DNA from: Candidatus Bathyarchaeia archaeon
Lineage (GTDB): Archaea > Thermoproteota > CALKCG01 > B24
Direction of reading: 5' to 3'
Assembly: GCA_038870975.1 (NCBI GenBank)
Contig: JAVZJD010000001.1
Location: forward strand, 704,001 to 768,000
Length of the DNA stretch: 64,000 bases
Part shown: in pieces, positions 1 to 64,000 of the stretch
Layout of the letters: each line of letters starts with the position of its first letter
Numbering within the stretch: position 1 is the stretch's first letter
The notes under the pieces: generated by a model
Database searches by the model: none
What the model was told of the DNA's origin: nothing
What the model saw: the letters and a program-made list of their open reading frames with translations, nothing else
Program-made: the position numbers and the translations under genes

Positions 1-441
1 TTAGCGTTATCGAATATTAAATCCAAGTTAGAAATGTATCCCAGTATTATGATTATCTATCCGGCGATTATAGATACACTCGGCGACTTCGGCGCATCTA
101 TGGGCTCCATTTTTACAACAAGACTTTCTGAAGGATCCATTAGTCCCAGGCTCTCTCTAAGCCTCTTAGAATTTTACGAGACGATTCAAATGTGGCTTTC
201 AGCTCTAGTATACTTCATGGTTTATGCCTGTATAGCTTTCGTAAATGGCTTTCAAGGCTTTCATGCGATAATGCTGTGTTTCATATTATCTTCTCCAGCA
301 ATCTTGTTTATTTGTAGATTATCTGCTGTTGGGGTCTTCAAAAGGAATTTAGATCCAGATAACTTTGTAATACCGTTTGAAACAACACTTAGTGATTTTT
401 TAGGTACAGTCCTCCTAAGCTTTTTCCTAGGGATCATTTAA
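1..441 (+). CDS. MgtE/SLC41-family divalent cation transporter, C-terminal part (5' truncated by window)
   Basis: Frame open from base 1. Hydrophobic, with DTLGDFG and DPDNFVIPFETTLSD motifs typical of the MgtE membrane domain. Confidence 0.75.
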   Translation, partial: LALSNIKSKLEMYPSIMIIYPAIIDTLGDFGASMGSIFTTRLSEGSISPRLSLSLLEFYETIQMWLSALVYFMVYACIAFVNGFQGFHAIMLCFILSSPAILFICRLSAVGVFKRNLDPDNFVIPFETTLSDFLGTVLLSFFLGII

Positions 442-442
442 A

Positions 443-1021
443 TTATTCAATATCCTCAGCCTCTTCTTCAGCCTCTTCCAGTATTTCTATACCTTCTCTA
501 TAGCCCGATAAAAGCAATAAATCGCCTTTTTCCAATTGAACATCCTCATTGGGGTCGTAAATCCAAACATCCCTATGTCTGACGGCTAAAACCCTAACGC
601 CTATTCTATCGTCAAACGATAAGTCGCCTATACGTTTCCCTAAAAATACAGAATCCTCATCTACTTTTACGATTAAGACTTGTTCGTTCGTTTCTTCTCC
701 GGCAAGCTCTAAAACTGGATGCGTCTCTTCCCCTCTTAAAACAGTGAACGCTAAATCTTTAGCAAAATCACTGATCCTTTCCATAGATTCTACGAGAAGC
801 ATAACCGCCATAGCTGTTTCAGCTCCAATTTTCTCTGCCTGCTCAATCAGAAGCCTTTGAAGTTCAACTCTAAGCTTATCGATTTCCTCCTCAAACTTTA
901 AAACACCTTTAGCTAAAGACTTTGACTCGTATAGAATACTAGAGTATGCTAAGTACAATGCGATCTCGCTTTTATCTTTAATCTCTCTAAGTTTCTCACT
1001 TACCTCCTGGTATATGGACAA
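443..1021 (-). CDS. PhoU-like + TrkA-C (RCK_C) domain protein
   Basis: Helical LAYSSILY...ERISDFAKDLA PhoU-like segment followed by RCK_C (GVRVLAVR...GDLLLLSG). Confidence 0.8.
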   Translation of the reverse strand: MSIYQEVSEKLREIKDKSEIALYLAYSSILYESKSLAKGVLKFEEEIDKLRVELQRLLIEQAEKIGAETAMAVMLLVESMERISDFAKDLAFTVLRGEETHPVLELAGEETNEQVLIVKVDEDSVFLGKRIGDLSFDDRIGVRVLAVRHRDVWIYDPNEDVQLEKGDLLLLSGYREGIEILEEAEEEAEDIE

Positions 1022-1621
1022 CTATATTCCTCCAGCATAAGTTTTTAAACAGGCTAAAGCATCCGTTGTACCTCTAACAACTAATATATCGCCTGACTTC
1101 AACTCGAATTTACTACTTGGATTTATCACCCATCTGTTATTCCTCTTGACACCTATGACGTCAAACCCCACACCGCTTGCTATCAAAGCGTTCTCAATGG
1201 TCAATCCCTCAAGACGACTTCCCTTCATAATTTGAATTACGCTGACGCTCTCATCAGCCTTCATAAATCCTTCTTTAATCTTATGGTGGATCCTCATCTT
1301 CTCCAGAACTATCTTAGCTATTTCAATGGCCTCATAAGCTACCATAGTGGCTACATCCGTAATCTTAAAAACCGATATTGCTTTTTCAGCACTGGCAAGG
1401 CTTCTAACAGCAAGGCTCATATGGATAATGATCGCCTTTTTCAAGTCGTTTACACTCTGTTCTAAATCTAGAACTTGCTTTGCGACCTCTTCATCATCAT
1501 ACATTATTGAGGCATAAGCTAAATCCAACATTAGACTTGAAAGATTTATAAGGTCTTTCAGCGAGTCTTTAACACCCCTCGGTTGAACAGCCTCCTCTAA
1601 CTGCTTCAATTTACGTTCCAA
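1022..1621 (-). CDS. PhoU-like + TrkA-C domain protein (paralog)
   Basis: LMLDLAYASIMY; C-terminal VIGVKR...GDILVVRG. Confidence 0.8.
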   Translation of the reverse strand: MERKLKQLEEAVQPRGVKDSLKDLINLSSLMLDLAYASIMYDDEEVAKQVLDLEQSVNDLKKAIIIHMSLAVRSLASAEKAISVFKITDVATMVAYEAIEIAKIVLEKMRIHHKIKEGFMKADESVSVIQIMKGSRLEGLTIENALIASGVGFDVIGVKRNNRWVINPSSKFELKSGDILVVRGTTDALACLKTYAGGI

Positions 1622-1740
1622 TTACAATAAATATAAGCAGTCCAGCTATTAAAAATTTCTAAGGCTACGTGGAAAATATAAGGCAAAGCCGTACTTAAAC
1701 GGTAGCTTTCCCATAAATCTCACTCAATCTTTTAAATTTT

Positions 1741-4536
1741 TCACCAGTAATCCCTCGTTTCAAGATATTCTTTCATAGCTTCTTGAAGGCTCTGCATGAA
1801 ACTTTTATGGTCCTTATGGGGTTTAGCTAGTATTTGATGGGCCGTTAGAGGCCCAATTCCCTTGACGGCTAAGGCTATGGCTGCCTTTTTTCCATATATC
1901 GATAATAGGTTTGAACTCATCTCGGCGCGAGCAATTAAATCTTCCTCCTCCTCGGTTAAACCCAATCCTTGCTTCAACTTTCTAATGGCCTTTAAGACTT
2001 CATCTATACGCCACTTTACTATTGTTATTCTTCTCGAGTTACACTTATTGCAATTTACATACTCTGGTAGTTCTTTGATAGTGGCTCTACGTGTATTTAA
2101 ACAATCGAGGCATAGAAGCGTTATCATCCTATTCATAACTCTATCTTCAAAATAGTCTAGGCTTTCTGTAACCGGTACTTCTCCAACTTCTACTATAGGC
2201 ATAGCCATCGGTGTAGGTTTTTCGCCTCTATAGATCGATATTTTAACGGCCCCGTTTTTAAGCTTGTTTAAAAGCTTGGAAAAATGTTTTACATCGTAGT
2301 GTGTAGATAATTGAAATCTAAAGGCCTCTTCATGTACAGGTGTATCTTTAAATAGCTCTGAAAGAGTCATTAAGAAACTTGCTGACTTGTAATAGAGGTT
2401 CTTAGGGATTGCGTCGAATTTAACGGCTACGTGTCTAATTACATAAGGGTCTGTATGTTCTTTAAGTATTTTTAAAGACTCATTAAAACTTAATTGTTTA
2501 AGCATGTCAGCGATCGACGATGGATCTATTGGGCTGGAGAGAATAAACAAAATTCTATACGCATCGCATCTTGTTATACATTCCTCTTTAAACTTCTGTT
2601 TGATTTTTTCCGTTAAAACCTTTGCTAAAATCTTGTTAACTCCATGGCCAAAACACGAATGAACTACTACATAACGGTCAAACCCCTCTACCAAGAGAGT
2701 GCTATCAGATGGTACTATGGCAACCCTAAGTTGTTCTTCAAAAACCTTTAAAACATCTAAAATGGGCGCTTTTTCTACGTTGAATTCCTCGGCAAGCTTA
2801 GTTGCTATTTCTTCAATCGTACTTACGCTGAGCAACTCAGCGATACGTCTTCTAAGTATGCCAACTGTTAACGCGACTTGATGACTTGTAGGTAGGACCT
2901 CACCTTCCCATCCAGGTATGGCTGCTATGAAATCGTCCGTAGGTTTAACATAAACCCTATCCCCTTCTATCGCCTTAATTATCCACGGTCTCCCCCTAAG
3001 GATGACTTTAACGCCTGGTTTTCCATACTCTGAGAAGAAGTCTTCCCCTAGATAAGCAATTTCCTCTCCATTCTCCAGGTTGTAAACTGGAAACTTAAGC
3101 TCCTCAGGTATTGTGGACAAATGTCTATAGTAGTAGGCTTTAGTTCTCCTACTTGAGACTACGCAATCATTCTGAAGCTTTAACAATCCCAGTCTATCCA
3201 TATATGTTAAAAGTTTTTCGAACAACTGCTTGCTTAAACCTCTATATGGGTAGCTTCGCCTTATGATTGCCAATGCTTCATCTTGCTTAATTCTACCTCC
3301 ATTTTCTAACACTATGCCTGCTACTTGATGCGCCAAAACATCTAAAGCCCCACTATGAATTTTAACTTCTTCAAGCCGCCGCCTAACTGCAAGCATTTGG
3401 ATCGCTAAGCTTTCCAACAGATCGTCTAAACCAGCTGAAATTATGATGCCTTTAGAAGTTCTCTCTAAACTATGACCACTCCTACCAGTCCTCTGTAGGA
3501 AAGATGTCACCTGCCTAGGAGAGAGATATTGAATAGTTAGATTTACGTATCCTACGTCTATTCCCAATTCTAAGCTACTCGTACATACCACGGCTGGTAT
3601 TAACCCCTGTTTAAGCAACGCCTCAGCATGTTCTCTAACAGTTTTAGAAAGTGAACTGTGATGTGTTGAAGTTTCAAGCCCCATAAGTCTAAATCTACTA
3701 CTCAAATATTCAGCATACTCTCGGCAGTTTGTAAAGACCAAGGTTGGTTTGTATTTTTCTATAAGCTTAGCCATAAGCCTAATTCTAGCGGCTGTTTCAG
3801 GCTTCGTTTGAAGCTTCATGGCTAGCTCAAAATCTTCAGACTTAGGTTTAGGTGCTTCAACTTTGAATTCGTAGGATTTAGGCGTTTCATCGATTACTAC
3901 TTTCATCTGTCTACTTGAACCCGCGAGAAACTTAGCTACGAGCTTAGGATTCTGAACAGTCGCAGAAAGTCCTATAATCTGCAGGTTATATGCAATATTC
4001 TTCAATCTTTCAAGACCTACTGTAAGCTGAACACCCCGTTTACTCTCTAGAAGGTTATGAACTTCATCCACTATAATCCAACGTACCCTGCTCAACCATC
4101 TTCTCATCCCGGAAGATACGAGAATTGCTTGTAGCGTTTCAGGCGTCGTTATAAGTACTTCAGGCGGTTCTTTACCTTGAATCCGTCTAATACTCCTTGG
4201 AGTATCTCCATGTCTGACGTCAACTGAAACTTCGACTTCACGGCAGAGCCTTATAAGTCTCTTGTAAATATCTCTATTAAGTGCCCTCAGCGGAGTAATA
4301 TAGATTATGTATATCCCACTAGAAACGTCGCTCTCTCTCAGCTTTAAATACATACTTAAAACTGGTAGAAAAGCAGCCTCCGTTTTACCAGAACCCGTAG
4401 GTGCTACTATGAGAAGGTTTTCACCACGTAAGATTAACGGTATACTCTGATTCTGAACAGCAGTATAGCTGTCAAATAGCTTCGGTATTGATGGATGCAA
4501 TTGGAAACTCAATAATACTTCTCCCCGACCTCTCAA
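1741..4536 (-). CDS. lhr: Lhr-family DEAD/DEAH SF2 helicase
   Basis: APTGSGKT, TPLRALNRD, TTPETL, DEVH, SLELGID, QRTGRSGH; C-terminal CxxC...CxxC. Confidence 0.9.
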   Translation of the reverse strand: MRGRGEVLLSFQLHPSIPKLFDSYTAVQNQSIPLILRGENLLIVAPTGSGKTEAAFLPVLSMYLKLRESDVSSGIYIIYITPLRALNRDIYKRLIRLCREVEVSVDVRHGDTPRSIRRIQGKEPPEVLITTPETLQAILVSSGMRRWLSRVRWIIVDEVHNLLESKRGVQLTVGLERLKNIAYNLQIIGLSATVQNPKLVAKFLAGSSRQMKVVIDETPKSYEFKVEAPKPKSEDFELAMKLQTKPETAARIRLMAKLIEKYKPTLVFTNCREYAEYLSSRFRLMGLETSTHHSSLSKTVREHAEALLKQGLIPAVVCTSSLELGIDVGYVNLTIQYLSPRQVTSFLQRTGRSGHSLERTSKGIIISAGLDDLLESLAIQMLAVRRRLEEVKIHSGALDVLAHQVAGIVLENGGRIKQDEALAIIRRSYPYRGLSKQLFEKLLTYMDRLGLLKLQNDCVVSSRRTKAYYYRHLSTIPEELKFPVYNLENGEEIAYLGEDFFSEYGKPGVKVILRGRPWIIKAIEGDRVYVKPTDDFIAAIPGWEGEVLPTSHQVALTVGILRRRIAELLSVSTIEEIATKLAEEFNVEKAPILDVLKVFEEQLRVAIVPSDSTLLVEGFDRYVVVHSCFGHGVNKILAKVLTEKIKQKFKEECITRCDAYRILFILSSPIDPSSIADMLKQLSFNESLKILKEHTDPYVIRHVAVKFDAIPKNLYYKSASFLMTLSELFKDTPVHEEAFRFQLSTHYDVKHFSKLLNKLKNGAVKISIYRGEKPTPMAMPIVEVGEVPVTESLDYFEDRVMNRMITLLCLDCLNTRRATIKELPEYVNCNKCNSRRITIVKWRIDEVLKAIRKLKQGLGLTEEEEDLIARAEMSSNLLSIYGKKAAIALAVKGIGPLTAHQILAKPHKDHKSFMQSLQEAMKEYLETRDYW

Positions 4537-4566
4537 GAAACTTAGAGAAAGCAGATAAAAACGTTT

Positions 4567-5643
4567 TTAAGCTTTTTCTCTAGTTTTCTCAGCTCTATCC
4601 CATTTCACTTTAGCTACTCTAATCAGACTTTTTAAGCCTTGTTCACTGATTTCCTCAGCTTGTATGGCCTTTAATTCTAAGGCCCTTCTAAAGATCTTCT
4701 CACCAGTGTCCGTTCTAATTATAACAGTTGAGAATCCAGGTTTAGACCCTATACCGCCAACCGATACATCCGCCAGTCTGGCTGTTAAATCTAAGCAACT
4801 TGCACATCCCTTTCTACTGTACTTATCTAGCTCTTTAACACTAACCGAGATGAGATTTTCACCGTTTTCACCATAAGCATTAAACTTTCCACCAGATATA
4901 TCGAACTTAAAAACAGCCTCTGGTTTAATCCCTCTACTAAGCAGAAACTCCGATATGAGGTTGTAATTGAAATTCTCCATACAAAATAAACCTATTATGA
5001 GCTTAGCAGCCTCTCCAAGTTTTCGATGTCCCATGCTCGTCAACTGCATCTTCCTCACACTTAAAACTTGACACGGTGTCCCTACAAAAGCTATCCTATT
5101 CCGCATGTATTCATAAAATGCTGAAGCTAAAGCCATAACCATAGGACAATACGTATACTTCGATCCAGCTGCCTCCAACACTTCTTGGAAAGTAAAAGCC
5201 ACTCTAGCTTCAGGCATCCAACCCTTTAACCTATCTGCCATAGCTACTGTAGCGCAATCAACCCACTTTTCTTCTAAGGCTATTTTAAGTAGAGTGGTAA
5301 CAACCCCTCCGTTTGCAGCTTTAGATTGTATCTTTTCATCGGTAGCTTTAACCGTATATATGGCTTTATAGAAACCTACTGGATTTACAATATCCCCCTC
5401 ATTTCTGTAGAACTCTTTTTCAAGCTCTTTTAAAGTCGGTCTGATTTTAGGACATTGATAGTAACATAGTTGACATAATATGCATCTACCAGTAAGTGCC
5501 GGCCATCCATCTTTTACACTTATCGCTTTAACCGGGCAAACAGACATACAAGCGCCACAGAATATACACTCCTCTTGTTTAATCACTTCTTTAACGAGTT
5601 GACTAAATACTTTAAGCGTCTTAGTTTCAGTTGGAAGAGTCAC
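4567..5643 (-). CDS. F420-dependent hydrogenase/dehydrogenase beta subunit (FrhB/FpoF-like) with N-terminal 2x[4Fe-4S]
   Basis: CIFCGACMSVCP and CILCQLCYYQCP; GGVVT, GSKY, VGTPCQ, IGLFCMENF, CASCLD..A.LADVSVG. Confidence 0.85.
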   Translation of the reverse strand: MTLPTETKTLKVFSQLVKEVIKQEECIFCGACMSVCPVKAISVKDGWPALTGRCILCQLCYYQCPKIRPTLKELEKEFYRNEGDIVNPVGFYKAIYTVKATDEKIQSKAANGGVVTTLLKIALEEKWVDCATVAMADRLKGWMPEARVAFTFQEVLEAAGSKYTYCPMVMALASAFYEYMRNRIAFVGTPCQVLSVRKMQLTSMGHRKLGEAAKLIIGLFCMENFNYNLISEFLLSRGIKPEAVFKFDISGGKFNAYGENGENLISVSVKELDKYSRKGCASCLDLTARLADVSVGGIGSKPGFSTVIIRTDTGEKIFRRALELKAIQAEEISEQGLKSLIRVAKVKWDRAEKTREKA

Positions 5644-5740
5644 ATCTTTAAATCAAGAGAGTAAAGATTTAAAGATTAAGACACCCCCATTTAGAGAGAG
5701 GAAAAATCTTAAATTAAGAAACATTTTTTCTATATTTGTC

Positions 5741-6079
5741 ATGTCTATCAATGAACTCGTGACCAGCCCAGTAATAATATTCATGCTTTCACTTATAGTA
5801 GCTTGGATTTTGTACACCATAGGCGGTTCGGTAGCTGTTAAATCTAAGCGTAGTTTAAACAAGTCTAAACCGTATGCGTGTGGTCAGGATGTTCCAGCCG
5901 AAAGAACCCCAGTTGTCATATGGCTTTTTAAGTTTGCAACGGCTTTCTTAGTAATCGACATAGTAGCGTATTTGCTCATCTTAAGCATGGGGTCTCCCCT
6001 TGCGAGCCCGGTGAGAGAGTTGATTCTAGCCTATGGCATTGTAACGTTAATAGCTTTAATTACCATAATAAGAAGGTGA
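5741..6079 (+). CDS. nuoA: Complex I-like membrane subunit A
   Basis: Three TM segments, KSKPYACG loop, FLVIDI. Confidence 0.8.
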   Translation: MSINELVTSPVIIFMLSLIVAWILYTIGGSVAVKSKRSLNKSKPYACGQDVPAERTPVVIWLFKFATAFLVIDIVAYLLILSMGSPLASPVRELILAYGIVTLIALITIIRR

Positions 6080-6155
6080 TTTGTGTGAAAAGGGTCGTAG
6101 CAGTGACTTCGGTCGACGCCTGTACCTTAGAACTAGGAATAGCCATTGAGATAGG

Positions 6156-7127
6156 GTGTTTCACATGTTGTTTGAATACCTATTAAGCGTTTTTATATTT
6201 CCAGGCTTTCTATTCATAATCCTTATTGCCTTCATATGCGAGTGGATAGACCGTAAACTGTACGCCGCTTTTCAAAATAGAGTCGGACCATGGGTTACTG
6301 GTCCATCGGGTCTGCTCCAACCAATCGCAGACTTCATAAAACTCTTAACCAAGGAGGATATAATACCTGAGGGAGCAGATGCTCTTATTTTCCGTGCCGT
6401 GCCAGTATTCGCACTTGCTTTGGTATTCACATGTAGCCTATTCCTACCCATTTCTAATTTAATGGGCCTATTATCATTCGAGGGTGATTTGATAATCGCA
6501 ATAACGTTGATGACGCTGTTGTCCATAGTATTCTTCTACGCCGGGCTTTCATCATCCAGCCGTTTTTCCATACTTGGTGCTGAAAGGTCTATGTTACAGC
6601 TTCTAAGCTATGAAATACCCTTCATGTTTTCGATGACGAGTGTAGCCGTTTCCACTGGTTCACTGAGTATATTTGGAGTCGTAGAAGCTCAGAAAGATAG
6701 ATGGCTAATAATGGGACCCAACGTGCTAAGTTTCATAATTTTCCTCTTAGCAGCTCAAGCCGAACTTGAGCGTATACCATTTGATATACCTGAAGCTGAG
6801 ACCGAAATTGTAGCTGGATGGTTAACGGAGTTTTCAGGGCGTAAGCTAGCGTTGCTTCGCTTGACAAAAAACGTGGAGCTCTTCTACTTGTCTGGTTTAG
6901 CGTCTTCGCTCTTCTTAGGAGGCCCCTTAGGGCCTGTGATTCATGGCTTAGAATCGTTGCTTTACCCGGCTTATTTTATCGTTAAATCGCTCATAATATT
7001 GTTCTTCTTATCGACATTGAGGTCGATCTTTGCAAGGCTTAGAATAGATGAAGCAGTTAACTTTCTTTGGAAGTATGTAATTCCTCTATCCGTTTTACAG
7101 TTTCTACTCGTGAGGGTGGCTGTCTAG
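6156..7127 (+). CDS. nuoH: Complex I-like membrane subunit H
   Basis: DRKLYAAFQNRVGP, GLLQPIADFIKLLTKE, SYEIP, RIPFDIPEAETEIVAG, ARLRID. Confidence 0.92.
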   Translation: MFHMLFEYLLSVFIFPGFLFIILIAFICEWIDRKLYAAFQNRVGPWVTGPSGLLQPIADFIKLLTKEDIIPEGADALIFRAVPVFALALVFTCSLFLPISNLMGLLSFEGDLIIAITLMTLLSIVFFYAGLSSSSRFSILGAERSMLQLLSYEIPFMFSMTSVAVSTGSLSIFGVVEAQKDRWLIMGPNVLSFIIFLLAAQAELERIPFDIPEAETEIVAGWLTEFSGRKLALLRLTKNVELFYLSGLASSLFLGGPLGPVIHGLESLLYPAYFIVKSLIILFFLSTLRSIFARLRIDEAVNFLWKYVIPLSVLQFLLVRVAV

Positions 7128-7176
7128 TATGTGCTATATAGTAAGTGGAAGAATTGTTGGGTGGTGATTATAAGTT

Positions 7177-7434
7177 ATGGAGCCTTTAGTTGAGCCAGTT
7201 GCGGTACACGTGTTAGTAGTTGTAGTCGCAGTAATAGTTGCTCTAATAGCAGTTGAAGCTAAAGATATCCTGAGAGCGCTTATAGGTTTTGTGTTATTGA
7301 GCCTCTCGCTAAGCATAGCCTTCTACATGCTAGGTGCTCCTTACGTCTCTGTATTCCAACTTGCCATATATGCAGGAGCAATAGTTGTCCTATTCATAAC
7401 AGCTTTACATACGATGAGGAGGATGAAATTGTGA
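7177..7434 (+). CDS. nuoJ: Complex I-like subunit J, N-terminal half
   Basis: LGAPYVSVFQLAIYAGAIVVL. Confidence 0.8.
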   Translation: MEPLVEPVAVHVLVVVVAVIVALIAVEAKDILRALIGFVLLSLSLSIAFYMLGAPYVSVFQLAIYAGAIVVLFITALHTMRRMKL

Positions 7435-7730
7435 ATTTTCAAGAAGCTAGATTTTTTGAGGTGTTTACAGCCCTTGCAGTTGTTTTATTAGTGTTCATAC
7501 TGGTGTTCTTTTCAATGAATTTGGCGGAATTTTTCTCCTCTATAGGGTACAGACCTTCACTAACGCTTGAGAAGTTTCCCTCCTTCATATGGACATATAG
7601 AGGTTTAGACATGTTAGCCCAAGTATTTACGCTCTTAGCAACAGCATTGGGAGTTGTAGCGCTCTTGAGAGAAGACGAAGGACCCGGTGTAGAAGAGGAA
7701 CCGGCAGTTGAAGTTGGAGAGGAGGGTTAA
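7431..7730 (+). CDS. Complex I-like subunit J C-terminal half / MnhB-like
   Basis: IWTYRGLDMLAQ motif; lies between J-N and K. Confidence 0.65.
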   Translation: MNFQEARFFEVFTALAVVLLVFILVFFSMNLAEFFSSIGYRPSLTLEKFPSFIWTYRGLDMLAQVFTLLATALGVVALLREDEGPGVEEEPAVEVGEEG

Positions 7731-7733
7731 ACG

Positions 7734-8054
7734 ATGCAGAATGTATCTCAAATTCAATCGATCTACATGACTGCTGTAATTGTACTGATTGCCATAGGGT
7801 TGTACTGCATAATTTCTAAAAGAGAGCTTCTCAAAATAGTCATCGGGATAGAAATACTAACTTCTGCTGTAAACCTGAACATCATAATTATGGGTTTAGG
7901 TGACTCTGGGGTTGATGTTTTAGCGCAATCTATGGTGGTCATTTCAATGGGTATAGGTGCCTGTATAGCCGCCGTCGCATTAGTCCTTGTAGTTGATGTT
8001 TTCCGCCACTACCGTACGACGGATGTTAGAAAGCTTAGAAGATTGAGGTGGTAA
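7734..8054 (+). CDS. nuoK: Complex I-like subunit K (MnhC-like)
   Basis: IGLYCIISKRELLKIVIGIEIL; C-terminal T.DVRKLRRLRW. Confidence 0.85.
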   Translation: MQNVSQIQSIYMTAVIVLIAIGLYCIISKRELLKIVIGIEILTSAVNLNIIIMGLGDSGVDVLAQSMVVISMGIGACIAAVALVLVVDVFRHYRTTDVRKLRRLRW

Positions 8055-9646
8055 AAGTGGTTCAACTAGTCATGTACCCAGTTATTGTCCTCCTAGCTTC
8101 AGCCGCCTCAATGCCTATAGTAAAGATTCTAGAAGAAAAGCTTAAGTTTAAGCGGCTAAAGGAAATGTTGGCAACGTTTTCCCTAGCACTATGCTTAATC
8201 CTCCTCTTAACGTTGCATGAGCAGGTTTTAAGAGAAGGACATCTTGAATCCTATTTACCTGGTTTTAGCCTTCCTTTTGGAGTGCAACTTTACGTTGACG
8301 AGCTCAGCATATATATGGCTATAATTTTCTGTGGAATAGGGTTATTAGCCGCTATATTCTCCTACCGTTACATGGAGGTTGATACTGGGCTCGACAAGTA
8401 CTATGGCCTACTCCTAACGCTTACTAGTGGTATGATCGGTGTAGCCTTTGCCGGGGATCTCTTTAACCTGTACGTGTTCTGGGAGCTCATGTGTATAAGC
8501 TCCTACTCTCTAGTCTCATTTAGGAAATACCGCTGGGAGGCTGTGGAAGCTGGCTTTAAATACCTAACCATGAGTACTATAGGCTCTTTAATTTCTCTTT
8601 ATGGGATATCATTAATCTACGGATGTTTTAAAACGTTAAATATGCGTGATATAGCGTTAAGGCTTTCATATGCTCAAAACATGTTTGAACGATCCAACGT
8701 ATTGCCTCTACACTTAGCCGTGGTCTTCATAATATGTGGTTTCGCCGTTACAGCTGCTCTTGTACCTTTTCATACGTGGCTTCCAGATGCACATCCAGCC
8801 GCTCCAGCATCTATAAGCGCAATGTTATCTGGCGTCGTTATAAAGACTGGTATTTACGCGATGAGCCGTATACTTTTCACATCGTTTAGCTTAGTACCAA
8901 TTGGAAGCGCCTCCAGTACCCATCCAGTTCCCATTATCGACTATGGGCTTGTACTTATCGTACTTGGGGTTTTAACGATAACGATTGCCAATATTATGGT
9001 TATTCAACAGAAGGATCTCAAAAGATTTCTAGCGTTCTCTAGCATAGTAAACATGGGGTATATTGCATTTGGTTTCGGTATAGCTGCCTATTTACTCTAC
9101 CATTATCCCGGGCAGTATCATGCCTTCAAGTTAGCAGCCACAGCAGCCTCTGGAGCAATTATGCATATTTTGAATCATGCAATTGGTAAGAGCCTCCTCT
9201 TCCTCTATTCAGGCTGTATTGTTCATGAAGCTAAAACGAGAGATATCTCTAAGATAGAAGGCATAGGTCGTAAAATGCCCATAACAGGTATATCGTCATC
9301 CATTGGTTTATTCCACTTAGCTGGGATCCCTCCACTCGCAGGTTTTTGGAGTAAGTTTCTCATAGTATGGGGTGGTTTAGGGTTCCTCGAAGACACCTTT
9401 CTCGTCGGGTCAACAGTAATCATAGTTTTGAATAGTGTCTACGCAGCTGGCTATTATGTGTGGTTGGTACAGAGAATAATGTTAAATAAGCCATCTACAG
9501 TGGTTGAAAAAGTCCATGAAGCACCTACTAACATGGTGATGCCGGTCGTAATACTCTCAACCGTATGCATTTGCCTAACCGTACTACTTCCATGGCTAAT
9601 TCCCATAATTGAGAAGGCAACTTTAGCCCTACTAATGGGTGGATAA
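8048..9646 (+). CDS. Antiporter-like subunit (NuoN/MrpD family)
   Basis: DLFNLYVFWELM, EAGFKYL, PFHTWLPDAHP, KRFLAFSS, GIPPLAGFWSK. Confidence 0.88.
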   Translation: MVKVVQLVMYPVIVLLASAASMPIVKILEEKLKFKRLKEMLATFSLALCLILLLTLHEQVLREGHLESYLPGFSLPFGVQLYVDELSIYMAIIFCGIGLLAAIFSYRYMEVDTGLDKYYGLLLTLTSGMIGVAFAGDLFNLYVFWELMCISSYSLVSFRKYRWEAVEAGFKYLTMSTIGSLISLYGISLIYGCFKTLNMRDIALRLSYAQNMFERSNVLPLHLAVVFIICGFAVTAALVPFHTWLPDAHPAAPASISAMLSGVVIKTGIYAMSRILFTSFSLVPIGSASSTHPVPIIDYGLVLIVLGVLTITIANIMVIQQKDLKRFLAFSSIVNMGYIAFGFGIAAYLLYHYPGQYHAFKLAATAASGAIMHILNHAIGKSLLFLYSGCIVHEAKTRDISKIEGIGRKMPITGISSSIGLFHLAGIPPLAGFWSKFLIVWGGLGFLEDTFLVGSTVIIVLNSVYAAGYYVWLVQRIMLNKPSTVVEKVHEAPTNMVMPVVILSTVCICLTVLLPWLIPIIEKATLALLMGG

Positions 9647-9772
9647 TCGATGTTAACCAATATATTGACTAAAGTAGTTAAAAGACCAGCTAACTCGTGG
9701 TGGTTTTGGTCGGAGTACACGACCAGCCATCAATTACTGGCTTGACTTTAACAATAATCTTAAATATCTTTC

Positions 9773-11281
9773 GTGGTAAATAAAGTGAATGTCAACTGGG
9801 CTCCAAGAGGTGGATATATGATAGTCTTACAATCGATTATAATACCCATGATCGCATCCATATTTACTTTAGTATTGGATGAACATTTTAAAGAGAAGGT
9901 AGGCTGGATAGCGTTCATAGCATCCCTTTCCTCAACCATATTGATATTAAATGTTGCTCTTGAGGGGGGATGCGTAGAGGTTTATCCATGGACGCCTACT
10001 ATTGGAGATTTTAAGCTTGTAGCCGACGGCATTAGCATACCTATAGCTATTACCATCTCCCTACTCTGTACGGTTATAGCTGTATATTCAATAAGCTATA
10101 TGAAGCATGAAGAAAAAATAGGGGCATACTTTACCCTGCTTCTTATCTACGAAGCCGGCATGATAGGTACAGTTTTCGTAGCAAATCTAGTCTTCTTCTT
10201 CTTATTCTATGAGCTTATGCTTCTCCCATCTTGGGCGTTGATTGCCATTTGGGGTACTGGAGCTAAGGAAAGAATAGCCCTTAAATACTTCATATTTACA
10301 GAAGCAGGGGCTCTATCCTTACTTGGAGGAATAGCCTCAACTAAAATCTTATCTGGGACTTTCGATATATTCGAAATAGCGAATGCTACTGCTACTCTCT
10401 CTCCGTATGTACTCGTTCCAATAGCTTCCGCTATGCTTCTCGGCTTTTTCGTCAAAATGGCTTTATTCCCATTACATACTTGGCTTCCAGACGCCCATGC
10501 TGAGGCCCCAACACCTATAAGTGCGCTCTTATCGCCAGCGATGATAGGATTGGGCGGCTATGCGTCTATAAGAGTGCTCTACACGTGTTTTCCGTCAATC
10601 TTAAACCTGTGGTGGTTCACAACGACTCTGACGGTTCTCGCTTTAATTACACTCATTTATGGAAGTTTAATGGTATACGTCCAAGATGATATTAAGAGGT
10701 TTCTAGCGTTCTCTAGCATAAGTCAGATGGGTTATATGTTTTTCGGGATATCAAGCCTTTCAACAACCGGGGTTTTAGGGGCAATCCTTATTTACATAAA
10801 TCACGGTTTATGTAAAGCCGTCCTCTTCATGGTTTCAGGTGTATTCAGCCATGAAGTTGGAACTAGACGTATAAGAGAACTCAGCGGTGTAGCTTCTAAA
10901 ATGCCCTATACTACGGTGGCTGCTGTAATCAGTTTTCTCGGGCTGGCTGGTGTTCCACCACTTGTAGGATTTTGGGCTGAACTTTACATATTCACTGGCT
11001 CCATCTACACGGCTTTAAAAGGCTCCCCTACCCTGGATATTACTAGGCTTGTACTGACGGTTGTTGCAATAATCTCAGCTATTCTGACAGCTGGTTATGG
11101 ACTATGGATTATACGTAGAGTTTTTGCTGGAAAACCAAGTAAAGCCGTTGAGAAATCGCATGAGCCATCTATGTTAATGTTAATGCCGCTGTTTATCTTA
11201 GCAATATTAGCCATAGTTTTAGGCGTATATCCATCACCCCTTATGGGCCTAATATCGTCTACTACTGGTGTTGGATTATGA
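9773..11281 (+). CDS. nuoM: Antiporter-like subunit M (true start probably ATG 9818)
   Basis: FFLFYELML, PLHTWLPDAHAEAP, GFWAE; GAGGTG SD-like sequence before 9818. Confidence 0.85.
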   Translation: MVNKVNVNWAPRGGYMIVLQSIIIPMIASIFTLVLDEHFKEKVGWIAFIASLSSTILILNVALEGGCVEVYPWTPTIGDFKLVADGISIPIAITISLLCTVIAVYSISYMKHEEKIGAYFTLLLIYEAGMIGTVFVANLVFFFLFYELMLLPSWALIAIWGTGAKERIALKYFIFTEAGALSLLGGIASTKILSGTFDIFEIANATATLSPYVLVPIASAMLLGFFVKMALFPLHTWLPDAHAEAPTPISALLSPAMIGLGGYASIRVLYTCFPSILNLWWFTTTLTVLALITLIYGSLMVYVQDDIKRFLAFSSISQMGYMFFGISSLSTTGVLGAILIYINHGLCKAVLFMVSGVFSHEVGTRRIRELSGVASKMPYTTVAAVISFLGLAGVPPLVGFWAELYIFTGSIYTALKGSPTLDITRLVLTVVAIISAILTAGYGLWIIRRVFAGKPSKAVEKSHEPSMLMLMPLFILAILAIVLGVYPSPLMGLISSTTGVGL

Positions 11282-11311
11282 ATTCTCCATGAATAATACT
11301 GGGGGTTACAT

Positions 11312-13195
11312 ATGTTACCCGTCGCAAATGCGAGCCGAATCATTGATATCCTCTTGGTTACGACAATCGCATCCTACATAGTTGGCCGCAAATTGAAGGA
11401 GTACACTGGTTTTATAACAGCTTCAGGGTTAATAATAACCACGTTAATCCTTCTCAAACTTATACCTGAAGTCTTAGAATCTGAGATTTACGAAGAATAT
11501 ACTTTTCTATCGGTTGTTCCTCTAGGATTTAGTTTTAGGATTGACGGGTTGAGTTTAACTTTAGCCTTAATCATAAGCTTTATTTCAACCCTCTCTTCCA
11601 TATACTCAATTCAATGGATAAAGGGCAAGGGTGCTCATGAAATTTACTTCAGCCTCATCTCTTTCTTATCACTTACGATGACGATAGTAGTCTTCACAAG
11701 CGATTTAATCATGCTATTCCTCTTCTGGGAGCTTACAGTTACCATTCCAGTCTTCTTAATAGCAAAATGGGGTTACGAAGGAAGCTTAACTACGGCCATT
11801 CGATTCTTCCTATTCTCTAGACTTGGCGGGGTGCTTCTTTTAGTCGGGCTAATCCTGGCCTACATATCCTTAGGATCATCGAATATGCACGTTCTAGCAG
11901 GTATTAGCCATGATTTGAAACCAGGAATCGCCACTCTAATAATTCTCCTAATGATTTTGGGATTCTCCGTTAAAATGGCGATTTGGCCATTCCATGGTTG
12001 GCTTCCGTCAACATACGTAGATGCACCAATACCTGTAACCGTATTGCTAAGCGGGGTTATGAGCAAACTAGGAGTCTATGGTGTGATTAGAGTCCTGCAA
12101 ATCTTCCACGGATTTGAATCTTTAGAAATTCAAAGTATTCTAACATCCTTAGCTTTAATCACCGCTTTATATGGTGGAATTATGGCTTTAAAAAGAGACG
12201 AACTAAGAGAAATCTTGGCATTTTCAAGTATGAGTCACATGGGCTATATACTCTTCGGTTTCTCTGCGCTTTCAACTCATGGACATGGCTTTTCAGGGGC
12301 TCTATTGCACATGGTAAACCATACGATAAGTAAAAGCATCCTATTCTTCTGTGCAGGATTCATGCTTCAAATCTTTGGGACAGCCAACGTTAAAGAGTTG
12401 AGAGGTAACTTTAGGCATCATCATCTAATACTCATATCCGCTATAATAGGTGCATTGGGGCTCATGGGTCTTCCACCAGCTATTGGATTCTGGAGCAAAG
12501 ACATGCTCCTAGGCTTCTCACTAGAACTCGGATATCCTGTTACAATTCTTATGTTTATTGTAGCTTTTCTATCAGTAGCTTACAACTTAAGATGGATTTT
12601 TTACGTTTTTACTGGGGTGAAATCTGACGGTGAAATCGGAAGACCTCCTCTCACTATGACCGTACCAGTGATACTACTCGCCGCTCTAGCAGTTACACCA
12701 TTAACTTACATGGATGTATTAACGCACCTTTTAAAAGTAGAGCATGTTACAATAGAATCCATCCCCCTCTTGATGACCATTATGGCTTCAGTCTGCGGCT
12801 TTCTATCCGTCTATCTAACAGCTTACAAGCATAGGCTTCAATTAGGCTGGCTTACTGGGATTTCAACTACGCTGTTAGATACGTTATCTCTCGAATGGCT
12901 CTACCTCGGTATTTTTGTGAATGGGTTGTTAAAGGCTGCGCATTGGATTTTCAATAACATCGAAACGTCTATTGATGCTCTCAACTATCTGACCGCGAAT
13001 AACCTACTTAAGTCTGCAAACTGGATTTTCAATAACATCGAAACGTCTATTGATGCTCTCAACTATCTACTTGCGAGAAGTGCGTTTCATCTTTCCCAGC
13101 AAGTGAGAAAGCTTCAGACTGGAATGCTATCCTACAATGTTCTAGCCATACTTTTAGCTATGATAATTCTATTGCTTCTTATACTACTAGTATAA
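11312..13195 (+). CDS. nuoL: Antiporter-like subunit L with C-terminal lateral helix
   Basis: LFLFWEL, PFHGWLP, GFWSKD; C-terminal RKLQTGMLSYN TM16 motif. Confidence 0.85.
   Translation: MLPVANASRIIDILLVTTIASYIVGRKLKEYTGFITASGLIITTLILLKLIPEVLESEIYEEYTFLSVVPLGFSFRIDGLSLTLALIISFISTLSSIYSIQWIKGKGAHEIYFSLISFLSLTMTIVVFTSDLIMLFLFWELTVTIPVFLIAKWGYEGSLTTAIRFFLFSRLGGVLLLVGLILAYISLGSSNMHVLAGISHDLKPGIATLIILLMILGFSVKMAIWPFHGWLPSTYVDAPIPVTVLLSGVMSKLGVYGVIRVLQIFHGFESLEIQSILTSLALITALYGGIMALKRDELREILAFSSMSHMGYILFGFSALSTHGHGFSGALLHMVNHTISKSILFFCAGFMLQIFGTANVKELRGNFRHHHLILISAIIGALGLMGLPPAIGFWSKDMLLGFSLELGYPVTILMFIVAFLSVAYNLRWIFYVFTGVKSDGEIGRPPLTMTVPVILLAALAVTPLTYMDVLTHLLKVEHVTIESIPLLMTIMASVCGFLSVYLTAYKHRLQLGWLTGISTTLLDTLSLEWLYLGIFVNGLLKAAHWIFNNIETSIDALNYLTANNLLKSANWIFNNIETSIDALNYLLARSAFHLSQQVRKLQTGMLSYNVLAILLAMIILLLLILLV
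12944..13068 (+). repeat. Perfect 47-bp direct repeat (period 78 bp) inside nuoL
   Basis: tggattttcaataacatcgaaacgtctattgatgctctcaactatct at 12944-12990 and 13022-13068; WIFNNIETSIDALNYL occurs twice. Confidence 0.97.
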
Positions 13196-14233
13196 TATGA
13201 GGGCCTTTCTTATATCTTCTTCAGGTATCTCTCTAATTTTTCCGTTTATGATTGTTATTAAATCATTGACTTCATAGAATTTGAGATTTAAGAAACCGAT
13301 TAAAATTCCTACATGGAATCTATCTCCTTGAAAAACTTTAGCACTTTCTTTTGCTATATGTCGTTTAAGTGATACTTCTACCTCAAATAATGTTTTCTCC
13401 CTACTTAGCAAAATGACTTTTCCATAATAGCTTTCCATTAAAATATCCACGGCTTTAGAAATAGACGGTGCAACATACATTTTAATAAGTGTATCATTCG
13501 TTATCTTGTAATATGCAGGAATTATAAGTTCTCCTATATTTCTAATATCTACTCCAATGTTTTTAATTCTTAAAACAGTCATAATATTCATAGCATCTGT
13601 TTCCACTCCTATTAGATGTTCTGCTATTTTTCTATCATATCCTTTTAACTTCTCTATCTCATTCCATATACGGCTCATAACATATCTATCCATGCTCATC
13701 TCTAATGGTATGGTTGAACCGATTTTTTTGGAAAAAGTCGTGTAAAAGTATGGGAATATGGATTCTTTTAATCTATCATCTAAGAAATCTACTATTTTTG
13801 ATAGATCTCTCGTGTCTAAAATTATTTTACAAACGTCTGCATTATATCTGCCAACTGGAACAATTATTTTAAATGCCTCTTCAGGACCCACATTTTGCGC
13901 TAAAAGTCTAATAAGTGTTTTTAAACAAGTCACCTCATGCCTCTCAAGTATTGCATTTAAAAGAGGCTTAACATAAGAAGGTGTTGCTGTTAAAATTTTG
14001 CGAAATGTGTCATAGTAGTGAATAAGAAGAGCTCTCTCTATATTCTCAATATTAAGCGTTTTATCAAGCACCTCAGATACCGCCTGTTTGTAAACAGTCT
14101 CCTCAAGCATCGTTAAGACTTTATGAGGGTCTCTTATTCTCAGTATTGTCTCATATTGAGACGGTGTTAAAATGAACGATTTTAGAGCGCCCGTAAGTGC
14201 CACGGCTGAAGCATAACGGCCAGTCTCTCTCAT
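13187..14233 (-). CDS. atpC: A/V-type ATP synthase subunit C
   Basis: Length 348 aa; ETDAMNIMTVLR, KFYEVNDLITIINGK; ATPase context. Confidence 0.85.
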   Translation of the reverse strand: MRETGRYASAVALTGALKSFILTPSQYETILRIRDPHKVLTMLEETVYKQAVSEVLDKTLNIENIERALLIHYYDTFRKILTATPSYVKPLLNAILERHEVTCLKTLIRLLAQNVGPEEAFKIIVPVGRYNADVCKIILDTRDLSKIVDFLDDRLKESIFPYFYTTFSKKIGSTIPLEMSMDRYVMSRIWNEIEKLKGYDRKIAEHLIGVETDAMNIMTVLRIKNIGVDIRNIGELIIPAYYKITNDTLIKMYVAPSISKAVDILMESYYGKVILLSREKTLFEVEVSLKRHIAKESAKVFQGDRFHVGILIGFLNLKFYEVNDLITIINGKIREIPEEDIRKALILY

Positions 14234-14413
14234 ACCGATAAAAACTTAATATATTCTACCTTATCTATTTTGCTACTTTTTAGTAATTCTGGTAAGAGAA
14301 TAGATTACGAGATAATTCTTCAAGGATATTTTTGAAGAAGGCTCAGTTGCTCGACATGTAAGTAGGTTTCATCAAGGGGGATTCAAGTTGATAAGATGAG
14401 TTGACCATTTAAC

Positions 14414-14644
14414 TTATTTTTTCGTTGGCTTTGTTAGAATAATATTTTTAGTCATCCAGAGTATAATTAAGCTGCCTAGGATAAAACCCAGTGTTCCTCC
14501 GATAAATGGTAGCAGTCTTCGAAGCGGCTCATCGAATTCATTTCTTATCATCCAACCTATATAAAAGCCTATCAACGCCGGTATAGGAATAAAAAGTATT
14601 ACTGAAATGTAAACACGGTAGAGTTTTTCGCGAATAAACTTCAC
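14414..14644 (-). CDS. Small 2-TM protein, AtpZ/ATPase_gene1-like
   Basis: GFYIGW...P.IGGTLGFILG pattern; overlaps the subunit I stop. Confidence 0.5.
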   Translation of the reverse strand: MKFIREKLYRVYISVILFIPIPALIGFYIGWMIRNEFDEPLRRLLPFIGGTLGFILGSLIILWMTKNIILTKPTKK

Positions 14645-16191
14645 CCTCTAGAAATTCCTAGTGAAAAGGGTTTATACTCTACATCCGTACCTGTATAGAA
14701 CTTTGAAAACCACTCTACCCAGTGTAGCCTTAATGTATGGAGAAATGCAAGAAATTGCTCAAGACCAAGTATGAGGAATAACGTCCCAAGTACGAATGCT
14801 ATAAAACCAACTGGACTAGCTGGTAGGATGAGTTTGCTAAGAAGTCCATGAGCCATATTTAAGGCAACAATCCGCAAATAGGACACCGTATGGGATATTG
14901 ACGATAGGAATTGCTCCATGGATTCTGCTACACCCTCCGTACCATGAAGCACGATGTTGGAAACAGCCATGGCTCCAAGCGGTAAGAAGACAAAGGGGAT
15001 GATGATTTCAAGATTTAGAATCATTTTGAAAACCCCCCAACCATATGTAAATACTAGGTAACTACCGCTCCAGTACAACCAGATCCATAACAGGGGGCTT
15101 AAAGCCTCCTTGTACTCTCTGTTTAAGAGTTTATTAACGAGGTTTATAATCAATCCTAAGCTTATATGAAACGTCCCGATTAAAATAGCGTATTTAATCA
15201 TCATCATTGGGTGTTCTAAAGGTGAAAACCACAGTGGTTCGTGTAGTCCGGTGAGGGTAGCAAACCATTCATGGGACCCAAAAAGTTCCCCATATAAGAA
15301 ACCAAAGATTATCGATGTAATTGCACATGCGATTAATAGAGGAGCTCCTTTTAAAACATATCCTACAATTCCACCAGGTTCTTTAGGCATTCGGCGTCTT
15401 ATCCAGCTGAAGAGGATACCGAATAGAAGTATAAGGAGACCGTGGCCGACATCTCCAAACATCATACCAAAGATTAGGGGGAAGGTAAATGCAAAAATTA
15501 TCGTAGGGTCGATTTCCCTGCCATTTAACGGTTTATAAGCACTTATCAGCTTGTGAAAAGCCTCTAAAGCTTTTGGGTAAGTCGCAACAGCTGGTATACT
15601 TTCTCCAGTTTCGGGGAGGATTTTAATGTATCCCATGTGTCTCTCAATACAGGCAGAAACTTCTTTTACCTTTTCCTCTGGTACATATCCTTCAAACACA
15701 TATACGGTTTTTATTTTAGCCATAGATCCCTTCGCTTCCTCCATGGTTTTAACCGTGGTCAATGTGTTAAACATGGAAGATAGAATTTTCTCCTTTTCTT
15801 CGGCTATCTTGGCAAACTCTCTTTCATAGTCTTTACGTTCTAACTCTGTTCTCTCACCTCGAATATGCATTATGTAACTTTCTATTCTCTCCACTTCCTT
15901 CTCTACCTCATTTAAATACGCATTTAAATCTCCAGTGGGAATACTAACATCTTCATCTTTTACCTTTATTTTCAGAAATGTTATGATGGAGTTTAGTCGT
16001 GAAATTAAATTGTTTATTCTAAATAATGTATCTTTTGTTTCAACGTATTGTACGTCCTTAAGTGTTTTACGGGCGTCTGAAAAATGAAAGCATTTAAGCC
16101 TCCCCAATTCATAAAGAAGTTCATTCAGTTTATCGCCATAAACGTATACTCTTACAGCAACCATCTTCGTCGGTAGGAGCATACTATCCAC
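14641..16191 (-). CDS. atpI: A/V-type ATP synthase subunit I (a)
   Basis: EIDPT...FGMMFGDVGHG, SYLRIVAL (essential Arg), LHTLRLHWVEWFSKFY. Confidence 0.92.
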   Translation of the reverse strand: MDSMLLPTKMVAVRVYVYGDKLNELLYELGRLKCFHFSDARKTLKDVQYVETKDTLFRINNLISRLNSIITFLKIKVKDEDVSIPTGDLNAYLNEVEKEVERIESYIMHIRGERTELERKDYEREFAKIAEEKEKILSSMFNTLTTVKTMEEAKGSMAKIKTVYVFEGYVPEEKVKEVSACIERHMGYIKILPETGESIPAVATYPKALEAFHKLISAYKPLNGREIDPTIIFAFTFPLIFGMMFGDVGHGLLILLFGILFSWIRRRMPKEPGGIVGYVLKGAPLLIACAITSIIFGFLYGELFGSHEWFATLTGLHEPLWFSPLEHPMMMIKYAILIGTFHISLGLIINLVNKLLNREYKEALSPLLWIWLYWSGSYLVFTYGWGVFKMILNLEIIIPFVFLPLGAMAVSNIVLHGTEGVAESMEQFLSSISHTVSYLRIVALNMAHGLLSKLILPASPVGFIAFVLGTLFLILGLEQFLAFLHTLRLHWVEWFSKFYTGTDVEYKPFSLGISRG

Positions 16192-16864
16192 CTTTGGGGG
16201 AAGGCCTTTCTCTATCTTGGAAGAGAATACGCGATACCTCTCTTATAAGGTCTTTCTTCATCCTTTTAATTCTCCCCTCAAAGGTATTGTCAAAAATAAC
16301 TGATTCATCTTTATTCGTAACCAAGGCTCCTCCTATAAAACTCATAGGTTTTAGAATAGTCTCAAACTTCGTCTTAACTCCAGTCTTCTCCTCTACCACT
16401 TTCGCTAGATTTTCAAAGTCAAGTTGACATGGCTTTGACAAAATCACCTTTAATTCCCCCCCTCCAATGGCTACGGCCGCCTCTAAAATCAATTTTTCCA
16501 AGATTTTCTCATACTCTGCTGAAGGTACCACCTTTTCCTTCAAAAACTCCATTACATTTTCAAAAACAGCTTCAATCAGTTTATTCTTCTCTTGAAGAAT
16601 CCTTAACCTATACGTAAGACGAGCTTTAGTTTCAGCTATACGTTTCATCATAATACTTTTGCTTTCAGCTTCTTGAACAATTCTTTCAGCTTCCTTTAAT
16701 GCTTTTATACGGGCCTCTTCTTTTGCAGCTTCAATTATTTTCATAGCCTCTTCTTCCGCTTTTTTAAGGATTTCCTGCGCCTCTTCCTCTCTCCGCATCC
16801 GTATTCTTTTTATGAAGTCTTCAAGTATAGTATCTTCATGTATAGTCTCCATAAAACTATTCAA
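16184..16864 (-). CDS. atpE: A/V-type ATP synthase subunit E
   Basis: Coiled-coil N-terminus; IGG.......IFDNTFEGR. Confidence 0.88.
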   Translation of the reverse strand: MNSFMETIHEDTILEDFIKRIRMRREEEAQEILKKAEEEAMKIIEAAKEEARIKALKEAERIVQEAESKSIMMKRIAETKARLTYRLRILQEKNKLIEAVFENVMEFLKEKVVPSAEYEKILEKLILEAAVAIGGGELKVILSKPCQLDFENLAKVVEEKTGVKTKFETILKPMSFIGGALVTNKDESVIFDNTFEGRIKRMKKDLIREVSRILFQDRERPSPKGG

Positions 16865-17174
16865 CCTCCAAAACTCTCTTAACTATAAAGCTTACTGCTT
16901 CCTGGGTTTTCGCTCTAGCGGTCTTCCTCAGCTTCTCAGCTTCCTCTTCAACAGTCCCCCTCATAATTCTTTCAGCCTCTTTCTCAGCCATTGCCAATAT
17001 TTCCCTTGCTTTCCTTTCAGCCTCCTCTAGGATACTTTTTCGAAGAGCATCAGCCTCCTTATCAGCTCTTAGAGAAGCTTCAGCAATCACAAGCTGAGCT
17101 TTCTTCTTTGCATCCTCAACAATTCTTTCCGCCTCCTCTTCAGCCTTCCGTATAATGTCAAATTCCTCATCCAC
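16857..17174 (-). CDS. atpH: A/V-type ATP synthase subunit H (G)
   Basis: IRKAEEEAERIVEDAK E/A/K-rich coiled coil directly upstream of E. Confidence 0.8.
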   Translation of the reverse strand: MDEEFDIIRKAEEEAERIVEDAKKKAQLVIAEASLRADKEADALRKSILEEAERKAREILAMAEKEAERIMRGTVEEEAEKLRKTARAKTQEAVSFIVKRVLEVE

Positions 17175-17428
17175 TTATGGTCAACCGATTTATTTTTCTT
17201 AAAAATCTTTTAAAGTTTTTGTTCGGTCTTTCGACTTTTAAAGTCATTCCGCAGTAACGTCTCTCTATTGGATTCTGTGAGTTTAAAGTTGCATTGTGTA
17301 GAAGTTATTTTAGTAGCCGTCCTTACGTTTTCGCCATCTTTTCATGTACAGATTTGAACATTTGTTGCATCAGCGTGAAGTTAAGCCTATATACGACTAG
17401 TCACTCATATTTACGCTGACGTGATGGT

Positions 17429-19204
17429 ATGCCAGTAAGAGGCACGATATCTAGAATAGTCGGGCCTTTCGTTATGGCTAAAAATACTACAGGATTACAT
17501 ATGTACGAGCTTGTAAGAGTTGGAGAGGAAGGGGTCATAGGTGAAGTCATAGGACTCAGTGGAAACAATGCGTTTATACAGGTTTATGAAGAGACTATTG
17601 GCTTAAGACCGGGGGAGCCAGTCGAGGGAACGGGGAAACCGCTCTCCGTAGAACTAGGCCCAGGTTTAATTGGACATATATTCGATGGTATTCAAAGGCC
17701 TCTACACGTCATCCAAGACATGGTAGGCTTCTTCATAAGAAGGGGATTAACTCCTAATGCACTTGATAGAAGCAGAAAGTGGTTTTTCCAACCCGTTGCC
17801 AAGGTTGGGTCCAAGATTCCAGAGAGTATACTCGGGTTAATAGATGAAACCCCTGCTTGTAAACATAAGGTCCTCGCACCACCGAGTATTGAAGGCACTA
17901 TAGAATATATAGCTTCTGAAGGCGAGTATACAGTTGAAGATACTATAGCTGAGGTCAGAGCCGGGGGAGAGAAAATAGGTTTAAAGCTTATGCATACATG
18001 GCCAGTGAGAAAACCTAGACCATATAAGTCCAAACTTCCTCCCAACATACCTTTAACAACTGGGCAAAGAGTTATAGACGCTTTCTTCCCTATGGCTAAA
18101 GGTGGAACCGCTGCAGTTCCAGGAGGTTTCGGAACTGGGAAAACCGTGTTACAACACACTCTAGCTAAGTATGCCGATGCCGACATAGCTATATTCGTCG
18201 GCTGTGGTGAAAGAGGAAATGAAATGGCTGGGCTTATCGATGAAATATCTAAATTGAAGATTCCTGGGACGGACTACCCACTATTGGACAGAACGATACT
18301 GATAGTTAACACATCTAACATGCCTATTGCCGCTAGAGAAGCAAGTATTTACACTGGAATAACGATAGCTGAGTATTATAGAGATATGGGGTATGATGTA
18401 ATACTGATGGCCGACTCCACCTCCAGATGGGCTGAAGCTTTAAGAGAAATATGCGGTAGGCTTGAAGAGATGCCCGGTGAAGAAGGGTATCCTGCCTACT
18501 TAACTACGAGGCTTGCCGAGTTCTACTCTAGAGCTGGTAGAGTAGTGACTTTAACCGAAGAAGAAGGGTCTGTAGCAGTAGTTGGAGCGGTGTCACCTCC
18601 AGGAGCGGATTTCTCAGAGCCTGTAACTCAGAGCACACTTAGACTTACTAAGGTTTTTTGGGCTTTAGATTTTAACTTGGCGCATAGAAGACATTTCCCT
18701 GCTATAAATTGGTTAACAAGCTATTCTATGTATTTTGATTCGATGAGAGACTGGTATGAGAAAAATGTAGCTCAAGACTGGTCTCTTATCCGTACCGAGG
18801 CTATGAACCTCTTAAGGGAAGAGGAAGAGCTTAGAGAACTTGTCGCCTTACTAGGTCCGGAAGTTTTAACGGAAACTCAGCGTTTAACGCTTGAGATTGC
18901 TAGAATAATTAAGGAAAGCTTCCTTAGACAGAGTGCCTTTCACCCGATAGATGTATACTGCCCATTAGATAAAACATATCAAATGCTTAACTTAATATTT
19001 AAGTTGAGAGATAAAATGAGAGATGCAATTAATAAGGGTATTCCCTTGGCAGAACTGCTATCGTTACCCGTTGTGGAGATTATTTCAAGGATGAAAATAG
19101 TCGACTATGAAGAGTTTAGGAAAACAATTCCAACTATAAACCGAAGTATAGATGAACAAATAGATAAGCTTATTGAAAAATCCGCAAAAGGCGGGGGTTC
19201 TTAA
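17429..19204 (+). CDS. atpA: A/V-type ATP synthase subunit A
   Basis: GGFGTGKT, GCGERGNEM, ADSTSRWAEALRE, PAINWLTSYS. Confidence 0.97.
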   Translation: MPVRGTISRIVGPFVMAKNTTGLHMYELVRVGEEGVIGEVIGLSGNNAFIQVYEETIGLRPGEPVEGTGKPLSVELGPGLIGHIFDGIQRPLHVIQDMVGFFIRRGLTPNALDRSRKWFFQPVAKVGSKIPESILGLIDETPACKHKVLAPPSIEGTIEYIASEGEYTVEDTIAEVRAGGEKIGLKLMHTWPVRKPRPYKSKLPPNIPLTTGQRVIDAFFPMAKGGTAAVPGGFGTGKTVLQHTLAKYADADIAIFVGCGERGNEMAGLIDEISKLKIPGTDYPLLDRTILIVNTSNMPIAAREASIYTGITIAEYYRDMGYDVILMADSTSRWAEALREICGRLEEMPGEEGYPAYLTTRLAEFYSRAGRVVTLTEEEGSVAVVGAVSPPGADFSEPVTQSTLRLTKVFWALDFNLAHRRHFPAINWLTSYSMYFDSMRDWYEKNVAQDWSLIRTEAMNLLREEEELRELVALLGPEVLTETQRLTLEIARIIKESFLRQSAFHPIDVYCPLDKTYQMLNLIFKLRDKMRDAINKGIPLAELLSLPVVEIISRMKIVDYEEFRKTIPTINRSIDEQIDKLIEKSAKGGGS

Positions 19205-20605
19205 TTGGCTTTCAAATTTGTCCATAGTGGGTTAATTCTTTCAACAGTTAAGGAAATTAAAGGTCCACTTCTATTCGTCGAAGCCAAGAACGTGAGTTAC
19301 GGTGAGCTTGTAGAAATTACAACTCATACTGGTGAAGAGAGGCTTGGTCAAGTAATCGAAGTAGCAGAAAATATAGCTATTATTCAAGTCTTCGAAGGAA
19401 CATCCGACCTAGAAATTCGGAAGACAAAAACTAGATTCACAGGTGAACCGATTAAACTTGGTGTTTCAATGGACTTATTGGGTAGGATTTTCAACGGTAG
19501 AGGTGAAGCCATAGACGGTGGACCCAATCCTATACCTGAGTATGAATTAGATGTTCATGGTATACCAATAAATCCATTTTCAAGAGCCCATCCATCTGAA
19601 TTCATTCAGACAGGAATATCTGTTATAGATGGTATGAACACGCTCGTCAGAGGCCAGAAGCTTCCAATATTTTCGGGTGCTGGCCTTCCTCACATGCTCT
19701 TGGTTTCTCAGATAGTAAGACAAGCCAAGGTTCGGGGTGAAGAAGAAGAGTTTATAGTGGTCTTTGGAGCCATGGGTGTGACGGCTGATGAAGCTAGATG
19801 GTTTAGGGAAGATTTTGAAAATATGGGTGTTATGGATCGAACCATAATGTTCATAAACCTAGCTGAAGACCCAGCTATTGAAAGGCTCTTAACGCCTAGG
19901 CTTGCTCTTACAGCAGCTGAGTATTTTGCTTTCGAACATGATATGCATGTGCTGGTTGTGCTTAGCGATATGACATACTACGCTGAGGCGTTGAGAGAAG
20001 TTTCAGCAGCTAGGGAAGAAGTTCCAGGTAGAAGAGGGTATCCCGGATACATGTATACGGATCTGGCATCCATATATGAAAGAGCTGGTAGAATCCGAGG
20101 TCGTAAGGGCTCTGTAACTCAGATACCCGTTTTAACGATGCCGGAAGACGATATAACACATCCAGTACCAGACTTAACAGGTTATATTACTGAAGGGCAG
20201 TTAATCATGGATAGAGACATGTACCGGCGTGGAATATATCCACCAGTAAATCCTCTTCCATCCCTCTCGAGACTTATGGACGCGGGCATAGGTTCAGGTA
20301 AGACTAGAAAAGACCACAAGCAGCTCTCAGATCAACTTTACTACTGTTACGCCGAAGGTAGAGCTATGAGAGAGGCCGCCATGATTTCAGGTGAAGCTGG
20401 TTTATCTGAAAGAGATAAACTATACTACACTTTCGCAGAGGAGTTTGAAAGGAAGTTTATAAACCAAGGTGTTTACGAAGACAGAGACATTGAGAAGACG
20501 TTGGATATTGGTTGGGAGCTTCTTTCAATATTTCCTGAATCGGAGCTCGTTAGAATAGACCCGTCCATTATAAAGGAGTATCATCCAAAGTACAGGAGGA
20601 GTTAA
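19205..20605 (+). CDS. atpB: A/V-type ATP synthase subunit B
   Basis: [34 protein letters not shown]. Confidence 0.97.
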
Positions 20606-20606
20606 A

Positions 20607-21278
20607 ACGTCTGTTGAACTAGCATCTGTTCCAATAACTAGGGAAGGGCTTTTAACGCTTCATAGGAGAAAGAGTTTAGCATTAGCTGTATTGGATTTAT
20701 TGAATAGAGATTTAGAAGTTTTGGTGAAGGAGTTCTTTCGTTTAATCAAAGAAGTGGAAGCTGCCAGATGGAGGTTGTACGAAAACCTACGTGAAACCTA
20801 TAGGCGTTATGCTGAGGCTGAAATGGTTTTAGGTGCTAGAAGAGTAAGGCTATTGGCCTTAACAAATGTAGAAGAAGATGTGTTAAAAATTAAGGTGAGG
20901 GAAAAAAGGATGGTTGGAGTTCGTCTTCTCAATGTTTTAATACCGTCTGTAGAGTCTGTAGAGAAACCAACAGCTCTACTAAATTACAATCTATTAGATA
21001 CGTCTGCTGTGGTGGAGGATATGGTAAATCAAGTAAGAGAATCTCTTAGAATCATTGTCAGAGTTATTGAAGCCGAAGCGACTCTTGATGCAATAGCACA
21101 AGCCATGGGGATTACTAAGAGGAGAATTAACATCATACAGTATAGGATCATACCCAGTATAGATAGAATGATACGGTATATAGAATCTATTTTAGAAGAG
21201 AGGGCTAGGGAAGACGCTATAAGAATAAGGATTTTACAGAGAAAAAGGAAAGTTCGCTCGGCTGTTACAGCATCGTAA
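20607..21278 (+). CDS. atpD: A/V-type ATP synthase subunit D (N-terminus extended to a putative ACG start)
   Basis: In-frame upstream PITREGLLTLHRRKSLA matches the subunit D N-terminus; TKRRINII...LEERARED. Confidence 0.85.
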   Translation, partial: TSVELASVPITREGLLTLHRRKSLALAVLDLLNRDLEVLVKEFFRLIKEVEAARWRLYENLRETYRRYAEAEMVLGARRVRLLALTNVEEDVLKIKVREKRMVGVRLLNVLIPSVESVEKPTALLNYNLLDTSAVVEDMVNQVRESLRIIVRVIEAEATLDAIAQAMGITKRRINIIQYRIIPSIDRMIRYIESILEERAREDAIRIRILQRKRKVRSAVTAS

Positions 21279-21606
21279 GCATCATGAGGGCTATTATTAA
21301 GGCGTATATGGCAATAGCTTCTATGAATACGATGTAGATAAGTGTAGAAGAGGCTATTTCTGGTTTTTCTGCCACGGCACCTATGGCTGCTGATGCTGCA
21401 CGTGAGAGGGCCATTGCGACAAGACTAAGCACTACGGCGACCATTATACTTATGACAAGAAAAGCCACATTTCTTTCGCTAAATACCTTGTCAAGTACAT
21501 CGCCAATTGTAGAGTCATTTGTCTCAGCTCCCATAGTTGCAACTGGTAGAATCACCATTATGAGTACTGCAATTGCTAAAACCGTTTTCTTAGCCAGGGA
21601 TGTCAT
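21265..21606 (-). CDS. atpK: A/V-type ATP synthase subunit K (c, proteolipid) with signal-peptide-like N-terminal extension
   Basis: AIGAVAEKPE...FIEAIAIYALII; carrier Glu followed by Ala (no ET/ES), suggesting H+ coupling. Confidence 0.9.
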   Translation of the reverse strand: MTSLAKKTVLAIAVLIMVILPVATMGAETNDSTIGDVLDKVFSERNVAFLVISIMVAVVLSLVAMALSRAASAAIGAVAEKPEIASSTLIYIVFIEAIAIYALIIALMMLTML

Positions 21607-21855
21607 AGTGAATAATTTTTCAAGTCGTTGCTTATATAAATTTCTTTCTCCACGTCCTTTTAATTACGGGTTCTACTGTTATGATGACTACTTCTAACAG
21701 CACTCGAGGCTCATGGATTTATTATTTGGTTAGAAATTTTATTGAATTGTAAAGTGCCTTGTTGACGGGTGCTCTTCTAAAACTCTATCTAGATTTTTAT
21801 GATGTTTTTAACGACGGAAACTTTATAATCTAGCTTAATATCTCTATCAGCCTAG

Positions 21856-22182
21856 TTGAGCAGTATAGCTGTTATTGCAGATAAGGATACTGCCTCTCTC
21901 TTTAAACTTGCAGGGTTGAAGTTCAGCTTAACCGCTAACTCTCCTGATGAAGCCGAAAAAGCTTTAAAAATGCTTATGGAAAAAGGTTTTAAAGCAGTAG
22001 TTATTACAAAGAATTTAGCTCAACAAATGCAACAAACGATATTCAGCCTTAAGAGAGGACGGAAATACCCGATTATAATAACCATACCTGGTGTAGGTGA
22101 GCCGATAGAGAAAGAAGTGGTTACAATACATGAATATTTGAAGAGGTCTCTAGGTATCGAATTAAAAACAGAAGAGCGTTAA
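21856..22182 (+). CDS. atpF: A/V-type ATP synthase subunit F
   Basis: IAVIADKDTASLFKLAGL...PIIITIP...SLGI. Confidence 0.9.
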   Translation: MSSIAVIADKDTASLFKLAGLKFSLTANSPDEAEKALKMLMEKGFKAVVITKNLAQQMQQTIFSLKRGRKYPIIITIPGVGEPIEKEVVTIHEYLKRSLGIELKTEER

Positions 22183-22513
22183 GATATTGAGTTGAGTAAG
22201 CATACGTGATTTCCTCCATTAACCTTCCCTCTCACCATTTCATGGAGAGATTTCGAAGCGTGGCCATGCCTTTTACATATAGAGGTTTTAACGTATATAA
22301 CGCAGTAACCATTATCGTAAAATCACGCTTTCACGCGCTATCAGCCTGTCTTCGTATCTTCGTAGGATGGTGCACTTCTTAAGTATATAAATCTTTGAAA
22401 ATTTCAACGTTTTCTTTTGCCATTGAGCATTGTGTCCTCCCCTTCAATAGATTCGATGAAGCATAAATGCAACATATAAATAGGCTCTGTTAATTATCTA
22501 TTGATGATCCCTA

Positions 22514-23530
22514 TTGAAAGCCGCTTTTATAGATAAGCCACGTAGTTTAAATATTGTAGATAGGGATATTCCGTCGGTCAAGCCTAGAGAAGCCATCGTA
22601 AAGGTTCATGCATGTGGTGTCTGCGGTACGGATATTCACATTTATGAAGGTGTTATGCCTTGGGCTAGGCTTCCATTAATTCCAGGTCATGAGTTTTCCG
22701 GTGTTGTCGTAGATGTTGGTGAAAACGTAGATATTATATCCATCGGCGACGTTGTTGCAGTAGATCCAAATATTACGTGTGGTTTATGTCGCTATTGTAG
22801 GAGTGGTAGACGAAACCTATGTTCTAAGGTTGAGTCTATAGGAGTTACTAGAGACGGCGGCTTTGCCGAGTATGTAGTAGCTCCAGTATCGCAATTGTAC
22901 AAAATTCCGAGTGGATTAAGTCTAGATGAAGCTGCTTTTACAGAACCTGTGGCCTGTTGCTTACATGGTATTTCGAGACTATCAATTAAACCAGGTGAAG
23001 ACGTTTTAATAGTTGGAGCAGGCCCAATAGGTCTCATACATCTTCAATTGGCTAAGAGAGCTGGAGCTAGGAGCGTAATAGTTGTTGAAGTTAACGATAT
23101 GAGGCTTAAACTTGCGGGAAAACTTGGAGCTGATTTAACGGTAAATCCGTCTAAAGAGGACGTTGTAAAAGCCGTCAACGGCTTTCTTAGGGGTAAAGCT
23201 GTTGAAGCAGCTATAGATGCTGCTGGTGGCTCTACGCCACTTACATTAGCTTTGAAATGTTTAGAACCTGGTGGGCGTTTACTGGTCTTCGGCGTAGCTT
23301 CTGAAGACGACATATGGCCTATCAAGCCATATGAAATCTATAAGTTTGAGCTTACAATCGTAGGGAGCTTCATCAACCCATATGAAATGGAAGCTGCGTT
23401 AAACCTATTGGCATCAGGCGCTGTGAACGTTAAACCCTTGATAAGCCACATAATAAGCCTGAGAGACCTTGAGAAGGCCCTTAAACGCGAAATACCGAAT
23501 ACAATAAAGGTTTTGGTTAAGCCTCAGTAG
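22514..23530 (+). CDS. Zn-dependent MDR alcohol/polyol dehydrogenase
   Basis: CGVCGTD, GHEFSG, CGLCRYCRSGRRNLC, GAGPIG. Confidence 0.92.
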   Translation: MKAAFIDKPRSLNIVDRDIPSVKPREAIVKVHACGVCGTDIHIYEGVMPWARLPLIPGHEFSGVVVDVGENVDIISIGDVVAVDPNITCGLCRYCRSGRRNLCSKVESIGVTRDGGFAEYVVAPVSQLYKIPSGLSLDEAAFTEPVACCLHGISRLSIKPGEDVLIVGAGPIGLIHLQLAKRAGARSVIVVEVNDMRLKLAGKLGADLTVNPSKEDVVKAVNGFLRGKAVEAAIDAAGGSTPLTLALKCLEPGGRLLVFGVASEDDIWPIKPYEIYKFELTIVGSFINPYEMEAALNLLASGAVNVKPLISHIISLRDLEKALKREIPNTIKVLVKPQ

Positions 23531-23542
23531 TCCTGCCTCATA

Positions 23543-24007
23543 TCATAACTCTCTATTGCTCTCTTCTTCGACCTTTATTTTCCTCACAACTTTTATGTCT
23601 ACTATCCTTGTGGAAGGATATTGTCCATGTTCATCTTTCTCAAACTGTTTACACATGTCGAAAACAGTGAGTAGTGCTGTTGTAACACCTACGAGTGCCT
23701 CAAGTTCAACCCCAGTTTTAGCTATAGCTTTAACGGTTACTGACGCTTCAACTCCTCCCTCAACTATGTTTAGTTTAACGTCTATCGACGTTATTGGAGC
23801 TATTTGGTGAGCTAACAATATTAAATCTGGCGTCTTCTTAACAGCGTTGATGGCTGCGAGTTGAGCAACTGTTATCACATCTCCCTTCGGTATCTTCCCA
23901 TCTTTAATAGCTGCTATGGTTTCGGGTCTAAGCATGATCAGCCCCCGTGCCTCAGCCTCTCTATAGACCTCTTTTTTACCAGTTATATCCACCATTTCAA
24001 CGCCCAT
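23543..24007 (-). CDS. moaC: Cyclic pyranopterin monophosphate synthase MoaC
   Basis: MVDITGK, KGDV, KTGVELEAL, DMCK. Confidence 0.93.
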   Translation of the reverse strand: MGVEMVDITGKKEVYREAEARGLIMLRPETIAAIKDGKIPKGDVITVAQLAAINAVKKTPDLILLAHQIAPITSIDVKLNIVEGGVEASVTVKAIAKTGVELEALVGVTTALLTVFDMCKQFEKDEHGQYPSTRIVDIKVVRKIKVEEESNREL

Positions 24008-24048
24008 GCTATTAACTCTAAACTTAAAACCGTCTAATTTATATTTAC

Positions 24049-25179
24049 TTGCCTAGAAAGCTATTCATGACCTTTATGAGAGATTTTTCCGAAAAACTTT
24101 CTAAGTTTAAAGGCTTTATAACAGGTCCTCAGGTCGACGAGTTTTTCAGAGAATTCGACATTAAATTCGGCGCTGGTGTTTGGGCTGCAGGAGATTTCTC
24201 AGATAGATTCAATAGAACCGGCTATTTTCCAGAAATTCCATCCGATTTGAAATCCAAGCTCAAACGTATCCGTGAAGCTGGTATAGAAGGCGTAGCATTA
24301 ATAAATTCCCAATTCGTAAAACCCGATTATTCAATCGACTGGGATCTCGTGAATGAGACCGAGGAATATCTAAGCGAATTCGAGTTGAAGCCTGCTGGTT
24401 TAGCGTTAGATTTATCTGGCTTTCCAAAGTGGAAACTTGGGACCTTAACAAACCCAGATGCACGGCTTAGGGAGGATGCGTTGAATATAATCCTTGAAAG
24501 CTTGGAAATAGCGAAACAGTTGAAAACAGATGTCGCTTCTCTATGGCCTGGTCAGGATGGTTGGGATTACAGTCTAGAAGTTAATTATGGTAAAAGGCTT
24601 GATTGGCTTTATGAAGGATGCTTGACAGTAGCTGAACAAGCTAAACGGCTTGGTTTGACTTTTTCAATAGAGGCTAAGGTTAAAGAGCCTAAAGAGGGAA
24701 ATATGATAATTCCTACTTCTCAATTTGCACTCCTCTTAGCAAAGAGTATAAACGAAAAACTTTGTTGCAAAGCGATGGGTATAACTATAGATTATGGTCA
24801 CGAATTGATGTACGCCGTAGAACCAGCCTTTACAGTTTATGCGGCAAAGAAGTTTGAAGTACCACTGGCAGCTTTCCATATAAACACCGCTAAAACACAC
24901 AGTAATGATGAAGACCGCGTCGTAGGCACGGGAGACTTTTGGACGTTTATAGACTTCCTCTACGCCTCTATAGATATTGGATATAAAGGCTGGATGGTGC
25001 TTGACCAATTCTCGTACAGAATGGATCCTGTTGAAGCTCTAAGGCTTTCCAAGGAGTTCTTCGCGAACTTCTATAAGAAAGCTTTAACCATTTACAATTT
25101 AAAAGATGAATTTGAGAAAGTCCGAGATACTGGCGATCAGGCTAAGATACTGCATTATGTTAAAGGCCTCTTAAATTAA
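24049..25179 (+). CDS. Xylose isomerase-family sugar isomerase
   Basis: WPGQDG, EAKVKEPK, DYGH, DEDR metal-site motifs. Confidence 0.78.
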   Translation: MPRKLFMTFMRDFSEKLSKFKGFITGPQVDEFFREFDIKFGAGVWAAGDFSDRFNRTGYFPEIPSDLKSKLKRIREAGIEGVALINSQFVKPDYSIDWDLVNETEEYLSEFELKPAGLALDLSGFPKWKLGTLTNPDARLREDALNIILESLEIAKQLKTDVASLWPGQDGWDYSLEVNYGKRLDWLYEGCLTVAEQAKRLGLTFSIEAKVKEPKEGNMIIPTSQFALLLAKSINEKLCCKAMGITIDYGHELMYAVEPAFTVYAAKKFEVPLAAFHINTAKTHSNDEDRVVGTGDFWTFIDFLYASIDIGYKGWMVLDQFSYRMDPVEALRLSKEFFANFYKKALTIYNLKDEFEKVRDTGDQAKILHYVKGLLN

Positions 25180-25369
25180 CGATCCCCTTTCTTTTTTGGT
25201 GATGCATAAAGCTATGTTATACAAAGGGTTTAATTATAATTTCATAGGTTTAGGTCTCCAAAATCCAACATCAAGTTTAGAGAAATACAACTTTATCGTT
25301 TTCATACGCAAAGACTACTGTTATAAAGATCTTTAATGACATCTATTCTAGGTTAGAGCTGATAGAATA

Positions 25370-26215
25370 TTGGTGAGGTCGATTCCAGATATGAAGGAAA
25401 CAATAATAGCTGCTTCAACCCATAACATTAAAAAGCCCTATGCTAATTGGCTTCGAGACATACATTCTCTAGGGTTTCGTTACATTGACGTTGAATTTTT
25501 CAAAATCGTTGATGAGCCATATACTATTGGAGACAGCATAAGTAGGCTAAAATCGATAGAAAGCGATGCGGTACAAGAACTTAAAAACTGGGTTGAAAGT
25601 AGCATGTTGAGAGTTGTTTCATTCGAAGCAGGGGCGCTTTTTGTAGACGATGATAAAAGGCTTAGAAAATCCATTGCCAGAATTCGTGAAGTCATTTCTG
25701 CAGCATTGTCCTTTAAATGCTCGATGGTTACTGTTACCCCTTCATCGTTTAAAGAGGTTGTCTCAAGAGAAGATATCGTCAAGGGTTGTAGAGTTTTAAT
25801 AGATGAATGTGAAAGTTACAACGTTAAACTCGTACTCGAAAACGGTGAAGTAGGCTCGATTAAAATCCTCAGGAAGCCCGAAGACATTAGCTACGTAATC
25901 GAGAGAGTGGATTCGCCGATTCTGGGTGTTTGTGTAGACGTTGCAGCAGCCGCTACCATAGACTTCAACATCGTTTCTTACGTGTCGCGTTTTATAGATC
26001 ATATTGACATAATCCATATAAACGATGTGACAAGAGACCTTAAGTTTAAAAACCTCATAGTAGGGCTAGGCGATCTAAAGTTTGATCCCTTCGTAAGGCT
26101 CGTTAAAAAATACGGCATCCCAATGGTTATAGAAATATACTCTGGTTATGGGCCTGTAGACTTATACCTATGTAAAAGACAGATAGAGAAAATCATCCGA
26201 CAGGTAGACTACTAA
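25370..26215 (+). CDS. Sugar phosphate isomerase/epimerase (AP-endonuclease-2 TIM barrel)
   Basis: LVLEN, GVCVD, IIHIND, G.GD, VIE. Confidence 0.75.
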   Translation: MVRSIPDMKETIIAASTHNIKKPYANWLRDIHSLGFRYIDVEFFKIVDEPYTIGDSISRLKSIESDAVQELKNWVESSMLRVVSFEAGALFVDDDKRLRKSIARIREVISAALSFKCSMVTVTPSSFKEVVSREDIVKGCRVLIDECESYNVKLVLENGEVGSIKILRKPEDISYVIERVDSPILGVCVDVAAAATIDFNIVSYVSRFIDHIDIIHINDVTRDLKFKNLIVGLGDLKFDPFVRLVKKYGIPMVIEIYSGYGPVDLYLCKRQIEKIIRQVDY

Positions 26216-26328
26216 GTTAAAATGGACAAAAACCGTTTAGATAATCCCCGTTATTTCTTAAAGAATTAAGTTAGGTTGATGGTATAGGAGACGTAAAAAT
26301 TCTACCTAGCAAACGGACTTTTAATAAG

Positions 26329-26403
26329 TGCGGCTGGCGGGATTTGAACCCGCGATCTGGGGCTTGGGGGGCCCCAATCCTAACCAGACTAGACCACAGC
26401 CGC
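26329..26403 (-). tRNA. tRNA-Gly(CCC), C at position 33
   Basis: GCGGCTG/CAGCCGC acceptor stem; GGGGC-CCCCCAA-GCCCC anticodon arm; GGTTCAAATCC T-arm. Confidence 0.9.
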
Positions 26404-26448
26404 ACAGCCTCTAAAAACTCAAAAATTACTAGAGGGGTTTATTAATTT

Positions 26449-27156
26449 TTAAGAGTTATGGTTCATCAGGTTTCCCGCGTTAGAATCTAGCTTCGTTTGC
26501 CTTCCTTCTTCAATACTTCGCATATAATTGCTATTTATAAGTCGGTATATGGCTTCAGCTTTTGTCTGATTTAATCCTTTAATCTTCATCAGCTCTGCTA
26601 CTGATGCGTTAAAAACTCTCCTGAGGTTTCCAAACTTCTCCAATGCTCTCTCAGCTAATATCGGTCCCATGCCAGGTAGTGATGTTAAAACTTTAATCCT
26701 TTCATCTATTCTTCCGCCAGCCTTTGGAACTGTTATTGGCTGTTTTGACTCTCCTCTTCTAAGCAGTCTCAATGCCACAATGTATATGTGCTCAGCACTC
26801 TGCGTTTTATCATATGCGTATAGAATTGGCACTTCAAAGCCTAGGGATATTGCTGACATGGCTCCTAATACGGCTTTAGTCTTCGTCGTAAACTCGCTTA
26901 TTTTAGCCACGTCCCCCTCTAGCAGTAGAACTGGTTTTTCATAGTGTTCCTTGAGTAATTTAACCTGTTTGAAAAGCCGCCCGTCGAATATAGATGCTAT
27001 AAAGTCTGGCAGAGTCTTACGTTCAAAGGCTACTCTACTCGAAAGTACGTAGTCTCCGACTTCCAAAAGCTCATATACTATTCTAACACCTTTATCCTTT
27101 AATATCGATGGAACTCCTGAATCCCTCTCCCTCTCGTCGACAATTATCCTCATCAT
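26449..27156 (-). CDS. xpf: Short XPF/ERCC4 structure-specific endonuclease
   Basis: IVDERE, GDY, ERKT..D, HhH motifs, C-terminal PIP-like QTKLD. Confidence 0.9.
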   Translation of the reverse strand: MMRIIVDERERDSGVPSILKDKGVRIVYELLEVGDYVLSSRVAFERKTLPDFIASIFDGRLFKQVKLLKEHYEKPVLLLEGDVAKISEFTTKTKAVLGAMSAISLGFEVPILYAYDKTQSAEHIYIVALRLLRRGESKQPITVPKAGGRIDERIKVLTSLPGMGPILAERALEKFGNLRRVFNASVAELMKIKGLNQTKAEAIYRLINSNYMRSIEEGRQTKLDSNAGNLMNHNS

Positions 27157-27192
27157 CGTTATACTATTATTGTAGTCTGATATCTTTTAGGT

Positions 27193-27924
27193 TTATGACC
27201 TTTCTACTCTATTTTTAGTATTTAATCCAAGGTAGAGTCTTCCTAAATCTTCATTTTTAATTATTTCTTCTGAACGTCCAGAGGCTATACATCTACCGGA
27301 GACAAGCACATAGGCTTTATCAGATATCTCTAAGGCCTTTAGAACATTCTGTTCGGCTATTAAAACGGGTATTCCCATGTTCTTTATCTCGCGTATTTTA
27401 GATAAGACAATCGCGACGTTTTTAGGGGAGAGACTGGCTGTAGGTTCGTCTAGCAATAAAAGCTTAGGAGTGCCCATGAGAGCTCTAGCAATCGCTAAAA
27501 GTTGCCTCTCTCCTCCGCTTAAACTATCCGCCTTCCTATTCAATAGGGCTTTAAACTCGGGGAAAACCTCCAAAACCTCGTTAATATGCTTATTTAAGTT
27601 GTTTTTCCGGTTATAAGCACCGATCTCAAGGTTCTCCTTTACAGTTAAACTTCTAAAGACATTGTTGACTTGAGGCACATAGCCTATACCCATCCTCGCT
27701 AGTTTAGTTGCAGAGGCTCCTGTTATGTCGACTCCATTGTAGACTATGCTTCCTTTAAAGACTCTTGTAAACCCCATTATACTTTTGAGAACAGTAGACT
27801 TCCCACTTCCATTTGGTCCGAGTAGAGCGGCTACAGTTCCTCTATCTACTTCTATGCATATATCTTCTACGATAGGCATCCTCCAGTATCCTGCTGTTAG
27901 ATTTGAAACTTCTAAAACCCTCAT
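27193..27924 (-). CDS. livF: Branched-chain amino acid ABC transporter ATPase
   Basis: GPNGSGKS, LSGGERQLLAIARAL, EQN. Confidence 0.9.
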   Translation of the reverse strand: MRVLEVSNLTAGYWRMPIVEDICIEVDRGTVAALLGPNGSGKSTVLKSIMGFTRVFKGSIVYNGVDITGASATKLARMGIGYVPQVNNVFRSLTVKENLEIGAYNRKNNLNKHINEVLEVFPEFKALLNRKADSLSGGERQLLAIARALMGTPKLLLLDEPTASLSPKNVAIVLSKIREIKNMGIPVLIAEQNVLKALEISDKAYVLVSGRCIASGRSEEIIKNEDLGRLYLGLNTKNRVERS

Positions 27925-28685
27925 ATAGATCCCAGGTAAACCTTGATCACGTCCTCATTGTTTATAACGTCGGCGGGTTTTCCCTCGGCTATTATTTTCC
28001 CCTGGTGCATAACATGTACTTTGTCAACATGCTCCATTAGAAGTTCTATTCTATGCTCTACTATGAAAAATGTGACGCCGATTTTTCTCTTAATCTCTCT
28101 AAGTTTCATGTAGATGTCGTTGGCAAGTACCGGATTGACGCCTGCAGTAGGCTCGTCTAGAAGTATCATACTAGGTTGCGACATAAGTGCTCTCGCTATT
28201 TCGAGAAGCTTCATTTGACCTCCGGAAAGTTCAATAGCAGGTGTATAACAGTGTTCTTCCAACCCTAGGAACCCCAATATTTCTAAAGCCCTATCTTTAA
28301 TGTCTTTCTCAAATTTCAACCAATTTCTACGTTTAAACAGCGCTGGAAGAAAACCTTCTCCGGGATTTTTAACGCTTATGAGTAGGTTGTCTAGTACAGT
28401 CATTTTTTGAAGTATCCTAGGTATTTGAAAAGTCCTTACAAGTCCCCTATGGTATATTTGATGTGGCTGTAAGCCGTCTATACGCTCACCATTAAAAATA
28501 ACTTTACCAGAGTCAGGTTTATACACGCCAGTTAAAATGTTGAATAGAGTTGTTTTTCCACTTCCATTAGGACCTATGAGACCAACCATACCCCCCTTTT
28601 CAATGATTAGAGTAACGCCATTGACAGCTATTAAACCTCCAAAATGTTTAACCAAATTGTCGGTGGTTAAGAGCGGCGTATCCAA
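27921..28685 (-). CDS. livG: Branched-chain amino acid ABC transporter ATPase
   Basis: FGGLIAV, GLIGPNGSGKTT, RTFQ, DEPTAG, EH. Confidence 0.9.
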   Translation of the reverse strand: MDTPLLTTDNLVKHFGGLIAVNGVTLIIEKGGMVGLIGPNGSGKTTLFNILTGVYKPDSGKVIFNGERIDGLQPHQIYHRGLVRTFQIPRILQKMTVLDNLLISVKNPGEGFLPALFKRRNWLKFEKDIKDRALEILGFLGLEEHCYTPAIELSGGQMKLLEIARALMSQPSMILLDEPTAGVNPVLANDIYMKLREIKRKIGVTFFIVEHRIELLMEHVDKVHVMHQGKIIAEGKPADVINNEDVIKVYLGSI

Positions 28686-29629
28686 TTTTCCACCTCTATA
28701 AACTTAGACTTTACCATTTTACATAATGGCTTTCGATCAGGCTTAATCTTCTCCCTCAGTAACCCTTGAGGCCTATAGAATACAACTGTTATGACTAGAA
28801 TAGCTGTAAGCATAACCTGTAGGTTCACCGGGTCTAGAGGGAGGTTTAAATAGTCTTTAATTAGCCTAGAAGACCTCTGAAACCCCTCAACCATGAATGC
28901 GCCTAAAATAGCTCCTAGATTGTTAGCTGGACCTCCCAGGATCACCATCATCCATATTGAAAACGTCACTGTCGGCTCAAACATGTATGGGCTTACTGTG
29001 CCGATATACTGGGCGAAAAGGCTCCCGGCTAACCCAGATATAGCTGATCCTAGTGCGAAAACCTGCACTTTGTACTTGAAGACGTTCTTCCCATACGTGG
29101 ATGCTATGAGCTCATCCTCCCTTATGGTTTTCAATACTCTACCATATGGCGATTTAACAATAAGCTCACACAGTAGATAGCATAGTGTGAGAACAGTGTA
29201 TATCAAGACTATCTGGACGATAAGTCTCTCTCTAAACGTTATACCTGGGATTACTACTGCTGGAGGTATTCCGGAAATGCCCCAGACACCTCCAGTGAGC
29301 CACTCTTCATTCTTAACTATAAGCTTCATAACCTCGCCCAAAGTTATCATGGTTATGGCTAGGAAATCCTCCTTAAGCCTTAAAGCGGGAAGAGACGTTA
29401 AAACACCTATTACGCTGGCGGTCAATATGGCTAGTAAGCTGTTAACTATAAACGGATATTTCAGCCCACTCATAATAGCTGTTACATAAGCACCTACCAT
29501 GAAGAAGGCCACTTTTCCAAAGTTGGCTAAATTAGTATAGCCGTATTCTAGGTTTAAGCTTATAGATACTATTCCAAATATACCCGCATATGCGACTGCA
29601 TCCAGTAGATACATGAGTGGATCGGCCAT
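28667..29629 (-). CDS. livM: Branched-chain amino acid ABC transporter permease
   Basis: SLNL..GY...NFG..AF, LAITMITLGE, SPYGR.LKTIREDE, RPQGL. Confidence 0.9.
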   Translation of the reverse strand: MADPLMYLLDAVAYAGIFGIVSISLNLEYGYTNLANFGKVAFFMVGAYVTAIMSGLKYPFIVNSLLAILTASVIGVLTSLPALRLKEDFLAITMITLGEVMKLIVKNEEWLTGGVWGISGIPPAVVIPGITFRERLIVQIVLIYTVLTLCYLLCELIVKSPYGRVLKTIREDELIASTYGKNVFKYKVQVFALGSAISGLAGSLFAQYIGTVSPYMFEPTVTFSIWMMVILGGPANNLGAILGAFMVEGFQRSSRLIKDYLNLPLDPVNLQVMLTAILVITVVFYRPQGLLREKIKPDRKPLCKMVKSKFIEVENWIRRS

Positions 29630-29630
29630 G

Positions 29631-30530
29631 CTATGCCCTCCTCCTAGCGACAGCTATAAGCCCTTCAGGCTTTAAAATGAGCGTGGCAACAAGTACTATA
29701 AAAGCTACAGCCGACCTATAATCTGCTGAAAGCCCAAGCCAGGTTAAAATCACAACTCCAACGTTTTCAGAGAGTCCTAAGATAAACGATGCTATTAAAA
29801 CGCCGTAGAAACTCCCCACTCCACCTAGAAGTGTTATAGCAAATGTTTGAAGAAGAACCTTCCAGCCTAACAGAGGAACCAGGCTACTTCTCATCGCTAA
29901 GAATATTCCCGAAAAGCCTGCCAAGGCTGCACCTAGACACCAAGTGAATAAACTGACTTTATCCAGGTCTATTCCGGATGCCGCCGCAAGCTCGGGATTG
30001 TCAGCAACGGCTCTAATAGCCTTACCCAACTTAGTCTTTGTAAGCATCATGTGAAGCATAAAAGCTACGACCAGTGCAACTATTAAAATGGCTAAAAGTA
30101 GAGGCGTAGTTACAATGGGGCCTATGGTTATGGTAGGCCACACTATTTTAAAAGATTGTATTCCACCCCCAAAAACCTGCATGAGAAAGTGTCTTATTAG
30201 GAAACCCAACCCTATTGATGACACCATTAGATGGACTAGTGAAGCTCCTCTAGACTTCAGAGGTTTAAATAGTAGAAGGTAGCTTAAACCTCCCATAAGG
30301 GCAGATAAGACTACGGCTAAGCATACAGCCAAATAAATGTCCAGGTGAAATATGATTAGGAATAGAAAGGCCATATATGCTCCAAAAGTGATATACTCAG
30401 CATGTGCAAAATTCGGGAAACGAGATAAACCATATGATAGAGATAAACCTACCGTAGCCAACATGTACATACAACCCCATATAATGGAGTTCATCAAAAC
30501 CTGAAGCCAATTTATCATCATCACCACCAA
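29631..30530 (-). CDS. livH: Branched-chain amino acid ABC transporter permease
   Basis: GLSLSYG...PNFAHAE, TKLGKAIRAVADN, GGVGS, KPEGL. Confidence 0.9.
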   Translation of the reverse strand: MVVMMINWLQVLMNSIIWGCMYMLATVGLSLSYGLSRFPNFAHAEYITFGAYMAFLFLIIFHLDIYLAVCLAVVLSALMGGLSYLLLFKPLKSRGASLVHLMVSSIGLGFLIRHFLMQVFGGGIQSFKIVWPTITIGPIVTTPLLLAILIVALVVAFMLHMMLTKTKLGKAIRAVADNPELAAASGIDLDKVSLFTWCLGAALAGFSGIFLAMRSSLVPLLGWKVLLQTFAITLLGGVGSFYGVLIASFILGLSENVGVVILTWLGLSADYRSAVAFIVLVATLILKPEGLIAVARRRA

Positions 30531-30547
30531 AAAATAAAGGAGGACGC

Positions 30548-31822
30548 TTAAGGCCAGTAGCCTATGGCTTCAAACTTGTATTCCCCGTCTCTTTTAACCA
30601 CATCCCATATCTCGTACACTTGATATAGCTGGTCACCGTTTTCATCGAAAAGCTTGTAGCCGCTCGCCCCCATGAACGTTTGGCTTACATCTTTAAGAGC
30701 ATCACGTATTTTAGCACCGTCATATTCTCCGGCTTTCGCTATAGCCAATATAGCCATCATGGTAGCGTCGTACGCCGTATCAGCATACATAGAGGGATCT
30801 TCCCCAAATTTCTCTTTGAATTTGCTCTTGAAGACCTCAAAACTTTCAAGTCCAACTGGAGCCGACGGCCTAGTGCCTATACATGCCCTGCTCATGAACT
30901 CTGCTGCCGCTGGGTCTTCAAACATTGGATCACCGTAGATCCCTTCGGCGCAAACCCAAAGTATATTGTCTAAACCCATTTCCAATGCCTGTCTAAACAT
31001 TATTTTTCCATCCTCATAGTAGCCGACGTATAGAACTCCATCTGGCTTCAAATCCTTAACCATCTGTAGTTCGGTTGTAAAATCTAACTTAGCAGGATCA
31101 TACGTTATTGTCTTAATCACCCTCGTTCCCAGTACCTTTCCTGCCTCCTGCATTACTCCAACACCGTATGGATTATTCATAACTAATACTACTATTCTAG
31201 AGGCTCCCTTCTCTACTAGAAGCTCTCCTAATGCCTTACCCTGTAATGTATCGCTTCCAACAGTTCTGAAGATGTAATCGTCTGGAAACTCCGTGGTTAT
31301 ATAGGGTGCTGTGGCAGTTGGAGATATTAAGACAACCTTATGCTCATTGGCATAGCTGCCCATGGCTCTTAGAACACCGCTGGCCATAGGTCCTATAACG
31401 ATTTGACATCCATCCACCTCGACGAGTTTTTTCAAAGCTTCTAAGCCTCTTGTTGCATCAGTGGCGTCGTCTTCAACTATGAGAACTATTCTCCTGCCGG
31501 CTATTCCACCTCTTGAATTGACCTCATCCACGGCTAGTTGAACACCTTTAACTATATTAGCACCCATAGGGCCTAGAAGACCCGTTAAAGACATTATACA
31601 TCCTATTTTAATCTCCCTAGGCAGGACTGGAGAAACTTCTTGAAGGGCTTGCTGTCGCCCCTCAGCTAGCCCGGCTTGCCGCCCCTCATTGTAACCTCTT
31701 TGATAAGCCTCTGAAGTGGCTGCCTGTCCTGCGTAGTAGCCTGCCGCACCAGCTATTATAGCGATGACTACTATGGCAATTAGGGCTATGGATGTGGATA
31801 TTGCTTTACTTTTTCCATTCAT
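30548..31822 (-). CDS. livK: Branched-chain amino acid ABC substrate-binding protein, N-terminal membrane anchor
   Basis: IKIG...SLTG, N..GGI.GR, FRT..SD..QG, AYDA. Confidence 0.88.
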   Translation of the reverse strand: MNGKSKAISTSIALIAIVVIAIIAGAAGYYAGQAATSEAYQRGYNEGRQAGLAEGRQQALQEVSPVLPREIKIGCIMSLTGLLGPMGANIVKGVQLAVDEVNSRGGIAGRRIVLIVEDDATDATRGLEALKKLVEVDGCQIVIGPMASGVLRAMGSYANEHKVVLISPTATAPYITTEFPDDYIFRTVGSDTLQGKALGELLVEKGASRIVVLVMNNPYGVGVMQEAGKVLGTRVIKTITYDPAKLDFTTELQMVKDLKPDGVLYVGYYEDGKIMFRQALEMGLDNILWVCAEGIYGDPMFEDPAAAEFMSRACIGTRPSAPVGLESFEVFKSKFKEKFGEDPSMYADTAYDATMMAILAIAKAGEYDGAKIRDALKDVSQTFMGASGYKLFDENGDQLYQVYEIWDVVKRDGEYKFEAIGYWP

Positions 31823-31943
31823 GCGTATATCACCTCTAAAAAAGACCGTAAAAGATTACTTAAAACTCATTTAAATTCTTTACTGTACTTTTAAGTGCTT
31901 TATGGTCTCTTAAAAACTTTTCATAACGATTTCAAGTCAATAT

Positions 31944-32696
31944 TTAGAAACTTTTAATTATTACAACTATCAAAATGAATATGATTGAGAAAGTTATTAA
32001 AGCGTAGTCATTCTTAGACATTTTCAACTCGTATAGACTTGTTCTCTTCTTTATTGCACCGTAGGCTCTAGACTCCATGGCTTCAGCAAGCTCTAGGCTC
32101 CTCTGGAAGCTTCTTATGAATAATGGTACAAGTATTGGCAAAGTATTGCGGATCCTCTGTATAATCTTCCCCTTCTCAAGCTCCAATCCTCTAGACTTCT
32201 GCGCATCCATTATGGACTGTGCTTCCAATGCTATGTCTGGTACAAACCTCATAGCGGCTGTGAAAGCAAAGCATATATCGTATGGGATTTTAAGCTTTTC
32301 CAAGGCTAGGCTTAAGTCCTCCGGTGTTGTTGTGAGGAAGAATAGGGAGAATGCTCCTATGAGTGTTACAAATCTAATAGTCATGGCAGCTGCCATAGTT
32401 AAACCTTCCAATGTGAAACCTCCCACGTAGAAATAGCTTGTTAAAAAGTTTACACCGAATATGAACACCATTAAAACGGCTGACCCCCTGAGAGAGTTCA
32501 GCCAAAACTTGACCACTCTTGCTATGCAGACTAAAGGTATCTGTATGATTAGTAAAACGGTGAGTGTTAAAGGGTCTGAGTATAAGATCGATAGAGCACT
32601 TAAAACCAGTAGAAACACAGCTTTAGACCTAGGGTCTAAGCTATGTATAGGACTTTCAATCCTTCTAAATCTTAATCCTTCAAATACACGCATCAC
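31944..32696 (-). CDS. ecfT: ECF transporter T component
   Basis: LDPRSK, RFVP, AQKSRG, AMESRA. Confidence 0.92.
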   Translation of the reverse strand: MMRVFEGLRFRRIESPIHSLDPRSKAVFLLVLSALSILYSDPLTLTVLLIIQIPLVCIARVVKFWLNSLRGSAVLMVFIFGVNFLTSYFYVGGFTLEGLTMAAAMTIRFVTLIGAFSLFFLTTTPEDLSLALEKLKIPYDICFAFTAAMRFVPDIALEAQSIMDAQKSRGLELEKGKIIQRIRNTLPILVPLFIRSFQRSLELAEAMESRAYGAIKKRTSLYELKMSKNDYALITFSIIFILIVVIIKSF

Positions 32697-33523
32697 TACT
32701 GTTTCATCCTCCTTATAATCAATGGTTTAACGATCTCCATAAGGTCCTTTTCATCTAAAATCCCCTCTAAACTTGGAGAATTGAAAAGCCTATAGGCGAG
32801 CTCAGTTATCTGCGGAGGAAGTAGTGAAGCCTCATCTAGAAGCTTTAAATTCGACAGAGCTTTGTCGGCGGTGTCGTCCAGTATGATCCTTCCCTGACTC
32901 ATCAGTATGGTTCTTGGCCTTAAATCTACGACGAACTCTAAATCGTGTGTAACGATCACAACGGTCTTCCCCTCTTTGAGGAAGGACCTTATGATATCGA
33001 TGATTTCAAGCTTCTGCAGGTAGTCTTGACCTATGGTTGGTTCGTCGAGGATTAGATAGTCCGGGTTGAATACGACTACCGATGCTATTGCAAGCCTCTT
33101 CTTCTCCCCTCCGCTTAAGTTGAATGGTGAATTTTGCCTATACTGTGTAAGCCCCATCCTCTCAAGGGCTTGATCAACCCTCCGTTTGATTTCATCTTCT
33201 TGAAAGCCGAAGTTTTTAAGCGCAAAGGCAACTTCTTCTTCAACTGTTTCACTGAAAAACTGATGGTCTGGGTTTTGAAAAACCAGTCCGACTTTTCTAG
33301 AGAGTTGAGCTACAGATAGATCCTTCGTGTTGTTTCCGTCTACTATTACGGTTCCCTTGGTGGGTTTAAGTAGTCCGTTGAAGTGTTTAATCAATGTTGT
33401 TTTTCCAGCGCCGTTTTCACCCATTATGGCTACGCACTCGCCTCTATCGATAGTTAGGTTTACGTCTTTAAGCGCTGTAAATCCGTTTGGATATGTGTAA
33501 TAGACGTCTAAAACCTCTATCAA
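32696..33523 (-). CDS. ecfA2: ECF transporter ATPase
   Basis: GENGAGKTT, FQNPDHQ, LSGGEKKR. Confidence 0.88.
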   Translation of the reverse strand: MIEVLDVYYTYPNGFTALKDVNLTIDRGECVAIMGENGAGKTTLIKHFNGLLKPTKGTVIVDGNNTKDLSVAQLSRKVGLVFQNPDHQFFSETVEEEVAFALKNFGFQEDEIKRRVDQALERMGLTQYRQNSPFNLSGGEKKRLAIASVVVFNPDYLILDEPTIGQDYLQKLEIIDIIRSFLKEGKTVVIVTHDLEFVVDLRPRTILMSQGRIILDDTADKALSNLKLLDEASLLPPQITELAYRLFNSPSLEGILDEKDLMEIVKPLIIRRMKQ

Positions 33524-34362
33524 GAAATAATCCTCCTGAGAACAGCCGACGCGTCTTCAGTAGTTAATGGAAGCCTTTCGAAGCTATATCCCTCCCCTTC
33601 AAGTTGTCTGAAAAACCGTATGAGTCTTGGTGTGCTTACGCCATATTCTTCAAGCCTATGATGGAATAACGTAGCTGGGTCGCCGTCAAGCACTATACGT
33701 CCCTGATTCATAACTATGAGTCTAGAAGCATATCTTGAAGCCAAATCCAGCCTATGCTCAACCAGGACGACTGTTAAGCCTAGCTTCCGATTGAGCTCGT
33801 CTAAAAGTTGGAAGATCCTTAAAGCCGTTTTGGGGTCTAAGTATGCAGTCGGCTCATCGAGGACTATTAACTCAGGGTTCATAGCTAATACTGAGGCTAT
33901 TGCAATCCTCTGCTTCTGTCCCCCTGAAAGCTCGTAGGGCGCTGAATACCTGTACTCCCTCATCCCGACGACTTCCAGAGCCCAATCTACTCTACGCTTA
34001 ATCTCCTCTCTATCTATACCTAAGTTCTCTAAACCAAACGCTACATCCCTCTCAACCGTAAGTGAGAATAGCTGGCTATCGGGGTTTTGAAATATGAAGC
34101 CGACTTTAAGCGCCATTCTATGGATAGGGGTCTCCCTAACATCAAACCCCGCTACGCGTATATCCCCCCTCAAATCTCCACCGTAGAAATGAGGTATTAA
34201 ACCGTTGAAACACCTACACAGAGTGGTTTTCCCACATCCACTAGCCCCAGTGAGTAGGACAAACTCACCCTTTTCAACCTCCAGATTAACATCTAGCAGA
34301 ACGTCTCTATCCATCCCCTCATACCTATAGCGTAACTCTTTAACTTCAATAGCCTTAGGCAT
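33520..34362 (-). CDS. ecfA1: ECF transporter ATPase
   Basis: GASGCGKTT, FQNPDSQ, LSGGQKQR. Confidence 0.88.
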   Translation of the reverse strand: MPKAIEVKELRYRYEGMDRDVLLDVNLEVEKGEFVLLTGASGCGKTTLCRCFNGLIPHFYGGDLRGDIRVAGFDVRETPIHRMALKVGFIFQNPDSQLFSLTVERDVAFGLENLGIDREEIKRRVDWALEVVGMREYRYSAPYELSGGQKQRIAIASVLAMNPELIVLDEPTAYLDPKTALRIFQLLDELNRKLGLTVVLVEHRLDLASRYASRLIVMNQGRIVLDGDPATLFHHRLEEYGVSTPRLIRFFRQLEGEGYSFERLPLTTEDASAVLRRIIS

Positions 34363-34439
34363 CCCTCATCCGCTATAGTAAGCCTCCTATTAAACCTAGC
34401 CTCTAATATTTTTAAGGGTTTAATTTTTAATATTAGCGG

Positions 34440-34750
34440 TTATCTTCTCTTTCTGAATAGCCATCCAGTTTCTAGCTTACAGACGTATTCGAAACCAGTC
34501 TCTACGAGTTTAACAGCCTCTTCATCTGTTTTCGCTATTTTAGCGTAGAATTCATCGTGAGGTTGTTGGAATAGTGCATTTTCAATCGCTATGTAGCGCA
34601 TTATATTTTCTATGTTTTTACGACCGAGGGGCTCCTCACATGGATTACGTCTTTAGTCTTATGATACTCCAGCATTCCTTCTAATATCTGAAACCGTGGA
34701 ATGTGATCTTTAAAAACCTCAGACTTCCAAGCTTTTTCGCCAAATTCCGA
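34440..34750 (-). pseudogene. Tyrosine recombinase/integrase C-terminal remnant (stop codon + frameshifts)
   Basis: Manual translation: RNLAKKLGSLRFLKITFHGFRY* / MLEYHKTKDVIHV / LGRKNIENIMRYIAIE...GFEYVCKLETGWLFRKRR*; HxxR box, LGH-like box and catalytic Tyr are recognisable. Confidence 0.8.
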
Positions 34751-34763
34751 GGCTTTTAAAGAT

Positions 34764-35447
34764 CTAGCTTATGAGTGGAATTATTTCGCTGTTCACCATG
34801 TTTATGAAGTCTGTCTTCTCCATTTTGCCGAACACCACTACGACTCCATCTCTAGTAAGTCCAACGGTAGCTCCATAGCTGTTGGAAACTGTGACTAAAT
34901 ACCAAATACTCCCCATTTTAAGATAGCTACTATAAAGATCTGTCTGCGTCAAATCAGGACCGTAAAGAGAAAGTTTATCTATATTCGGTATTGGTAGACT
35001 GTCGAAGAATATGACCTTCGTATTCTCAGGATTCCTCTCATGATACTCTCTCATCTTCTCAGGACTTATTGAGACGTTTAAAATATACCCCCTCGAGATG
35101 AACAGAAGCTGACTAAAGAGGTTTGCAGCCCTGTTAGCCATATTCTTCCTCTCAATAACCAGTAGGAACGTTGCACTAGGTCTCTTGAAGAAGGCAAAAG
35201 TCAAGTATAACGTCTTAGGTACAGGTATTCTCTTCCCACGGTGGTACGTAAAACGTAGGGTATCCCACGCTAAAACACCCCTCAAACTGTTAAAACCCAT
35301 AGCTAAATCCATAACCTCATTGACCAACTTAATCTTGTAATCTTCCTCTTCAAAGTCTTCTTCAACTCTATAGCCTTTAAGCTTCTCAGCTATCTTATCC
35401 AACGGAGTATCTTCTACCAGCCTGAAGATCTTACCAGCTAAGACCAA
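34764..35447 (-). CDS. Hypothetical protein
   Basis: 227-aa ORF with AGGTG SD-like sequence; no recognised motif. Confidence 0.7.
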   Translation of the reverse strand: MVLAGKIFRLVEDTPLDKIAEKLKGYRVEEDFEEEDYKIKLVNEVMDLAMGFNSLRGVLAWDTLRFTYHRGKRIPVPKTLYLTFAFFKRPSATFLLVIERKNMANRAANLFSQLLFISRGYILNVSISPEKMREYHERNPENTKVIFFDSLPIPNIDKLSLYGPDLTQTDLYSSYLKMGSIWYLVTVSNSYGATVGLTRDGVVVVFGKMEKTDFINMVNSEIIPLIS

Positions 35448-35613
35448 TTAAAACACCTAAGTTAAAGATACCTAACTACAACGTAATATTTCACAGAAAT
35501 ATACTGTTAAAATTTTCTCCTAATTTTAAACAAAACGTCGGTGAAAATAGAACAAAATAACCATTCACCACAGGCTTAAATTCAATCCGAGTCGGAGTGA
35601 AGATAACTATTAT

Positions 35614-36858
35614 ATGGCAGATTTCTACTTAAAATCTAGGCTAACAATGGGAACTAATAAGCCTCCAGATAACTCCAATGTTCAAAAAAAGTTTGACATG
35701 AGTATTGAAAACCTCTACAGACGCAATAGAAGATTCGCCGGAGAAATCAGAACACTAATACACAAATACGTAGAAAGACTCGTAAAAATCCACGGAAAGG
35801 ACTTCAAATTCAAGTTCATGAACTTCTGTGGCACTCACGAGTGGACAACCGTCCACTATGGCATTAGAAGTCTTCTACCAGAAAACATCGAACTCGTAGC
35901 TGGCCCAGGATGCCCGGTGTGTATAACCCCATCCTTCCTAGTAGAACATGCGATTAAACTATCGTTTGAAGACGTTAGAGTTTATACTTTTGGAGATGCT
36001 TTTAGGCTTCCGTCGGTTAAACCTGTGGAGGGGGCTAAGAGTCTAGCAGAAGCTAAAGCATCCGGGGGAAACGTCGCGGTCGTCTATAGCTTCCTAGACG
36101 CCTTAAAGGAATCCAACGATTACCTAAAGGATTCAGTCTTCCTAGCTATAGGTTTTGAAACAACAGCCCCAGGCTATGCCATACCTATGATCAACAGCCT
36201 CATCCCTAGGAACATGTATCTCCTACCAGCATTGAGACTTACCCCTCCGGCTGCGGAGTATGCTATAATGGAGGCTAAGAAGAGGTCGATGTCTTCAATT
36301 AATGGTATAATCGCTCCAGGGCACGTATCTGCTATAACAGGAGCCAAACCTTGGGATGAACTTTCTAGAAAACTTGAAATACCGACTGTGATCTCTGGGT
36401 TTGAACCATTGGATCTACTCCTCTCAATATTAGAGCTTCTAAAGATGATCTTGAAGAACGAGGTCGGTGTAAAAGTTGAATATCGCAGAGTAGTCTCTTG
36501 GAATGGAAACGTCGAATCTTTAAACGCTATTAACACTTGCTTTGAAGTTGTAGACTCTCCATGGAGGGGAATAGGGTTTATAGATAAAAGCGGTTTAGAG
36601 GTTAAAGATACATATTCTAATTACGATGCATTCAAAGCCTTCAGTCTAGACAAGCCTAACAGAACCTCTTGGAGCGATGATAGCCTCAGCGGATGCAAGT
36701 GTACTGAAGTCATTCTAGGGCTAGCTAAACCTATAGAATGCAGGTTCTTCTTAAAGGTATGCAATCCATCTAAGCCATTGGGTCCATGTATGGTATCATC
36801 CGAGGGAACCTGCTCCATATGGGCTAGATTTGGAGGATATCTCAGTTTAAAAAGTTAG
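35614..36858 (+). CDS. hypD: Hydrogenase maturation protein HypD (start may be 35698)
   Basis: CGTHE, GPGCPVC, GFETT, PGHVS, GPCMVSSEGTC. Confidence 0.96.
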   Translation: MADFYLKSRLTMGTNKPPDNSNVQKKFDMSIENLYRRNRRFAGEIRTLIHKYVERLVKIHGKDFKFKFMNFCGTHEWTTVHYGIRSLLPENIELVAGPGCPVCITPSFLVEHAIKLSFEDVRVYTFGDAFRLPSVKPVEGAKSLAEAKASGGNVAVVYSFLDALKESNDYLKDSVFLAIGFETTAPGYAIPMINSLIPRNMYLLPALRLTPPAAEYAIMEAKKRSMSSINGIIAPGHVSAITGAKPWDELSRKLEIPTVISGFEPLDLLLSILELLKMILKNEVGVKVEYRRVVSWNGNVESLNAINTCFEVVDSPWRGIGFIDKSGLEVKDTYSNYDAFKAFSLDKPNRTSWSDDSLSGCKCTEVILGLAKPIECRFFLKVCNPSKPLGPCMVSSEGTCSIWARFGGYLSLKS

Positions 36859-36862
36859 GTGG

Positions 36863-37174
36863 TTGAATATGTGTTGGGGTGTTCCAGCTAAAGTTTTAAA
36901 AGTAGAAGGTTTTAAAGCATACGTAGATTTCGGAGGAGGCGTCAAAAGAGAAGTTTTAGTCGCTGTGAGCGATTTGAAAGACGGCGATTATGTAATTGTA
37001 CACGCCGGAATAGTGATTTCCAAGGTTGACCGAGAGGAAGCATTAAAGGTTTTAGAAGCATATATGGATATGGCGGTTCAACAGGCTAGAGAAGATGGTT
37101 TAAACGAGGAAGAAGTCAAACAGTACTACAAAGCGTTAAAGTCCGAGGTGTTTGGTGATATTGGCTATGAGTAA
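36863..37174 (+). CDS. hypC: Hydrogenase chaperone HypC (start probably MCWGVP, 36869)
   Basis: MCWGVPAKV, GDYVIVHAG. Confidence 0.95.
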   Translation: MNMCWGVPAKVLKVEGFKAYVDFGGGVKREVLVAVSDLKDGDYVIVHAGIVISKVDREEALKVLEAYMDMAVQQAREDGLNEEEVKQYYKALKSEVFGDIGYE

Positions 37175-38195
37175 GATTACCCTAGCTCATGGAGCTGGTG
37201 GAAAAGAGACTGCTGACCTTCTAGAAAGTATAATTTTCAGTAGGGTTGAGGATAGGCTTAAAAAAGTCAAAGGAGGCCTTGGAATAGATCATCCAGATGA
37301 TAGCGCTTTAATCCCTATTGGAGATGGAAAATTCCTAGTTGTTTCAACAGATTCATACACGGTTTCGCCCATATTCTTCCCAGGGGGGGACATAGGTAAG
37401 CTTGCGATATGCGGCTCTATAAACGACGTACTAGTTATGGGCGGGCTTCCAATAGCGATGCTAGATACTATAATCGTCGAAGAAGGCTTCCCCATAGACA
37501 TGTTAAAACGTATAATCAACTCTATGGTTGAAACGCTTACTGCTGAAAACGTTGCACTAATAGGTGGAGATTTTAAAGTCATGCCTAGAGGTCACATAGA
37601 TAAAATAGTCATATCGACAACTGGAATAGGAATATCTGAAAATCCCATAGTTGATTTAAACATTCAACCTGGCAATCGAATAATCGTATCTGGTTGTCTA
37701 GGGGAACACGGTGCAACGATAATGGCTCTACAGCATGGATTAAATGTAGATGTGCTTCGAAGCGACGTTAAACCGCTCACAGGTCTCTTTAAACCTCTAA
37801 TGAGACGCTTCGCAAATGTTGTGAAGGCTGCTGGCGACCCTACGAGAGGTGGATTATCTATGCTTCTTAACAACTGGGCTAAATCTAGTGGCAATTTGAT
37901 ATACGTCGATGAATCTAAAATTCCAATATGCGACTCTGTTAGGAAGTACTCTGAAATGCTCGGAGTTGACCCATTGCATCTGGCTTCTGAGGGCGTGGCT
38001 GTTTTAGCTGTGGATGGAGAAGTCGCTGAAGAAGTCTTGGAATTTGTGAGAAGCCTAGGCTTTAACGATGCCGCCATCATAGGAGAGGTTAAAAAGGATG
38101 AAAAGTTTCAAGGTTTAGTCCTAATCCAGAGCGAAATAGGTGGGTTGAGAGTGCTAGAACCACCCACTGGTGAAATAGTTCCAAGGATATGTTAA
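37152..38195 (+). CDS. hypE: Carbamoyl dehydratase HypE
   Basis: HGAGG, FFPGGDIG, DPTRGG, C-terminal PRIC. Confidence 0.96.
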   Translation: MVILAMSKITLAHGAGGKETADLLESIIFSRVEDRLKKVKGGLGIDHPDDSALIPIGDGKFLVVSTDSYTVSPIFFPGGDIGKLAICGSINDVLVMGGLPIAMLDTIIVEEGFPIDMLKRIINSMVETLTAENVALIGGDFKVMPRGHIDKIVISTTGIGISENPIVDLNIQPGNRIIVSGCLGEHGATIMALQHGLNVDVLRSDVKPLTGLFKPLMRRFANVVKAAGDPTRGGLSMLLNNWAKSSGNLIYVDESKIPICDSVRKYSEMLGVDPLHLASEGVAVLAVDGEVAEEVLEFVRSLGFNDAAIIGEVKKDEKFQGLVLIQSEIGGLRVLEPPTGEIVPRIC

Positions 38196-40501
38196 ACATG
38201 AGAAGCGTTAGAATAACAGTCACGGGAATTGTTCAAGGTGTTGGCTTTAGACCATTTATCTACAGATTAGCCAAACAACTCAACCTAAAAGGATACGTTA
38301 GAAACCTTGGTGGAAGCGAAGTTGAAATACTCCTCGAAGGTCCACCTAATTTAATTGAAGAGTTCATCGGAAGACTTAAAACCGATAAGCCTCCTCCGGC
38401 GGACATCTACGATTTAAAAATAGATGAAGCTAAACCTAGAGGTTTCAAAGACTTCTCCATAGAGAAGAGCGGAAGACAATGTGAAGAATATTCGATGATC
38501 CCGCCAGACATAGGAATATGCTCCGCCTGTTTATCTGAAGTTTTAAGCTTAGGAAATAGGAGATTTATGTACCCCTTTAACAGCTGCGCCTGGTGTGGAC
38601 CTAGATTCTCAATGATCGAGAAAATACCCTACGATAGGGAGAATACTACCATGCGAGACTTCCCAATGTGCTCAGAGTGTTTGGAGGAGTATGAAAACCC
38701 TGAAGTTGTAAGACGTTTCCATGCTCAGGGGAACTGTTGCCCAGTTTGTGGTCCAAAGGTTTGGCTTGAAGATAAAAACAAACCTATAAATGTTAAAAAC
38801 CCTATTCTTGAAGCCTCCAAACTCATAGATGAAGGCTTTATAGTGGCGGTTAAAGGATTGGGTGGCTTTCACATAGCATGCTTAGCTTCAAACGATGAAG
38901 TGGTTCTAAAGCTTAGAAGGAGGAAGCGTAGATACGAAAAGCCACTGGCTATCATGGCTTTAAACCTAGACATAGCATCGAAAATAGTCGATTTTTCAGA
39001 TGAAGATGCGTTGCTCTTAGAATCACTTAGAAGACCAATCCTCCTCCTACCTGAGAAGGAAAATAGCCCCGTGTCAAAATACGTAGCACCTGGTTTATCC
39101 ATGCAAGGCGTGATGCTTCCATACACTGCTCTACACTATCTGTTGTTATCTAACGTTAAAGACGGATTCCTAATAATGACAAGCGGTAATGAAAGCGGAG
39201 AACCCATGTGCACAGAAAACGATGAAGCAAAATCTAGACTTAACGGTATTGTAGACTACTTTCTAATGCATAATCGAAGGATAGTCAATAGAGTCGACGA
39301 CAGCGTTGTAAGGAAAACAGGAAAATTCTACACAATCATACGTAGAAGCAGGGGTTACGCACCAATGTGGGTTAAACTACCATTCAGCACTTCAAGGCCT
39401 GTAATTGCCCTCGGGGCTCACTACCAGAACACAGGCTGTTTAGCGTTTAAAAATATAGCCATACCTACTCAATTCGTCGGAGACATGGAAAATATCTCAT
39501 CATTACTTGAATTGGAGAAAGCACTAACTTTTCTCATTAAAACGTATGGTATAGATCCCTCTAAGGCTCTGCTGGCTGTAGATATGCACCCCAGATACTT
39601 GAATAGAATACTGGCTGAAAAATGGATTAAAAAATATGGTTGTGAGCTCTTGGAAGTACAACATCATCACGCTCACGCGGCATCATTAATGGCTGAACTT
39701 AAAGCCGATCTTGACTCTGAAGAAATTGCTGTAACTATTGATGGTGTCGGGTATGGAAATGATGGGACATTATGGGGTGGCGAAGTTCTAACAGTTAAAT
39801 ATGGCTCTTTCACTAGATTTGGCCACTTAGAGCAGATACCGATGCCTGGTGGAGATAAAGCCGTAGAATACCCCGTTAGAATGCTAATATCCATCCTATC
39901 GAGGTTTATGAATGACGACGAAATTAACCAATTCATCATCTGTAGAGGCTTACATAATGGTCTCCCCTATGGAGTTGAAGAAGTTGAAGCAACCCTGTTA
40001 CTCTTGGAGAAGAGTAACCCTCCCATAACATCAAGCATAGGAAGAGTTTTAGACGCCGCCTCATCATTACTAGGTATTTGCCTTAAAAGGACATATGAAG
40101 GTGAACCCGCTATGAAGCTTGAAGCGTTTTCAAAATTGCAAGCCCCCGTAGAACTACTTACACCTAAAACCTCCCATTCTAAGCCAGTGGTAGAAACACA
40201 TAAGATTTTCGAAGAACTCATTTCTAAGATTGACAGACCTCGTGAACAACTAGCCTACAGCATTCAAAGAGCATTAGGCTTATCCCTCGGCGAATTAGCA
40301 GTTGCAGCTTCAAAGGGTAGGAATACGTATAGAGTCTTAGTTTCCGGGGGGGCAGCGGTCAACACAATAATATTTGAATCCATAAGGGAAGTCGTTGAAA
40401 ACGAGGGGCTTAAAGCCTATGTTAATGTTCAAGTACCACCCGGCGATGGAGGGATATCCCTAGGTCAAGCCATTATAGCTGGCTTTAAAACTTTAATCTA
40501 A
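38189..40501 (+). CDS. hypF: Carbamoyltransferase HypF
   Basis: GIVQGVGFRPF, Zn fingers, KGLGGFH, QHHHAH, PPGDGGISLGQ. Confidence 0.97.
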   Translation: MLNMRSVRITVTGIVQGVGFRPFIYRLAKQLNLKGYVRNLGGSEVEILLEGPPNLIEEFIGRLKTDKPPPADIYDLKIDEAKPRGFKDFSIEKSGRQCEEYSMIPPDIGICSACLSEVLSLGNRRFMYPFNSCAWCGPRFSMIEKIPYDRENTTMRDFPMCSECLEEYENPEVVRRFHAQGNCCPVCGPKVWLEDKNKPINVKNPILEASKLIDEGFIVAVKGLGGFHIACLASNDEVVLKLRRRKRRYEKPLAIMALNLDIASKIVDFSDEDALLLESLRRPILLLPEKENSPVSKYVAPGLSMQGVMLPYTALHYLLLSNVKDGFLIMTSGNESGEPMCTENDEAKSRLNGIVDYFLMHNRRIVNRVDDSVVRKTGKFYTIIRRSRGYAPMWVKLPFSTSRPVIALGAHYQNTGCLAFKNIAIPTQFVGDMENISSLLELEKALTFLIKTYGIDPSKALLAVDMHPRYLNRILAEKWIKKYGCELLEVQHHHAHAASLMAELKADLDSEEIAVTIDGVGYGNDGTLWGGEVLTVKYGSFTRFGHLEQIPMPGGDKAVEYPVRMLISILSRFMNDDEINQFIICRGLHNGLPYGVEEVEATLLLLEKSNPPITSSIGRVLDAASSLLGICLKRTYEGEPAMKLEAFSKLQAPVELLTPKTSHSKPVVETHKIFEELISKIDRPREQLAYSIQRALGLSLGELAVAASKGRNTYRVLVSGGAAVNTIIFESIREVVENEGLKAYVNVQVPPGDGGISLGQAIIAGFKTLI

Positions 40502-41209
40502 AACTTTCAAAACAGCCTCTTTAATCTTTCCTGCAAACCCTGTCTCCATAAGCTTGTCAACATTCCCTATATACTCTTCAAGATCGTCGTAGCGGGGTAT
40601 TTCCACTAAAACTTTAAAACCCATCCCTTCAACCGATGAACGTATTGACTTATATGACATGTTTACAATTACGCCTAAAATCCTCCTCTTCATATAGGTT
40701 CCAGCAAGCCTCCTTAAAGCCTCTAAACTTAAAAGGTTTGGAGTAGTCACGGCTATGAACTCAGCCCTAGGTAGGTAACTAGCGATATTCAAGATGACAT
40801 CTCCGAAACCCGGCGGTGTGTCTACAACAAGTGCCTTTAATCTACCCCATTTCGTGATCATTAAAAGCTCTCTAAACACGCTATCGACCTCTATTCCCCT
40901 AAGTGGTAACGCCTCTCCGCGTGAGTAGAAAGCCACGCTCATAAACTCTACACCGTGAACTTTTACCGGATGGATCCCCATATCTTCTACAGGCTTCTCC
41001 TTTAGAACATCTACTCCTAATATGAGGTGGCATGATGAATTCGTGAAATCCATATCTAATAATCCAGATGGAAAACCGATTTTAGTCATGGTTAAAGCCA
41101 TGGTCGACGCTATGAGTGTCTTACCAACACCTCCCTTCCCACTCACTATGGCTATTATTCTCTCGATATCTTCAAGCCTTTTTATTATTGCCGAATTCTT
41201 TAGATTCAT
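40493..41209 (-). CDS. Mrp/NBP35-family P-loop ATPase (likely ATPase-type HypB)
   Basis: SGKGGVGKT, DTPPG; overlaps hypA as in Thermococcales. Confidence 0.82.
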   Translation of the reverse strand: MNLKNSAIIKRLEDIERIIAIVSGKGGVGKTLIASTMALTMTKIGFPSGLLDMDFTNSSCHLILGVDVLKEKPVEDMGIHPVKVHGVEFMSVAFYSRGEALPLRGIEVDSVFRELLMITKWGRLKALVVDTPPGFGDVILNIASYLPRAEFIAVTTPNLLSLEALRRLAGTYMKRRILGVIVNMSYKSIRSSVEGMGFKVLVEIPRYDDLEEYIGNVDKLMETGFAGKIKEAVLKVLD

Positions 41210-41607
41210 GATCGTAGCTCCATTGATGCGATATAAATTCCCCTCCCGCTGACTATCTCTAAGTCTTGAGAGCTACAGTTTGGGCACTTCACATACACAT
41301 GAATAACCTCTGGAATAAAATGAATAGCTTCTTTCACATCATCAGATAAATCTAAATCTCTAAGTCTCCAAGTTTTCGAACACGACCTACATCTAAGAAG
41401 AGCCTCCTCCTCATCTAATCTAAGTTCTCCAACTTCAATACCCCTGCTCTTAAAAAGTTCGGTTAATGCGAATCTTAAAATCTCTCTATCAGCAGACTGA
41501 AGTTTTCCAATGACAACGTTTAAAGAAACTATCTTCCTGGTCTTTCTCTCGGAAAGAAAACTGTATACTGTTTCCACTATAGCCTCAGCTAAAGCCCACT
41601 CATGCAT
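41206..41607 (-). CDS. hypA: Nickel metallochaperone HypA
   Basis: MHEWALA, CRSC, CPNC, GRG. Confidence 0.95.
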   Translation of the reverse strand: MHEWALAEAIVETVYSFLSERKTRKIVSLNVVIGKLQSADREILRFALTELFKSRGIEVGELRLDEEEALLRCRSCSKTWRLRDLDLSDDVKEAIHFIPEVIHVYVKCPNCSSQDLEIVSGRGIYIASMELRS

Positions 41608-41666
41608 ACTATCCTTAAACTTATTAAAACCTGAAGCTTATAACAGTATAGCTATAATTGCCCTAT

Positions 41667-41852
41667 CTAATGTATAGACGCCGAATACTGTCTCTCTCCA
41701 ACTTGAAATTCATATCCACATTTTGGACATTTTACATAACCGCATTCTCCTAAAACACTATATCGGCATCCTGAACATGCAGTCACCCGTGCGTACGATA
41801 GACTAAATCTATAGCCACATTGTGGACATTTGAAAACTCTAGCCATAGGCAC
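41667..41852 (-). CDS. Small Cys-rich zinc-ribbon protein
   Basis: CPQCG, CSGC, C.YVKCPKCG. Confidence 0.7.
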   Translation of the reverse strand: MPMARVFKCPQCGYRFSLSYARVTACSGCRYSVLGECGYVKCPKCGYEFQVGERQYSASIH

Positions 41853-42046
41853 TATCCCAATATGAATCCTAAAGGGATAAGTTAAACTTTACTTATCTAA
41901 ATTTGCCTTAACTTACTGATAATCGCGTGAAAGCTTTTGTACAAATAATTGCTATAATGTACATATTCATTCAGCAATATTTAAAACGTCTTCATTAGTA
42001 TAGATTTCCCTAGCTTGTCTTCCAAGCCCCGTGGAGGAATTCGACG

Positions 42047-42985
42047 ATGACCAACGACATCAAAATACTCGTAATAGATCCTTTAGACGATGAATTTTTC
42101 AATATTCTAAACGATAAGGCTGTAATAATCAAAGCATACAACTGTCATCAAAATCTAATAGAACTCGTAAGGGATGTCTCTGTCATAGTTACACGTAGTA
42201 GCCATAAGATAGATAAAGCAGTAATCGACAACGCTAAAAACCTTAAGATAATAGCCAGAGCCGGCGTCGGATTGGACAACATAGATGTAGATTACGCAAT
42301 TAGACAAGGTATAACAGTCATATCTACACCTGATGCTTCTACCAGAGCTGTAGCTGAACTTACTATGGGCTTTATAATAGCATTGGCGAGGCGGATGACC
42401 GCATTTAACAGATTTATGCAGGATGGAGAATGGTGTAAAAACTCTACATTTGGAGTTGAACTTGCAGGTAAAACCTTAGGAATAATTGGGCTCGGAAGAA
42501 TAGGTAGTCAAGTAGCTAAGCTTGCCAGAGCGTTTAGAATGCGCGTAATAGCGTATGACCCATATATTTCTCCAGTGAAAGCCAAGAAACTTAAAGTCGA
42601 ACTTAAGAAAAACTTGGACGATCTTCTCGTGGAGTCTGATTTTGTTTCTATTCATGCTTCTTTGACTTCTGAGACTAGGGGTTTGATTGGTGAGCGTGAG
42701 CTTAGGCTTATGAAGCCTACTGCCTTCCTCGTGAATACTGCTAGAGGTGCTATTGTAGATGAGAATGCCTTGGTGAAGGCTTTAAGGGAGAATTGGATTG
42801 CAGGTGCAGCATTAGACGTATACTCTGAGGAGCCACTACCGAGGGAACACCCACTAAGAAAAATGGAAAACACAATACTAACACCACACATAGGTGGTTC
42901 AACAGTAGAGGCGCAGAAGAAAATAGCTAGGATTCTTGCCATGAAAATAGTAAAGACTTTAGAAAAATTGGGGAAAACGGGTTGA
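42047..42985 (+). CDS. D-2-hydroxyacid dehydrogenase (SerA-like phosphoglycerate dehydrogenase, no ACT domain)
   Basis: RAGVGLDNID, GLGRIG, NTARG, TPHIGGST.EAQ. Confidence 0.85.
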   Translation: MTNDIKILVIDPLDDEFFNILNDKAVIIKAYNCHQNLIELVRDVSVIVTRSSHKIDKAVIDNAKNLKIIARAGVGLDNIDVDYAIRQGITVISTPDASTRAVAELTMGFIIALARRMTAFNRFMQDGEWCKNSTFGVELAGKTLGIIGLGRIGSQVAKLARAFRMRVIAYDPYISPVKAKKLKVELKKNLDDLLVESDFVSIHASLTSETRGLIGERELRLMKPTAFLVNTARGAIVDENALVKALRENWIAGAALDVYSEEPLPREHPLRKMENTILTPHIGGSTVEAQKKIARILAMKIVKTLEKLGKTG

Positions 42986-42998
42986 AAAAATAGGTTAT

Positions 42999-44408
42999 CT
43001 AGTTTCCTCCAATTGCTCTATCTAATTCCCCATTAATCCATGGATACAGTGCTTTAAGTTCTCTTAAAGCCTCTACGACTTTCTCTCTTGGATAATAGTA
43101 TGGGCTAAGTTTACCCCTTAGATAGTCGTCGAAGGCTTTCAGGTCCAAAAGGCCATGACCGCACAATAGGAACAGTATGGTTTTCTCCTCACCAGTTTCT
43201 CTGCATTTCAATGCTTCATCTACTACCGCTCTAATAGCATGACTAGGCTCAGGTGCTGGTATGATTCCTTCAGACCTTGTAAACATAGTAGCTGCTTCGA
43301 ATACTTTCACTTGGTCGTAGGCTTTGGTTTTCACTAAGCCATTTTTTGCTAATAAGCATAATGTGGGGGCTTTACCGTGGTATCTTAATCCTCCTGCGTG
43401 TATTGGTGGAGGTATAAAACTATGACCCAATGTGTACATTTTTATTAGAGGTGTAAGTCTTGCCGTATCTCCGTGATCGTATGTATAGTATCCTTGAGTT
43501 ATAGAAGGACATGCCGTAGGTTCAACTGCTATGTACTCCGTATCTTTTGGAGCTTTCCCTGAAACCTTATCGTAGTAAAACGGCCATAGTAGCCCTGAAA
43601 AGCTACTTCCACCGCCTATACATCCTATTATAACATCTGGATAGTCGTCGATTAGTTCAAGTTGTTTCTTTGCCTCTAAGCCTATTACCGTTTGATGTAT
43701 TAAAACATGTGTTAGAACGCTTCCAAGAGTATACTTGGTTCTTGGGTTTTTCACAGCATCCTCTATAGCCTCACTTATAGCTATACCTAAACTACCTGGA
43801 TTATCCGGGTTCTCCTCAAGTAGCTTCCTACCGAATTCTGTTCGACTGCTTGGGCTCGGTAAAACCTCAGCACCCCACACCTCCATCAAAATTCTCCTAT
43901 ACGGTTTCTGATCGTAGCTAACTCTAACCATGTATACAGTCGACTTCATTCCAAACGTCATACATGCGAATGCTAAAGCCGAACCCCATTGTCCAGCTCC
44001 AGTTTCCGTTGTAAGTCTCTCAATGCCCTCCTTGAGGTTGTAGTATGCCTGAGCTACAGCCGTATTGGGTTTATGGCTTCCCGGGGGACTTACACCCTCG
44101 TATTTAAAATAGATTTTAGCAGGCGTTTTAAGCAGTTTTTCAAGCCTATAGGCTCTATATAGCGGCGTCGGCCTCCAGAGCCTATAAACGTCTCTAACTT
44201 CTTCAGGTATCGGTATCCAACGGTCTTGGGATATCTCCTGCCTTATAAGTTCCTTAGCAAATATCACTTCAAGCTCTTCAGGTTTAACTGGTTCTCTAGT
44301 CGCCGGATTTATAGGCGGAGGCAGTGGCTCAGGTAGATCTGGTAGTATGTTATACCATTCTCTGGGTATATCTTCTTCGTTTAAATAGACCTTATACTCT
44401 TGATTCAT
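42999..44408 (-). CDS. trpB2: TrpB2-type tryptophan synthase beta (stand-alone copy)
   Basis: [35 protein letters not shown]; ATG 44408 preferred over 44471. Confidence 0.93.
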
Positions 44409-44467
44409 GAGAGAAATGAAGCTTAAAAGGTTTCTTTTAAACTTTGTTGAACAAAAATGTACATTAA

Positions 44468-45703
44468 TCATCGTTTAAGGCTAAGTCTCCTAGAAAGCGC
44501 TAAAATACCTGAGGATACTAATCCAAGCGCTCCCATGAATAATAGTGCTGGTGTGAAAGAAGCGAAATAATCTAAAAGAAAACCCATAATACTCGTCCAT
44601 ATGGAGGCAAATATGAAGTTCGTAGTAAAGTAGACACCTACTGCTAGGTCTTTTGCATATCCTTTAGTTATACTCAACAAGTACGACTGTGTAAGTGTGG
44701 CTATAGAAAAGCTCATGAAAAATAGAATGAAAAGGTGGATTCCTATTGTAAAGTCTGGGCTCTTGTAGATTGTTAAGAAACACGTTAAGATGGCTGAAGT
44801 AGATGTCGATATAACAGCCCCCTTAAGATAACCAATTTTAGCTGAATATTTCCCGAGTAGTACTGGGCCAATCACACCCCCCAATAGTCCCATCGTATAG
44901 ATAATCCCCCTTTCATATACATCTGCGCCAACACCATTTGCTAGGAAAATAGGTATATACGTCGTCATAATCGTTAAATCTGTTCCCCCAGAGTTTATGG
45001 CTAAAGCAACTAGTACAAGGATTATAGACTTTTCGTTAAGCAATGTTCTTACATCTGATTTTATAGACGATTTTACACCGCTACTAACAACAGGCTTTCT
45101 TCCTCTCAAACACAGCAGTAGTAGAATCCCTATCGCAAGCGGTGGAAGAGAGAAAATAAGAAAAGTCCCCCTCCATCCTAGGTACTGGGAAAGTAGAGTC
45201 GCTACGACAGGTCCGACTATATTGCCTATGTAGGCAAATCCGAAGAAGAATCCTATAGCTCTTCCAAGAGTCTTCTCGTCATATTCCTCGGCCAGTATTG
45301 CGGCACCCATTGGATGTTGCGGTGCAACTCCAATTGAGAAAATATTTCTAGCTATGAGAAAGTCTATAAAACCCTTGGCTAGACTGGTTAAAGCACCACC
45401 TAAAAATATGAGGAAATCGCCTATCCCCAGTAGAATATGTCTCGCAACAGCCCTACTCGACATACTGAAAGCCACCTGCAATATACCCCCAATAAAGGAT
45501 GCCATACCTATGATAAGTCCGAAAGAGGAATAGCTCAGATTGAGATCGACTATCATTATAGGGAATAGTATGGATAAACCTACGAATAGATGTTGCATGG
45601 CATGGGATGATGTAACAATTGCTAAAACCATTTTGGAAGTTATAGCCTCTCTTCTGTATTCTTCTACTGTCAAGTAAGACCTATTGGAATTTTCCGTATA
45701 CAT
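44468..45703 (-). CDS. MFS transporter
   Basis: About 12 TM segments; HPMGAAIL...GRAIG...GNIVGP. Confidence 0.85.
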
Positions 45704-45917
45704 ATATTAACTTTACTAGACTGAACTGCCTTCAATCCATTTGTTTTCACAGGTAACATCAATAATATTGATGCTACGCTTCGCTGTAGATTATTATCTT
45801 ATTTACCCGGAATTTTTAAAAAGATGTCTAATGTTCCTAATACTATTTAATGGTCATTCAACTCCTGAGTTTCCTTAGTGCCATGGGATTAGCTATGCTA
45901 TATCTATAAAATTTTCC

Positions 45918-45960
45918 TTATCTAAATTTTAGACAAATTTTCTTGTCTAAAACTTTAAAA
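45918..45960 (+). promoter_or_regulatory. Palindromic operator abutting TATA box of ORF 45981
   Basis: ttatctaaa-ttttagacaa-attttc-ttgtctaaaa-ctttaaaa; 25 bp identical to 56684-56708. Confidence 0.7.
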
Positions 45961-45980
45961 ATATTGAGGAAAAGAATTAT

Positions 45981-46526
45981 TTGAACATGATTGAAAAATG
46001 GAGAAAACATGATATTTATTATGGCTATGAGTATTACTACAAGTTAAATGACCTTATTAAATCTGGTAAATGTAACCACGATGTAAGAAGCACTCCAGAG
46101 TATAAATTGCTATCAACTATAAACCCTCATCTCGCTGAGGCTCTGGCTATTGAAAATGAAATTATTAATTTAAGGAATTCGCTTAAGAATAATCGTTCAG
46201 AGAAAGGGAAAAACAACTATCTAAAAAATTTAAAGCTTCAAAATCAGATAAGAAAACTTGAGCTTAAGAGAGATCTTGAATTGAATAAAGCTAAAACAAG
46301 ATTAGGTTATATAGATACAATGAATGCTTGGAAAAGAAGGAGAGCTAAGGAAAAAATCGCAAAAATTAGAAAAATACCAGGCAAAGTTAAAACCAAGATC
46401 AATGATTTCATAACAAGTCTTATAGCCAAAGGGATTGAAAAAACTACTATTCCTTATAAAATAGAGGAAATTGTTAAAAACGGAATGAATCAGACGCTAA
46501 AAGATCTGGTGGAGGAAAAAAGTTAA
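45981..46526 (+). CDS. Hypothetical basic, AT-rich protein
   Basis: 181-aa K/N-rich ORF preceded by TATA-like and GAGG sequences. Confidence 0.6.
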   Translation: MNMIEKWRKHDIYYGYEYYYKLNDLIKSGKCNHDVRSTPEYKLLSTINPHLAEALAIENEIINLRNSLKNNRSEKGKNNYLKNLKLQNQIRKLELKRDLELNKAKTRLGYIDTMNAWKRRRAKEKIAKIRKIPGKVKTKINDFITSLIAKGIEKTTIPYKIEEIVKNGMNQTLKDLVEEKS

Positions 46527-46574
46527 TTTTAAACCCCTCAGCGCTCCATCTTACGTAGGAAGCATATTATCTAG

Positions 46575-47819
46575 TTAATCTTCATTAACTACTGTTATGT
46601 GAGTTGCACAGGATATACAGGGGTCGAATGCCCTTATAGCGGTTTTAAGATTTTCCACAGCCTCTTTTACTGGTAGACCTTTTTCAAGAGCCCTTTCAAC
46701 GATATTTCTAGAAAACGCCTTAAGAAAGGGTAGATTTAACTCCGTTGGAGTTATTATTTTAATGCTCTTTACTACTTCTTCTTCAACTTCACACTCGTAA
46801 ATCAATGTACCCCTAGGAGCTTCAACGAAACATCTTCCGAAGCCGCTCTTCTTCTGTGGAGTTTTCCTGTACAATCCTTCTAAGTCCTTTAAAGTTCTCA
46901 ATAAATTCATAGAATACGATAGAGCATTTATAATCTCTAAAATCCTAAGCATGTAAAGATTAAGTAGATTATAAATTGGGAGACCCTCTTCTAGACTATA
47001 ATGTAAGCTAATGAGAGTTTGTCGAGCCAAAGGCCCTGTAAGAATGTCTCTAGTTAACAGGTCTTTAAGTTCTTCCAGAACTTCTAACTCTCTCCAGCTT
47101 GTGCCCTCGTATACCTTAAGCGTACCGTTTATCGGATCCATATCTCTACCGAAGCTTGTAATAAGAGCAGGTGTTCTCTCCAAATTAAACATCTCATAGT
47201 ATTTAGACTTACTAAGATTCTTGGAAATGTTCAGAGCCCAGTTCATGTCTTCCAAGACCTTTTTAACCTCTCTCTCAAGATCGTTTATTGAAGACCCTAC
47301 GATCGGCATATTTAGAAGACCTCCTACTGTCGATATCCCAGGTGATATGGGTCCTCCCGCTATTGATGATAGTAGTCGATCGGCAAACCTTATAACGTTT
47401 AAACCACTACGGAGTAGTCTATAATCCAATAGCTTTTCATCCATTCCAAGAAGTCTAGTGGCATCTTGAAGTCCCATTAAAAAAAGATTATAGGAATGAC
47501 TTCTAATATGTTCTAAGCTCAGAATCAGCCGTCTAACACTTGATGCTAATGGAGGTGCTTCTACATTCAAAGCCTTCTCTAATGCTATAGAGGCGGCTAT
47601 TTGGTGAGAAAACGGGCAGACGCCACATACTTTTGTCACTAACGATGGAATAATGTGGGCTCTTTTTCCGCGTAGAAGGGTTTCAAACTTCCTTAAAACC
47701 GGAAGATTAAGCTCCAATTCTTGAACCTTCCGTTTATGTATTTTAACGATGACTTCTGAAGCGCCTTCAACTCTCGTAAGCGGATGTACTTGTTTAAAAG
47801 ACATACTCCCTCTTCCCAT
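46575..47819 (-). CDS. Group 3 [NiFe]-hydrogenase large subunit (start probably 47804)
   Basis: TRVEG, L1 KVCGVC, EAPRG, L2 DPCISCATH plus 7-aa C-terminal tail. Confidence 0.92.
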   Translation of the reverse strand: MGRGSMSFKQVHPLTRVEGASEVIVKIHKRKVQELELNLPVLRKFETLLRGKRAHIIPSLVTKVCGVCPFSHQIAASIALEKALNVEAPPLASSVRRLILSLEHIRSHSYNLFLMGLQDATRLLGMDEKLLDYRLLRSGLNVIRFADRLLSSIAGGPISPGISTVGGLLNMPIVGSSINDLEREVKKVLEDMNWALNISKNLSKSKYYEMFNLERTPALITSFGRDMDPINGTLKVYEGTSWRELEVLEELKDLLTRDILTGPLARQTLISLHYSLEEGLPIYNLLNLYMLRILEIINALSYSMNLLRTLKDLEGLYRKTPQKKSGFGRCFVEAPRGTLIYECEVEEEVVKSIKIITPTELNLPFLKAFSRNIVERALEKGLPVKEAVENLKTAIRAFDPCISCATHITVVNED

Positions 47820-48537
47820 ATAGGTTTAGGATATCTATAACATCATACTTCAACTCCTTAGGAATGGTAAGTAAAGCTAAGAAATCAATTAGAGATGTTA
47901 ACGAATTATCCTTAAGTGTACCCATACATCCATAGCAACTCCCACCTTGAACAATACATTTTGCCTCACATCCAGCTCTAGTTATAGGTCCAAGGCATAG
48001 AATCCCCTCCTCTAATAGGCACTGCTCGGTTTTCCGCTTTGGAAAAATTTCTCTAATGATTATTGGATATTTTGCCCTACAAGGATGGAATGGGCACTCT
48101 GAGCATACGTTAACTGTCTTATGTTTGAATTCTCTACCACCGATTAAGGCGTAAAGTAGCATCGACATCAGGTTTTCAGGAGGGGGGCAACCTGGGAGCT
48201 CCAGGTCCACTTTTATTATACTATGTATGGGTTTAAGCTCTAGCTCTTTAACATTGCTCGAGATACCTCCAAAGCATGCACAAGACCCTATGGAAATTAC
48301 TCTTCTAGCCTTTGCACGTACTTTTTTAAGCAATTTTTCATCTTCTTTCAAAGCTGAGCCCTCTATAAGTAGCACATCACAATCATCTACATCTCCCCCA
48401 TCCTTTATCATTGGGAAAAAAGCCACGTAACCCTTATTCCATAGTTCTCTAAAGACACTTGAATCTATTACTGATGTTAAACAGCCGCTGCATCCAATAA
48501 ATTGGAGGAAACCTATTTTAGAGGCTTTTAGCCCCAT
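47794..48537 (-). CDS. Group 3 [NiFe]-hydrogenase small subunit (MvhG/HyhS-like)
   Basis: GCSGC, GSCACFGG, PGCPP, CSEC...CLGPITRAGC.A.C......CYGC. Confidence 0.92.
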   Translation of the reverse strand: MGLKASKIGFLQFIGCSGCLTSVIDSSVFRELWNKGYVAFFPMIKDGGDVDDCDVLLIEGSALKEDEKLLKKVRAKARRVISIGSCACFGGISSNVKELELKPIHSIIKVDLELPGCPPPENLMSMLLYALIGGREFKHKTVNVCSECPFHPCRAKYPIIIREIFPKRKTEQCLLEEGILCLGPITRAGCEAKCIVQGGSCYGCMGTLKDNSLTSLIDFLALLTIPKELKYDVIDILNLYGKREYVF

Positions 48538-48539
48538 TG

Positions 48540-51017
48540 CTAAGAACCTCCTAGGTTGCGCATAAAATCGTCCAAAGCTTTTGCGAAAACCCTCCCCTCA
48601 ACGGCAGACAACTGAAGGATTTTAACTTTATTTTTAAACATATTTTCAAATAACTGGATGTTTTCTATTCTTTTCTCAGCAAGTTCAGCTCCTAAACCAT
48701 AGCGGCATGACTCTTTCCTACATCCAACTACTAATACGCCATCGAACCCCTTCTCTAAAGCGTGGGCTATAAGCTCTGAATCTATTAGTCCAGCACACGT
48801 AACTTTCAATGTAAACGCTTTAGCGGTATATTCCAGACTTTTAACACCAGCATCTATGAATGCAGGATAGCCGCAGTTAGCACAGGCTAGCACTAAAACC
48901 TTCGGTTTAAAGTATGCCTTTGAAAATTCATCCATAAATGCTAATAACTCCTCTTCATTAATTGAGGATAAGCGTAGCGCATCTGTAGGACATACCGCCG
49001 TACAAAGACCACAAGCCTTGCACTTGAACTGATCTACGGTCATTTTGTCCGCAGAAAATTTTATTGCGTTAAATGGACACACTGTAGCACAAAGACCGCA
49101 GGTTCCACAGCTTTTTTCGTCTAATAAAATCCCCTCTTCCTCCACTGTAACTTCACCTTTCGTGAGAAGGGAAGCCACTTTTAATGCTGTAGATTGAGCA
49201 TCGTAGACAAGTTCTCTGTACGTTTTAGGACCAGTTATGGAACCGCATGCGAAAATACCAAAGGGTAACGTATCAGGGTTTAAAAACCCCCTATCTGTTG
49301 TAGAGATATCTAAAAGTTTTTTAAGCTCCATTATACGCTTTCTGGGGTCTTCTCCCAAGTTTAAGATGACTAAATCGCAGTCCCATTCAAATTCATCCCC
49401 TAAAACCTTAGGGCCTTCCTCAATACGTAAGTTCTTAACAATATGAATGGGTAGGTCTTTCAAATTACCCAAAGGCGCATTTGCAGGAATCCTATCCTCT
49501 TCAAAAATTATTCTTATATCCATACTAGAGTCCATCTTCTTCAAAGTTTCAAAATACTTGCGAGCAAGAATGCAACAGTATTTTGAGCAACCTACTTCAT
49601 TTATACATTGAATGATAGCTACCTTTTTGGGATGGGATTTACCAAATCTTAGTAAAACTTCTTCGATTGGAGCTTCTGGGGTGAGTAAGCTCTCTAATTC
49701 GACGTTCGTTATGACGCCAGTAGTCAATCTATGTTTAAACTTTTTCAATAGTTCGCCATTGTAGTTATCGCAACCCGTTGCGATAACTATGGCTCCCACT
49801 CTGTATATATTCTCCATGCCTTTTGAATCGAAATTTATAGCTCTTGATGGACAGTTCTCTTCGCATTTGCGACATGAAAAGCAACGTTGGTTGTCATTTT
49901 TATCCACGATTGCTGCTTTAGGATAAACCGTCGATAATGGGAGGAAGATCTGTTTTCTGACAGTAAAGCCTAGATAACGTTCGTCTGGCTTTTCTACGGG
50001 GCAAACTTCAATACAGCGGCCACAGAGAGAACACCGTTCAGCATCCACATACGTAGGATTAGTCTTAACTATAAGTTGGAAATCCCCAATCTTCCCAGAA
50101 ATTTGGATAACTTCGGAGTTTGTGAGTATTTTAAGATTTTTAAACTCCAGAACGCTTGAGATTATTTCAGACATCATACAGCTAGCACAGTCACTTTCGC
50201 CATACACACTACTCCAATTCATTACCCTACCGCCTAATGTATGCTCCCTCTCTATCAAGTATGTTTCAAACCCCATTAAAGTCATGTATCTGGCAACAAT
50301 TAAACCGCTTATTCCTCCTCCTATAATCGCTACAGACTTAGGAATACGGACAGTCCTCTTGAAGGGCTTAGGTTTAAAATTTATCGCTCGAACAGCTCCA
50401 TTAATTGTACACATAATCTTCTCGAAAGCTTCCTTTGGAGAACTTCGGTTAACCCTTATGCATCCTTCAAGGATATTTACAGCTTCGTAAGGAATATCTA
50501 TGGTTGAAAGAAGTTCACGTAATCCATTATGAATCTCCGGAGAGCAACCTACTATAACAATTCCATCTAAAAGGTTTCTCTCTATCCACTTTTTTATCCT
50601 CTGAAAATTCCCAGGGCTACATACGTTTTTAAATACGTCAACGGCTACAATATTTTCCATTTCAGATAGCTTTGATGATAACTCTTCTAAATTTATAACC
50701 TTAGAAACTTCACCATGACATTCACAAAATATTATACCAATTCTAGAAACACGTATAGGCTCAGCAACACCAGTACGCCTAACTCCCAACCCCTCTTTAA
50801 GTCTTAAGAAATTGTAAAGTTCGTAACCTTCTTCATTTAAAGAATAAAGTTTTCCCCTCTTCTCTATAAAGGGTGAAATCTTACTCAAATGATAATTAAA
50901 TTTACCAGTTTCTTTAACCCCCACCTTTTCCATAAGCTCAGAATAGGTTAGGGGACCCAGTTCTCCTAAAACCCTGATTATGCTTTCTCTTATAGGATGG
51001 GTTAAAACATCGAACAT
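48540..51017 (-). CDS. Winged-HTH + HdrA-like flavoprotein + MvhD fusion
   Basis: aa 1-73 wHTH (LTHPIRESIIRVL..YSELME..GKFNYHL..YSL); HdrA motifs (FCEC, GCSP, IGGGISG, DCASC, IQC..CSKYCC, GPK, four ferredoxin motifs); MvhD motifs (CANCGY, CAG, DGVLVVGC...C.Y). Confidence 0.88.
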   Translation of the reverse strand: MFDVLTHPIRESIIRVLGELGPLTYSELMEKVGVKETGKFNYHLSKISPFIEKRGKLYSLNEEGYELYNFLRLKEGLGVRRTGVAEPIRVSRIGIIFCECHGEVSKVINLEELSSKLSEMENIVAVDVFKNVCSPGNFQRIKKWIERNLLDGIVIVGCSPEIHNGLRELLSTIDIPYEAVNILEGCIRVNRSSPKEAFEKIMCTINGAVRAINFKPKPFKRTVRIPKSVAIIGGGISGLIVARYMTLMGFETYLIEREHTLGGRVMNWSSVYGESDCASCMMSEIISSVLEFKNLKILTNSEVIQISGKIGDFQLIVKTNPTYVDAERCSLCGRCIEVCPVEKPDERYLGFTVRKQIFLPLSTVYPKAAIVDKNDNQRCFSCRKCEENCPSRAINFDSKGMENIYRVGAIVIATGCDNYNGELLKKFKHRLTTGVITNVELESLLTPEAPIEEVLLRFGKSHPKKVAIIQCINEVGCSKYCCILARKYFETLKKMDSSMDIRIIFEEDRIPANAPLGNLKDLPIHIVKNLRIEEGPKVLGDEFEWDCDLVILNLGEDPRKRIMELKKLLDISTTDRGFLNPDTLPFGIFACGSITGPKTYRELVYDAQSTALKVASLLTKGEVTVEEEGILLDEKSCGTCGLCATVCPFNAIKFSADKMTVDQFKCKACGLCTAVCPTDALRLSSINEEELLAFMDEFSKAYFKPKVLVLACANCGYPAFIDAGVKSLEYTAKAFTLKVTCAGLIDSELIAHALEKGFDGVLVVGCRKESCRYGLGAELAEKRIENIQLFENMFKNKVKILQLSAVEGRVFAKALDDFMRNLGGS

Positions 51018-51388
51018 AATCTAGCAAGTACTAAAAAAGACGGTGCAATTATACTTTTCGCATATAAAGAACTCGTCTAAAACCATCCACTAGTGTGAGT
51101 TTTGCATACCATATTTTTACGAGTCTAATGAGCCTCCACTTCTTATCTGAAGGTTCATAATTTATTAGCGATTGGTCAATTAACTTATAAACGTGCTCTT
51201 ATAGTTCAACAATTCTTGCCGACTGTTTTTAGAAGCTTTTTAAATGATTCATCACTTTTCAATCCTCTATCTTTATTCAAAAATACAATCCTGTTATTAA
51301 CCGACTAATTCAAAAGATAAGTGAAGATCAAGTTAAGAGATATGCAAATTAAGTGGTATTTATATTGATATCCCAATATTACGTGGGT

Positions 51389-52822
51389 TTAAAATAATGC
51401 TTCCATAATACCCAACGAGCCTCGTTTTTCTTCTTCAGTACTACTTAAAATTTGCGCTAGAAGTCCTTCTCTCTTCATAGTTATTTCTGGTCTCAAATAT
51501 GGTTGACCCCCTCCATAAAGACATCCTCTATTACATATGTAGAGTTCTATCGCTCCTTCTCGTAATCTTCCATCATTTACGCTCATTAATATTCTCTCCA
51601 TCTCTTGAATTCCTACAGCTTTATTTGTTTTAAAGTTTAACTCATTTAATTTAACCTCATCAAATGACTTTTCAGTCAATATACCGAAGTCTAAAGTACT
51701 TAGTAATCTGATAAGTTCTCTCGTAGTAAGAATAAGCCCTCTACTAAGTTTCCTAGCTAAACACGAAGTAATCCATACAACAGAAGAGCTATCGATTTTA
51801 GGAGGCTCAATCATATACTTAGAAAGTTCTGGATGAAATCGCTGTATATAGATTGCTTCAGCCTCACTGCTTGGAATTATCGTTAGATTATCTTGCACTC
51901 TCACTGCAACCTGAGGCCTCCAGAGGATAACTTTTTCAAATCCTAATTTTTTAAGTGCTGCTACTGCGATTCCGCTAATTCGTTTATCAAAATTCAGTTC
52001 TTCACCAAGAGCTGCTAAAACCTCTGGTTCAACATAGGCTGTTAAGCGAGTTCCAGATTTAAGAAGCCTCTGAACCTCACTTACGGAGCTTCTCTCCTTT
52101 AAAGCACCTACCGGGCAGTATAACGTACATTGACCGCAACTTATGCAAGATGACTCATCTAGCTTAACTTTAAATGGTGTGGATACTGTTGTCTCAATGC
52201 TTCTGTTTATATAGTCTATCGCAGAAACAATTTCTTGACATACTTTAACGCATCGGCCACATGTAATACATTTCTCCCCGTCTAATGATAATGCAGTTCC
52301 CTCGATATCCAGTGTTTTCTCACGAATAAATGGAAATCTTCGCTCCTCTTGTTTAAACCACACGTTTTGGAGAATCTTCTCTAAAAGACTTAACAATTCA
52401 TATCTATTCATCGGGCATCCTCTAACGTAATAATCGACATTGACGAATCTGCTAACTGGCATCGCCTCGCTAAAGTATTTATGTTCAGAGTAATCTTCAA
52501 CATACACACTTTTTACTTCATCTTCATTTGTAAATCTTCTTAAGCCTGGCACACCGCCTAAAACTGCACATGATCCCATTGCTATTAATATCTTAGATCT
52601 TCTTCTGATGTCTTTAATCGTCGCAACATCTCCCTCCGAGACTATAGCACCCTCAATTAGAGAAATGTCATAGTTTTCACATTTTTCATCTGCTCCCAAA
52701 AGCGTGGAGAATACAACCTCAACTTCTTTATTGTAGACCATTTTCAGCAAGTCTTCACTTAAATTTAACATCTCAATAGTACAACCCGAACAACTTCCAA
52801 ACTTGTATATGGCGATTTTCAT
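51389..52822 (-). CDS. Chimera: [NiFe] small-subunit N-domain + 2x[4Fe-4S] + degenerate [FeFe]-hydrogenase H-domain
   Basis: GSCSGC, EGAI, GSCAVLGG, GCP; CITCGRCVKVC, CISCGQCTLYCPVGAL; ALGEE, ALKKLGF, TSCLARK, LTTREL, ELYICNRGCLYGGGQP. Confidence 0.85.
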   Translation of the reverse strand: MKIAIYKFGSCSGCTIEMLNLSEDLLKMVYNKEVEVVFSTLLGADEKCENYDISLIEGAIVSEGDVATIKDIRRRSKILIAMGSCAVLGGVPGLRRFTNEDEVKSVYVEDYSEHKYFSEAMPVSRFVNVDYYVRGCPMNRYELLSLLEKILQNVWFKQEERRFPFIREKTLDIEGTALSLDGEKCITCGRCVKVCQEIVSAIDYINRSIETTVSTPFKVKLDESSCISCGQCTLYCPVGALKERSSVSEVQRLLKSGTRLTAYVEPEVLAALGEELNFDKRISGIAVAALKKLGFEKVILWRPQVAVRVQDNLTIIPSSEAEAIYIQRFHPELSKYMIEPPKIDSSSVVWITSCLARKLSRGLILTTRELIRLLSTLDFGILTEKSFDEVKLNELNFKTNKAVGIQEMERILMSVNDGRLREGAIELYICNRGCLYGGGQPYLRPEITMKREGLLAQILSSTEEEKRGSLGIMEALF

Positions 52823-53527
52823 CTACTCATCACCTTCATCAAACCATTCATTTTTATTATTCTTATTGAAGAACTGTGCTATCACTTTAACAACGCTATC
52901 ATAGTATGGACTGCTAGAATAATATCTACCCAGTTTCACAAGGATATTCTCCAGAGTTATTCCATGACTGCTATAGAGCTTCACAGCCTCTTTAATTACA
53001 TCAGTACGCATTATCGGTCCACGGCATCCTTCACAGCTTCTATTACTGTGCATACATATGCCATCACATCCAGCGACTGTTAGAGGTCCAAGGCATACTT
53101 CACCGTTAGCCAATAGACAGTCTTCTTCATGCAAGGGGCACTCTGCGCACACAGGTATACCTTCAACACCATATTCCTTACATAAAACTAGTAATTCACA
53201 TTTACCTCCCTTTCTTGGGCATGATTGACACTTAATCTTATGAATAGCTAAAATAACCTCCAAAGCCAATTTACGGTCGCTTCTAACTCTTTCATTATTT
53301 GTTTCCACGTTTAATCCTTCAGATACGGGGAATGCACATGAAGGAATCATCTTACCAGTTTTCTTATCCTCTACCACACATATTCTACATGTAGCTTCTT
53401 CAAACACATTGGGGAAATAACAAAGGGTAGGTATTTCTATACCGAGTTTTTTCGCAGCCTCAAGTACTGTAGTACCATCTTCAACAGTAGCCTCTTTCCC
53501 ATCTATGATTACCCTTACCATGCTCAT
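52823..53527 (-). CDS. Chimera: NuoG/HydA-type [2Fe-2S] + His-ligated [4Fe-4S] domain + [NiFe] small-subunit C-terminal Fe-S domain
   Basis: IPTLCY..CRICVVE..PSC; HKIKCQSC....CEL; CAECP....CLL..G.VCLGPLT.AGC...C......CEGCRGP. Confidence 0.85.
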   Translation of the reverse strand: MSMVRVIIDGKEATVEDGTTVLEAAKKLGIEIPTLCYFPNVFEEATCRICVVEDKKTGKMIPSCAFPVSEGLNVETNNERVRSDRKLALEVILAIHKIKCQSCPRKGGKCELLVLCKEYGVEGIPVCAECPLHEEDCLLANGEVCLGPLTVAGCDGICMHSNRSCEGCRGPIMRTDVIKEAVKLYSSHGITLENILVKLGRYYSSSPYYDSVVKVIAQFFNKNNKNEWFDEGDE

Positions 53528-53528
53528 A

Positions 53529-55508
53529 TCACCTCTTTACTACGGCCCCTCTTGGGCATACCATGGAGCATTGTCCGCATCTTATGCACCTTTCAGCATC
53601 TATATAGTATTTGCCATCAATATCCTTAAATATTGCTTCAACGGGACAATTCTTCGCACAGAGTCCACATCCTATACAAACATCCTTATCGATTGTATAG
53701 TTTAACAGCTTTTTACATACTTTTGCGGGGCACCTCTTCTCGTTAATATGGGCCTCATATTCCTCCCTAAAGTATTTGAGTGTTGTTAAAACTGGATTTG
53801 GAGCCGTTTGGCCTAACGCACATAAGCTTGCATCTTTCATGAATTTACTTACGTTTTCTAAGACTTCCAAGTCTTCTTCCAAACCACCTCCATCTATTAT
53901 TCTGCTAAGGGTATCATAAAGTATCTTTGACCCTGCTCTACATGGTAGACATTTACCACAGGCCTCAGCCATAGTAAATGTTGTGAAAAACCTCGCTACG
54001 TCTACTATACAGTTGCTATCATCAATAACGACTAATCCACCAGACCCCATTATAGCACCTGCAGAGGTTAAACTTTCATAGTCTATCGGTAAATCAAGTG
54101 CACTTTCAGGTAAGCATCCTCCAGAGGGTCCACCAATCTGAACGGCTTTAAATTTTCTCCCTTCTCTAATGCCTCCTGCTATCTTAAATATGAGTTCTCT
54201 TATTGTTGTTCCTATTGGGACTTCAGCAGCCCCTGTCCTCTTAGCACATCCAGTAATACAGAAGACCTTTGTCCCTTTACTTCTCTCAGTTCCATACCTG
54301 GCAAACTTTTCCCACCCTTCGGCCATTATTGTAGCTACATGAGCTAGCGTTTCAACGTTATTGATGGTCGTCGGTTTACCAAATAAGCCATGTGTAGCTG
54401 GATATGGTGGACGCTGTCTTGGCATAGCTCGCCTCCCCTCTATGGCTGCTAACATCGCTGTTTCCTCTCCACAGACAAATGCTCCTGCGCTCCGTACAAC
54501 TTCTACGTTGAAGTTAAACCCTGAATTGAATATGTTTTTTCCTAAGAAACCGTATCGCCTAGCTTCATCAACTGCCTTTTCCAACCTTTCAGCCATCAGG
54601 GCTTTCTCCGCTCTAACAAAAATATATCCATATGTAGCACCTATGGCGTATGCAGCTATTATTAAGCCTTCTAAAACTCTATGAGGATCTGCTTCAGCAA
54701 GCATCCTATTCATGAAAGCTCCAGGATCTCCTTCATCAGCATTGCATATAACGTATTTAGGTTCCCCCTGAGCCTTTCTACATATATCCCATTTTAACCA
54801 TGTTGGAAAACCAGCTCCTCCTCTTCCTCTTAGACCAGACCTCTTAACTTCTTCTATAACCTCTCCAGGTGATAATTTTAATGTTCTATTGAGGCCAAGG
54901 TAGCCACCGTGAGCAATGTACTCTTCAATTGACTCGGGGTTTATGATGCCACAATTTCTGGTAACCCACTTCACTTGATACTTGTAGAAGTCTATCTCCT
55001 CTAAGAGAGGAACCTTATTTTCACCTCTAGCATTACCCGTTCTACTTCTGAGAGCAAAGGCGTTGCTAACATCACCATTATTTAAATATTCATCTAGAAT
55101 TTTTCCGACATTTTCAGGAGTCACTTTACTATAAATGGCATGAGGTAATCCATCCTTACGTATTTCGACTAAAGGTTCAGCATAACATAAACCCATACAG
55201 CCAACGGGGACGATAGAAACTTCTAATCCTCTTTGCTTAACTTCTTTCTTGATAGCGTGATAAACTTCCCCAGCTCCAACAGCTAAACCGCAGCTTCCCA
55301 TGCCCACAGTTATTTTTACTCCACCCTTACCATTTCTTATCTCTGAAATTCTCCGTAACCTTCTTTCTTTACATTCCACGTCTTTATGGCATAATGGGCC
55401 ATTAACTCTACATGTTATATAGTCCTTGCAGGGTCTCTCAATCTTATGGTTGCATTGACTACAACAGGCATCCATTAAACTCAATCCATTATGGACATCC
55501 AATGGCAT
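53529..55508 (-). CDS. NADH-binding flavoprotein HydB/NuoF type with extra Fe-S domains
   Basis: Thioredoxin-like 2Fe-2S N-domain, GRGGAGFPT, NADEGDPGAFM, CGEET, GGPSGG, CGKCLPCR, C-terminal 2x[4Fe-4S]. Confidence 0.93.
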   Translation of the reverse strand: MPLDVHNGLSLMDACCSQCNHKIERPCKDYITCRVNGPLCHKDVECKERRLRRISEIRNGKGGVKITVGMGSCGLAVGAGEVYHAIKKEVKQRGLEVSIVPVGCMGLCYAEPLVEIRKDGLPHAIYSKVTPENVGKILDEYLNNGDVSNAFALRSRTGNARGENKVPLLEEIDFYKYQVKWVTRNCGIINPESIEEYIAHGGYLGLNRTLKLSPGEVIEEVKRSGLRGRGGAGFPTWLKWDICRKAQGEPKYVICNADEGDPGAFMNRMLAEADPHRVLEGLIIAAYAIGATYGYIFVRAEKALMAERLEKAVDEARRYGFLGKNIFNSGFNFNVEVVRSAGAFVCGEETAMLAAIEGRRAMPRQRPPYPATHGLFGKPTTINNVETLAHVATIMAEGWEKFARYGTERSKGTKVFCITGCAKRTGAAEVPIGTTIRELIFKIAGGIREGRKFKAVQIGGPSGGCLPESALDLPIDYESLTSAGAIMGSGGLVVIDDSNCIVDVARFFTTFTMAEACGKCLPCRAGSKILYDTLSRIIDGGGLEEDLEVLENVSKFMKDASLCALGQTAPNPVLTTLKYFREEYEAHINEKRCPAKVCKKLLNYTIDKDVCIGCGLCAKNCPVEAIFKDIDGKYYIDAERCIRCGQCSMVCPRGAVVKR

Positions 55509-55626
55509 TCACCTCTATGGGAAGTTGAAGGAATTATAAGAGTACTTTAATTAAAACATAAGTATACTACCTATATATGGGAATAATTCCTTTCGCCGTA
55601 GATTTATAATTCAAAAATGTTCACCT

Positions 55627-56190
55627 CTATATTTCGCCATATGATTCTCCTTTAGTTTTAGTTCGATACTTGGAAATTATCCTACGGAGCTTCTTAAAAT
55701 CAACTTCACCATATATTTCATCATTCACTTTGATAACTGGGGCTAGACTGCAGCATCCTAGGCATCTAACTTTAAATACAGTGAAGAGCCTATCCTTAGA
55801 AGTATTTTCGCCAGGATTAATATTAAGTAAATTCAGTAGGAAGTTGTAGTTTTCAGAGTTGCCTTTAATATGGCACGCTGTGCCCATACATATTTGTATT
55901 ATATTCTCACCGGGCGGCTCCATATTGAATTGATGGTAAAACGTGGCGACTCCATAGATGCTACTTAGTGGTACTTTTAAATTGTTTGAAACAAGTTCTA
56001 AGCTCCACTTTGGAAGATAACCTAATCTATTCTGAATTTTCTGGAGGATCAGAATGAGGGTTTTTCTAGATCTACCATTACTTTCAATAACATTGTTTAT
56101 AACTTCCTCAATAAATGCTACATCAACATCTCTAGATACTTGCTGTTGCAAATCCTCGCCTCCATTGCTCTGTTGTTCTCTGGGGCTCAC
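55627..56190 (-). CDS. HydC/NuoE-type [2Fe-2S] subunit
   Basis: GVATFY, CMGTACH, CLGCCSLAP. Confidence 0.93.
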   Translation of the reverse strand: MSPREQQSNGGEDLQQQVSRDVDVAFIEEVINNVIESNGRSRKTLILILQKIQNRLGYLPKWSLELVSNNLKVPLSSIYGVATFYHQFNMEPPGENIIQICMGTACHIKGNSENYNFLLNLLNINPGENTSKDRLFTVFKVRCLGCCSLAPVIKVNDEIYGEVDFKKLRRIISKYRTKTKGESYGEI

Positions 56191-56199
56191 CTACTACGC

Positions 56200-56640
56200 T
56201 TATAGTTGCGCTCTTAAGAAGTACCATAGATGCTTGCAGAACTCTTCATACTGTTGTGGAGTAAATAGATATTGGATGTCTTCTTCAAGATTTGTTGGCT
56301 CAACTTCAGCAACCCACTCTTTTTCTGGGTCGTTATTTAAAGCTGATATGTTGTTTAAAGCTTCATCATTAATCTTTTTAATTCTGCCAGAAACTGGTGA
56401 AGTTAATTCAAAAGTGACCCCCTTCATTTTCACTGCCCCTAAGGGCTCCATCCGTTTAACCTCAGCTCCAATCGGCTTCAGCTCACAACAAACATCATAT
56501 GCTCCATTTTTGCTCAATTCTTTAAAACAATCACATATTTGTTGAGTTAATCCAATTCTAACAGTTTGTTCATCAGTAATCGTTACCCACATGAGGGAGG
56601 ATGTGTAGAGGAAACCTGAAGGGTAAATTTTCTTACTCAT
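56200..56640 (-). CDS. Glycine cleavage H-like protein lacking the canonical lipoyl Lys
   Basis: Y....MWV, RIGLT, SPVSG.I..IN, N.DP...W, Y fold signature. Confidence 0.82.
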   Translation of the reverse strand: MSKKIYPSGFLYTSSLMWVTITDEQTVRIGLTQQICDCFKELSKNGAYDVCCELKPIGAEVKRMEPLGAVKMKGVTFELTSPVSGRIKKINDEALNNISALNNDPEKEWVAEVEPTNLEEDIQYLFTPQQYEEFCKHLWYFLRAQL

Positions 56641-56675
56641 GAGTCATCACCCACTTGTGGTGTTCCATACCTATT

Positions 56676-56719
56676 TTTTAAACTTTTAGACAAATTTTCT
56701 TGTCTAAATTTTAGATAAG
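56676..56719 (-). promoter_or_regulatory. Palindromic operator abutting TATA box of the gcvH-like/hydCB operon
   Basis: Minus strand reads cttatctaaaatttagacaagaaaatttgtctaaaagtttaaaaa; same layout as 45918-45960. Confidence 0.7.
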
Positions 56720-57178
56720 AAAATTTTTATAATCATATCAACTACTAAGAACCTATTTGAGAACCTTGAATTTTAGACTTCCAACTCTACACTTCTTCTG
56801 AGTATTTATCTAAAAATGTTTTCCAGTCTTTACTACATCGTTTTCTATCTTATTTCTGGCAGAATATAGGATACTTATTGACAAAGAAAATTGCTATTTG
56901 TCTCTTTTGAGCATTAGCTTAAGTAATACAGTATAATCTTTAACCAAAAACATAATTCAGTTTTCCCCTCCATGTCCATCTTTACTCATCGTAAGAGCGA
57001 TAAACAATATCAATACAGAATTTATTAGCAGAAGAGTGCTCCGAGCGGGCACTGTCACTTCGGGTCCAAATCTCTTCTCCCCGCCTAACCCCTCAATGGT
57101 CGTTCTCACTGATAGTTGTACTTGAAGATGCCGGAAACAGTCTGAAGATATGGGTTAGAAAGTCCATTAGAAATTTGA

Positions 57179-57478
57179 TTGTTACTGTGGCCGATGATAA
57201 ACCTTATATTTGCAGTGGCAATAAGCCTTACATTAATTGGCATTGAAAAGTTCTATCAACATGCTGGACTCGGTGCAAGAATTATAGTGCTAAGTCTTAT
57301 CTGTACTCTTCTAGATGTGCCATTAGTTTATGTTGTGGTCGTCATAGTACTAGGCTTATCCATCATAGCATACTTAGTATCCTTGCCAATCTACGCCACA
57401 TTACAACTCATTCCAATAACACTCCTCTCGTATGAAATCACTAGAAGGCTCATACGATTAAGAATCTTTCAATTCTAG
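57179..57478 (+). CDS. Small membrane protein, possibly 5'-truncated
   Basis: Three hydrophobic segments and a basic C-terminus; TTG start immediately after an in-frame TGA. Confidence 0.45.
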   Translation: MLLWPMINLIFAVAISLTLIGIEKFYQHAGLGARIIVLSLICTLLDVPLVYVVVVIVLGLSIIAYLVSLPIYATLQLIPITLLSYEITRRLIRLRIFQF

Positions 57479-57591
57479 TCGTCAAGGTAGCGGGTCATAC
57501 GCTAAACGATTAGGGAGCGTGGTTACAGCGCGCTTAATGGGAGATCAGTGAAGCGAAGCTTTTTATTGCTAGCAACTCAGCCCTAGCAATA

Positions 57592-58863
57592 CTATTCAGG
57601 ACTGTATGCCGACAAATCCAAGAGGCCGTGTCCACTGAAACAGAAGACGATTGTTTTTTGTTGGTTTCTCCGTTTACATTTTAATGCCTCAACCATTACT
57701 TGTTTGATTGCGTGCGCTGTCTCGGGAGCTGGAACTATCCCCTCTGTTTTTGCGAAAATTTTTGCACTCTCTAAAACTTCTTCTTGAGTGTATGCTGCCT
57801 TCTCTACAATGCCCTCCTTGATGAGGATAGATAGGGTTGGTGCGGCGGCATGATATCTCAATCCGGCTGCGTGTATTGGCGACGGGATGTAATTTCTTCC
57901 AACAGTGAACATTTTAAGCATTGGGAGATACCCAGCCGTATCCGCATGTTCGTAAACATAGTTTCCCTCTGTGATTTTTGGCGAGGCTTTAGACTCCACC
58001 GCGATAAATCTTGTGTTTTTCAGTTCCCCCTTTGTTAGCTTGTCTCCTATGAAGGGGAAGCTTAAACCTGCAAAGTTGCTGCCCCCACCAACACATCCTA
58101 TAATAACGTCTGGAGTTTCTTGCAGTTCCTCAAGCTGCTCTTTCGTCTCTAAGCCTATGACTGTTTGGTGTAGAAGCACAAAATTCATTACGCTGCCGAC
58201 CGAGTACTTGACGTTCTCATTTTTTATTGCTGTTTCTACGGCTTCAGATATGGCTATACCAAGCGATCCTGGATGTTCGGGATTTTCTCTTAAAAGTTTC
58301 CGCCCAACCTCTGTACGATTGCTCGGGCTTGGAACAACCTCTGCGCCGTAGAGGTTCATTAACGTCTTTCTGTAGGGTTTTTGAAGGTAGCTGCTTCTAG
58401 TCATGAAAACTAAACATTTAATGTTGAACATTGCGCATGCAAACGCTAAAGCTGAACCCCATTGTCCGGCGCTAGTTTCGGTGACAAGTGTGTCAACGTT
58501 CTCCATTTTAGAATAGTAGGCTTGAGCTAGAGCAGTGTTAACCTTGTGGCTTCCCGTGGGACTCAAGTCTTCACGCTTAAAATAGATTTTCGCGGGCGTG
58601 TCCAAAACCTTTTCGAGGTTTCTGGCTCTAACTATGGGGGTTGGCCGACCAACTTTCCTGTAAGCCTCTAAAACCTCGGAAGGTATTGGAATACTATTTT
58701 CAGCGGAAAACTCTTGATCCAGCAGAGCTGATGGGAAAAGTTTCGGAAGTAGCTCAATTCTAGAAAAACGGTCATCATCCTCTGGGTCTCTTGGAGGAGG
58801 TAACGGTCGAGGCAGATCCGGAACAATGTTATACCAGAAGTTCGGAACGCTACCTAAACTCAT
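57592..58863 (-). CDS. trpB2: TrpB2-type tryptophan synthase beta (operon copy)
   Basis: WYNIVPDLP, GSHKVNTA, TETSAGQWG, HAAGLRYH; overlaps trpA. Confidence 0.93.
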   Translation of the reverse strand: MSLGSVPNFWYNIVPDLPRPLPPPRDPEDDDRFSRIELLPKLFPSALLDQEFSAENSIPIPSEVLEAYRKVGRPTPIVRARNLEKVLDTPAKIYFKREDLSPTGSHKVNTALAQAYYSKMENVDTLVTETSAGQWGSALAFACAMFNIKCLVFMTRSSYLQKPYRKTLMNLYGAEVVPSPSNRTEVGRKLLRENPEHPGSLGIAISEAVETAIKNENVKYSVGSVMNFVLLHQTVIGLETKEQLEELQETPDVIIGCVGGGSNFAGLSFPFIGDKLTKGELKNTRFIAVESKASPKITEGNYVYEHADTAGYLPMLKMFTVGRNYIPSPIHAAGLRYHAAAPTLSILIKEGIVEKAAYTQEEVLESAKIFAKTEGIVPAPETAHAIKQVMVEALKCKRRNQQKTIVFCFSGHGLLDLSAYSPE

Positions 58864-59633
58864 GCTTCTAACGCCTCCTTCAAACTTCGAACAAATTTTG
58901 CCAGTTTCTCCTTTTTCAGTCGCATATTCTGCCCGTTATTTATTAACTTAAGTATCGCGCTTCCTACGACGACACCGTCGGCTCCAGCTTTTACGTAATC
59001 TGAAACTTGAGACGGTTCATTAATGGCGAAACCCACAAGCAAAGGTGTATCGCCGGCAAGTCCCTTCATTATCTTGATGGCTTTAGTCACAGTGATCGGC
59101 AAGAAAGTTCCTGTGGACGCCATCAACCCCAAATAGATGAAGGCGGGGTTTAGTTGAGCTAGTTTTGAAACCATCTTGTGTGGGAAAGTGCTGGTGATAA
59201 AAAACATAGGGTCAAAATCATGTTTCATGCAAAGCCTGAGATACGTCTCTAACTCCTCCATGTACTCTATTAATAAGTCTGGAAAGAGTATGCCTTCAGC
59301 GCCAGCGTTCGAAACATACTCCATAAAATTTTCCAAGCCCACGGCTTTTGCGAGTTCAAAATATGTAAAGACGACTTTATGCACCAGTTGGAAATTTTTT
59401 ATTAGTGAGAAGCTTTTCTCAACCGTTGCTCCATTCCTTAAGGCTCTTTTATAACTCGCTCTTATGGTTAGGCCATCATATTTCGGCTTAACAGTTGGGA
59501 TGCCAAACTCGAAAATGTCGACTCCGCATTCGGATAGAACATCCACAATTTCACTGTTTACGTAGGGGTCTCCAGCCGTTAAATAGGCTACAAGCACTTT
59601 ACTTTTTAGCGCTTCTCTGAGGTTGCCCTGCAT
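58860..59633 (-). CDS. trpA: Tryptophan synthase alpha
   Basis: YLTAGDP, EFGIP....YDG.TI, VGFAI, ADGVVVGSA. Confidence 0.93.
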   Translation of the reverse strand: MQGNLREALKSKVLVAYLTAGDPYVNSEIVDVLSECGVDIFEFGIPTVKPKYDGLTIRASYKRALRNGATVEKSFSLIKNFQLVHKVVFTYFELAKAVGLENFMEYVSNAGAEGILFPDLLIEYMEELETYLRLCMKHDFDPMFFITSTFPHKMVSKLAQLNPAFIYLGLMASTGTFLPITVTKAIKIMKGLAGDTPLLVGFAINEPSQVSDYVKAGADGVVVGSAILKLINNGQNMRLKKEKLAKFVRSLKEALEA

Positions 59634-60403
59634 AACTCCTCAACCTTAGCCCTAATATCCTTAGCCTCGCTTATGGCCGTTCCAACAAGAATTCCATGAG
59701 CGTACTGCATTACGAATTTAACATCCTCTGCGTTTCTTATACCAGTCTCGCTGACAAGGAAGTCCGCGCTAACTTCCACGGATAAATCCTTTGTTTTTCT
59801 AAGGTTCCTTTCCACGCCTTCACCATTATTGATTCCCACAAATTTCGCCGAAGTTTTTCCCACAACCCTCGCATCTTCAACGCTGTTTACTTCAACCAAG
59901 GGTTCAAGGCCAAAGCTTCTTCCAATTTGAATCAAGTCTTCAAGCCTTTTCGCATCCTTAAACTGGTCAGCTATCAGTAGATATGAGCTGGCGCCCGCGG
60001 CTACAGCCTCATAGATCTGGAATTCTTCAAGTATGAGATCCTTCCTCAATGTTGGAACATTAAATGTTTTTGAAACCTTGAAAAGGTAATAGAGACTTCC
60101 TCTATAATAAATGGGTTCCGTCAAAACAGAGATTGCCGCAGCTCCACCCTCAAGCATCTTGGAAACGGCCTCAACCGGCTCGTAATAGTAATGGTAAATC
60201 CTCGTAGGCGAGGAGGGCTTAAACTCGGCGATTAGAGGAACTCTATCTCTAACTGATTTGAGGGTTTTCAAAATATTTGGTGGCTTCCTATTTCTCACAG
60301 TTTCTTCTGCTAGCTTTTCAAGCCGTTTAACGTCAACTCTTTGCTTATCGTAGGCTATGTGCTTACGCATATCCTCAAAGATTTTAGATCTAAGACTGCC
60401 CAT
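59606..60403 (-). CDS. trpC: Indole-3-glycerol phosphate synthase
   Basis: IAEFKPSSP, ISVLTE, LRKD.I...QI, LVEV, GINN. Confidence 0.92.
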   Translation of the reverse strand: MGSLRSKIFEDMRKHIAYDKQRVDVKRLEKLAEETVRNRKPPNILKTLKSVRDRVPLIAEFKPSSPTRIYHYYYEPVEAVSKMLEGGAAAISVLTEPIYYRGSLYYLFKVSKTFNVPTLRKDLILEEFQIYEAVAAGASSYLLIADQFKDAKRLEDLIQIGRSFGLEPLVEVNSVEDARVVGKTSAKFVGINNGEGVERNLRKTKDLSVEVSADFLVSETGIRNAEDVKFVMQYAHGILVGTAISEAKDIRAKVEELCRATSEKR

Positions 60404-60408
60404 ACACG

Positions 60409-61458
60409 TTACACCATGTGAGAGGCTTTAGCGATCTCCTCAAGTTTTCTGTAAGCTTGCCTTTCATCTAAAATATTTCTGGCCACCTCAACGCCTTCTT
60501 TAAGTTCTCTTACAGCACCGCCAACATATAGAGCCCCGGCAGCGTTTATGAGCAGGAAATCCCGTTTGCCCTCAAGTTTTTCTCCTTTAAACAACCTCTT
60601 AATAATTTCGGCATTGCACTTTGGATCGTCAACCTCGGGTTGAAGCCTCTCTACTTTTGTTTTCTGAACACCAAGTTCTTCGGGCGAAATGTTGTAAATG
60701 TCTGAAATTCGTTCGTCTCGAACTTCTGCCACCAAGGTTAGACCTACGTTTGAGATCTCGTCTAAACCATCTAAGCCATGAACAACTAAGGCTCTGATGT
60801 ATCCTAGTTTTGCAAGAACCTGAGCTACGGGTTCAACGAGCTCCTTTCTGTATACGCCTAAAAGGTGCGCTTTGACATGGGCTGGATTTATTAATGGACC
60901 CACAACGGTGTAGAAAACCGTTTTTATTCCAAGCTCACTTTCAGGTCCCAAGACCTTGCCCATAACGGGGTGAAAGTGCGGCGCATAAAGAAATGCGAAA
61001 CCCACTTTTTCAATGAGGCTTTCAGCCAGTTCTTTTGTTAAGTTAATGTTTATCCCTAACGCTTCAAGCACGTCTGCACTTCCGGATTTATGGGAAATTG
61101 AGCGGCTTCCATGTTTAGCTACAGGGATCCCAGCGGCAGCGGCTATAATGGCATTGGCTGTACTTACATTAAATGTCAAAACTCCACCACCAGTTCCACA
61201 AGTATCAATGATTTGTCCTTTGACTTTTGGTCTAACTATGACAGCGTTTTGTCTCATCCATTCTGCTATAGCAGAAAGTTCATCCACACTCACACCCTTC
61301 ATGACCAAACCAACAAGAAAACCGCCGATCTGCGCGCTCGTCGCATTTCCAGCCTTTATTTCCTCCAAAACTTTAAAAATTTCCTCACGCTCTAGGTTCT
61401 CTCTTACCGTCAATTTTTCAATAACTTTCTGTAAGACTTGTTTTTCGGCTAACACCAT
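60409..61458 (-). CDS. trpD: Anthranilate phosphoribosyltransferase
   Basis: DTCGTGG, FNVST, KHGSRS.S..SGSADVLE, GLDEIS. Confidence 0.95.
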   Translation of the reverse strand: MVLAEKQVLQKVIEKLTVRENLEREEIFKVLEEIKAGNATSAQIGGFLVGLVMKGVSVDELSAIAEWMRQNAVIVRPKVKGQIIDTCGTGGGVLTFNVSTANAIIAAAAGIPVAKHGSRSISHKSGSADVLEALGININLTKELAESLIEKVGFAFLYAPHFHPVMGKVLGPESELGIKTVFYTVVGPLINPAHVKAHLLGVYRKELVEPVAQVLAKLGYIRALVVHGLDGLDEISNVGLTLVAEVRDERISDIYNISPEELGVQKTKVERLQPEVDDPKCNAEIIKRLFKGEKLEGKRDFLLINAAGALYVGGAVRELKEGVEVARNILDERQAYRKLEEIAKASHMV

Positions 61459-61801
61459 TGGCGCATATTGAGACCCCCTCCACGGGACAAAAAAGAACGT
61501 GTTAGTGCATATTTAAACTTTTTTGTATAAAAATGTACATAAAAAATAAAAAAATTAATACTGATTTTATTAAATGGCTTGAAAGCGTGCATATTTGGCC
61601 AAGGATGCCTTGGAGGGGCTGAAAGACACTATATGGTCGAGGAAGGACAACGCCAATGCGCCATGTTTCAGCCCCGCAATTACCCTTCTATAACGTCCTA
61701 TCGCAACGTCAAAGTTGTATATTTCATCCATTTCTCCATCGGAAATGGATTGTCGCGTAGGCTTAAAAGTGGAGGGAAGAGAATTGAACCCGAGTTGTAG
61801 G

Positions 61802-61876
61802 TGCTCCGGGCGGGATTTGAACCCGCGTCGGGAGGGTGAGAGCCTCCTATGCTTGACCTGGCTACACCACCGGAGC
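61802..61876 (-). tRNA. tRNA-Glu(CTC)
   Basis: GCTCCGG/CCGGAGC acceptor stem; GGAGG-CTCTCAC-CCTCC anticodon arm; GGTTCAAATCC T-arm. Confidence 0.93.
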
Positions 61877-62057
61877 GTTAAAGAAGGGAAATCTACAATT
61901 CAAAGCATAAGCTAATAGATAAATAAATTTTACCCCTATTTCTATTAATAAACACCCGAATTAAATCGTATGGCAAAAGGCATACATCAATAACTCATAA
62001 AAATATAGAAGGGTGGAGATTAAAATGGTCAAAAATAAAAATTTCGGATTAAAGGCA

Positions 62058-63686
62058 CTAGTACTCTTCGCCGTAGCCTTTTTCTTCCTTCTTAGAGGGC
62101 GGAGGTTTAGCTGCAACTACAACGTCATCTATTCTGAGTATTGTGATAGCTGCTTCAACAGCCGATGCTATGCAGTGCCTCTTAACTAGAATTGGCTCAA
62201 AAACCCTGTGGATCTTCATGTCATCTATCTTACCTGTGAAAACGTTAACACCATATGATAGACCATCAGGCTTATCGTGGGCAGCTCTCAAAGAGACGAG
62301 TAGATCCACTGGGTCATGCCCTCCATTTTCCGCTAGCGTTTGTGGAATCACTTCCAGCGCCTCAGCGAAAGCTTCTATAGCCAGTTGCTCTCTACCACCA
62401 ATTTGAGCAGCATACCTACGTACTTCTTTAGCTACTTCCGCCTCAATAGCACCGCCACCGTAGACTATCTTCGGCTCTCTAATGACATCTGCTACAACGC
62501 ATAGTGCATCATGAAGACCTCTCTCAACTTCATCGACGACTCTCTCCAGTCCACCTCTGATCAGGATAGCTACGCTTCTTGGATTCTTGCAGCCTTCGAC
62601 GAAAACCATTCTATCTTCACCTATCTTCCTCTCTTCAACAAGCTCCGCATATCCAATATCCTCAGGTCTTATATCTTCAAGATTTGTAACTATTCTAGCA
62701 CCAGTGGCCCTTTCAAGCTTCTCCATATCTGACTTCTTAACTCTTCTTACAGCAAGCATACCTTCTTTCGCTAAGAAGAACTGAGCAGTGTCATCTATGC
62801 CCTTTTGGCAGAATACAACATTGGCTCCAGCGTCTTTGACCTTCTTAACCATGTCTCTAAGCATGTTTGTCTCTTCTTCCATAAACGCCTTCATCTGCTC
62901 AGGGTCTCTTATCCTAATTTCGGCGCTTATCTCAGTCTTCTCTATTTCAAGTGGGCATGCAAGTAGAGCTATTCTAGCGTCTTTCACTCTCTTAGGCATG
63001 CCTGGATGTACGACTTCCTTGTCTATTATGAGTCCTTTTATGAGTTGAGTTTCACCTATGCTTTTTCCAGGCTTCTTTATAACTTGGATATTGTCAACGT
63101 CTGCTATAAGTTTTCCATCCCTTTCTTCGACTATGCTTTTTACGGCCTTAACTGCTAAATCTGACAGGTAATCTCTGAAGAATTTAATGGTTTTGCTCCG
63201 CATAGATGTTGAAGCTACATCTCTTAGAAACGCCTCATCCTCTATATCTACTGGAACAGCCACTTTATCTAACACTTCTATAGCCTTTTCCAAAGCCTTC
63301 TTATAACCTGATGTTATGGTGGCTGGGTGAATGTTTTTAGCCATAAGTTCTTCAGCCTTTTTAAGCAATGTACCTGCTAAGACAACTACAGATGTTGTGC
63401 CATCGCCAACCTCTTTATCCTGAGTTTTAGCTACGTTTACTAGAACCTTCCCAGCAGGATGTTGAATATCTATTTCATCTAGTATCTTAGCACCGTCATT
63501 AGTTATCGTTATATCTCCTATGGTGTCCACAAGCATCTTATCCATACCCCTAGGCCCTAGCGTTGCTTTAACTACCTCTGCTATTATCTTAGCTGCGGCT
63601 ATATTTTGTCTCTGTGCTTCTCTACCCCTCTGTCTAGTCGTTCCTTCTTTGAGAATTAAAACTGGCATAGTTGTTACCTTACTCAT
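62058..63686 (-). CDS. ths: Thermosome (group II chaperonin) subunit
   Basis: TLGPRGMDKM, ITNDG, GDGTT, GGGAIE, ILRIDD. Confidence 0.97.
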   Translation of the reverse strand: MSKVTTMPVLILKEGTTRQRGREAQRQNIAAAKIIAEVVKATLGPRGMDKMLVDTIGDITITNDGAKILDEIDIQHPAGKVLVNVAKTQDKEVGDGTTSVVVLAGTLLKKAEELMAKNIHPATITSGYKKALEKAIEVLDKVAVPVDIEDEAFLRDVASTSMRSKTIKFFRDYLSDLAVKAVKSIVEERDGKLIADVDNIQVIKKPGKSIGETQLIKGLIIDKEVVHPGMPKRVKDARIALLACPLEIEKTEISAEIRIRDPEQMKAFMEEETNMLRDMVKKVKDAGANVVFCQKGIDDTAQFFLAKEGMLAVRRVKKSDMEKLERATGARIVTNLEDIRPEDIGYAELVEERKIGEDRMVFVEGCKNPRSVAILIRGGLERVVDEVERGLHDALCVVADVIREPKIVYGGGAIEAEVAKEVRRYAAQIGGREQLAIEAFAEALEVIPQTLAENGGHDPVDLLVSLRAAHDKPDGLSYGVNVFTGKIDDMKIHRVFEPILVKRHCIASAVEAAITILRIDDVVVAAKPPPSKKEEKGYGEEY

Positions 63687-63815
63687 AATGTCTTCACCTC
63701 TCGATAGACGAATTTTCTAAGCGTTTTTTCAAATAGAAAAAGTGTCTCAAAAACTTTTCTCTCATAGAGAAGCGTTTAAGCCTTCTTTAACTAAAATCTT
63801 CAAGATAATCTCTCT

Positions 63816-64000
63816 CTAACTTGTCACCACTCTCTTCGTAGCCAATCTGATATCTTCAGCTCTTACAGTCTTACGGCCAGCATGTCCGGCTAAAATACAA
63901 GCCTCTCTACCGATCCTCAATGCAACTTCTTCTAGTGTTCTTCTAAGCTCTTCAGCTGCTGTTTCGCTAACTCTTTCTGCACCCGCCTTCTTAAGTAAAC
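63816..64000 (-). CDS. Archaeal histone (HMf-like), 5' truncated by window; absent from ORF track
   Basis: [18 protein letters not shown]...[17 protein letters not shown]. Confidence 0.93.

Follow-up and report, generated by a model that had tools for sequence, protein, structure and literature searches.

Hybrid [FeFe]/[NiFe] hydrogenases (group F/3f) of archaea were described in 2024 (Greening et al., Cell 2024, PMC11216029). In that paper, two HyhS-HydA fusions are reported to produce H2, the H-cluster ligands of the hybrid enzymes are stated to be conserved, and HydEFG is described as absent from most archaea with [FeFe] hydrogenases. The window analyzed here, a 64,000-nucleotide stretch of a Candidatus Bathyarchaeia archaeon genome, resembles the clusters described there: it carries a HyhS-HydA fusion contiguous with HydB, HydC and a NuoG-like HydD, it belongs to the same taxa, and its genome, like most archaeal [FeFe] genomes in that account, has no HydF or HydG match. 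Unlike those clusters as described, its hydD abuts the fusion gene with no in-cluster HyhL, a GcvH-like gene leads the operon, and a wHTH-HdrA-MvhD/small subunit/large subunit unit lies alongside. The first-pass annotation had proposed the block as a new system; because hybrid hydrogenases were published in 2024, it is less new than that.

Gene content and domain structure

The block spans 10.8 kb and comprises eight genes, all on the minus strand by open-reading-frame calls and Pfam, in a 1.85-Mb genome (G000) that is 92.9% complete. The first-pass inventory holds: all eight genes were found in place by Pfam and reading frames, and both reciprocal HydA/small-subunit chimeras were confirmed by domain matches and alignments. 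Unit 1 denotes the gcvH-like gene, hydC, hydB and the two chimeras; Unit 2 denotes wHTH-HdrA-MvhD, the small subunit and the large subunit.

56684-56708, no strand: Operator 1, exact 25-mer abutting the TATA-like box of the gcvH-like operon
56200-56640, minus: GcvH-fold protein, 146 aa, first gene of Unit 1 (Pfam GCV_H, E=4e-16)
55627-56190, minus: HydC, NuoE-like [2Fe-2S] thioredoxin-like subunit (Pfam 2Fe-2S_thioredx, E=4e-43)
53529-55508, minus: HydB, NuoF-like FMN/NAD(H) subunit (Pfam Complex1_51K, NADH_4Fe-4S, Fer4, 2Fe-2S_thioredx)
52823-53527, minus: Chimera 1 (HydD), 234 aa (Pfam Fer2_4, NADH-G_4Fe-4S_3; PDB HydA1 match)
51389-52822, minus: Chimera 2 (HyhS-HydA fusion), 477 aa (Pfam Oxidored_q6, Fer4, Fe_hyd_lg_C)
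51018-51388, minus: intergenic gap, 370 nt; TATA-like box roughly 35 nt ahead of the start of hdrA (sequence)
48540-51017, minus: wHTH-HdrA-MvhD, 825 aa (Pfam; PDB matches)
47794-48537, minus: complete group-3 [NiFe] small subunit, 247 aa (Pfam Oxidored_q6)
46575-47819, minus: [NiFe] large subunit, 414 aa (Pfam NiFeSe_Hases; Cys motifs)
45981-46526, plus: orf181, Lys-rich, 181 aa (reading frame, conserved in G004)
45927-45951, no strand: Operator 2, second copy of the 25-mer, preceding the TATA-like box of orf181

The GcvH-like protein has an invariant Lys73, which the alignment places a single residue away from the position that a lipoyl lysine canonically takes relative to the SPxSG motif. 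Its gene is the sole GCV_H in the genome, where a search for the lipoate ligase domain LplA-B_cat gave no match. The genes hydC, hydB, hydD and the fusion follow contiguously (56190-51389), and in HydB the FMN/NADH domain is flanked by a 2Fe-2S domain at the N-terminus and a 2x[4Fe-4S] domain at the C-terminus. Residues 1-128 of Chimera 1 correspond to the HydA N-terminus, with its 2Fe-2S and His-ligated 4Fe-4S sites (PDB HydA1 match); over residues ~124-215 the protein aligns with complete group-3 small subunits, namely with their C-terminal half, which binds clusters (3b HyhS: 40% over 92 aa). Chimera 2 is built from a small-subunit N-half with the four proximal-cluster cysteines, a 2x[4Fe-4S] domain and a shortened Fe_hyd_lg_C H-domain (Pfam: Oxidored_q6 at residues 11-149, Fe_hyd_lg_C at 388-438). 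Foldseek searches with its AlphaFold model matched both HydA (8a6t, CpI) and MvhG/SHI delta, and homologues with the same architecture (40-87% identity over most of the query) are assigned to Bathyarchaeia, Thermoproteota/Sulfolobales and Njordarchaeales.

In the H-domain three cysteines are invariant in the family, C354 (P2) and C430/C434 (P3, CxxxC...GGGQP), as against the conserved H-cluster ligands stated in PMC11216029. Between residues 237 and 353 Chimera 2 lacks any Cys; the P1 positions are Ser318/Ser319 family-wide, and the P1 TSCCP motif reads P-x-S-E-A-E across the whole fusion family. Ser or an external ligand may stand in for the missing cysteine, and the H-domain may be catalytic despite its loss, since H2 production has been reported for two HyhS-HydA fusions (Greening et al.). 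HydG had no match in the window or the genome and HydF none above the cut-off, which is not decisive because Greening et al. report the same absence for most archaeal genomes with [FeFe] hydrogenases.

Unit 2 begins with a protein in which a DUF7347 wHTH (residues 1-75; Pfam, E=3e-14) precedes a full-length HdrA (88-698; PDB, E=6e-83) and MvhD (703-821; PDB, E=5e-12), so that the DNA-binding-type domain claimed earlier for HdrA is present. The fusion is rare, with about 9 clusters in a search of 5.8 billion proteins. The 247-aa small subunit, which has both its N-half and its C-half, always adjoins wHTH-hdrA-mvhD. The 414-aa large subunit carries CGxCxxxH (N-terminal) and DPCxxCxxH (C-terminal) motifs, matches group 3 enzymes including MvhA in the PDB, and is Mvh-type by context. 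We read Unit 2 as a self-contained Mvh-type [NiFe] hydrogenase module.

Linkage of the two units and the shared palindrome

The reading that we favor, with slightly better than even confidence, is that the block consists of two modules, transcribed apart but co-inherited: Unit 2, a Mvh-type hydrogenase with a putative regulator HdrA, and Unit 1, a large-subunit-less hybrid derivative. The units are adjacent in five independent contigs, in two orientations; in G003 and two metagenome contigs (L060, L061) they are convergent and therefore form separate transcription units there. In the window, the 370-nt gap is likely a separate promoter of Unit 2, as its sequence suggests. Within the genus (g1), both units occur in G000, G003 and G005 and neither was seen in G001 or G002 (87-89% complete); only Unit 2 was seen in G004 (72% complete), where its 5.7-kb contig breaks off a little upstream of hdrA. 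The block occupies different chromosomal sites in G000 and G003, the flanks of L060 and L061 also differ, and G000 has about 16 kb extra at the block site relative to G001, G002 and G003.

Across the 1.85-Mb genome there are just two exact copies of the 25-nt sequence TTTAGACAAGAAAATTTGTCTAAAA, at window positions 45927-45951 and 56684-56708, and its core, GACAA-N6-TTGTC, likewise has just two occurrences genome-wide. Operator 1 consists of the palindrome TTAGACAA-N6-TTGTCTAA plus a third half-site upstream, and the flanks of Operator 2 are the mirror image of those of Operator 1. The block had been described as bracketed by matching operators. The two identical 25-nt palindromes are placed as described, but the distal copy does not close the operon: it lies just upstream of the TATA-like box of plus-strand orf181, which is convergent with Unit 2 and bears the same operator-promoter as the gcvH-like operon. 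Operator 2 is conserved in G004, where orf181 is 83% identical over its full length; G005 has a partial copy, and the protein has no Pfam or Atlas match.

Upstream of gcvH in G003, L060 and L061 the half-sites are invariant and the spacer varies. Four of the five distant loci have a core site with at most one mismatch in the 300 nt preceding wHTH-hdrA, against an expectation of 0.003-0.03 per locus; the exception is L070, which has no such site upstream of wHTH-hdrA. Two of the three distant loci retrieved after the operator prediction carried the site. The recognition helix of the winged helix, ETGKFNYHL, is conserved and is also common to the distant loci. The putative operator thus tracks wHTH-HdrA across distant loci, which lends support to the earlier idea of self-regulation, and the winged helix of HdrA probably controls the neighboring operon. 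Co-occurrence is what suggests that it binds this DNA, and another regulator could use the palindrome. AsnC-type regulators adjoin some related clusters.

It is conceivable, though we think it unlikely, that the units are functionally unrelated enzymes co-travelling by chance on an accessory island, the palindrome being the site of some other factor and the winged helix having another role (protein contact, or a different target). The extra DNA in G000 and the different location in G003 do mark the block as accessory, the joint loss of both units could be a single deletion, and the AsnC-type regulators could supply such a factor. The palindrome is also not at hdrA's own promoter in the window clade, and in the window no core with up to two mismatches lies in the 370-nt gap, which counts against our proposal as well. 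Chance, however, does not account readily for a core that recurs upstream of wHTH-hdrA in those four distant loci, which lack Unit 1, for its absence from the examined Unit 1 clusters without wHTH-HdrA (L020, L021, L063), or for an adjacency that outlasts inversion and, in G003, a changed chromosomal site.

The large subunit and the derivation of Unit 1

Five canonical clusters have the order hydC-hydB-hydD-hyhL-fusion, with a large subunit of 426-484 aa. In the window, hydD runs to 52823 and the fusion gene follows directly from 52822, with no large subunit between them. In the tree, the clusters without a large subunit, most of which carry gcvH, group as a single clade within the canonical ones (support 86/81); the gcvH-like gene is present in seven of eight large-subunit-less (type B) clusters and in none of the five canonical (type A) clusters examined. 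These comparisons indicate that Unit 1 derives from a group F/3f hybrid cluster that lost its in-cluster large subunit and gained the GcvH-like gene.

The first-pass annotation had read the block as one large subunit with two alternative small-subunit modules. On that account the single 414-aa protein alternates between, or is common to, the 247-aa subunit (leading to MvhD-HdrA) and a small subunit that the two chimeras would reconstitute between them (leading to HydBC), giving a switchable or double-bifurcating complex. Unit 1 does lack the large subunit of the canonical clusters, its four proximal-cluster cysteines are kept, and the chimeras' small-subunit half is no more diverged in the large-subunit-less type than in the canonical one; such constraint is also expected if that half docks onto either the window's or the 3b large subunit. 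The units also remain adjacent across rearrangements. Nevertheless, the block separates into two modules in relatives, so that comparative genomics does not support one large subunit serving both, and we regard this arrangement as rather improbable. In a sister family (G013, G015, G016) and on contig L063, Unit 1 is present but no large subunit lies next to it; those three genomes have no HdrA-MvhD like the window's, and their sole group-3 large subunit is of 3b type and lies elsewhere. Conversely, the Unit 2 triplet stands alone, as a conserved unit, in five distant Thermoproteota loci (L068, L069, L070, L071, L079; 34-41% identity), with divergent HdrB/C-like genes beside it in L069. The two halves are thus unlinked in the more distant relatives and still linked in the closest ones.

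Similarity points the same way. The 414-aa protein, reported earlier as the single large subunit, has no second beside it in the window, but three more large subunits lie elsewhere in the genome; the second group-3 enzyme is a 3b-type HyhBGSL (C1:991701-995594), and its large subunit is closer to the in-cluster one of a canonical hybrid cluster (34% identity) than the window's is (25%). Together with the mixed linkage in relatives, this bears out half of the refutation that the first-pass annotation had named. The chimeras' small-subunit halves, too, match the 3b small subunit (E=9e-24 and 5e-17) better than the 247-aa subunit (E=7e-7 and 3e-8). In the reading with two modules, the 414-aa large subunit would pair with its own 247-aa small subunit, and nothing requires sharing.

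That Unit 1 is a decaying, non-working remnant, after loss of the catalytic large subunit and part of the H-domain, is very improbable: broken copies exist (frameshifted or stop-ridden in G010 and G013:C36), one H-cluster cysteine and about 110 H-domain residues are gone, and HydF and HydG were not found in the genome, yet the frames are intact in G000, G003, G005, G015, G016 and four metagenome contigs, the fusion protein conserves each of its 15 Fe-S cysteines in the alignment, domain-wise conservation equals that of the canonical clusters, the short H-domain is family-wide with canonical clusters included, and the operon has a conserved operator-promoter. Conservation indicates that Unit 1 is under constraint despite the lost large subunit, and it is predicted to retain an NAD(H)/FMN site and a complete Fe-S chain. 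This natural derivative, conserved without its large subunit, bears on which active site of the hybrid hydrogenases matters.

A possible H2-responsive regulator compared with known systems

In the two-module reading, electrons from H2 would pass through the small subunit and the [2Fe-2S] center of the fused MvhD to the HdrA flavin, and the N-terminal winged helix of HdrA would bind the GACAA-N6-TTGTC palindrome. On this view HdrA would act as a trigger enzyme: H2, by way of the hydrogenase to which HdrA belongs, would set its redox state, and this state would govern the transcription of Unit 1 and orf181. Unit 1 could serve as the electron outlet partnering HdrA in a genome without HdrBC, NAD(H)-linked and possibly of the [FeFe], H2-evolving type. 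More tentatively, and with confidence well short of even, we suggest that the Mvh-type hydrogenase with wHTH-HdrA-MvhD is both an enzyme and a one-component H2/redox-sensing transcription factor, in which H2-reduced HdrA switches the winged helix on or off the operator and so controls the HdrA acceptor module of each lineage: HdrBC-like or DUF2096 genes in distant lineages and, here, the large-subunit-less hybrid module, which would have taken over the function of HdrBC, forming the NAD(H)-linked arm in an HdrA-based bifurcation. No DUF2096_N gene was found in the window's genome.

The locus ties a hybrid module to an HdrA with a putative DNA-binding domain and a phylogenetically conserved candidate operator. 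Our literature search found no electron-bifurcation-type flavoprotein acting as a transcription factor; if the binding is true, this would be, in our assessment, the first known, and would offer a handle on H2 or redox sensing in uncultured Bathyarchaeia.

Among known systems, Unit 2 is closest to the methanogen MvhAGD-HdrABC complex (PDB 5ODC and related entries): its large subunit, small subunit, MvhD and full-length HdrA match over their whole lengths, and by homology the path H2 to MvhG to MvhD to the HdrA FAD is expected. Unlike that complex, its MvhD is fused to HdrA and its HdrA has an N-terminal winged helix. The window genome also lacks an HdrB/CCG protein (PF02754 gave no hit in this 92.9%-complete assembly but was matched in 12 of 14 control genomes), and the high-potential acceptor must therefore be something else. 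The first-pass statement that hdrB/C, hydEFG and a maturation protease are missing from the window stands for CCG/HdrB, HydF, HydG and the HycI-type protease, the sole gene for which lies outside it (C1:112468). Unit 1 is like HydABCSL of Acetomicrobium mobile (PDB 7T2R) and [FeFe] HydABC (PDB 8A6T, 7P5H) in its NADH-FMN module of HydB and HydC, which has the additional Fe-S domains characteristic of bifurcating enzymes, and in a HydA-type Fe-S conduit with a small-subunit module wired in. It differs in swapping HydA and small subunit reciprocally across two polypeptides, and in retaining an H-like domain with no dedicated large subunit in the operon.

As for the proposed regulator, trigger enzymes such as PutA fuse a redox enzyme to a DNA-binding domain, with the cognate palindrome near the genes of their own pathway, and regulatory hydrogenases (group 2b HupUV/HoxBC) are hydrogenases positioned to report H2 to a regulator. 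The window's proteins have no known sequence or fold relationship to either, and the putative sensor here is a complete HdrA flavoprotein rather than a kinase cascade.

Gene content and reciprocal chimeras

The genome under study (G000; 1.85 Mb in two contigs, 92.9% complete) carries the hydrogenase block in a window (C1:704001-768000) whose closest named homologues are from Bathyarchaeia/Thermoproteota. The eight-gene, single-strand inventory of the first-pass annotation is borne out by the ORF listing and Pfam scans, which confirm eight minus-strand genes, all co-oriented:

Genes of the hydrogenase block, in order
Gene 1, minus strand: GCV_H-fold protein
Gene 2, minus strand: HydC, NuoE-like
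Gene 3, minus strand: HydB, NuoF-like, with extra N-terminal 2Fe-2S and C-terminal 2x[4Fe-4S] domains, as in bifurcating enzymes
Gene 4, minus strand: 234-aa protein, chimera
Gene 5, minus strand: 477-aa protein, chimera; followed by a 370-nt gap
Gene 6, minus strand: 825-aa DUF7347-wHTH + HdrA + MvhD protein
Gene 7, minus strand: 247-aa small subunit
Gene 8, minus strand: 414-aa [NiFe] large subunit, nickel-binding Cys motifs intact at the N- and C-terminus

Genes 1 to 5 are referred to as Unit 1 and the Mvh-type genes 6 to 8 as Unit 2. The two HydA/small-subunit chimeras noticed earlier are real, as judged by the HydA match and the small-subunit alignments, and they are reciprocal. The 234-aa protein matches HydA residues 1-128 over its own residues 1-128, and from ~124 to 215 it aligns with the cluster-binding C-terminal half of complete small subunits. 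Conversely, the 477-aa protein begins as the N-terminal half of a small subunit, with four of four proximal-cluster Cys residues present, and continues as HydA from residue ~118 on. Its AlphaFold model has pLDDT values of 84-95 across most of the H-like domain, and the structural matches are HydA of bifurcating HydABC, CpI, and also MvhG and the SHI delta subunit. The H-like domain is ~110 residues short and retains C354, C430 and C434, with a P1 motif devoid of cysteine; both the shortness and the missing P1 Cys are true of all aligned family members, including those of canonical clusters, which have an in-cluster large subunit gene, hyhL. These comparisons establish the domain composition of the block and the reciprocal nature of its chimeras. 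A role for the GcvH-like protein as lipoylated substrate of the three-Cys cluster is weakened by the failure to find a lipoate ligase domain in the genome and by an off-register Lys. Complex prediction for the GcvH-like protein with both chimeras gave a score of 0.01, uninformative for or against.

The first-pass annotation had remarked that hdrB/C, hydEFG and a maturation protease were missing from the window. Genome-wide, CCG/HdrB, HydG and HydF, as well as DUF2096_N and an LplA-type ligase domain, were not found in G000 at its 92.9% completeness, and its one HycI protease gene adjoins a group-4 enzyme. The same annotation had called for a genome search for other large subunits, and G000 has them: a complete 3b-type HyhBGSL (C1:991701-995594) and two group-4 hydrogenases. 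The 3b small subunit is the nearest unsplit relative of both chimera halves, and the in-cluster large subunit of a canonical cluster stands nearer to the G000 3b large subunit (34%) than to that of the window (25%).

Linkage of the two units and autonomy of Unit 2

Among the closest relatives, taken as those with at least 63% identity in the fusion protein, Units 1 and 2 are adjacent in five independent contigs. In the window and genome G005 both units read in one direction; in genome G003 and contigs L060 and L061 they are convergent. Thus, the units are separate transcription units in three relatives, and they are inherited together. Among the relatives compared, which are not independent samples, genus g1 (that of G000) has both units in G000, G003 and G005; neither was found in G001 and G002 (87-89% complete), and in G004 (72% complete) Unit 2 alone is seen, on a 5.7-kb contig ending just upstream of hdrA. 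The block is accessory, since at its site G000 has ~16 kb compared with ~1 kb in G001, G002 and G003; the block position in G003 is syntenic to G000 C1:836 kb.

The extra ~16 kb of G000 (45703-62061) comprises orf181, the hydrogenase block, and TrpB-like/TrpA genes (57592-59633) with their neighbors. In G001, G002 and G003, ~1 kb separates the MFS gene (44468-45703 in the window) from the gene orthologous to the 552-aa one (62061-63716 in the window). Paralogous PALP (TrpB-like) genes at 42999-44471 and 57592-58863, 58% identical and on the same strand, stand one on each side of the block.

The wHTH-HdrA-MvhD fusion is rare, amounting to about nine clusters in a search of 5.8 billion proteins, and a small and a large subunit gene lie downstream of it in every locus read. 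Unit 1 is missing from five distant loci (L068, L069, L070, L071 and L079; 34-41% identity) that have this triplet; the 414-aa large subunit thus comes with its own native partner set, and Unit 2 is autonomous. Divergently placed HdrC-like and HdrB-like genes accompany the triplet in L069, and divergently placed DUF2096_N genes are present in each of L068, L069 and L071.

These stand-alone triplets speak against the earlier proposal that one large subunit, the 414-aa protein, serves two alternative small-subunit modules. So does the sister family f4, where Unit 1 is retained in G013, G015 and G016, a HdrA-MvhD protein like that of the window was not found in these genomes, and their sole large subunit of group 3 is of the 3b type and unlinked. 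Nothing requires such sharing, yet it is conceivable because the small-subunit half of the chimeras is still under constraint. Indeed, relaxed selection on this half after large-subunit loss was looked for and not seen; in the type lacking the large subunit its divergence is no greater than in the canonical type, with all Fe-S cysteines conserved. Unit 1 may act as an electron outlet, either tied to NAD(H) or of the H2-evolving [FeFe] type, in a genome devoid of HdrBC.

Operator sites and the HdrA-fused wHTH

The 25-mer TTTAGACAAGAAAATTTGTCTAAAA is present in exactly two genomic copies (56684-56708 and 45927-45951), both immediately 5' of a TATA-like box; its core, GACAA-N6-TTGTC, has no further genome occurrence. 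One copy precedes the minus-strand gcvH-like gene and the other the convergent plus-strand orf181 (181 aa), making them inward-facing twin operator-promoters. Hence, of the matching operators said to bracket the block, the identity stands, but they are not the brackets of one operon. Recombination sites of an excisable or invertible cassette are rejected, since both 25-mers stand in one register relative to the TATA-like box and start codon that follow, relatives lacking the second copy still conserve the one at gcvH, and the identical core is also upstream of distant wHTH-hdrA genes. Pfam and Atlas searches with orf181 gave no lead, neither assigning a family, and Rfam and tRNA scans of 45000-58000 were negative. 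The ~880 nt that separate the gcvH promoter from the following gene (56709-57591) hold no convincing ORF (one 99-aa TTG frame) and are GC-rich near 57040-57110.

The gcvH upstream regions of G003, L060 and L061 share invariant half-sites TTAGACAA/TTGTCTAA around a variable spacer, a pattern that, from sequence comparison, has the character of a phylogenetic footprint. In G004 the copy at orf181 is kept. The motif was not found at the examined Unit 1 clusters without wHTH-HdrA, and the region upstream of hdrA itself lacks the site in the window's clade. In four of the five distant stand-alone Unit 2 loci, the 300 nt upstream of wHTH-hdrA hold a site with at most one mismatch, against a chance expectation of 0.003-0.03 per 300 nt; L071 has two exact core copies, in L079 the site directly abuts the TATA box, and two of the three loci fetched after the prediction (L070, L071, L079) were positive. 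A putative recognition helix, ETGKFNYHL, is common to the window's wHTH-HdrA and the distant-locus proteins. The operator is associated with wHTH-HdrA. We suggest that the wHTH of HdrA binds it, and that H2, via the hydrogenase of HdrA, would set HdrA's redox state and so modulate this binding.

The short palindrome TAGACATGTCT, built on the same AGACA half-site but with no spacer, lies ~250 nt upstream of hdrA in convergent-type relatives (L018:16380-16410, L060:9990-10020) and is absent from the window's 370-nt gap. Outside the window, G000 has a second DUF7347 wHTH, fused to an ATP-cone and the anaerobic ribonucleotide reductase NrdD (756 aa; C1:452262-454533, L074:2263-4533), so the enzyme-fused wHTH looks like a recurring habit of the lineage. 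ORFs of ~750-830 aa in G012-G016 have an N-terminal wHTH as in this NrdD fusion.

Unit 1 and published hybrid hydrogenases

In their cluster description, Greening et al. (PMC11216029) define hybrid clusters by a HyhS-HydA fusion whose gene is contiguous with those for HydB, HydC, the NuoG-like HydD and the HyhL large subunit; group F is given there as 21 clusters. The 477-aa protein is a member of this family of fusions; homologues that share its architecture score E=1e-54 or better, followed by a steep fall to bacterial HydA. The canonical order hydC-hydB-hydD-hyhL-fusion, with gcvH absent, is found in five clusters of diverse lineages (G012, L057, L058, the Sulfolobales contig L059, and L062). 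Eight others lack the in-cluster large subunit (window, G005, G003, L060, L061, L063, G016 and G015), and the GcvH-like gene leads seven of these, not being seen in G015.

Several features of individual clusters were observed. Copies of Unit 1 (hydC, hydB, hydD, fusion) riddled with stop codons occur in two sister-family genomes, at L023 (G010:C13:55600-59900) and L025 (G013:C36); G013 has an additional, intact-looking copy on C30. In two canonical clusters the HydC gene (L057:3880-4881 and L062:3575-4516) is 313-333 aa long versus the usual ~180 aa, with an extra domain, and a PhoU/MazE-like gene and an AsnC-type regulator are repeated neighbors of such clusters. At L059:10595-16844, the canonical cluster is directly followed by a 2-oxoacid dehydrogenase set (E1 alpha/beta, lipoyl E2, E3, lipoate ligase), a possible link between hybrid hydrogenases and lipoyl-protein metabolism that may be relevant to the GcvH-like gene of the derived type.

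In a maximum-likelihood tree of the fusion protein, the type without a large subunit forms a single clade (86/81) nested inside the canonical type. This makes both the loss of hyhL and the gain of gcvH derived states, and traces Unit 1 to a cluster with a large subunit of its own. Compared with the hybrid cluster of Greening et al., Unit 1 of the window differs in having no in-cluster HyhL and in being led by a GcvH-like gene.

Follow-up and report, generated by a model that had tools for sequence, protein, structure and literature searches.

What function a domain of DNA-binding type fulfils at the N-terminus of a hydrogenase flavoprotein is the question raised by one gene in the window, a 64,000-nucleotide stretch from the genome of a Candidatus Bathyarchaeia archaeon. 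Positions 48540 to 51017 of the minus strand form a single ORF of 825 amino acids (P0001) with an ATG start and no internal stop codon, in which a DUF7347/ArsR-like winged helix-turn-helix (wHTH), an intact HdrA core and an MvhD domain follow each other. An intact catalytic part and a domain of DNA-binding type are present in one polypeptide, as is characteristic of a trigger enzyme. The first-pass annotation had already described the uninterrupted ORF and had placed the winged helix at about 50800 to 51017 and MvhD at about 48540 to 48910, which is right to within a few codons; the HdrA motifs named there (the FAD motif, CSKYCC, GPK and the ferredoxin motifs) are all present. A literature search returned no paper on a wHTH-HdrA-MvhD fusion. 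In public records such proteins are labelled only as 'hydrogenase iron-sulfur subunit', 'FAD-dependent oxidoreductase' or 'DUF7347 domain-containing'.

The HdrA core spans residues 92–700 (48918 to 50744, minus strand), as defined by Pfam, by the NCBIfam HdrA models, whose alignment begins at residue 92, and by invariant Cys and Gly columns. It consists of an MvhD-like N-domain with Cys98, Cys100, Cys133 and Cys158, an FAD domain, the CSKYCC cluster motif, and an inserted and a C-terminal ferredoxin domain with two [4Fe-4S] clusters each. Pfam locates the FAD/NAD Rossmann motifs at residues 228–269 and the ferredoxin domains at residues 322–394 and 631–683, and the motifs GGGISG (FAD), CSKYCC (residues 477–482) and GPK (residues 596–598) are present. 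Gly233, Gly235 and Gly238 of the FAD-binding GxGxxG motif as well as the cysteines at positions 98, 133, 158, 329–339, 382–389, 477–482, 637–647 and 666–676 are invariant or nearly so (alignments A1 and A3). The MvhD/FlpD domain occupies residues 701–825 (48543 to 48917, minus strand); PF02662 matches residues 707–822 with an E-value of 5e-25 and 88.4 bits (gathering score 22.3), Cys712, Cys715, Cys741 and Cys766 are conserved (alignment A1), and this is the only FlpD in the genome. An AlphaFold2 (AF2) model of the full-length protein has a mean pLDDT of 87.6.

Immediately downstream the genes of a [NiFe] hydrogenase are found. With the end of the fused ORF at 48540 and the small-subunit start at 48537, only 2 bp separate the two, as had been stated at first pass. 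The MvhG-like small subunit (47794 to 48537, minus strand) contains its cluster cysteines and the MvhA-like large subunit (46575 to 47819, minus strand) the motifs VCGVCPFSH and DPCISCATH; with the CxxC pairs L1 and L5 of the large subunit and the adjacent MvhD domain, these are the features of an Mvh-type (group 3c-like) enzyme. Domain order of HdrA, cysteine ligands, FAD motif, MvhD module and adjoining Mvh-type subunit genes correspond to the MvhAGD-HdrABC complex of methanogens (PDB code 5ODC, the template used in PMC11216029) and to HdrA-MvhD fusions such as HdrA2. The protein differs from both by the additional N-terminal wHTH and by scores well below the equivalog cut-offs (NF040770, 459 versus 1100 bits; NF041891, 323 versus 1300 bits). 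A further difference concerns the partner subunits: no HdrB/C/D-type protein with a CCG domain (PF02754) was matched in this 92.9%-complete genome, the same search being positive in 12 of 14 reference genomes, so the fused protein is not a heterodisulfide reductase here. Some distant relatives of the fusion have CCG genes nearby. On the other side of the fused gene, an operon at 51389 to 56640 (minus strand) encodes GcvH-like, NuoE-like, NuoF-like and Fer2/NuoG-N-like proteins and a small-subunit/[FeFe]-like hybrid (Pfam and NCBIfam), a layout that matches the group F hybrid hydrogenases of PMC11216029.

The winged helix itself comprises residues 1–72 (50802 to 51017, minus strand), as delimited by Pfam DUF7347, AF2, Foldseek and family conservation. 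DUF7347 aligns to residues 2–69 (E-value 3.4e-14, 53 bits), and DUF7347 matches reach 53–59 bits at a cut-off of 27.6; a weak HTH_20 match accompanies it, and small stand-alone DUF7347 proteins match the ArsR family HTH_5 too. In the AF2 model (pLDDT about 95) three helices (residues 8–20, 25–32 and the recognition helix 37–46, ETGKFNYHL) precede a β-hairpin wing (51–60) and a fourth helix (62–76), a canonical DNA-binding fold. The best Foldseek matches are BigR, YodB (TM-score 0.72), the QsrR-DNA complex, HxlR, NolR and CadC, all DNA-binding repressors of the ArsR/HxlR/MarR type. A sequence search of the PDB with the wHTH gave only marginal matches (E-value ≥0.05), and a word-indexed search with residues 1–90 returned close relatives only. 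The polar recognition-helix residues Thr37, Gly38, Asn41 and His43 are invariant across the family. With no more than 0 to +6, the net charge of the wHTH is low, which counts against DNA binding, and the predicted complex of two wHTH copies (residues 1–95, alignment A2) scored 0.01 relative to a mark of 0.42, which counts neither way. A flexible linker (residues 73–91, 50745 to 50801, minus strand; pLDDT <50 in both AF2 models) tethers the winged helix to HdrA and is the least conserved part of the protein, with 0–26% identity to distant members.

At least 12 homologues (34–90% identity) have the same architecture; they come from Asgard archaea and from Thermoproteota, Bathyarchaeia among them. 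In a tree computed without the wHTH part all 12 wHTH-bearing proteins fall into one clade (SH-aLRT 100), and by this measure the fusion has a single origin and has been retained. In every relative examined, from 90% down to 34% identity, mvhG and then mvhA follow the fused gene.

If the winged helix binds DNA, a site linked to this cassette might be expected, and a candidate is the palindrome TTAGACAA-N6-TTGTCTAA with the core GACAA-N6-TTGTC. The exact palindrome, and even its 10-base core alone, occurs only twice in the 1.85-Mb genome, each time between a TATA box and a start codon and at the two borders of the hydrogenase block. The candidate operator O1-B (TTAGACAAATTTTCTTGTCTAA, 56686 to 56707) lies between TATAAAA (complement of 56725 to 56731) and the GcvH-like/NuoE/NuoF/NuoG-like/hybrid-hydrogenase operon, whose ATG is at 56640; the orthologous site at L001:13495 is exact as well, and a weaker palindrome with three mismatches (56711 to 56732) next to O1-B overlaps the TATA box. 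The identical 22-mer O1-A (45929 to 45950) is located between TATAAAA (45905 to 45911) and the start of a Lys/Arg-rich ORF of 181 amino acids (45981 to 46526, plus strand), a putative regulon member of unassigned family without a Pfam match. The geometry at both sites is the same, with 31.5 bp between the centres of palindrome and TATA box, and the palindrome overlaps the predicted transcription start of both promoters. Homologues of the 181-residue protein exist in the genomes G004, G005 and G007, preceded by the exact palindrome in G004 and G007; the copy in G005 is cut by a contig end. Here and in L001 the motif is absent from the 370–500 bp directly upstream of the fused gene itself. Neither Rfam nor a search for promoters and terminators gave a match in the locus or in the 370 bp that precede the fused ORF.

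Exact palindromes are confined to the genus of the window, and the core extends further. Seven of nine distant loci have it ahead of the fused gene or of the operon to which that gene belongs (shuffle P 0.0003–0.011 each), with at most one mismatch in the upstream intergenic region of L002, L004, L059, L060 and L061 (P 0.0004–0.011) and likewise upstream in L066 and L067, the loci added later for validation (P 0.0003). The two Korarchaeota-labelled loci L058 and L068, with only 43–58 bp of upstream sequence, show no motif. In 128 kb of related loci the exact core occurs eight times, always between genes and either inside the gene cluster or next to it. With the exception of G007, the operator-bearing loci share only the wHTH-HdrA/MvhG/MvhA triplet, and their remaining neighbours differ. 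The linkage of this palindrome to the fusion cassette is new here. A match with two mismatches in G003 is situated inside a coding region and looks like chance.

Taking the wHTH on HdrA-MvhD together with a palindrome that travels with the gene cluster, the enzyme probably also switches hydrogenase genes on or off. The reading we favour, with moderate confidence, is that the winged helix binds the palindrome and that the enzyme thereby doubles as a repressor. The ORF would encode a bifunctional trigger enzyme, namely the intact HdrA-MvhD flavin/iron-sulfur subunit of an Mvh-type [NiFe] hydrogenase, whose ArsR-like winged helix on its linker of about 20 residues would recognize the palindrome. 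We infer that the two winged helices of the complex, assumed to be dimeric like methanogen HdrA, read the two half-sites, whose centres are 11 bp apart. As the palindrome overlaps the predicted start of two promoters, binding would amount to repression of the hydrogenase block, and the position of the core in front of the fused gene itself in most distant relatives implies autoregulation.

An established precedent is PutA of E. coli and Salmonella, where an N-terminal ribbon-helix-helix domain on proline dehydrogenase represses the genes of its own pathway and membrane binding upon FAD reduction has been demonstrated as the switch. Both systems combine an N-terminal DNA-binding domain with a flavoenzyme whose flavin redox state is the proposed switch, but ribbon-helix-helix and proline dehydrogenase are replaced by winged helix and HdrA here, and for PutA alone is the switch demonstrated. 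By this analogy, and speculatively, H2-driven reduction of the flavin or of the Fe-S chain, or else assembly with partner modules, might release the DNA; the suggestion at first pass that the protein senses the H2/flavin redox state would have the same analogy as its basis. Closer in domain type is RbkR, an experimentally supported archaeal riboflavin kinase with an N-terminal wHTH; comparative genomics of the kind used here revealed palindromic operators ahead of its own gene and of pathway genes, in vitro work confirmed both these operators and the kinase activity, and the enzyme remains active (PMC5397151). RbkR is, however, a small kinase, whereas the present protein is a multi-cluster flavoprotein of a hydrogenase complex.

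A more far-reaching version, which we put forward only tentatively, regards the wHTH-HdrA-MvhD/MvhG/MvhA complex as a self-contained H2/redox sensor-regulator. Electrons from H2 would pass through MvhAGD to the HdrA flavin, and the reduction state of the complex would determine whether the two winged helices stay on the operator; in this organism, with no HdrB/D partner, the complex may serve mainly to control the hybrid hydrogenase next door. Regulatory use of a hydrogenase is known from Cupriavidus, where the H2-sensing [NiFe] hydrogenase HoxBC signals through a separate kinase and response regulator (HoxJ/HoxA). As in HoxBC, a hydrogenase would control hydrogenase gene expression, but the putative DNA-binding domain would here sit on the hydrogenase complex itself, which, if true, would be a one-component counterpart of regulatory hydrogenases common to Asgard and Thermoproteota (TACK) archaea. 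Hydrogen metabolism in these archaea is central to models of syntrophy and eukaryote origins, and to our knowledge almost nothing is known about its regulation in their uncultured members. Should the favoured reading hold, a bifurcation-type hydrogenase flavoprotein would act as repressor of hydrogenase operons, H2/redox state would be tied to transcription without a separate sensor, and the trigger-enzyme concept, so far one of small metabolic enzymes, would extend to a multi-cluster redox complex. A defined 22-bp candidate operator and an 80-residue domain make it testable in vitro without culturing the organism.

The proposal at first pass that the fusion controls transcription gains comparative support from the palindrome, which is conserved, almost unique in the genome and linked to the cassette; in view of the genome G007, the fused protein is its presumed binder. 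In this member of the same genus a 185-residue homologue of the 181-residue ORF still has the exact palindrome and all of the promoter architecture ahead of it, but the assembly lacks wHTH-HdrA as well as MvhA and NuoF orthologues, and DUF7347 occurs there only on NrdD. The palindrome might then belong to a different regulator, with the winged helix binding DNA elsewhere or holding the enzyme loosely at the nucleoid; it agrees with this that the stretch directly ahead of the fused gene lacks the motif in the genus of the window. We regard this alternative as unlikely. G007 is only 87% complete, so the hydrogenase block may simply be missing from the bin. Moreover, such a regulator would need to have been kept across both Thermoproteota and Asgard archaea and to have moved together with a three-gene cassette that holds no DNA-binding domain besides the wHTH, and, if widely shared, it should have more than two sites per genome.

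Two specific candidates for such a regulator were considered. The DUF7347 on NrdD is rejected as an unlikely owner, since no such motif is found upstream of nrdD and the NrdD-DUF7347 fusion occurs in almost all 17 genomes of the class, whereas exact palindromes are limited to the genus of the window. The basic 181-residue protein is rejected as a common regulator: in operator-bearing Bathyarchaeia and Asgard loci BLASTP matched it to none of the small ORFs that flank the cassette, nor did the 181-residue query find a homologue in G006, though G006 has the block and one operator.

Even less probable, in our judgement, is that the winged helix is a protein-docking module joining the HdrA-MvhD-Mvh unit to another redox module such as the neighbouring NuoEF/hybrid hydrogenase. 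The model for this is BamF, the long MvhD adaptor of class II benzoyl-CoA reductase, whose wHTH interfaces with BamI and links a HydBC-like to an HdrA-like module (cryo-EM preprint 10.64898/2026.04.10.717634). Both proteins carry a winged helix on an MvhD/HdrA-type module, and a HydBC-like operon adjoins the fused gene here. However, the BamF wHTH lies within the adaptor, whereas the present one is N-terminal to HdrA, 630 residues before MvhD and not part of it, on a disordered and unconserved linker. It is also kept in distant relatives without a nearby NuoEF module, its nearest folds are DNA-bound repressors, and docking leaves the cassette-linked palindrome unexplained.

Finally, an origin of the fusion by frameshift, read-through or misassembly can be dismissed, as can the idea that its HTH is a decaying remnant: a close relative does have a truncated product of 123 residues (P0297) whose frame breaks within the HdrA N-domain, but the uninterrupted architecture recurs in at least 12 independent assemblies from several phyla, and instead of being split off or decayed in relatives the wHTH is better conserved than any other domain in the family, with 38–56% identity to distant members versus 32–46% for the catalytic domains.

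The reverse strand of the window at 48540-51017 harbors one ORF of 825 aa, in which Pfam assigns a DUF7347 winged helix to residues 2-69 (E 3.4e-14, exceeding the gathering score, with a weak additional match to HTH_20), FAD/NAD Rossmann motifs to residues 228-269, two 2x[4Fe-4S] ferredoxin domains, and FlpD/MvhD to residues 707-822. Alignment of the NCBIfam HdrA models begins at residue 92, the motifs GGGISG, CSKYCC and GPK are present, and the stop is separated from the next ORF by 2 bp. Together, these ORF, Pfam, NCBIfam, motif and spacing data confirm the single-ORF fusion of wHTH, HdrA and MvhD described in the first-pass annotation. All cofactor ligands are conserved and the protein is therefore not a decayed sensor domain. 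Its FlpD/MvhD is the only one in the genome (92.9% complete, two contigs), which contains four [NiFe] large-subunit genes (C1:68285, 110940, 751493 and 994437). A CCG-domain (HdrB/HdrD/GlcF-type) protein was looked for in this genome and not found, so the fused protein does not belong to a heterodisulfide reductase here; electrons may pass to ferredoxin or to the neighboring NuoEF/hybrid module, or the role may be mainly that of a sensor.

In AlphaFold2 models the winged helix (helices 8-20, 25-32, 37-46 and 62-76, hairpin 51-60) has a pLDDT of about 95; the mean over the full-length model is 87.6, and the linker is below 50 there as well as in the isolated-domain model. The best structural matches of the winged helix, namely BigR, YodB (TM 0.72, rmsd 1.8), a QsrR-DNA complex, HxlR, NolR, HlyU and CadC, are DNA-binding repressors throughout, and DUF7347 also occurs in small stand-alone proteins, which hit ArsR HTH_5 too and carry the annotation of ArsR-type regulators. 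Identity to distant members amounts to 38-56% for the winged helix, 32-46% for the catalytic domains and 0-26% for linker residues 73-91; as judged from these alignments, constraint within the fused protein is strongest on the winged helix. Invariant residues are Thr37, Gly38, Asn41 and His43 of the recognition helix ETGKFNYHL as well as Tyr58, Leu60 and Gly64 of the wing.

A search of 5.8 billion proteins returned nine homologues combining PF24038 and PF02662 at 34-90% identity, one of which (P0008) has a mis-called start, a complete winged helix being encoded from L004:9935. When 1.84 billion cluster representatives were searched exhaustively, only about 6 of the 691 HdrA-like matches (E < 1e-30) align from residue 1-2, so the architecture is rare among HdrA proteins. 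Carriers are named in the sources as Thermoproteota/'Korarchaeota', Bathyarchaeia and Lokiarchaeia/Promethearchaeota. Within the class (17 genomes) the fusion is confined to four of the six genomes of the genus, and it is present in 5 of 401 genomes sampled from the phylum, a patchy distribution as expected for a transferable cassette. The small-subunit gene directly follows the fused gene in all 12 relatives' loci examined, and the large-subunit gene comes next wherever the contigs reach that far. In a maximum-likelihood tree of the HdrA-MvhD body, calculated with the winged helix cut off, all 12 wHTH-bearing proteins form one clade (SH-aLRT 100), which indicates an old fusion with one origin and no loss among the sampled proteins. 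A frameshift or assembly artefact is thus dismissed by the architecture common to these relatives and their single clade, and in none of them is the HTH decayed or a separate gene, the wHTH being the most conserved part. Among the nearest wHTH-less clades, L069:921-8981 contains two tandem plain HdrA-MvhD/MvhG/MvhA cassettes, with neither a separate HTH gene nor an operator-like core at up to one mismatch in this locus. A close relative on a 311-kb JGI contig (P0297, 123 aa, 82% identical over the wHTH) is truncated: its reading frame is interrupted after about 25 residues of the HdrA N-domain, pointing to a frameshift in this copy or an error in sequencing and not to a clean domain split.

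The fused ORF is directly followed by an Mvh-type small subunit (47794-48537) and a [NiFe] large subunit with the motifs VCGVCPFSH and DPCISCATH (46575-47819). Upstream, across a 370-bp gap and on the same strand, lies a five-gene operon (51389-56640) encoding GcvH-like, NuoE-like, NuoF-like, Fer2/NuoG-N-like and [NiFe]-small-subunit/[FeFe]-like hybrid proteins. It is laid out like the group F hybrid hydrogenase described by Greening et al. 2024 (PMC11216029) but lacks its own large-subunit gene; the sole large subunit nearby is the one following the fused ORF.

The palindrome TTAGACAAATTTTCTTGTCTAA is found at 45929-45950 and 56686-56707; neither the 22-mer nor its 10-base core GACAA-N6-TTGTC has further copies in the 1.85-Mb genome. 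One copy heads the hybrid-hydrogenase operon, and the other, facing the block from the opposite side, heads an ORF on the forward strand (45981-46526) for a Lys/Arg-rich, probably helical 181-aa protein, which has no Pfam family and for which homologues were found only within the genus (G004, G005, G007). At both copies the palindrome centre lies 31.5 bp from that of a TATAAAA box, so that the palindrome spans the expected transcription start; the box is overlapped by a weaker palindrome, and about 40 bp further on comes the start codon. In archaea, promoter sites that lie 3' of TATA and span the start are repressor positions. The half-site centres are 11 bp, one helical turn, apart, which suits a winged-helix pair on one DNA face. 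In this genus the upstream region of the fused gene itself lacks the motif, and its product would thus regulate the neighbors and not its own gene, unless that gene shares a transcript with the upstream operon.

In the 73% identical relative (L001/G006), exact half-sites with a different spacer precede the GcvH/NuoEF operon. At 34-41% identity, the core is present at up to one mismatch, often twice, in the intergenic region 5' of the fused gene in L002, L004, L059, L060 and L061 (Markov-shuffle P 0.0004 to 0.011 each). Of the further loci that served for validation, L067 contains an exact core at a distance of 269 bp upstream, and L066 has exact cores 5' of the FrhB-like gene preceding the fused gene and 5' of a neighboring gene (P 0.0003). 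Two 'Korarchaeota' loci with upstream regions of just 43-58 bp contain no core. Related loci totalling 128 kb contain eight exact cores, all of them between genes and either inside the gene cluster or next to it. The consensus reads T-T-w-G-A-C-A-A, an A/T-rich N6 and T-T-G-T-C-w-A-A, and a flanking GATAAG...TTATC element is common to this genome and the Loki-type loci. Other genes adjoining the sites vary: the 181-aa protein in this genome, DUF2096_N proteins in Bathyarchaeia, and, in Loki-type loci and L060, a family of 205-263 aa without known function. Apart from G007, the operator-bearing loci have only wHTH-HdrA-MvhD, MvhG and MvhA in common, and the winged helix is the sole DNA-binding domain among them.

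A palindrome travelling with the cassette lends comparative-genomic support to the first-pass proposal of transcriptional control, whereas the congener G007 has the palindrome without the fused gene. At L054:9519-10131 (G007:C10), the exact palindrome and whole promoter architecture, including a third half-site and a Shine-Dalgarno-like stretch, precede a 185-aa homologue (55% identical to the 181-aa ORF). The G007 assembly (87% complete) contains no wHTH-HdrA, orthologous MvhA or orthologous NuoF, the 10-kb hydrogenase block is wholly absent from it, and its only DUF7347 is NrdD-linked; either another protein reads the operator there or the block is missing from the bin. Winged helices of MvhD-type adaptors can alternatively form a protein interface, as BamF does with BamI (bioRxiv 10.64898/2026.04.10.717634); this rival reading would leave unexplained both the palindrome and the retention of the wHTH in loci without a NuoEF module. 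With moderate confidence, we regard the fused protein as a putative transcription regulator, and we infer that it may sense H2 or redox state.

Functionally, the trigger enzymes PutA and RbkR come closest. The archaeal wHTH-riboflavin kinase RbkR was identified by the same logic of operator and gene co-occurrence and later validated (PMC5397151). The structural type is the HdrA-MvhD fusion of Mvh-type hydrogenases; a score below equivalog level and the lack of HdrBC partners separate the protein from methanogen HdrA, and the position of the winged helix separates it from BamF-type adaptors. A literature search found no published description of a wHTH-HdrA-MvhD fusion.

This genome has a second DUF7347 winged helix outside the window (G000:C1:452262-454532, equivalent to L009:5263-7533), part of a 756-aa fusion with an ATP-cone and an anaerobic ribonucleotide reductase (NrdD), with no GACAA-N6-TTGTC upstream of the gene. 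The same N-terminal wHTH is found on open frames of about 750-770 aa, putatively NrdD, in 15 of the 17 class genomes; the remaining two have it on longer frames (826 and 856 aa). The 205-263-aa proteins at L066:159-800 (-), L067:3569-4186 (-) (both Asgard-type) and L060:5822-6610 (+) are mutual BLASTP homologues, each encoded immediately after an operator-like site next to the cassette, and are followed in L066 and L067 by an Mpt_N-domain gene. Small DUF2096_N four-helix-bundle proteins are encoded divergently from the fused gene at L002:8634-9428 (-), L059:2481-3321 (-) and, in Bathyarchaeia, L004:8380-9707 (-), where one carries a fused HdrC-like ferredoxin domain and has a CCG (HdrB-like) gene behind it.

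Follow-up and report, generated by a model that had tools for sequence, protein, structure and literature searches.

The window analysed here, a 64,000-nucleotide stretch of a Bathyarchaeia genome, possessed on its minus strand an operon encoding a GcvH-like protein, a HydC/NuoE-type subunit, a HydB/NuoF-type flavoprotein and two iron-sulfur proteins referred to below as gene 1 and gene 2 (Table 1). The TAG stop codon of gene 1 directly abutted the ATG of gene 2, and both open reading frames lay exactly where the initial annotation had placed them. A 372-bp AT-rich gap separated this pair from a second unit, composed of a wHTH-HdrA-MvhD fusion and the small and large subunits of an Mvh-type [NiFe] hydrogenase. 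A shared, operator-like palindrome of 28 nt bracketed the block. The flavoprotein carried a NuoF_pre_CCxxC prefix (residues 10-59) and two Fer4 domains (604-655), as well as a marginal 2Fe-2S_thioredx match (61-141; E 2.5e-5, 24.6 bits against a cut-off of 24.8 bits).

Table 1. Position of the genes and domains at the locus (S-N and S-C, N- and C-terminal small-subunit domains).
Feature	Position in window	Strand	Basis or remark
GcvH-like protein	56200..56640	-	first gene of operon
HydC/NuoE-type [2Fe-2S] subunit (P0005)	55627..56190	-	Pfam, NCBIfam
HydB/NuoF-type flavoprotein (P0003, 659 aa)	53529..55508	-	Pfam, NCBIfam; Bfu-type
Gene 1 (P0001, HydD), 234 aa	53527-52823	-	abuts gene 2
Gene 1 aa 1-123, HydA/NuoG-type N-terminus (HydA-N)	53159..53527	-	Pfam Fer2_4 + NADH-G_4Fe-4S_3
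Gene 1 aa 124-216, group 3 [NiFe] small-subunit C-terminal two-[4Fe-4S] domain (S-C)	52880..53158	-	NF040836
Gene 2 (P0002, HyhS-HydA fusion), 477 aa	52822-51389	-	abuts gene 1
Gene 2 aa 1-150, group 3 small-subunit N-terminal proximal-cluster domain (S-N)	52373..52822	-	Pfam Oxidored_q6
Gene 2 aa 176-250, HydA F-domain, 2x[4Fe-4S]	52073..52297	-	8a6t_A alignment, NF040763
Gene 2 aa 251-477, reduced H-domain	51392..52072	-	alignments, Foldseek
Neighbouring unit (wHTH-HdrA-MvhD + small + large subunit)	46575..51017	-	Pfam, locus comparison
wHTH-HdrA-MvhD fusion	48540-51017	-
Intact [NiFe] small subunit (247 aa)	47794-48537	-	~4 kb downstream of pair
Mvh-type [NiFe] large subunit	46575-47819	-	overlaps intact small-subunit gene

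Domain composition of the gene pair

The N-terminal part of gene 1 possessed the ligands of a [2Fe-2S] cluster (C36, C47, C50, C64) and of a His-ligated [4Fe-4S] cluster (H96, C100, C103, C110), all of them invariant in 41 homologues. Residues 4-127 matched positions 1-123 of NF040763, the NCBIfam model for bifurcating [FeFe] HydA (E 1.2e-36), and in the structure search the fold matched NuoG and HydA N-termini with Z-scores of 14-16. The remainder of the protein (124-216) matched positions 164-258/261 of NF040836, the model for the sulfhydrogenase delta (small) subunit (E 5.7e-14). Searched alone, it matched residues 160-255 of the Pyrococcus furiosus SHI delta subunit (PDB 9e1j_A; E 2.6e-12) and also MvhG/VhuG, and BLASTP aligned residues 117-172 with residues 135-208 of the intact small subunit encoded nearby (E 9e-12). 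The assignment of S-C rests on sequence, as residues 1-122, with their match to NuoG and HydA, dominated the fold search with the whole HydD model. Its eight cysteines (C127, C130, C137, C145, C154, C158, C165, C168) were all invariant in the 41 homologues, giving HydD 16 invariant ligands for four clusters.

Gene 2 started with the complementary small-subunit half. Its conserved ligands C11, C14, C85 and C136 lay within a Pfam Oxidored_q6 match (residues 11-149, E 1e-25), residues 2-187 matched positions 7-188 of the same delta model (NF040836; E 2.1e-25), and residues 2-159 aligned with residues 7-140 of the neighbouring intact small subunit (BLASTP, E 2e-10); the structural match in Foldseek was MvhG (5odi_E). 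The F-domain that followed possessed two sets of four cysteines (C185, C188, C191, C195 and C226, C229, C232, C236) in a region aligning without a break to residues 118-265 of HydA (8a6t_A), and residues 167-299 matched positions 129-266 of the bifurcating HydA model (NF040763; E 5.8e-41).

Overall, both small-subunit halves scored best on one 3b delta model and both HydA halves on one bifurcating HydA model, and the Pfam assignments agreed with this four-piece NCBIfam map. As the cut points were complementary, with little lost or duplicated, chance similarity is not a sufficient account. Judged by these matches, gene 1 and gene 2 are reciprocal chimeras of an [FeFe] HydA and a [NiFe] small subunit. 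The order HydA-N, S-C in gene 1 and S-N, HydA-C in gene 2, as initially proposed, was thus recovered by NCBIfam, Pfam and BLASTP against the intact small subunit.

The proposal that the two halves reassemble as a heterodimer was likewise upheld by structure prediction. Models of the complex of P0001 and P0002 reached ipSAE values of 0.85, 0.86 and 0.85, against 0.00 for the best of three controls, with at least 92% of contacts common among models and a partner pLDDT of 88. Among solved complexes, 58 of 80 attained the ipSAE mark that the pair attained, compared to 2 of 110 mismatched pairs, and part of the score may stem from the likeness of the pair to HydA and small-subunit structures already solved. 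In the models, S-C contacted S-N, and HydA-N contacted the HydA linker and F-domain. Residues 168-170 of P0001 faced R134 of P0002, adjoining the proximal ligand C136, and H96-97 of P0001 faced residues 183-186 of P0002, at the first F-cluster cysteine. The model supports a heterodimer in which S-N and S-C would together restore a small subunit with three clusters, and HydA-N, the F-domain and the H-domain would restore a HydA-like body.

Relatives and the loss of hyhL

In 2024, Greening et al. (Cell, PMC11216029) described hybrid [FeFe]/[NiFe] hydrogenases, an unexpected connection between the two main enzymes of hydrogen metabolism. By sequence, the gene pair corresponds to two components of their group F [FeFe]/3f [NiFe] hybrids, HydD and the HyhS-HydA fusion. 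The suggestion that the permutation may be undescribed was therefore not confirmed: the architecture is not new, long-form relatives with the H-cluster ligand cysteine share the HydD chimera, and the window holds a stripped-down, derived variant of the group F design. As in group F, hydC, hydB and hydD were contiguous in the window; as in Bfu enzymes, a BfuB with extra iron-sulfur domains and a BfuC were both present, and the BfuA-type [2Fe-2S] and [4Fe-4S] Y-junction was there as well, divided between the two chimeric genes. The main text of PMC11216029, which covers 21 group F genomes, labels HydD 'NuoG-like'. It contains neither 'permut' nor 'split', gives no description of a reciprocal swap, and does not name the two extra clusters of HydD as a small-subunit C-domain.

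About 40 relatives carried hyhL, the large-subunit gene, between the two chimeric genes, in the order hydC-hydB-hydD-hyhL-fusion. This gene was absent from the operon in the window. Eight loci without hyhL, including the window, grouped within the hyhL-bearing forms as a single Bathyarchaeia clade (SH-aLRT 98), requiring a single change on the tree, and it is thereby shown that hyhL was deleted once, in the Bathyarchaeia clade that contains the window locus. All these loci belonged to short forms, which were sister to long forms with the H-cluster ligand cysteine (SH-aLRT 100, in a tree of the loci recovered here). The long-form operons had the order hydC-hydB-fusion-hydD-hyhL, and their HydD was the same chimera, with 44% and 36% identity to P0001. 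Short forms made up the majority of the members found and came from thermophilic Thermoproteota, Bathyarchaeia and one Archaeoglobales MAG; a metagenome scan with the long forms returned four short contigs only.

The claim that a [NiFe] module is hard-wired into a HydABC scaffold thus stands for the roughly 40 relatives with hyhL and fails for the window. The only nearby large subunit has its own intact small subunit and shows 23-27% identity to hybrid HyhLs, and the same identity values ruled it out as a relocated hyhL. The genome encoded four large subunits: the Mvh-type one, the other group 3 one in a complete 3b operon, and two beside short small subunits (148-153 aa), presumably group 4. 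All four are otherwise committed.

Despite its orphaned state, purifying selection continues to act on the small-subunit module. The dN/dS ratio was 0.02-0.21 across all five domains of the pair (F-domain 0.02-0.08, S-N 0.13-0.21, H-domain 0.11-0.20). Relaxed selection on S-N in the hyhL-less clade was ruled out by these S-N values and by the ratio of S-N to H-domain identity, 1.12 compared to 1.07 in comparably diverged pairs with hyhL; L030 was the exception. A module conserved in this way must serve a replacement partner. The pair most likely supplies the iron-sulfur framework for a bifurcating module of the NuoEF type, as the 'BfuA' arm of its NuoE/NuoF (HydC/HydB) part, which by homology to HydABC and NiFe-HydABCSL would handle NAD(H) and ferredoxin.

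Gene neighbourhoods offered candidates for the third substrate. An Mvh-type cluster adjoined the pair in five of the eight hyhL-less loci (the window, L005, L009, L007 and L010) and in none of the roughly 40 hyhL-bearing ones. It occurred in two orientations, being convergent with the pair in L007 and L010, and was not seen in the available flanks of L006, L017 and L030, which are deeper-branching or short-contig loci. The third substrate might still be H2, entering through this linked Mvh-type [NiFe]/HdrA-MvhD unit, a preferred but tentative reading, at slightly below even chances; the alternative is the GcvH-like protein, which the same clade gained. The linkage may be regulatory, through the wHTH domain, and not physical.

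A closer coupling, in which the Mvh-type large subunit docks both on the rebuilt S-N and S-C and on its own small subunit so that the enzyme is still a [NiFe] bifurcating hydrogenase with two routes, appears unlikely. It would fit the retention of all 12 cluster cysteines in S-N and S-C under selection like that in hyhL-bearing relatives, the distribution of the Mvh-type cluster, and the palindromes common to the block. The low identity to hybrid HyhLs, the overlap of the large-subunit gene with its own intact small-subunit gene, and the separate orientation of the unit in L007 and L010 all speak against it.

About equally unlikely is that the enzyme is no longer a hydrogenase, its split small subunit having been re-purposed as a docking or electron-exchange site where the exposed proximal cluster serves a non-H2 substrate, either the GcvH-like protein or the wHTH-HdrA-MvhD protein in place of HdrBC. 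GcvH-like genes were found in six of the eight hyhL-less loci compared to none of the roughly 40 others, lipoate-ligase genes recurred near hybrid operons in three clades, neither HdrB (CCG-domain) nor HdrC was found in the genome, and half of Bfu enzymes are not hydrogenases (PMC9304861). The argument is one of gene neighbourhood, however, and since all cases fall in one clade they represent one evolutionary event. Moreover, the conserved lysine of the GcvH-like protein lies one position away from the canonical register, which makes its lipoylation uncertain. Were the module re-purposed, a fossil hydrogenase stripped of its two catalytic sites would underlie a Bfu-type bifurcating enzyme, which would either have a protein-bound dithiol as its third substrate or couple two flavin-based bifurcating modules.

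The H-domain and its maturation

The part of gene 2 initially annotated as an H-domain is indeed derived from HydA, its best Foldseek match being 8a6t_A (E 3e-21), but it is reduced: it was about 98-100 residues smaller than solved HydA, with deletions in the pocket-forming regions, and the Pfam Fe_hyd_lg_C match (P0002 388-438) covered the last 51 model columns only. The L1 motif TSCCP was replaced by IPSSEAE, with S319 at the position of the ligand cysteine, and L2 C354 and L3 C430/C434 were kept. The H-cluster ligand set, of which group F is expected to keep every cysteine, was thus incomplete. Among short forms, C354, C430, C434 and GGGQP were invariant. The L1 cysteine was missing in all 49 short-form rows, with S319 and E322 invariant, and both the proton-relay and the ligand cysteine of L1 were lost throughout this clade; L050 was the only row with a cysteine one position ahead of the L1 ligand site. 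Two of three alignments placed the ligand cysteine opposite S319, and so did alignment through the intermediate sequence P0223, which retains this cysteine, as do the long forms (motif SWCP). In addition, K358 aligned with an arginine and M497 with a tyrosine.

With the L1 cysteines lost, the 'HydA' of gene 2 probably has no active [FeFe] site, and its sequence indicates that the H-domain of the window lineage is most likely not catalytic. As three of the four cubane ligands are kept, with an invariant serine for the fourth, the domain probably holds only a terminal [4Fe-4S], like cluster A5 of the Acetomicrobium mobile NiFe-HydA, which contains a [4Fe-4S] instead of the H-cluster (PMC8880783). 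Concerning maturation, the genome (92.9% complete) had no match for HydG and none above cut-off for HydF (37 against 325 bits). This absence is weak evidence, since HydEFG are likewise missing from most archaea that possess active [FeFe] enzymes, and the Th1 group F fusion, once artificially matured, had [FeFe] hydrogenase activity (PMC11216029).

Those same precedents would accommodate an active [FeFe] arm that needs no [NiFe] subunit, with a full H-cluster, S319 or a glutamate as fourth ligand, and an undescribed archaeal maturation. We regard this as improbable. The invariance of the L2 and L3 cysteines and of GGGQP, together with the constraint on the H-domain, are consistent with it, but the clade-wide loss of both L1 cysteines, the deletion of about 98 pocket-region residues and the substitutions at K358 and M497 are not. 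Furthermore, most members of the clade keep hyhL, suggesting a shift of catalysis to the [NiFe] site like that in A. mobile.

That the pair are decaying, functionless relics of hyhL loss is very improbable: L030 is an exception of that kind, with a degraded S-N and a HydD match broken in two pieces, but apart from L030 every hyhL-less locus, namely the window and six others, had intact reading frames, with all cluster ligands kept and low dN/dS in each domain.

Origin and comparison with known systems

The simplest origin scenario, based on gene order, is that a hydA of the bifurcating type and a group 3 (3b-like) small-subunit gene underwent a single illegitimate crossover, with one parent integrating into the other as a circle. 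One such event would account for both chimeras and for the two gene orders, since those of the long and short forms are cyclic permutations, as expected of circle integration. An inversion is disfavoured because it would yield convergent genes, and an unequal sister exchange because it would yield one chimera only; two fissions and two fusions are less parsimonious. Taken as a whole, an account in which group F-type reciprocal chimeras form a heterodimeric Bfu arm with a fossil H-domain, have lost hyhL and serve a replacement partner is our favoured one, held with moderate confidence.

The group F hybrid would accordingly be read as a true reciprocal domain swap, with S-C on HydD and the extra clusters of the fusion belonging to HydA, which alters the reading of electron wiring in the published group F model. 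As most members are short forms without L1 cysteines, many genes that carry, or would receive, the annotation 'archaeal [FeFe] hydrogenase' may encode [NiFe]-driven Bfu enzymes whose H-domain is a fossil. In the Bathyarchaeia clade, a hydrogenase scaffold would have persisted naturally after the loss of both catalytic centres, all its domains remaining under selection, and this clade offers a tractable system for finding what replaces a catalytic centre.

Like the group F/3f complex (HydA-HyhS, HydBCD and HyhL), the locus has a fusion of S-N with 2x[4Fe-4S] and an H-domain, together with a four-cluster HydD (215-235 aa in group F) and contiguous NuoE- and NuoF-type subunits, and it belongs to the same archaeal classes (Bathyarchaeia, Thermoproteia). 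It differs in lacking hyhL, in S319 replacing the L1 cysteines, in an H-domain about 100 residues shorter, and in the GcvH-like gene and adjoining wHTH-HdrA-MvhD/Mvh cluster. HydB also differs, being of the 659-aa Bfu type in the window, compared to the GltA-domain type of the published group F model and the short HydB of L172 and L173.

With the A. mobile NiFe-HydABCSL (PDB 7T2R/7T30; PMC8880783), the window shares a HydBC bifurcating core and a HydA-derived scaffold, in which A. mobile has swapped the H-cluster for a plain [4Fe-4S]. That organism makes HydA (692 aa) and HydS (179 aa) as separate proteins without permutation, and the small subunit, devoid of its C-domain, has the proximal cluster only and passes electrons to HydA clusters. 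In the window, which lacks HydL, the C-domain is kept but attached to the N-terminal fragment of HydA. The group 3d HoxFUYH (PDB 5XF9) is similar in its HoxU-like [2Fe-2S]/[4Fe-4S] subunit, one-cluster HoxY and NuoEF-type diaphorase, but its HoxF is non-bifurcating, it has neither H-domain nor domain swap, and HoxH is present. Finally, the methanogen MvhAGD-HdrABC (PDB 5ODC) resembles the neighbouring unit in its HdrA-MvhD, MvhG-like and MvhA-like components, and S-N is structurally similar to MvhG; it differs in possessing HdrB and HdrC, and the HdrA of the window carries an N-terminal wHTH.

Domain order and predicted reunion of the split subunits

The ORFs of HydD (P0001) and the HyhS-HydA fusion (P0002) abut, the TAG of the first being followed by the ATG of the second without a gap. 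In profile searches, positions 1-123 of the bifurcating [FeFe] HydA model NF040763 mapped to P0001 4-127 (E 1.2e-36) and positions 129-266 to P0002 167-299 (E 5.8e-41). Positions 164-258/261 of the group 3b small subunit model NF040836 (sulfhydrogenase delta) mapped to P0001 124-216 (E 5.7e-14), and positions 7-188 to P0002 2-187 (E 2.1e-25). The breakpoints of these four pieces were complementary, with hardly anything duplicated or missing. Pfam assigned Fer2_4 and NADH-G_4Fe-4S_3 to P0001, and Oxidored_q6, two Fer4 and a partial Fe_hyd_lg_C to P0002. Used as sole query, the P0001 C-terminus matched residues 160-255 of the P. furiosus SHI delta subunit (E 2.6e-12), as well as MvhG/VhuG. A gene 4 kb downstream in the window encodes an intact small subunit of 247 aa, which aligned through residues 135-208 with P0001 117-172, and through residues 7-140 with P0002 2-159. 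HydA 118-265 of 8a6t aligned with P0002 150-299 in one uninterrupted piece; the two ferredoxin-type clusters of the fusion are therefore those of the HydA F-domain and not the medial and distal clusters of the small subunit. Single-chain models structurally matched HydA and MvhG (P0002) and NuoG/HydA N-termini (P0001). These searches thus bear out the domain order read by the initial annotation: HydA N-terminus (HydA-N) and small-subunit C-terminal domain (S-C) in one gene, small-subunit N-terminal domain (S-N) and the rest of HydA in the other.

The heterodimer it anticipated was also supported by complex prediction, in which each chain was supplied with its own alignment (ipSAE 0.85, 0.86 and 0.85, the best of three controls scoring 0.00; partner pLDDT 88; at least 92% of contacts common between runs). 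Of 80 solved complexes, 58 attained this mark, as did 2 of 110 mismatched pairs, and part of the score may stem from resemblance to structures already solved for HydA and small subunits. Both expected reunions were present in the predicted interface: S-C with S-N (P0001 131-176 and 201-207 against P0002 84-145, including R169 to R134, beside the proximal ligand C136), and HydA-N with the linker and F-domain (P0001 34-123 against P0002 154-255, including H96 to K184/C185).

Features of the window and of related loci (L numbers)
Feature	Locus	Position	Strand	Remark
P0001	window	53527-52823	minus	234 aa
P0002	window	52822-51389	minus	477 aa
GcvH-like gene	window	56200-56640		also L005, L006, L007, L010, L017
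HdrA-MvhD fusion	window	48540-51017		N-terminal winged-helix domain (DUF7347)
Operator-like palindrome, 28 nt	window	45924-45951; 56681-56708		copies 96% identical
ORF, 181 aa	window	45981-46526	plus	no Pfam match
LplA-type ligase	L002/L003/L023	15140-15844		
LplA-type ligase	L014			
LplA-type ligase	L024			
LplA-type ligase	L031/L089	998-1816		
LplA-type ligase	L172	12738-13559		

A clade without hyhL and its neighbours

An exhaustive search of fusion relatives returned two forms: long (mostly 502-580 aa, keeping the ligand cysteine of H-cluster motif L1, SWCP) and short (mostly 427-501 aa, including P0002). In the locus survey (scan of one genome per species, with tblastn mapping), about 40 loci showed the order hydC-hydB-hydD-hyhL-fusion. 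Hosts of loci with hyhL, the [NiFe] large subunit gene, were Desulfurococcales, Sulfolobales, Thermofilaceae, Wolframiiraptor, Pyrobaculum, an Archaeoglobales MAG and Bathyarchaeia. The operon of that MAG (L035, L038), a short form, was nested among Thermoproteota sequences, suggesting lateral transfer. hyhL was absent from eight loci (window, L005, L006, L007, L009, L010, L017, L030), all Bathyarchaeia where the record was named. In a tree rooted on the long forms, these grouped as a single clade (SH-aLRT 98, one change) within the hyhL-bearing forms, indicating a single loss. The source genome has four [NiFe] large subunits, none of them an uncommitted HyhL orthologue available to the pair: that of the window shares 23-27% identity with hybrid HyhLs and its gene overlaps that of its own small subunit, another belongs to a complete 3b operon, and two adjoin short small subunits (148-153 aa) and are presumably group 4.

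Two neighbours were found in no hyhL-bearing locus: the GcvH-like gene (6 of 8 hyhL-less loci) and a wHTH-HdrA-MvhD, small and Mvh-type large subunit cluster adjoining five of the eight, with the same orientation in the window, L005 and L009 and a convergent one in L007 and L010. The two palindrome copies flank the entire block, GcvH-like gene through [NiFe] large subunit, which fits co-regulation at least, and also the HdrA-MvhD wHTH as the controlling factor. The 181-aa ORF lies just inside the downstream copy; L005 has a 176-aa ORF without family match at the corresponding place. The GcvH-like protein has an invariant Lys, shifted by one residue from the canonical lipoyl-Lys register; some members carry paired cysteines (CDC/CEC, VCC). 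In three separate clades, hybrid operons have an LplA-type lipoate-protein ligase gene nearby, at no more than about 7 kb. In the Sulfolobales and Desulfurococcaceae loci it is found about 7 kb away on the downstream side, and in the L002/L003 gene calls it is part of a 2-oxoacid dehydrogenase cluster. This gene content hints at a recurrent lipoyl link.

Maintenance, the reduced H-domain and proposed electron entry

dN/dS between the window and L005, L009, L006 and L007 was 0.08-0.16 for HydA-N, 0.09-0.20 for S-C, 0.13-0.21 for S-N, 0.02-0.08 for the F-domain and 0.11-0.20 for the H-domain. S-N divergence relative to the H-domain did not exceed that of hyhL-bearing pairs at similar distance, and all 12 small-subunit ligands were kept. 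Selection thus maintains both the orphaned small-subunit module and the reduced H-domain, and a functionless relic is highly improbable. S-N was decayed only in L030 (995-2338; 17-28% identity versus 41-62% in the H-domain, proximal-cluster motifs broken), whose HydD match is split in two; this may be real decay or an assembly error.

The H-domain is about 98 residues shorter than that of HydA. All 49 short-form rows of the alignment have P-x-S-x-A-E in place of L1 TSCCP. S319 takes the place of the ligand Cys in two of three alignments, and also via the intermediate sequence P0223; C354 (L2) and C430/C434 with GGGQP (L3) are invariant in short forms. P0223 (L089 8001-9464) and L031, an early-branching short-form lineage still with canonical PCC, are intermediate between long and Cys-less short forms. 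In A. mobile NiFe-HydABCSL, HydA has a plain [4Fe-4S] cluster at the H-cluster place (PMC8880783); by this analogy, a terminal cubane with one Ser ligand is the probable cofactor of the short H-domain. An active H-cluster with that Ser ligand is improbable. The source genome (1.85 Mb, 92.9% complete) has no HydG, and no HydF above cut-off.

The HydB of the window has, besides a CCxxC prefix, a [2Fe-2S] domain at its N-terminus and a 2x[4Fe-4S] domain at its C-terminus, features that mark Bfu-type electron-bifurcating enzymes (PMC8880783, PMC9304861). HydD and the fusion would then form a two-chain BfuA equivalent, an FeS Y-junction feeding the HydBC flavin site. Where relatives carry hyhL, the [NiFe] site would be the entry point for H2, with electrons passing through the proximal and S-C clusters to the HydA clusters. 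For the hyhL-less clade we tentatively favour, at somewhat under even confidence, continued H2 entry via the linked Mvh-type unit; one version of this reading, in which its large subunit docks directly on the split small subunit, is unlikely. It is similarly doubtful that the GcvH-like protein or HdrA-MvhD is a non-H2 partner; since the genome has no CCG-domain HdrB, HdrA-MvhD needs another high-potential partner.

Relation to the group F hybrid hydrogenases

The pair belongs to an archaeal family, with full-length relatives in about 38 (P0002) and 67 (P0001) clusters. Its architecture is that of the group F [FeFe]/group 3f [NiFe] hybrid hydrogenase, consisting of a HyhS-HydA fusion, HydB, HydC, HydD and HyhL (PMC11216029). 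The initial annotation was thus right in its observation and only partly in its interpretation, its central suggestion of an undescribed arrangement failing against this described group. The window locus is a variant of this kind, with L1 cysteines and hyhL absent and new neighbours.

Long-form operons L172 and L173 have the order hydC-hydB-fusion-hydD-hyhL, and their HydD is the same HydA-N and S-C chimera (44% identity to P0001 over residues 4-206 and 36% over 4-196, respectively); the reciprocal swap thus goes back to the ancestor of the whole family and is not peculiar to the window. Their HydB is short (413-431 aa; L172 7706-9001, L173 2906-4147), without extra FeS domains, versus Bfu-type in short-form operons (558-678 aa in the gene calls read, 647-678 in most), and the two forms may differ in bifurcation.

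Both small-subunit halves had the same 3b delta model as best match, and both HydA halves the same bifurcating HydA model. The short-form (HydD, HyhL, fusion) and long-form (fusion, HydD, HyhL) orders are cyclic permutations of one another. A single hydA x hyhS crossover by Campbell-type integration, one parent being carried on a circle, would yield both chimeras at once, in either gene order. From these sequence features we infer such a one-crossover origin; inversion, unequal exchange, and two fissions with two fusions all fit less well.

The main text of PMC11216029 makes no mention of a permutation or split; it gives the fusion the 'three electron-relaying clusters of the [NiFe] component' and describes HydD as a 'NuoG-like conduit' with four clusters. 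The reciprocal reading is accordingly a refinement of a known architecture and not a new one, and the published description of the hybrid hydrogenase gains from it the swap and a putative one-crossover origin.
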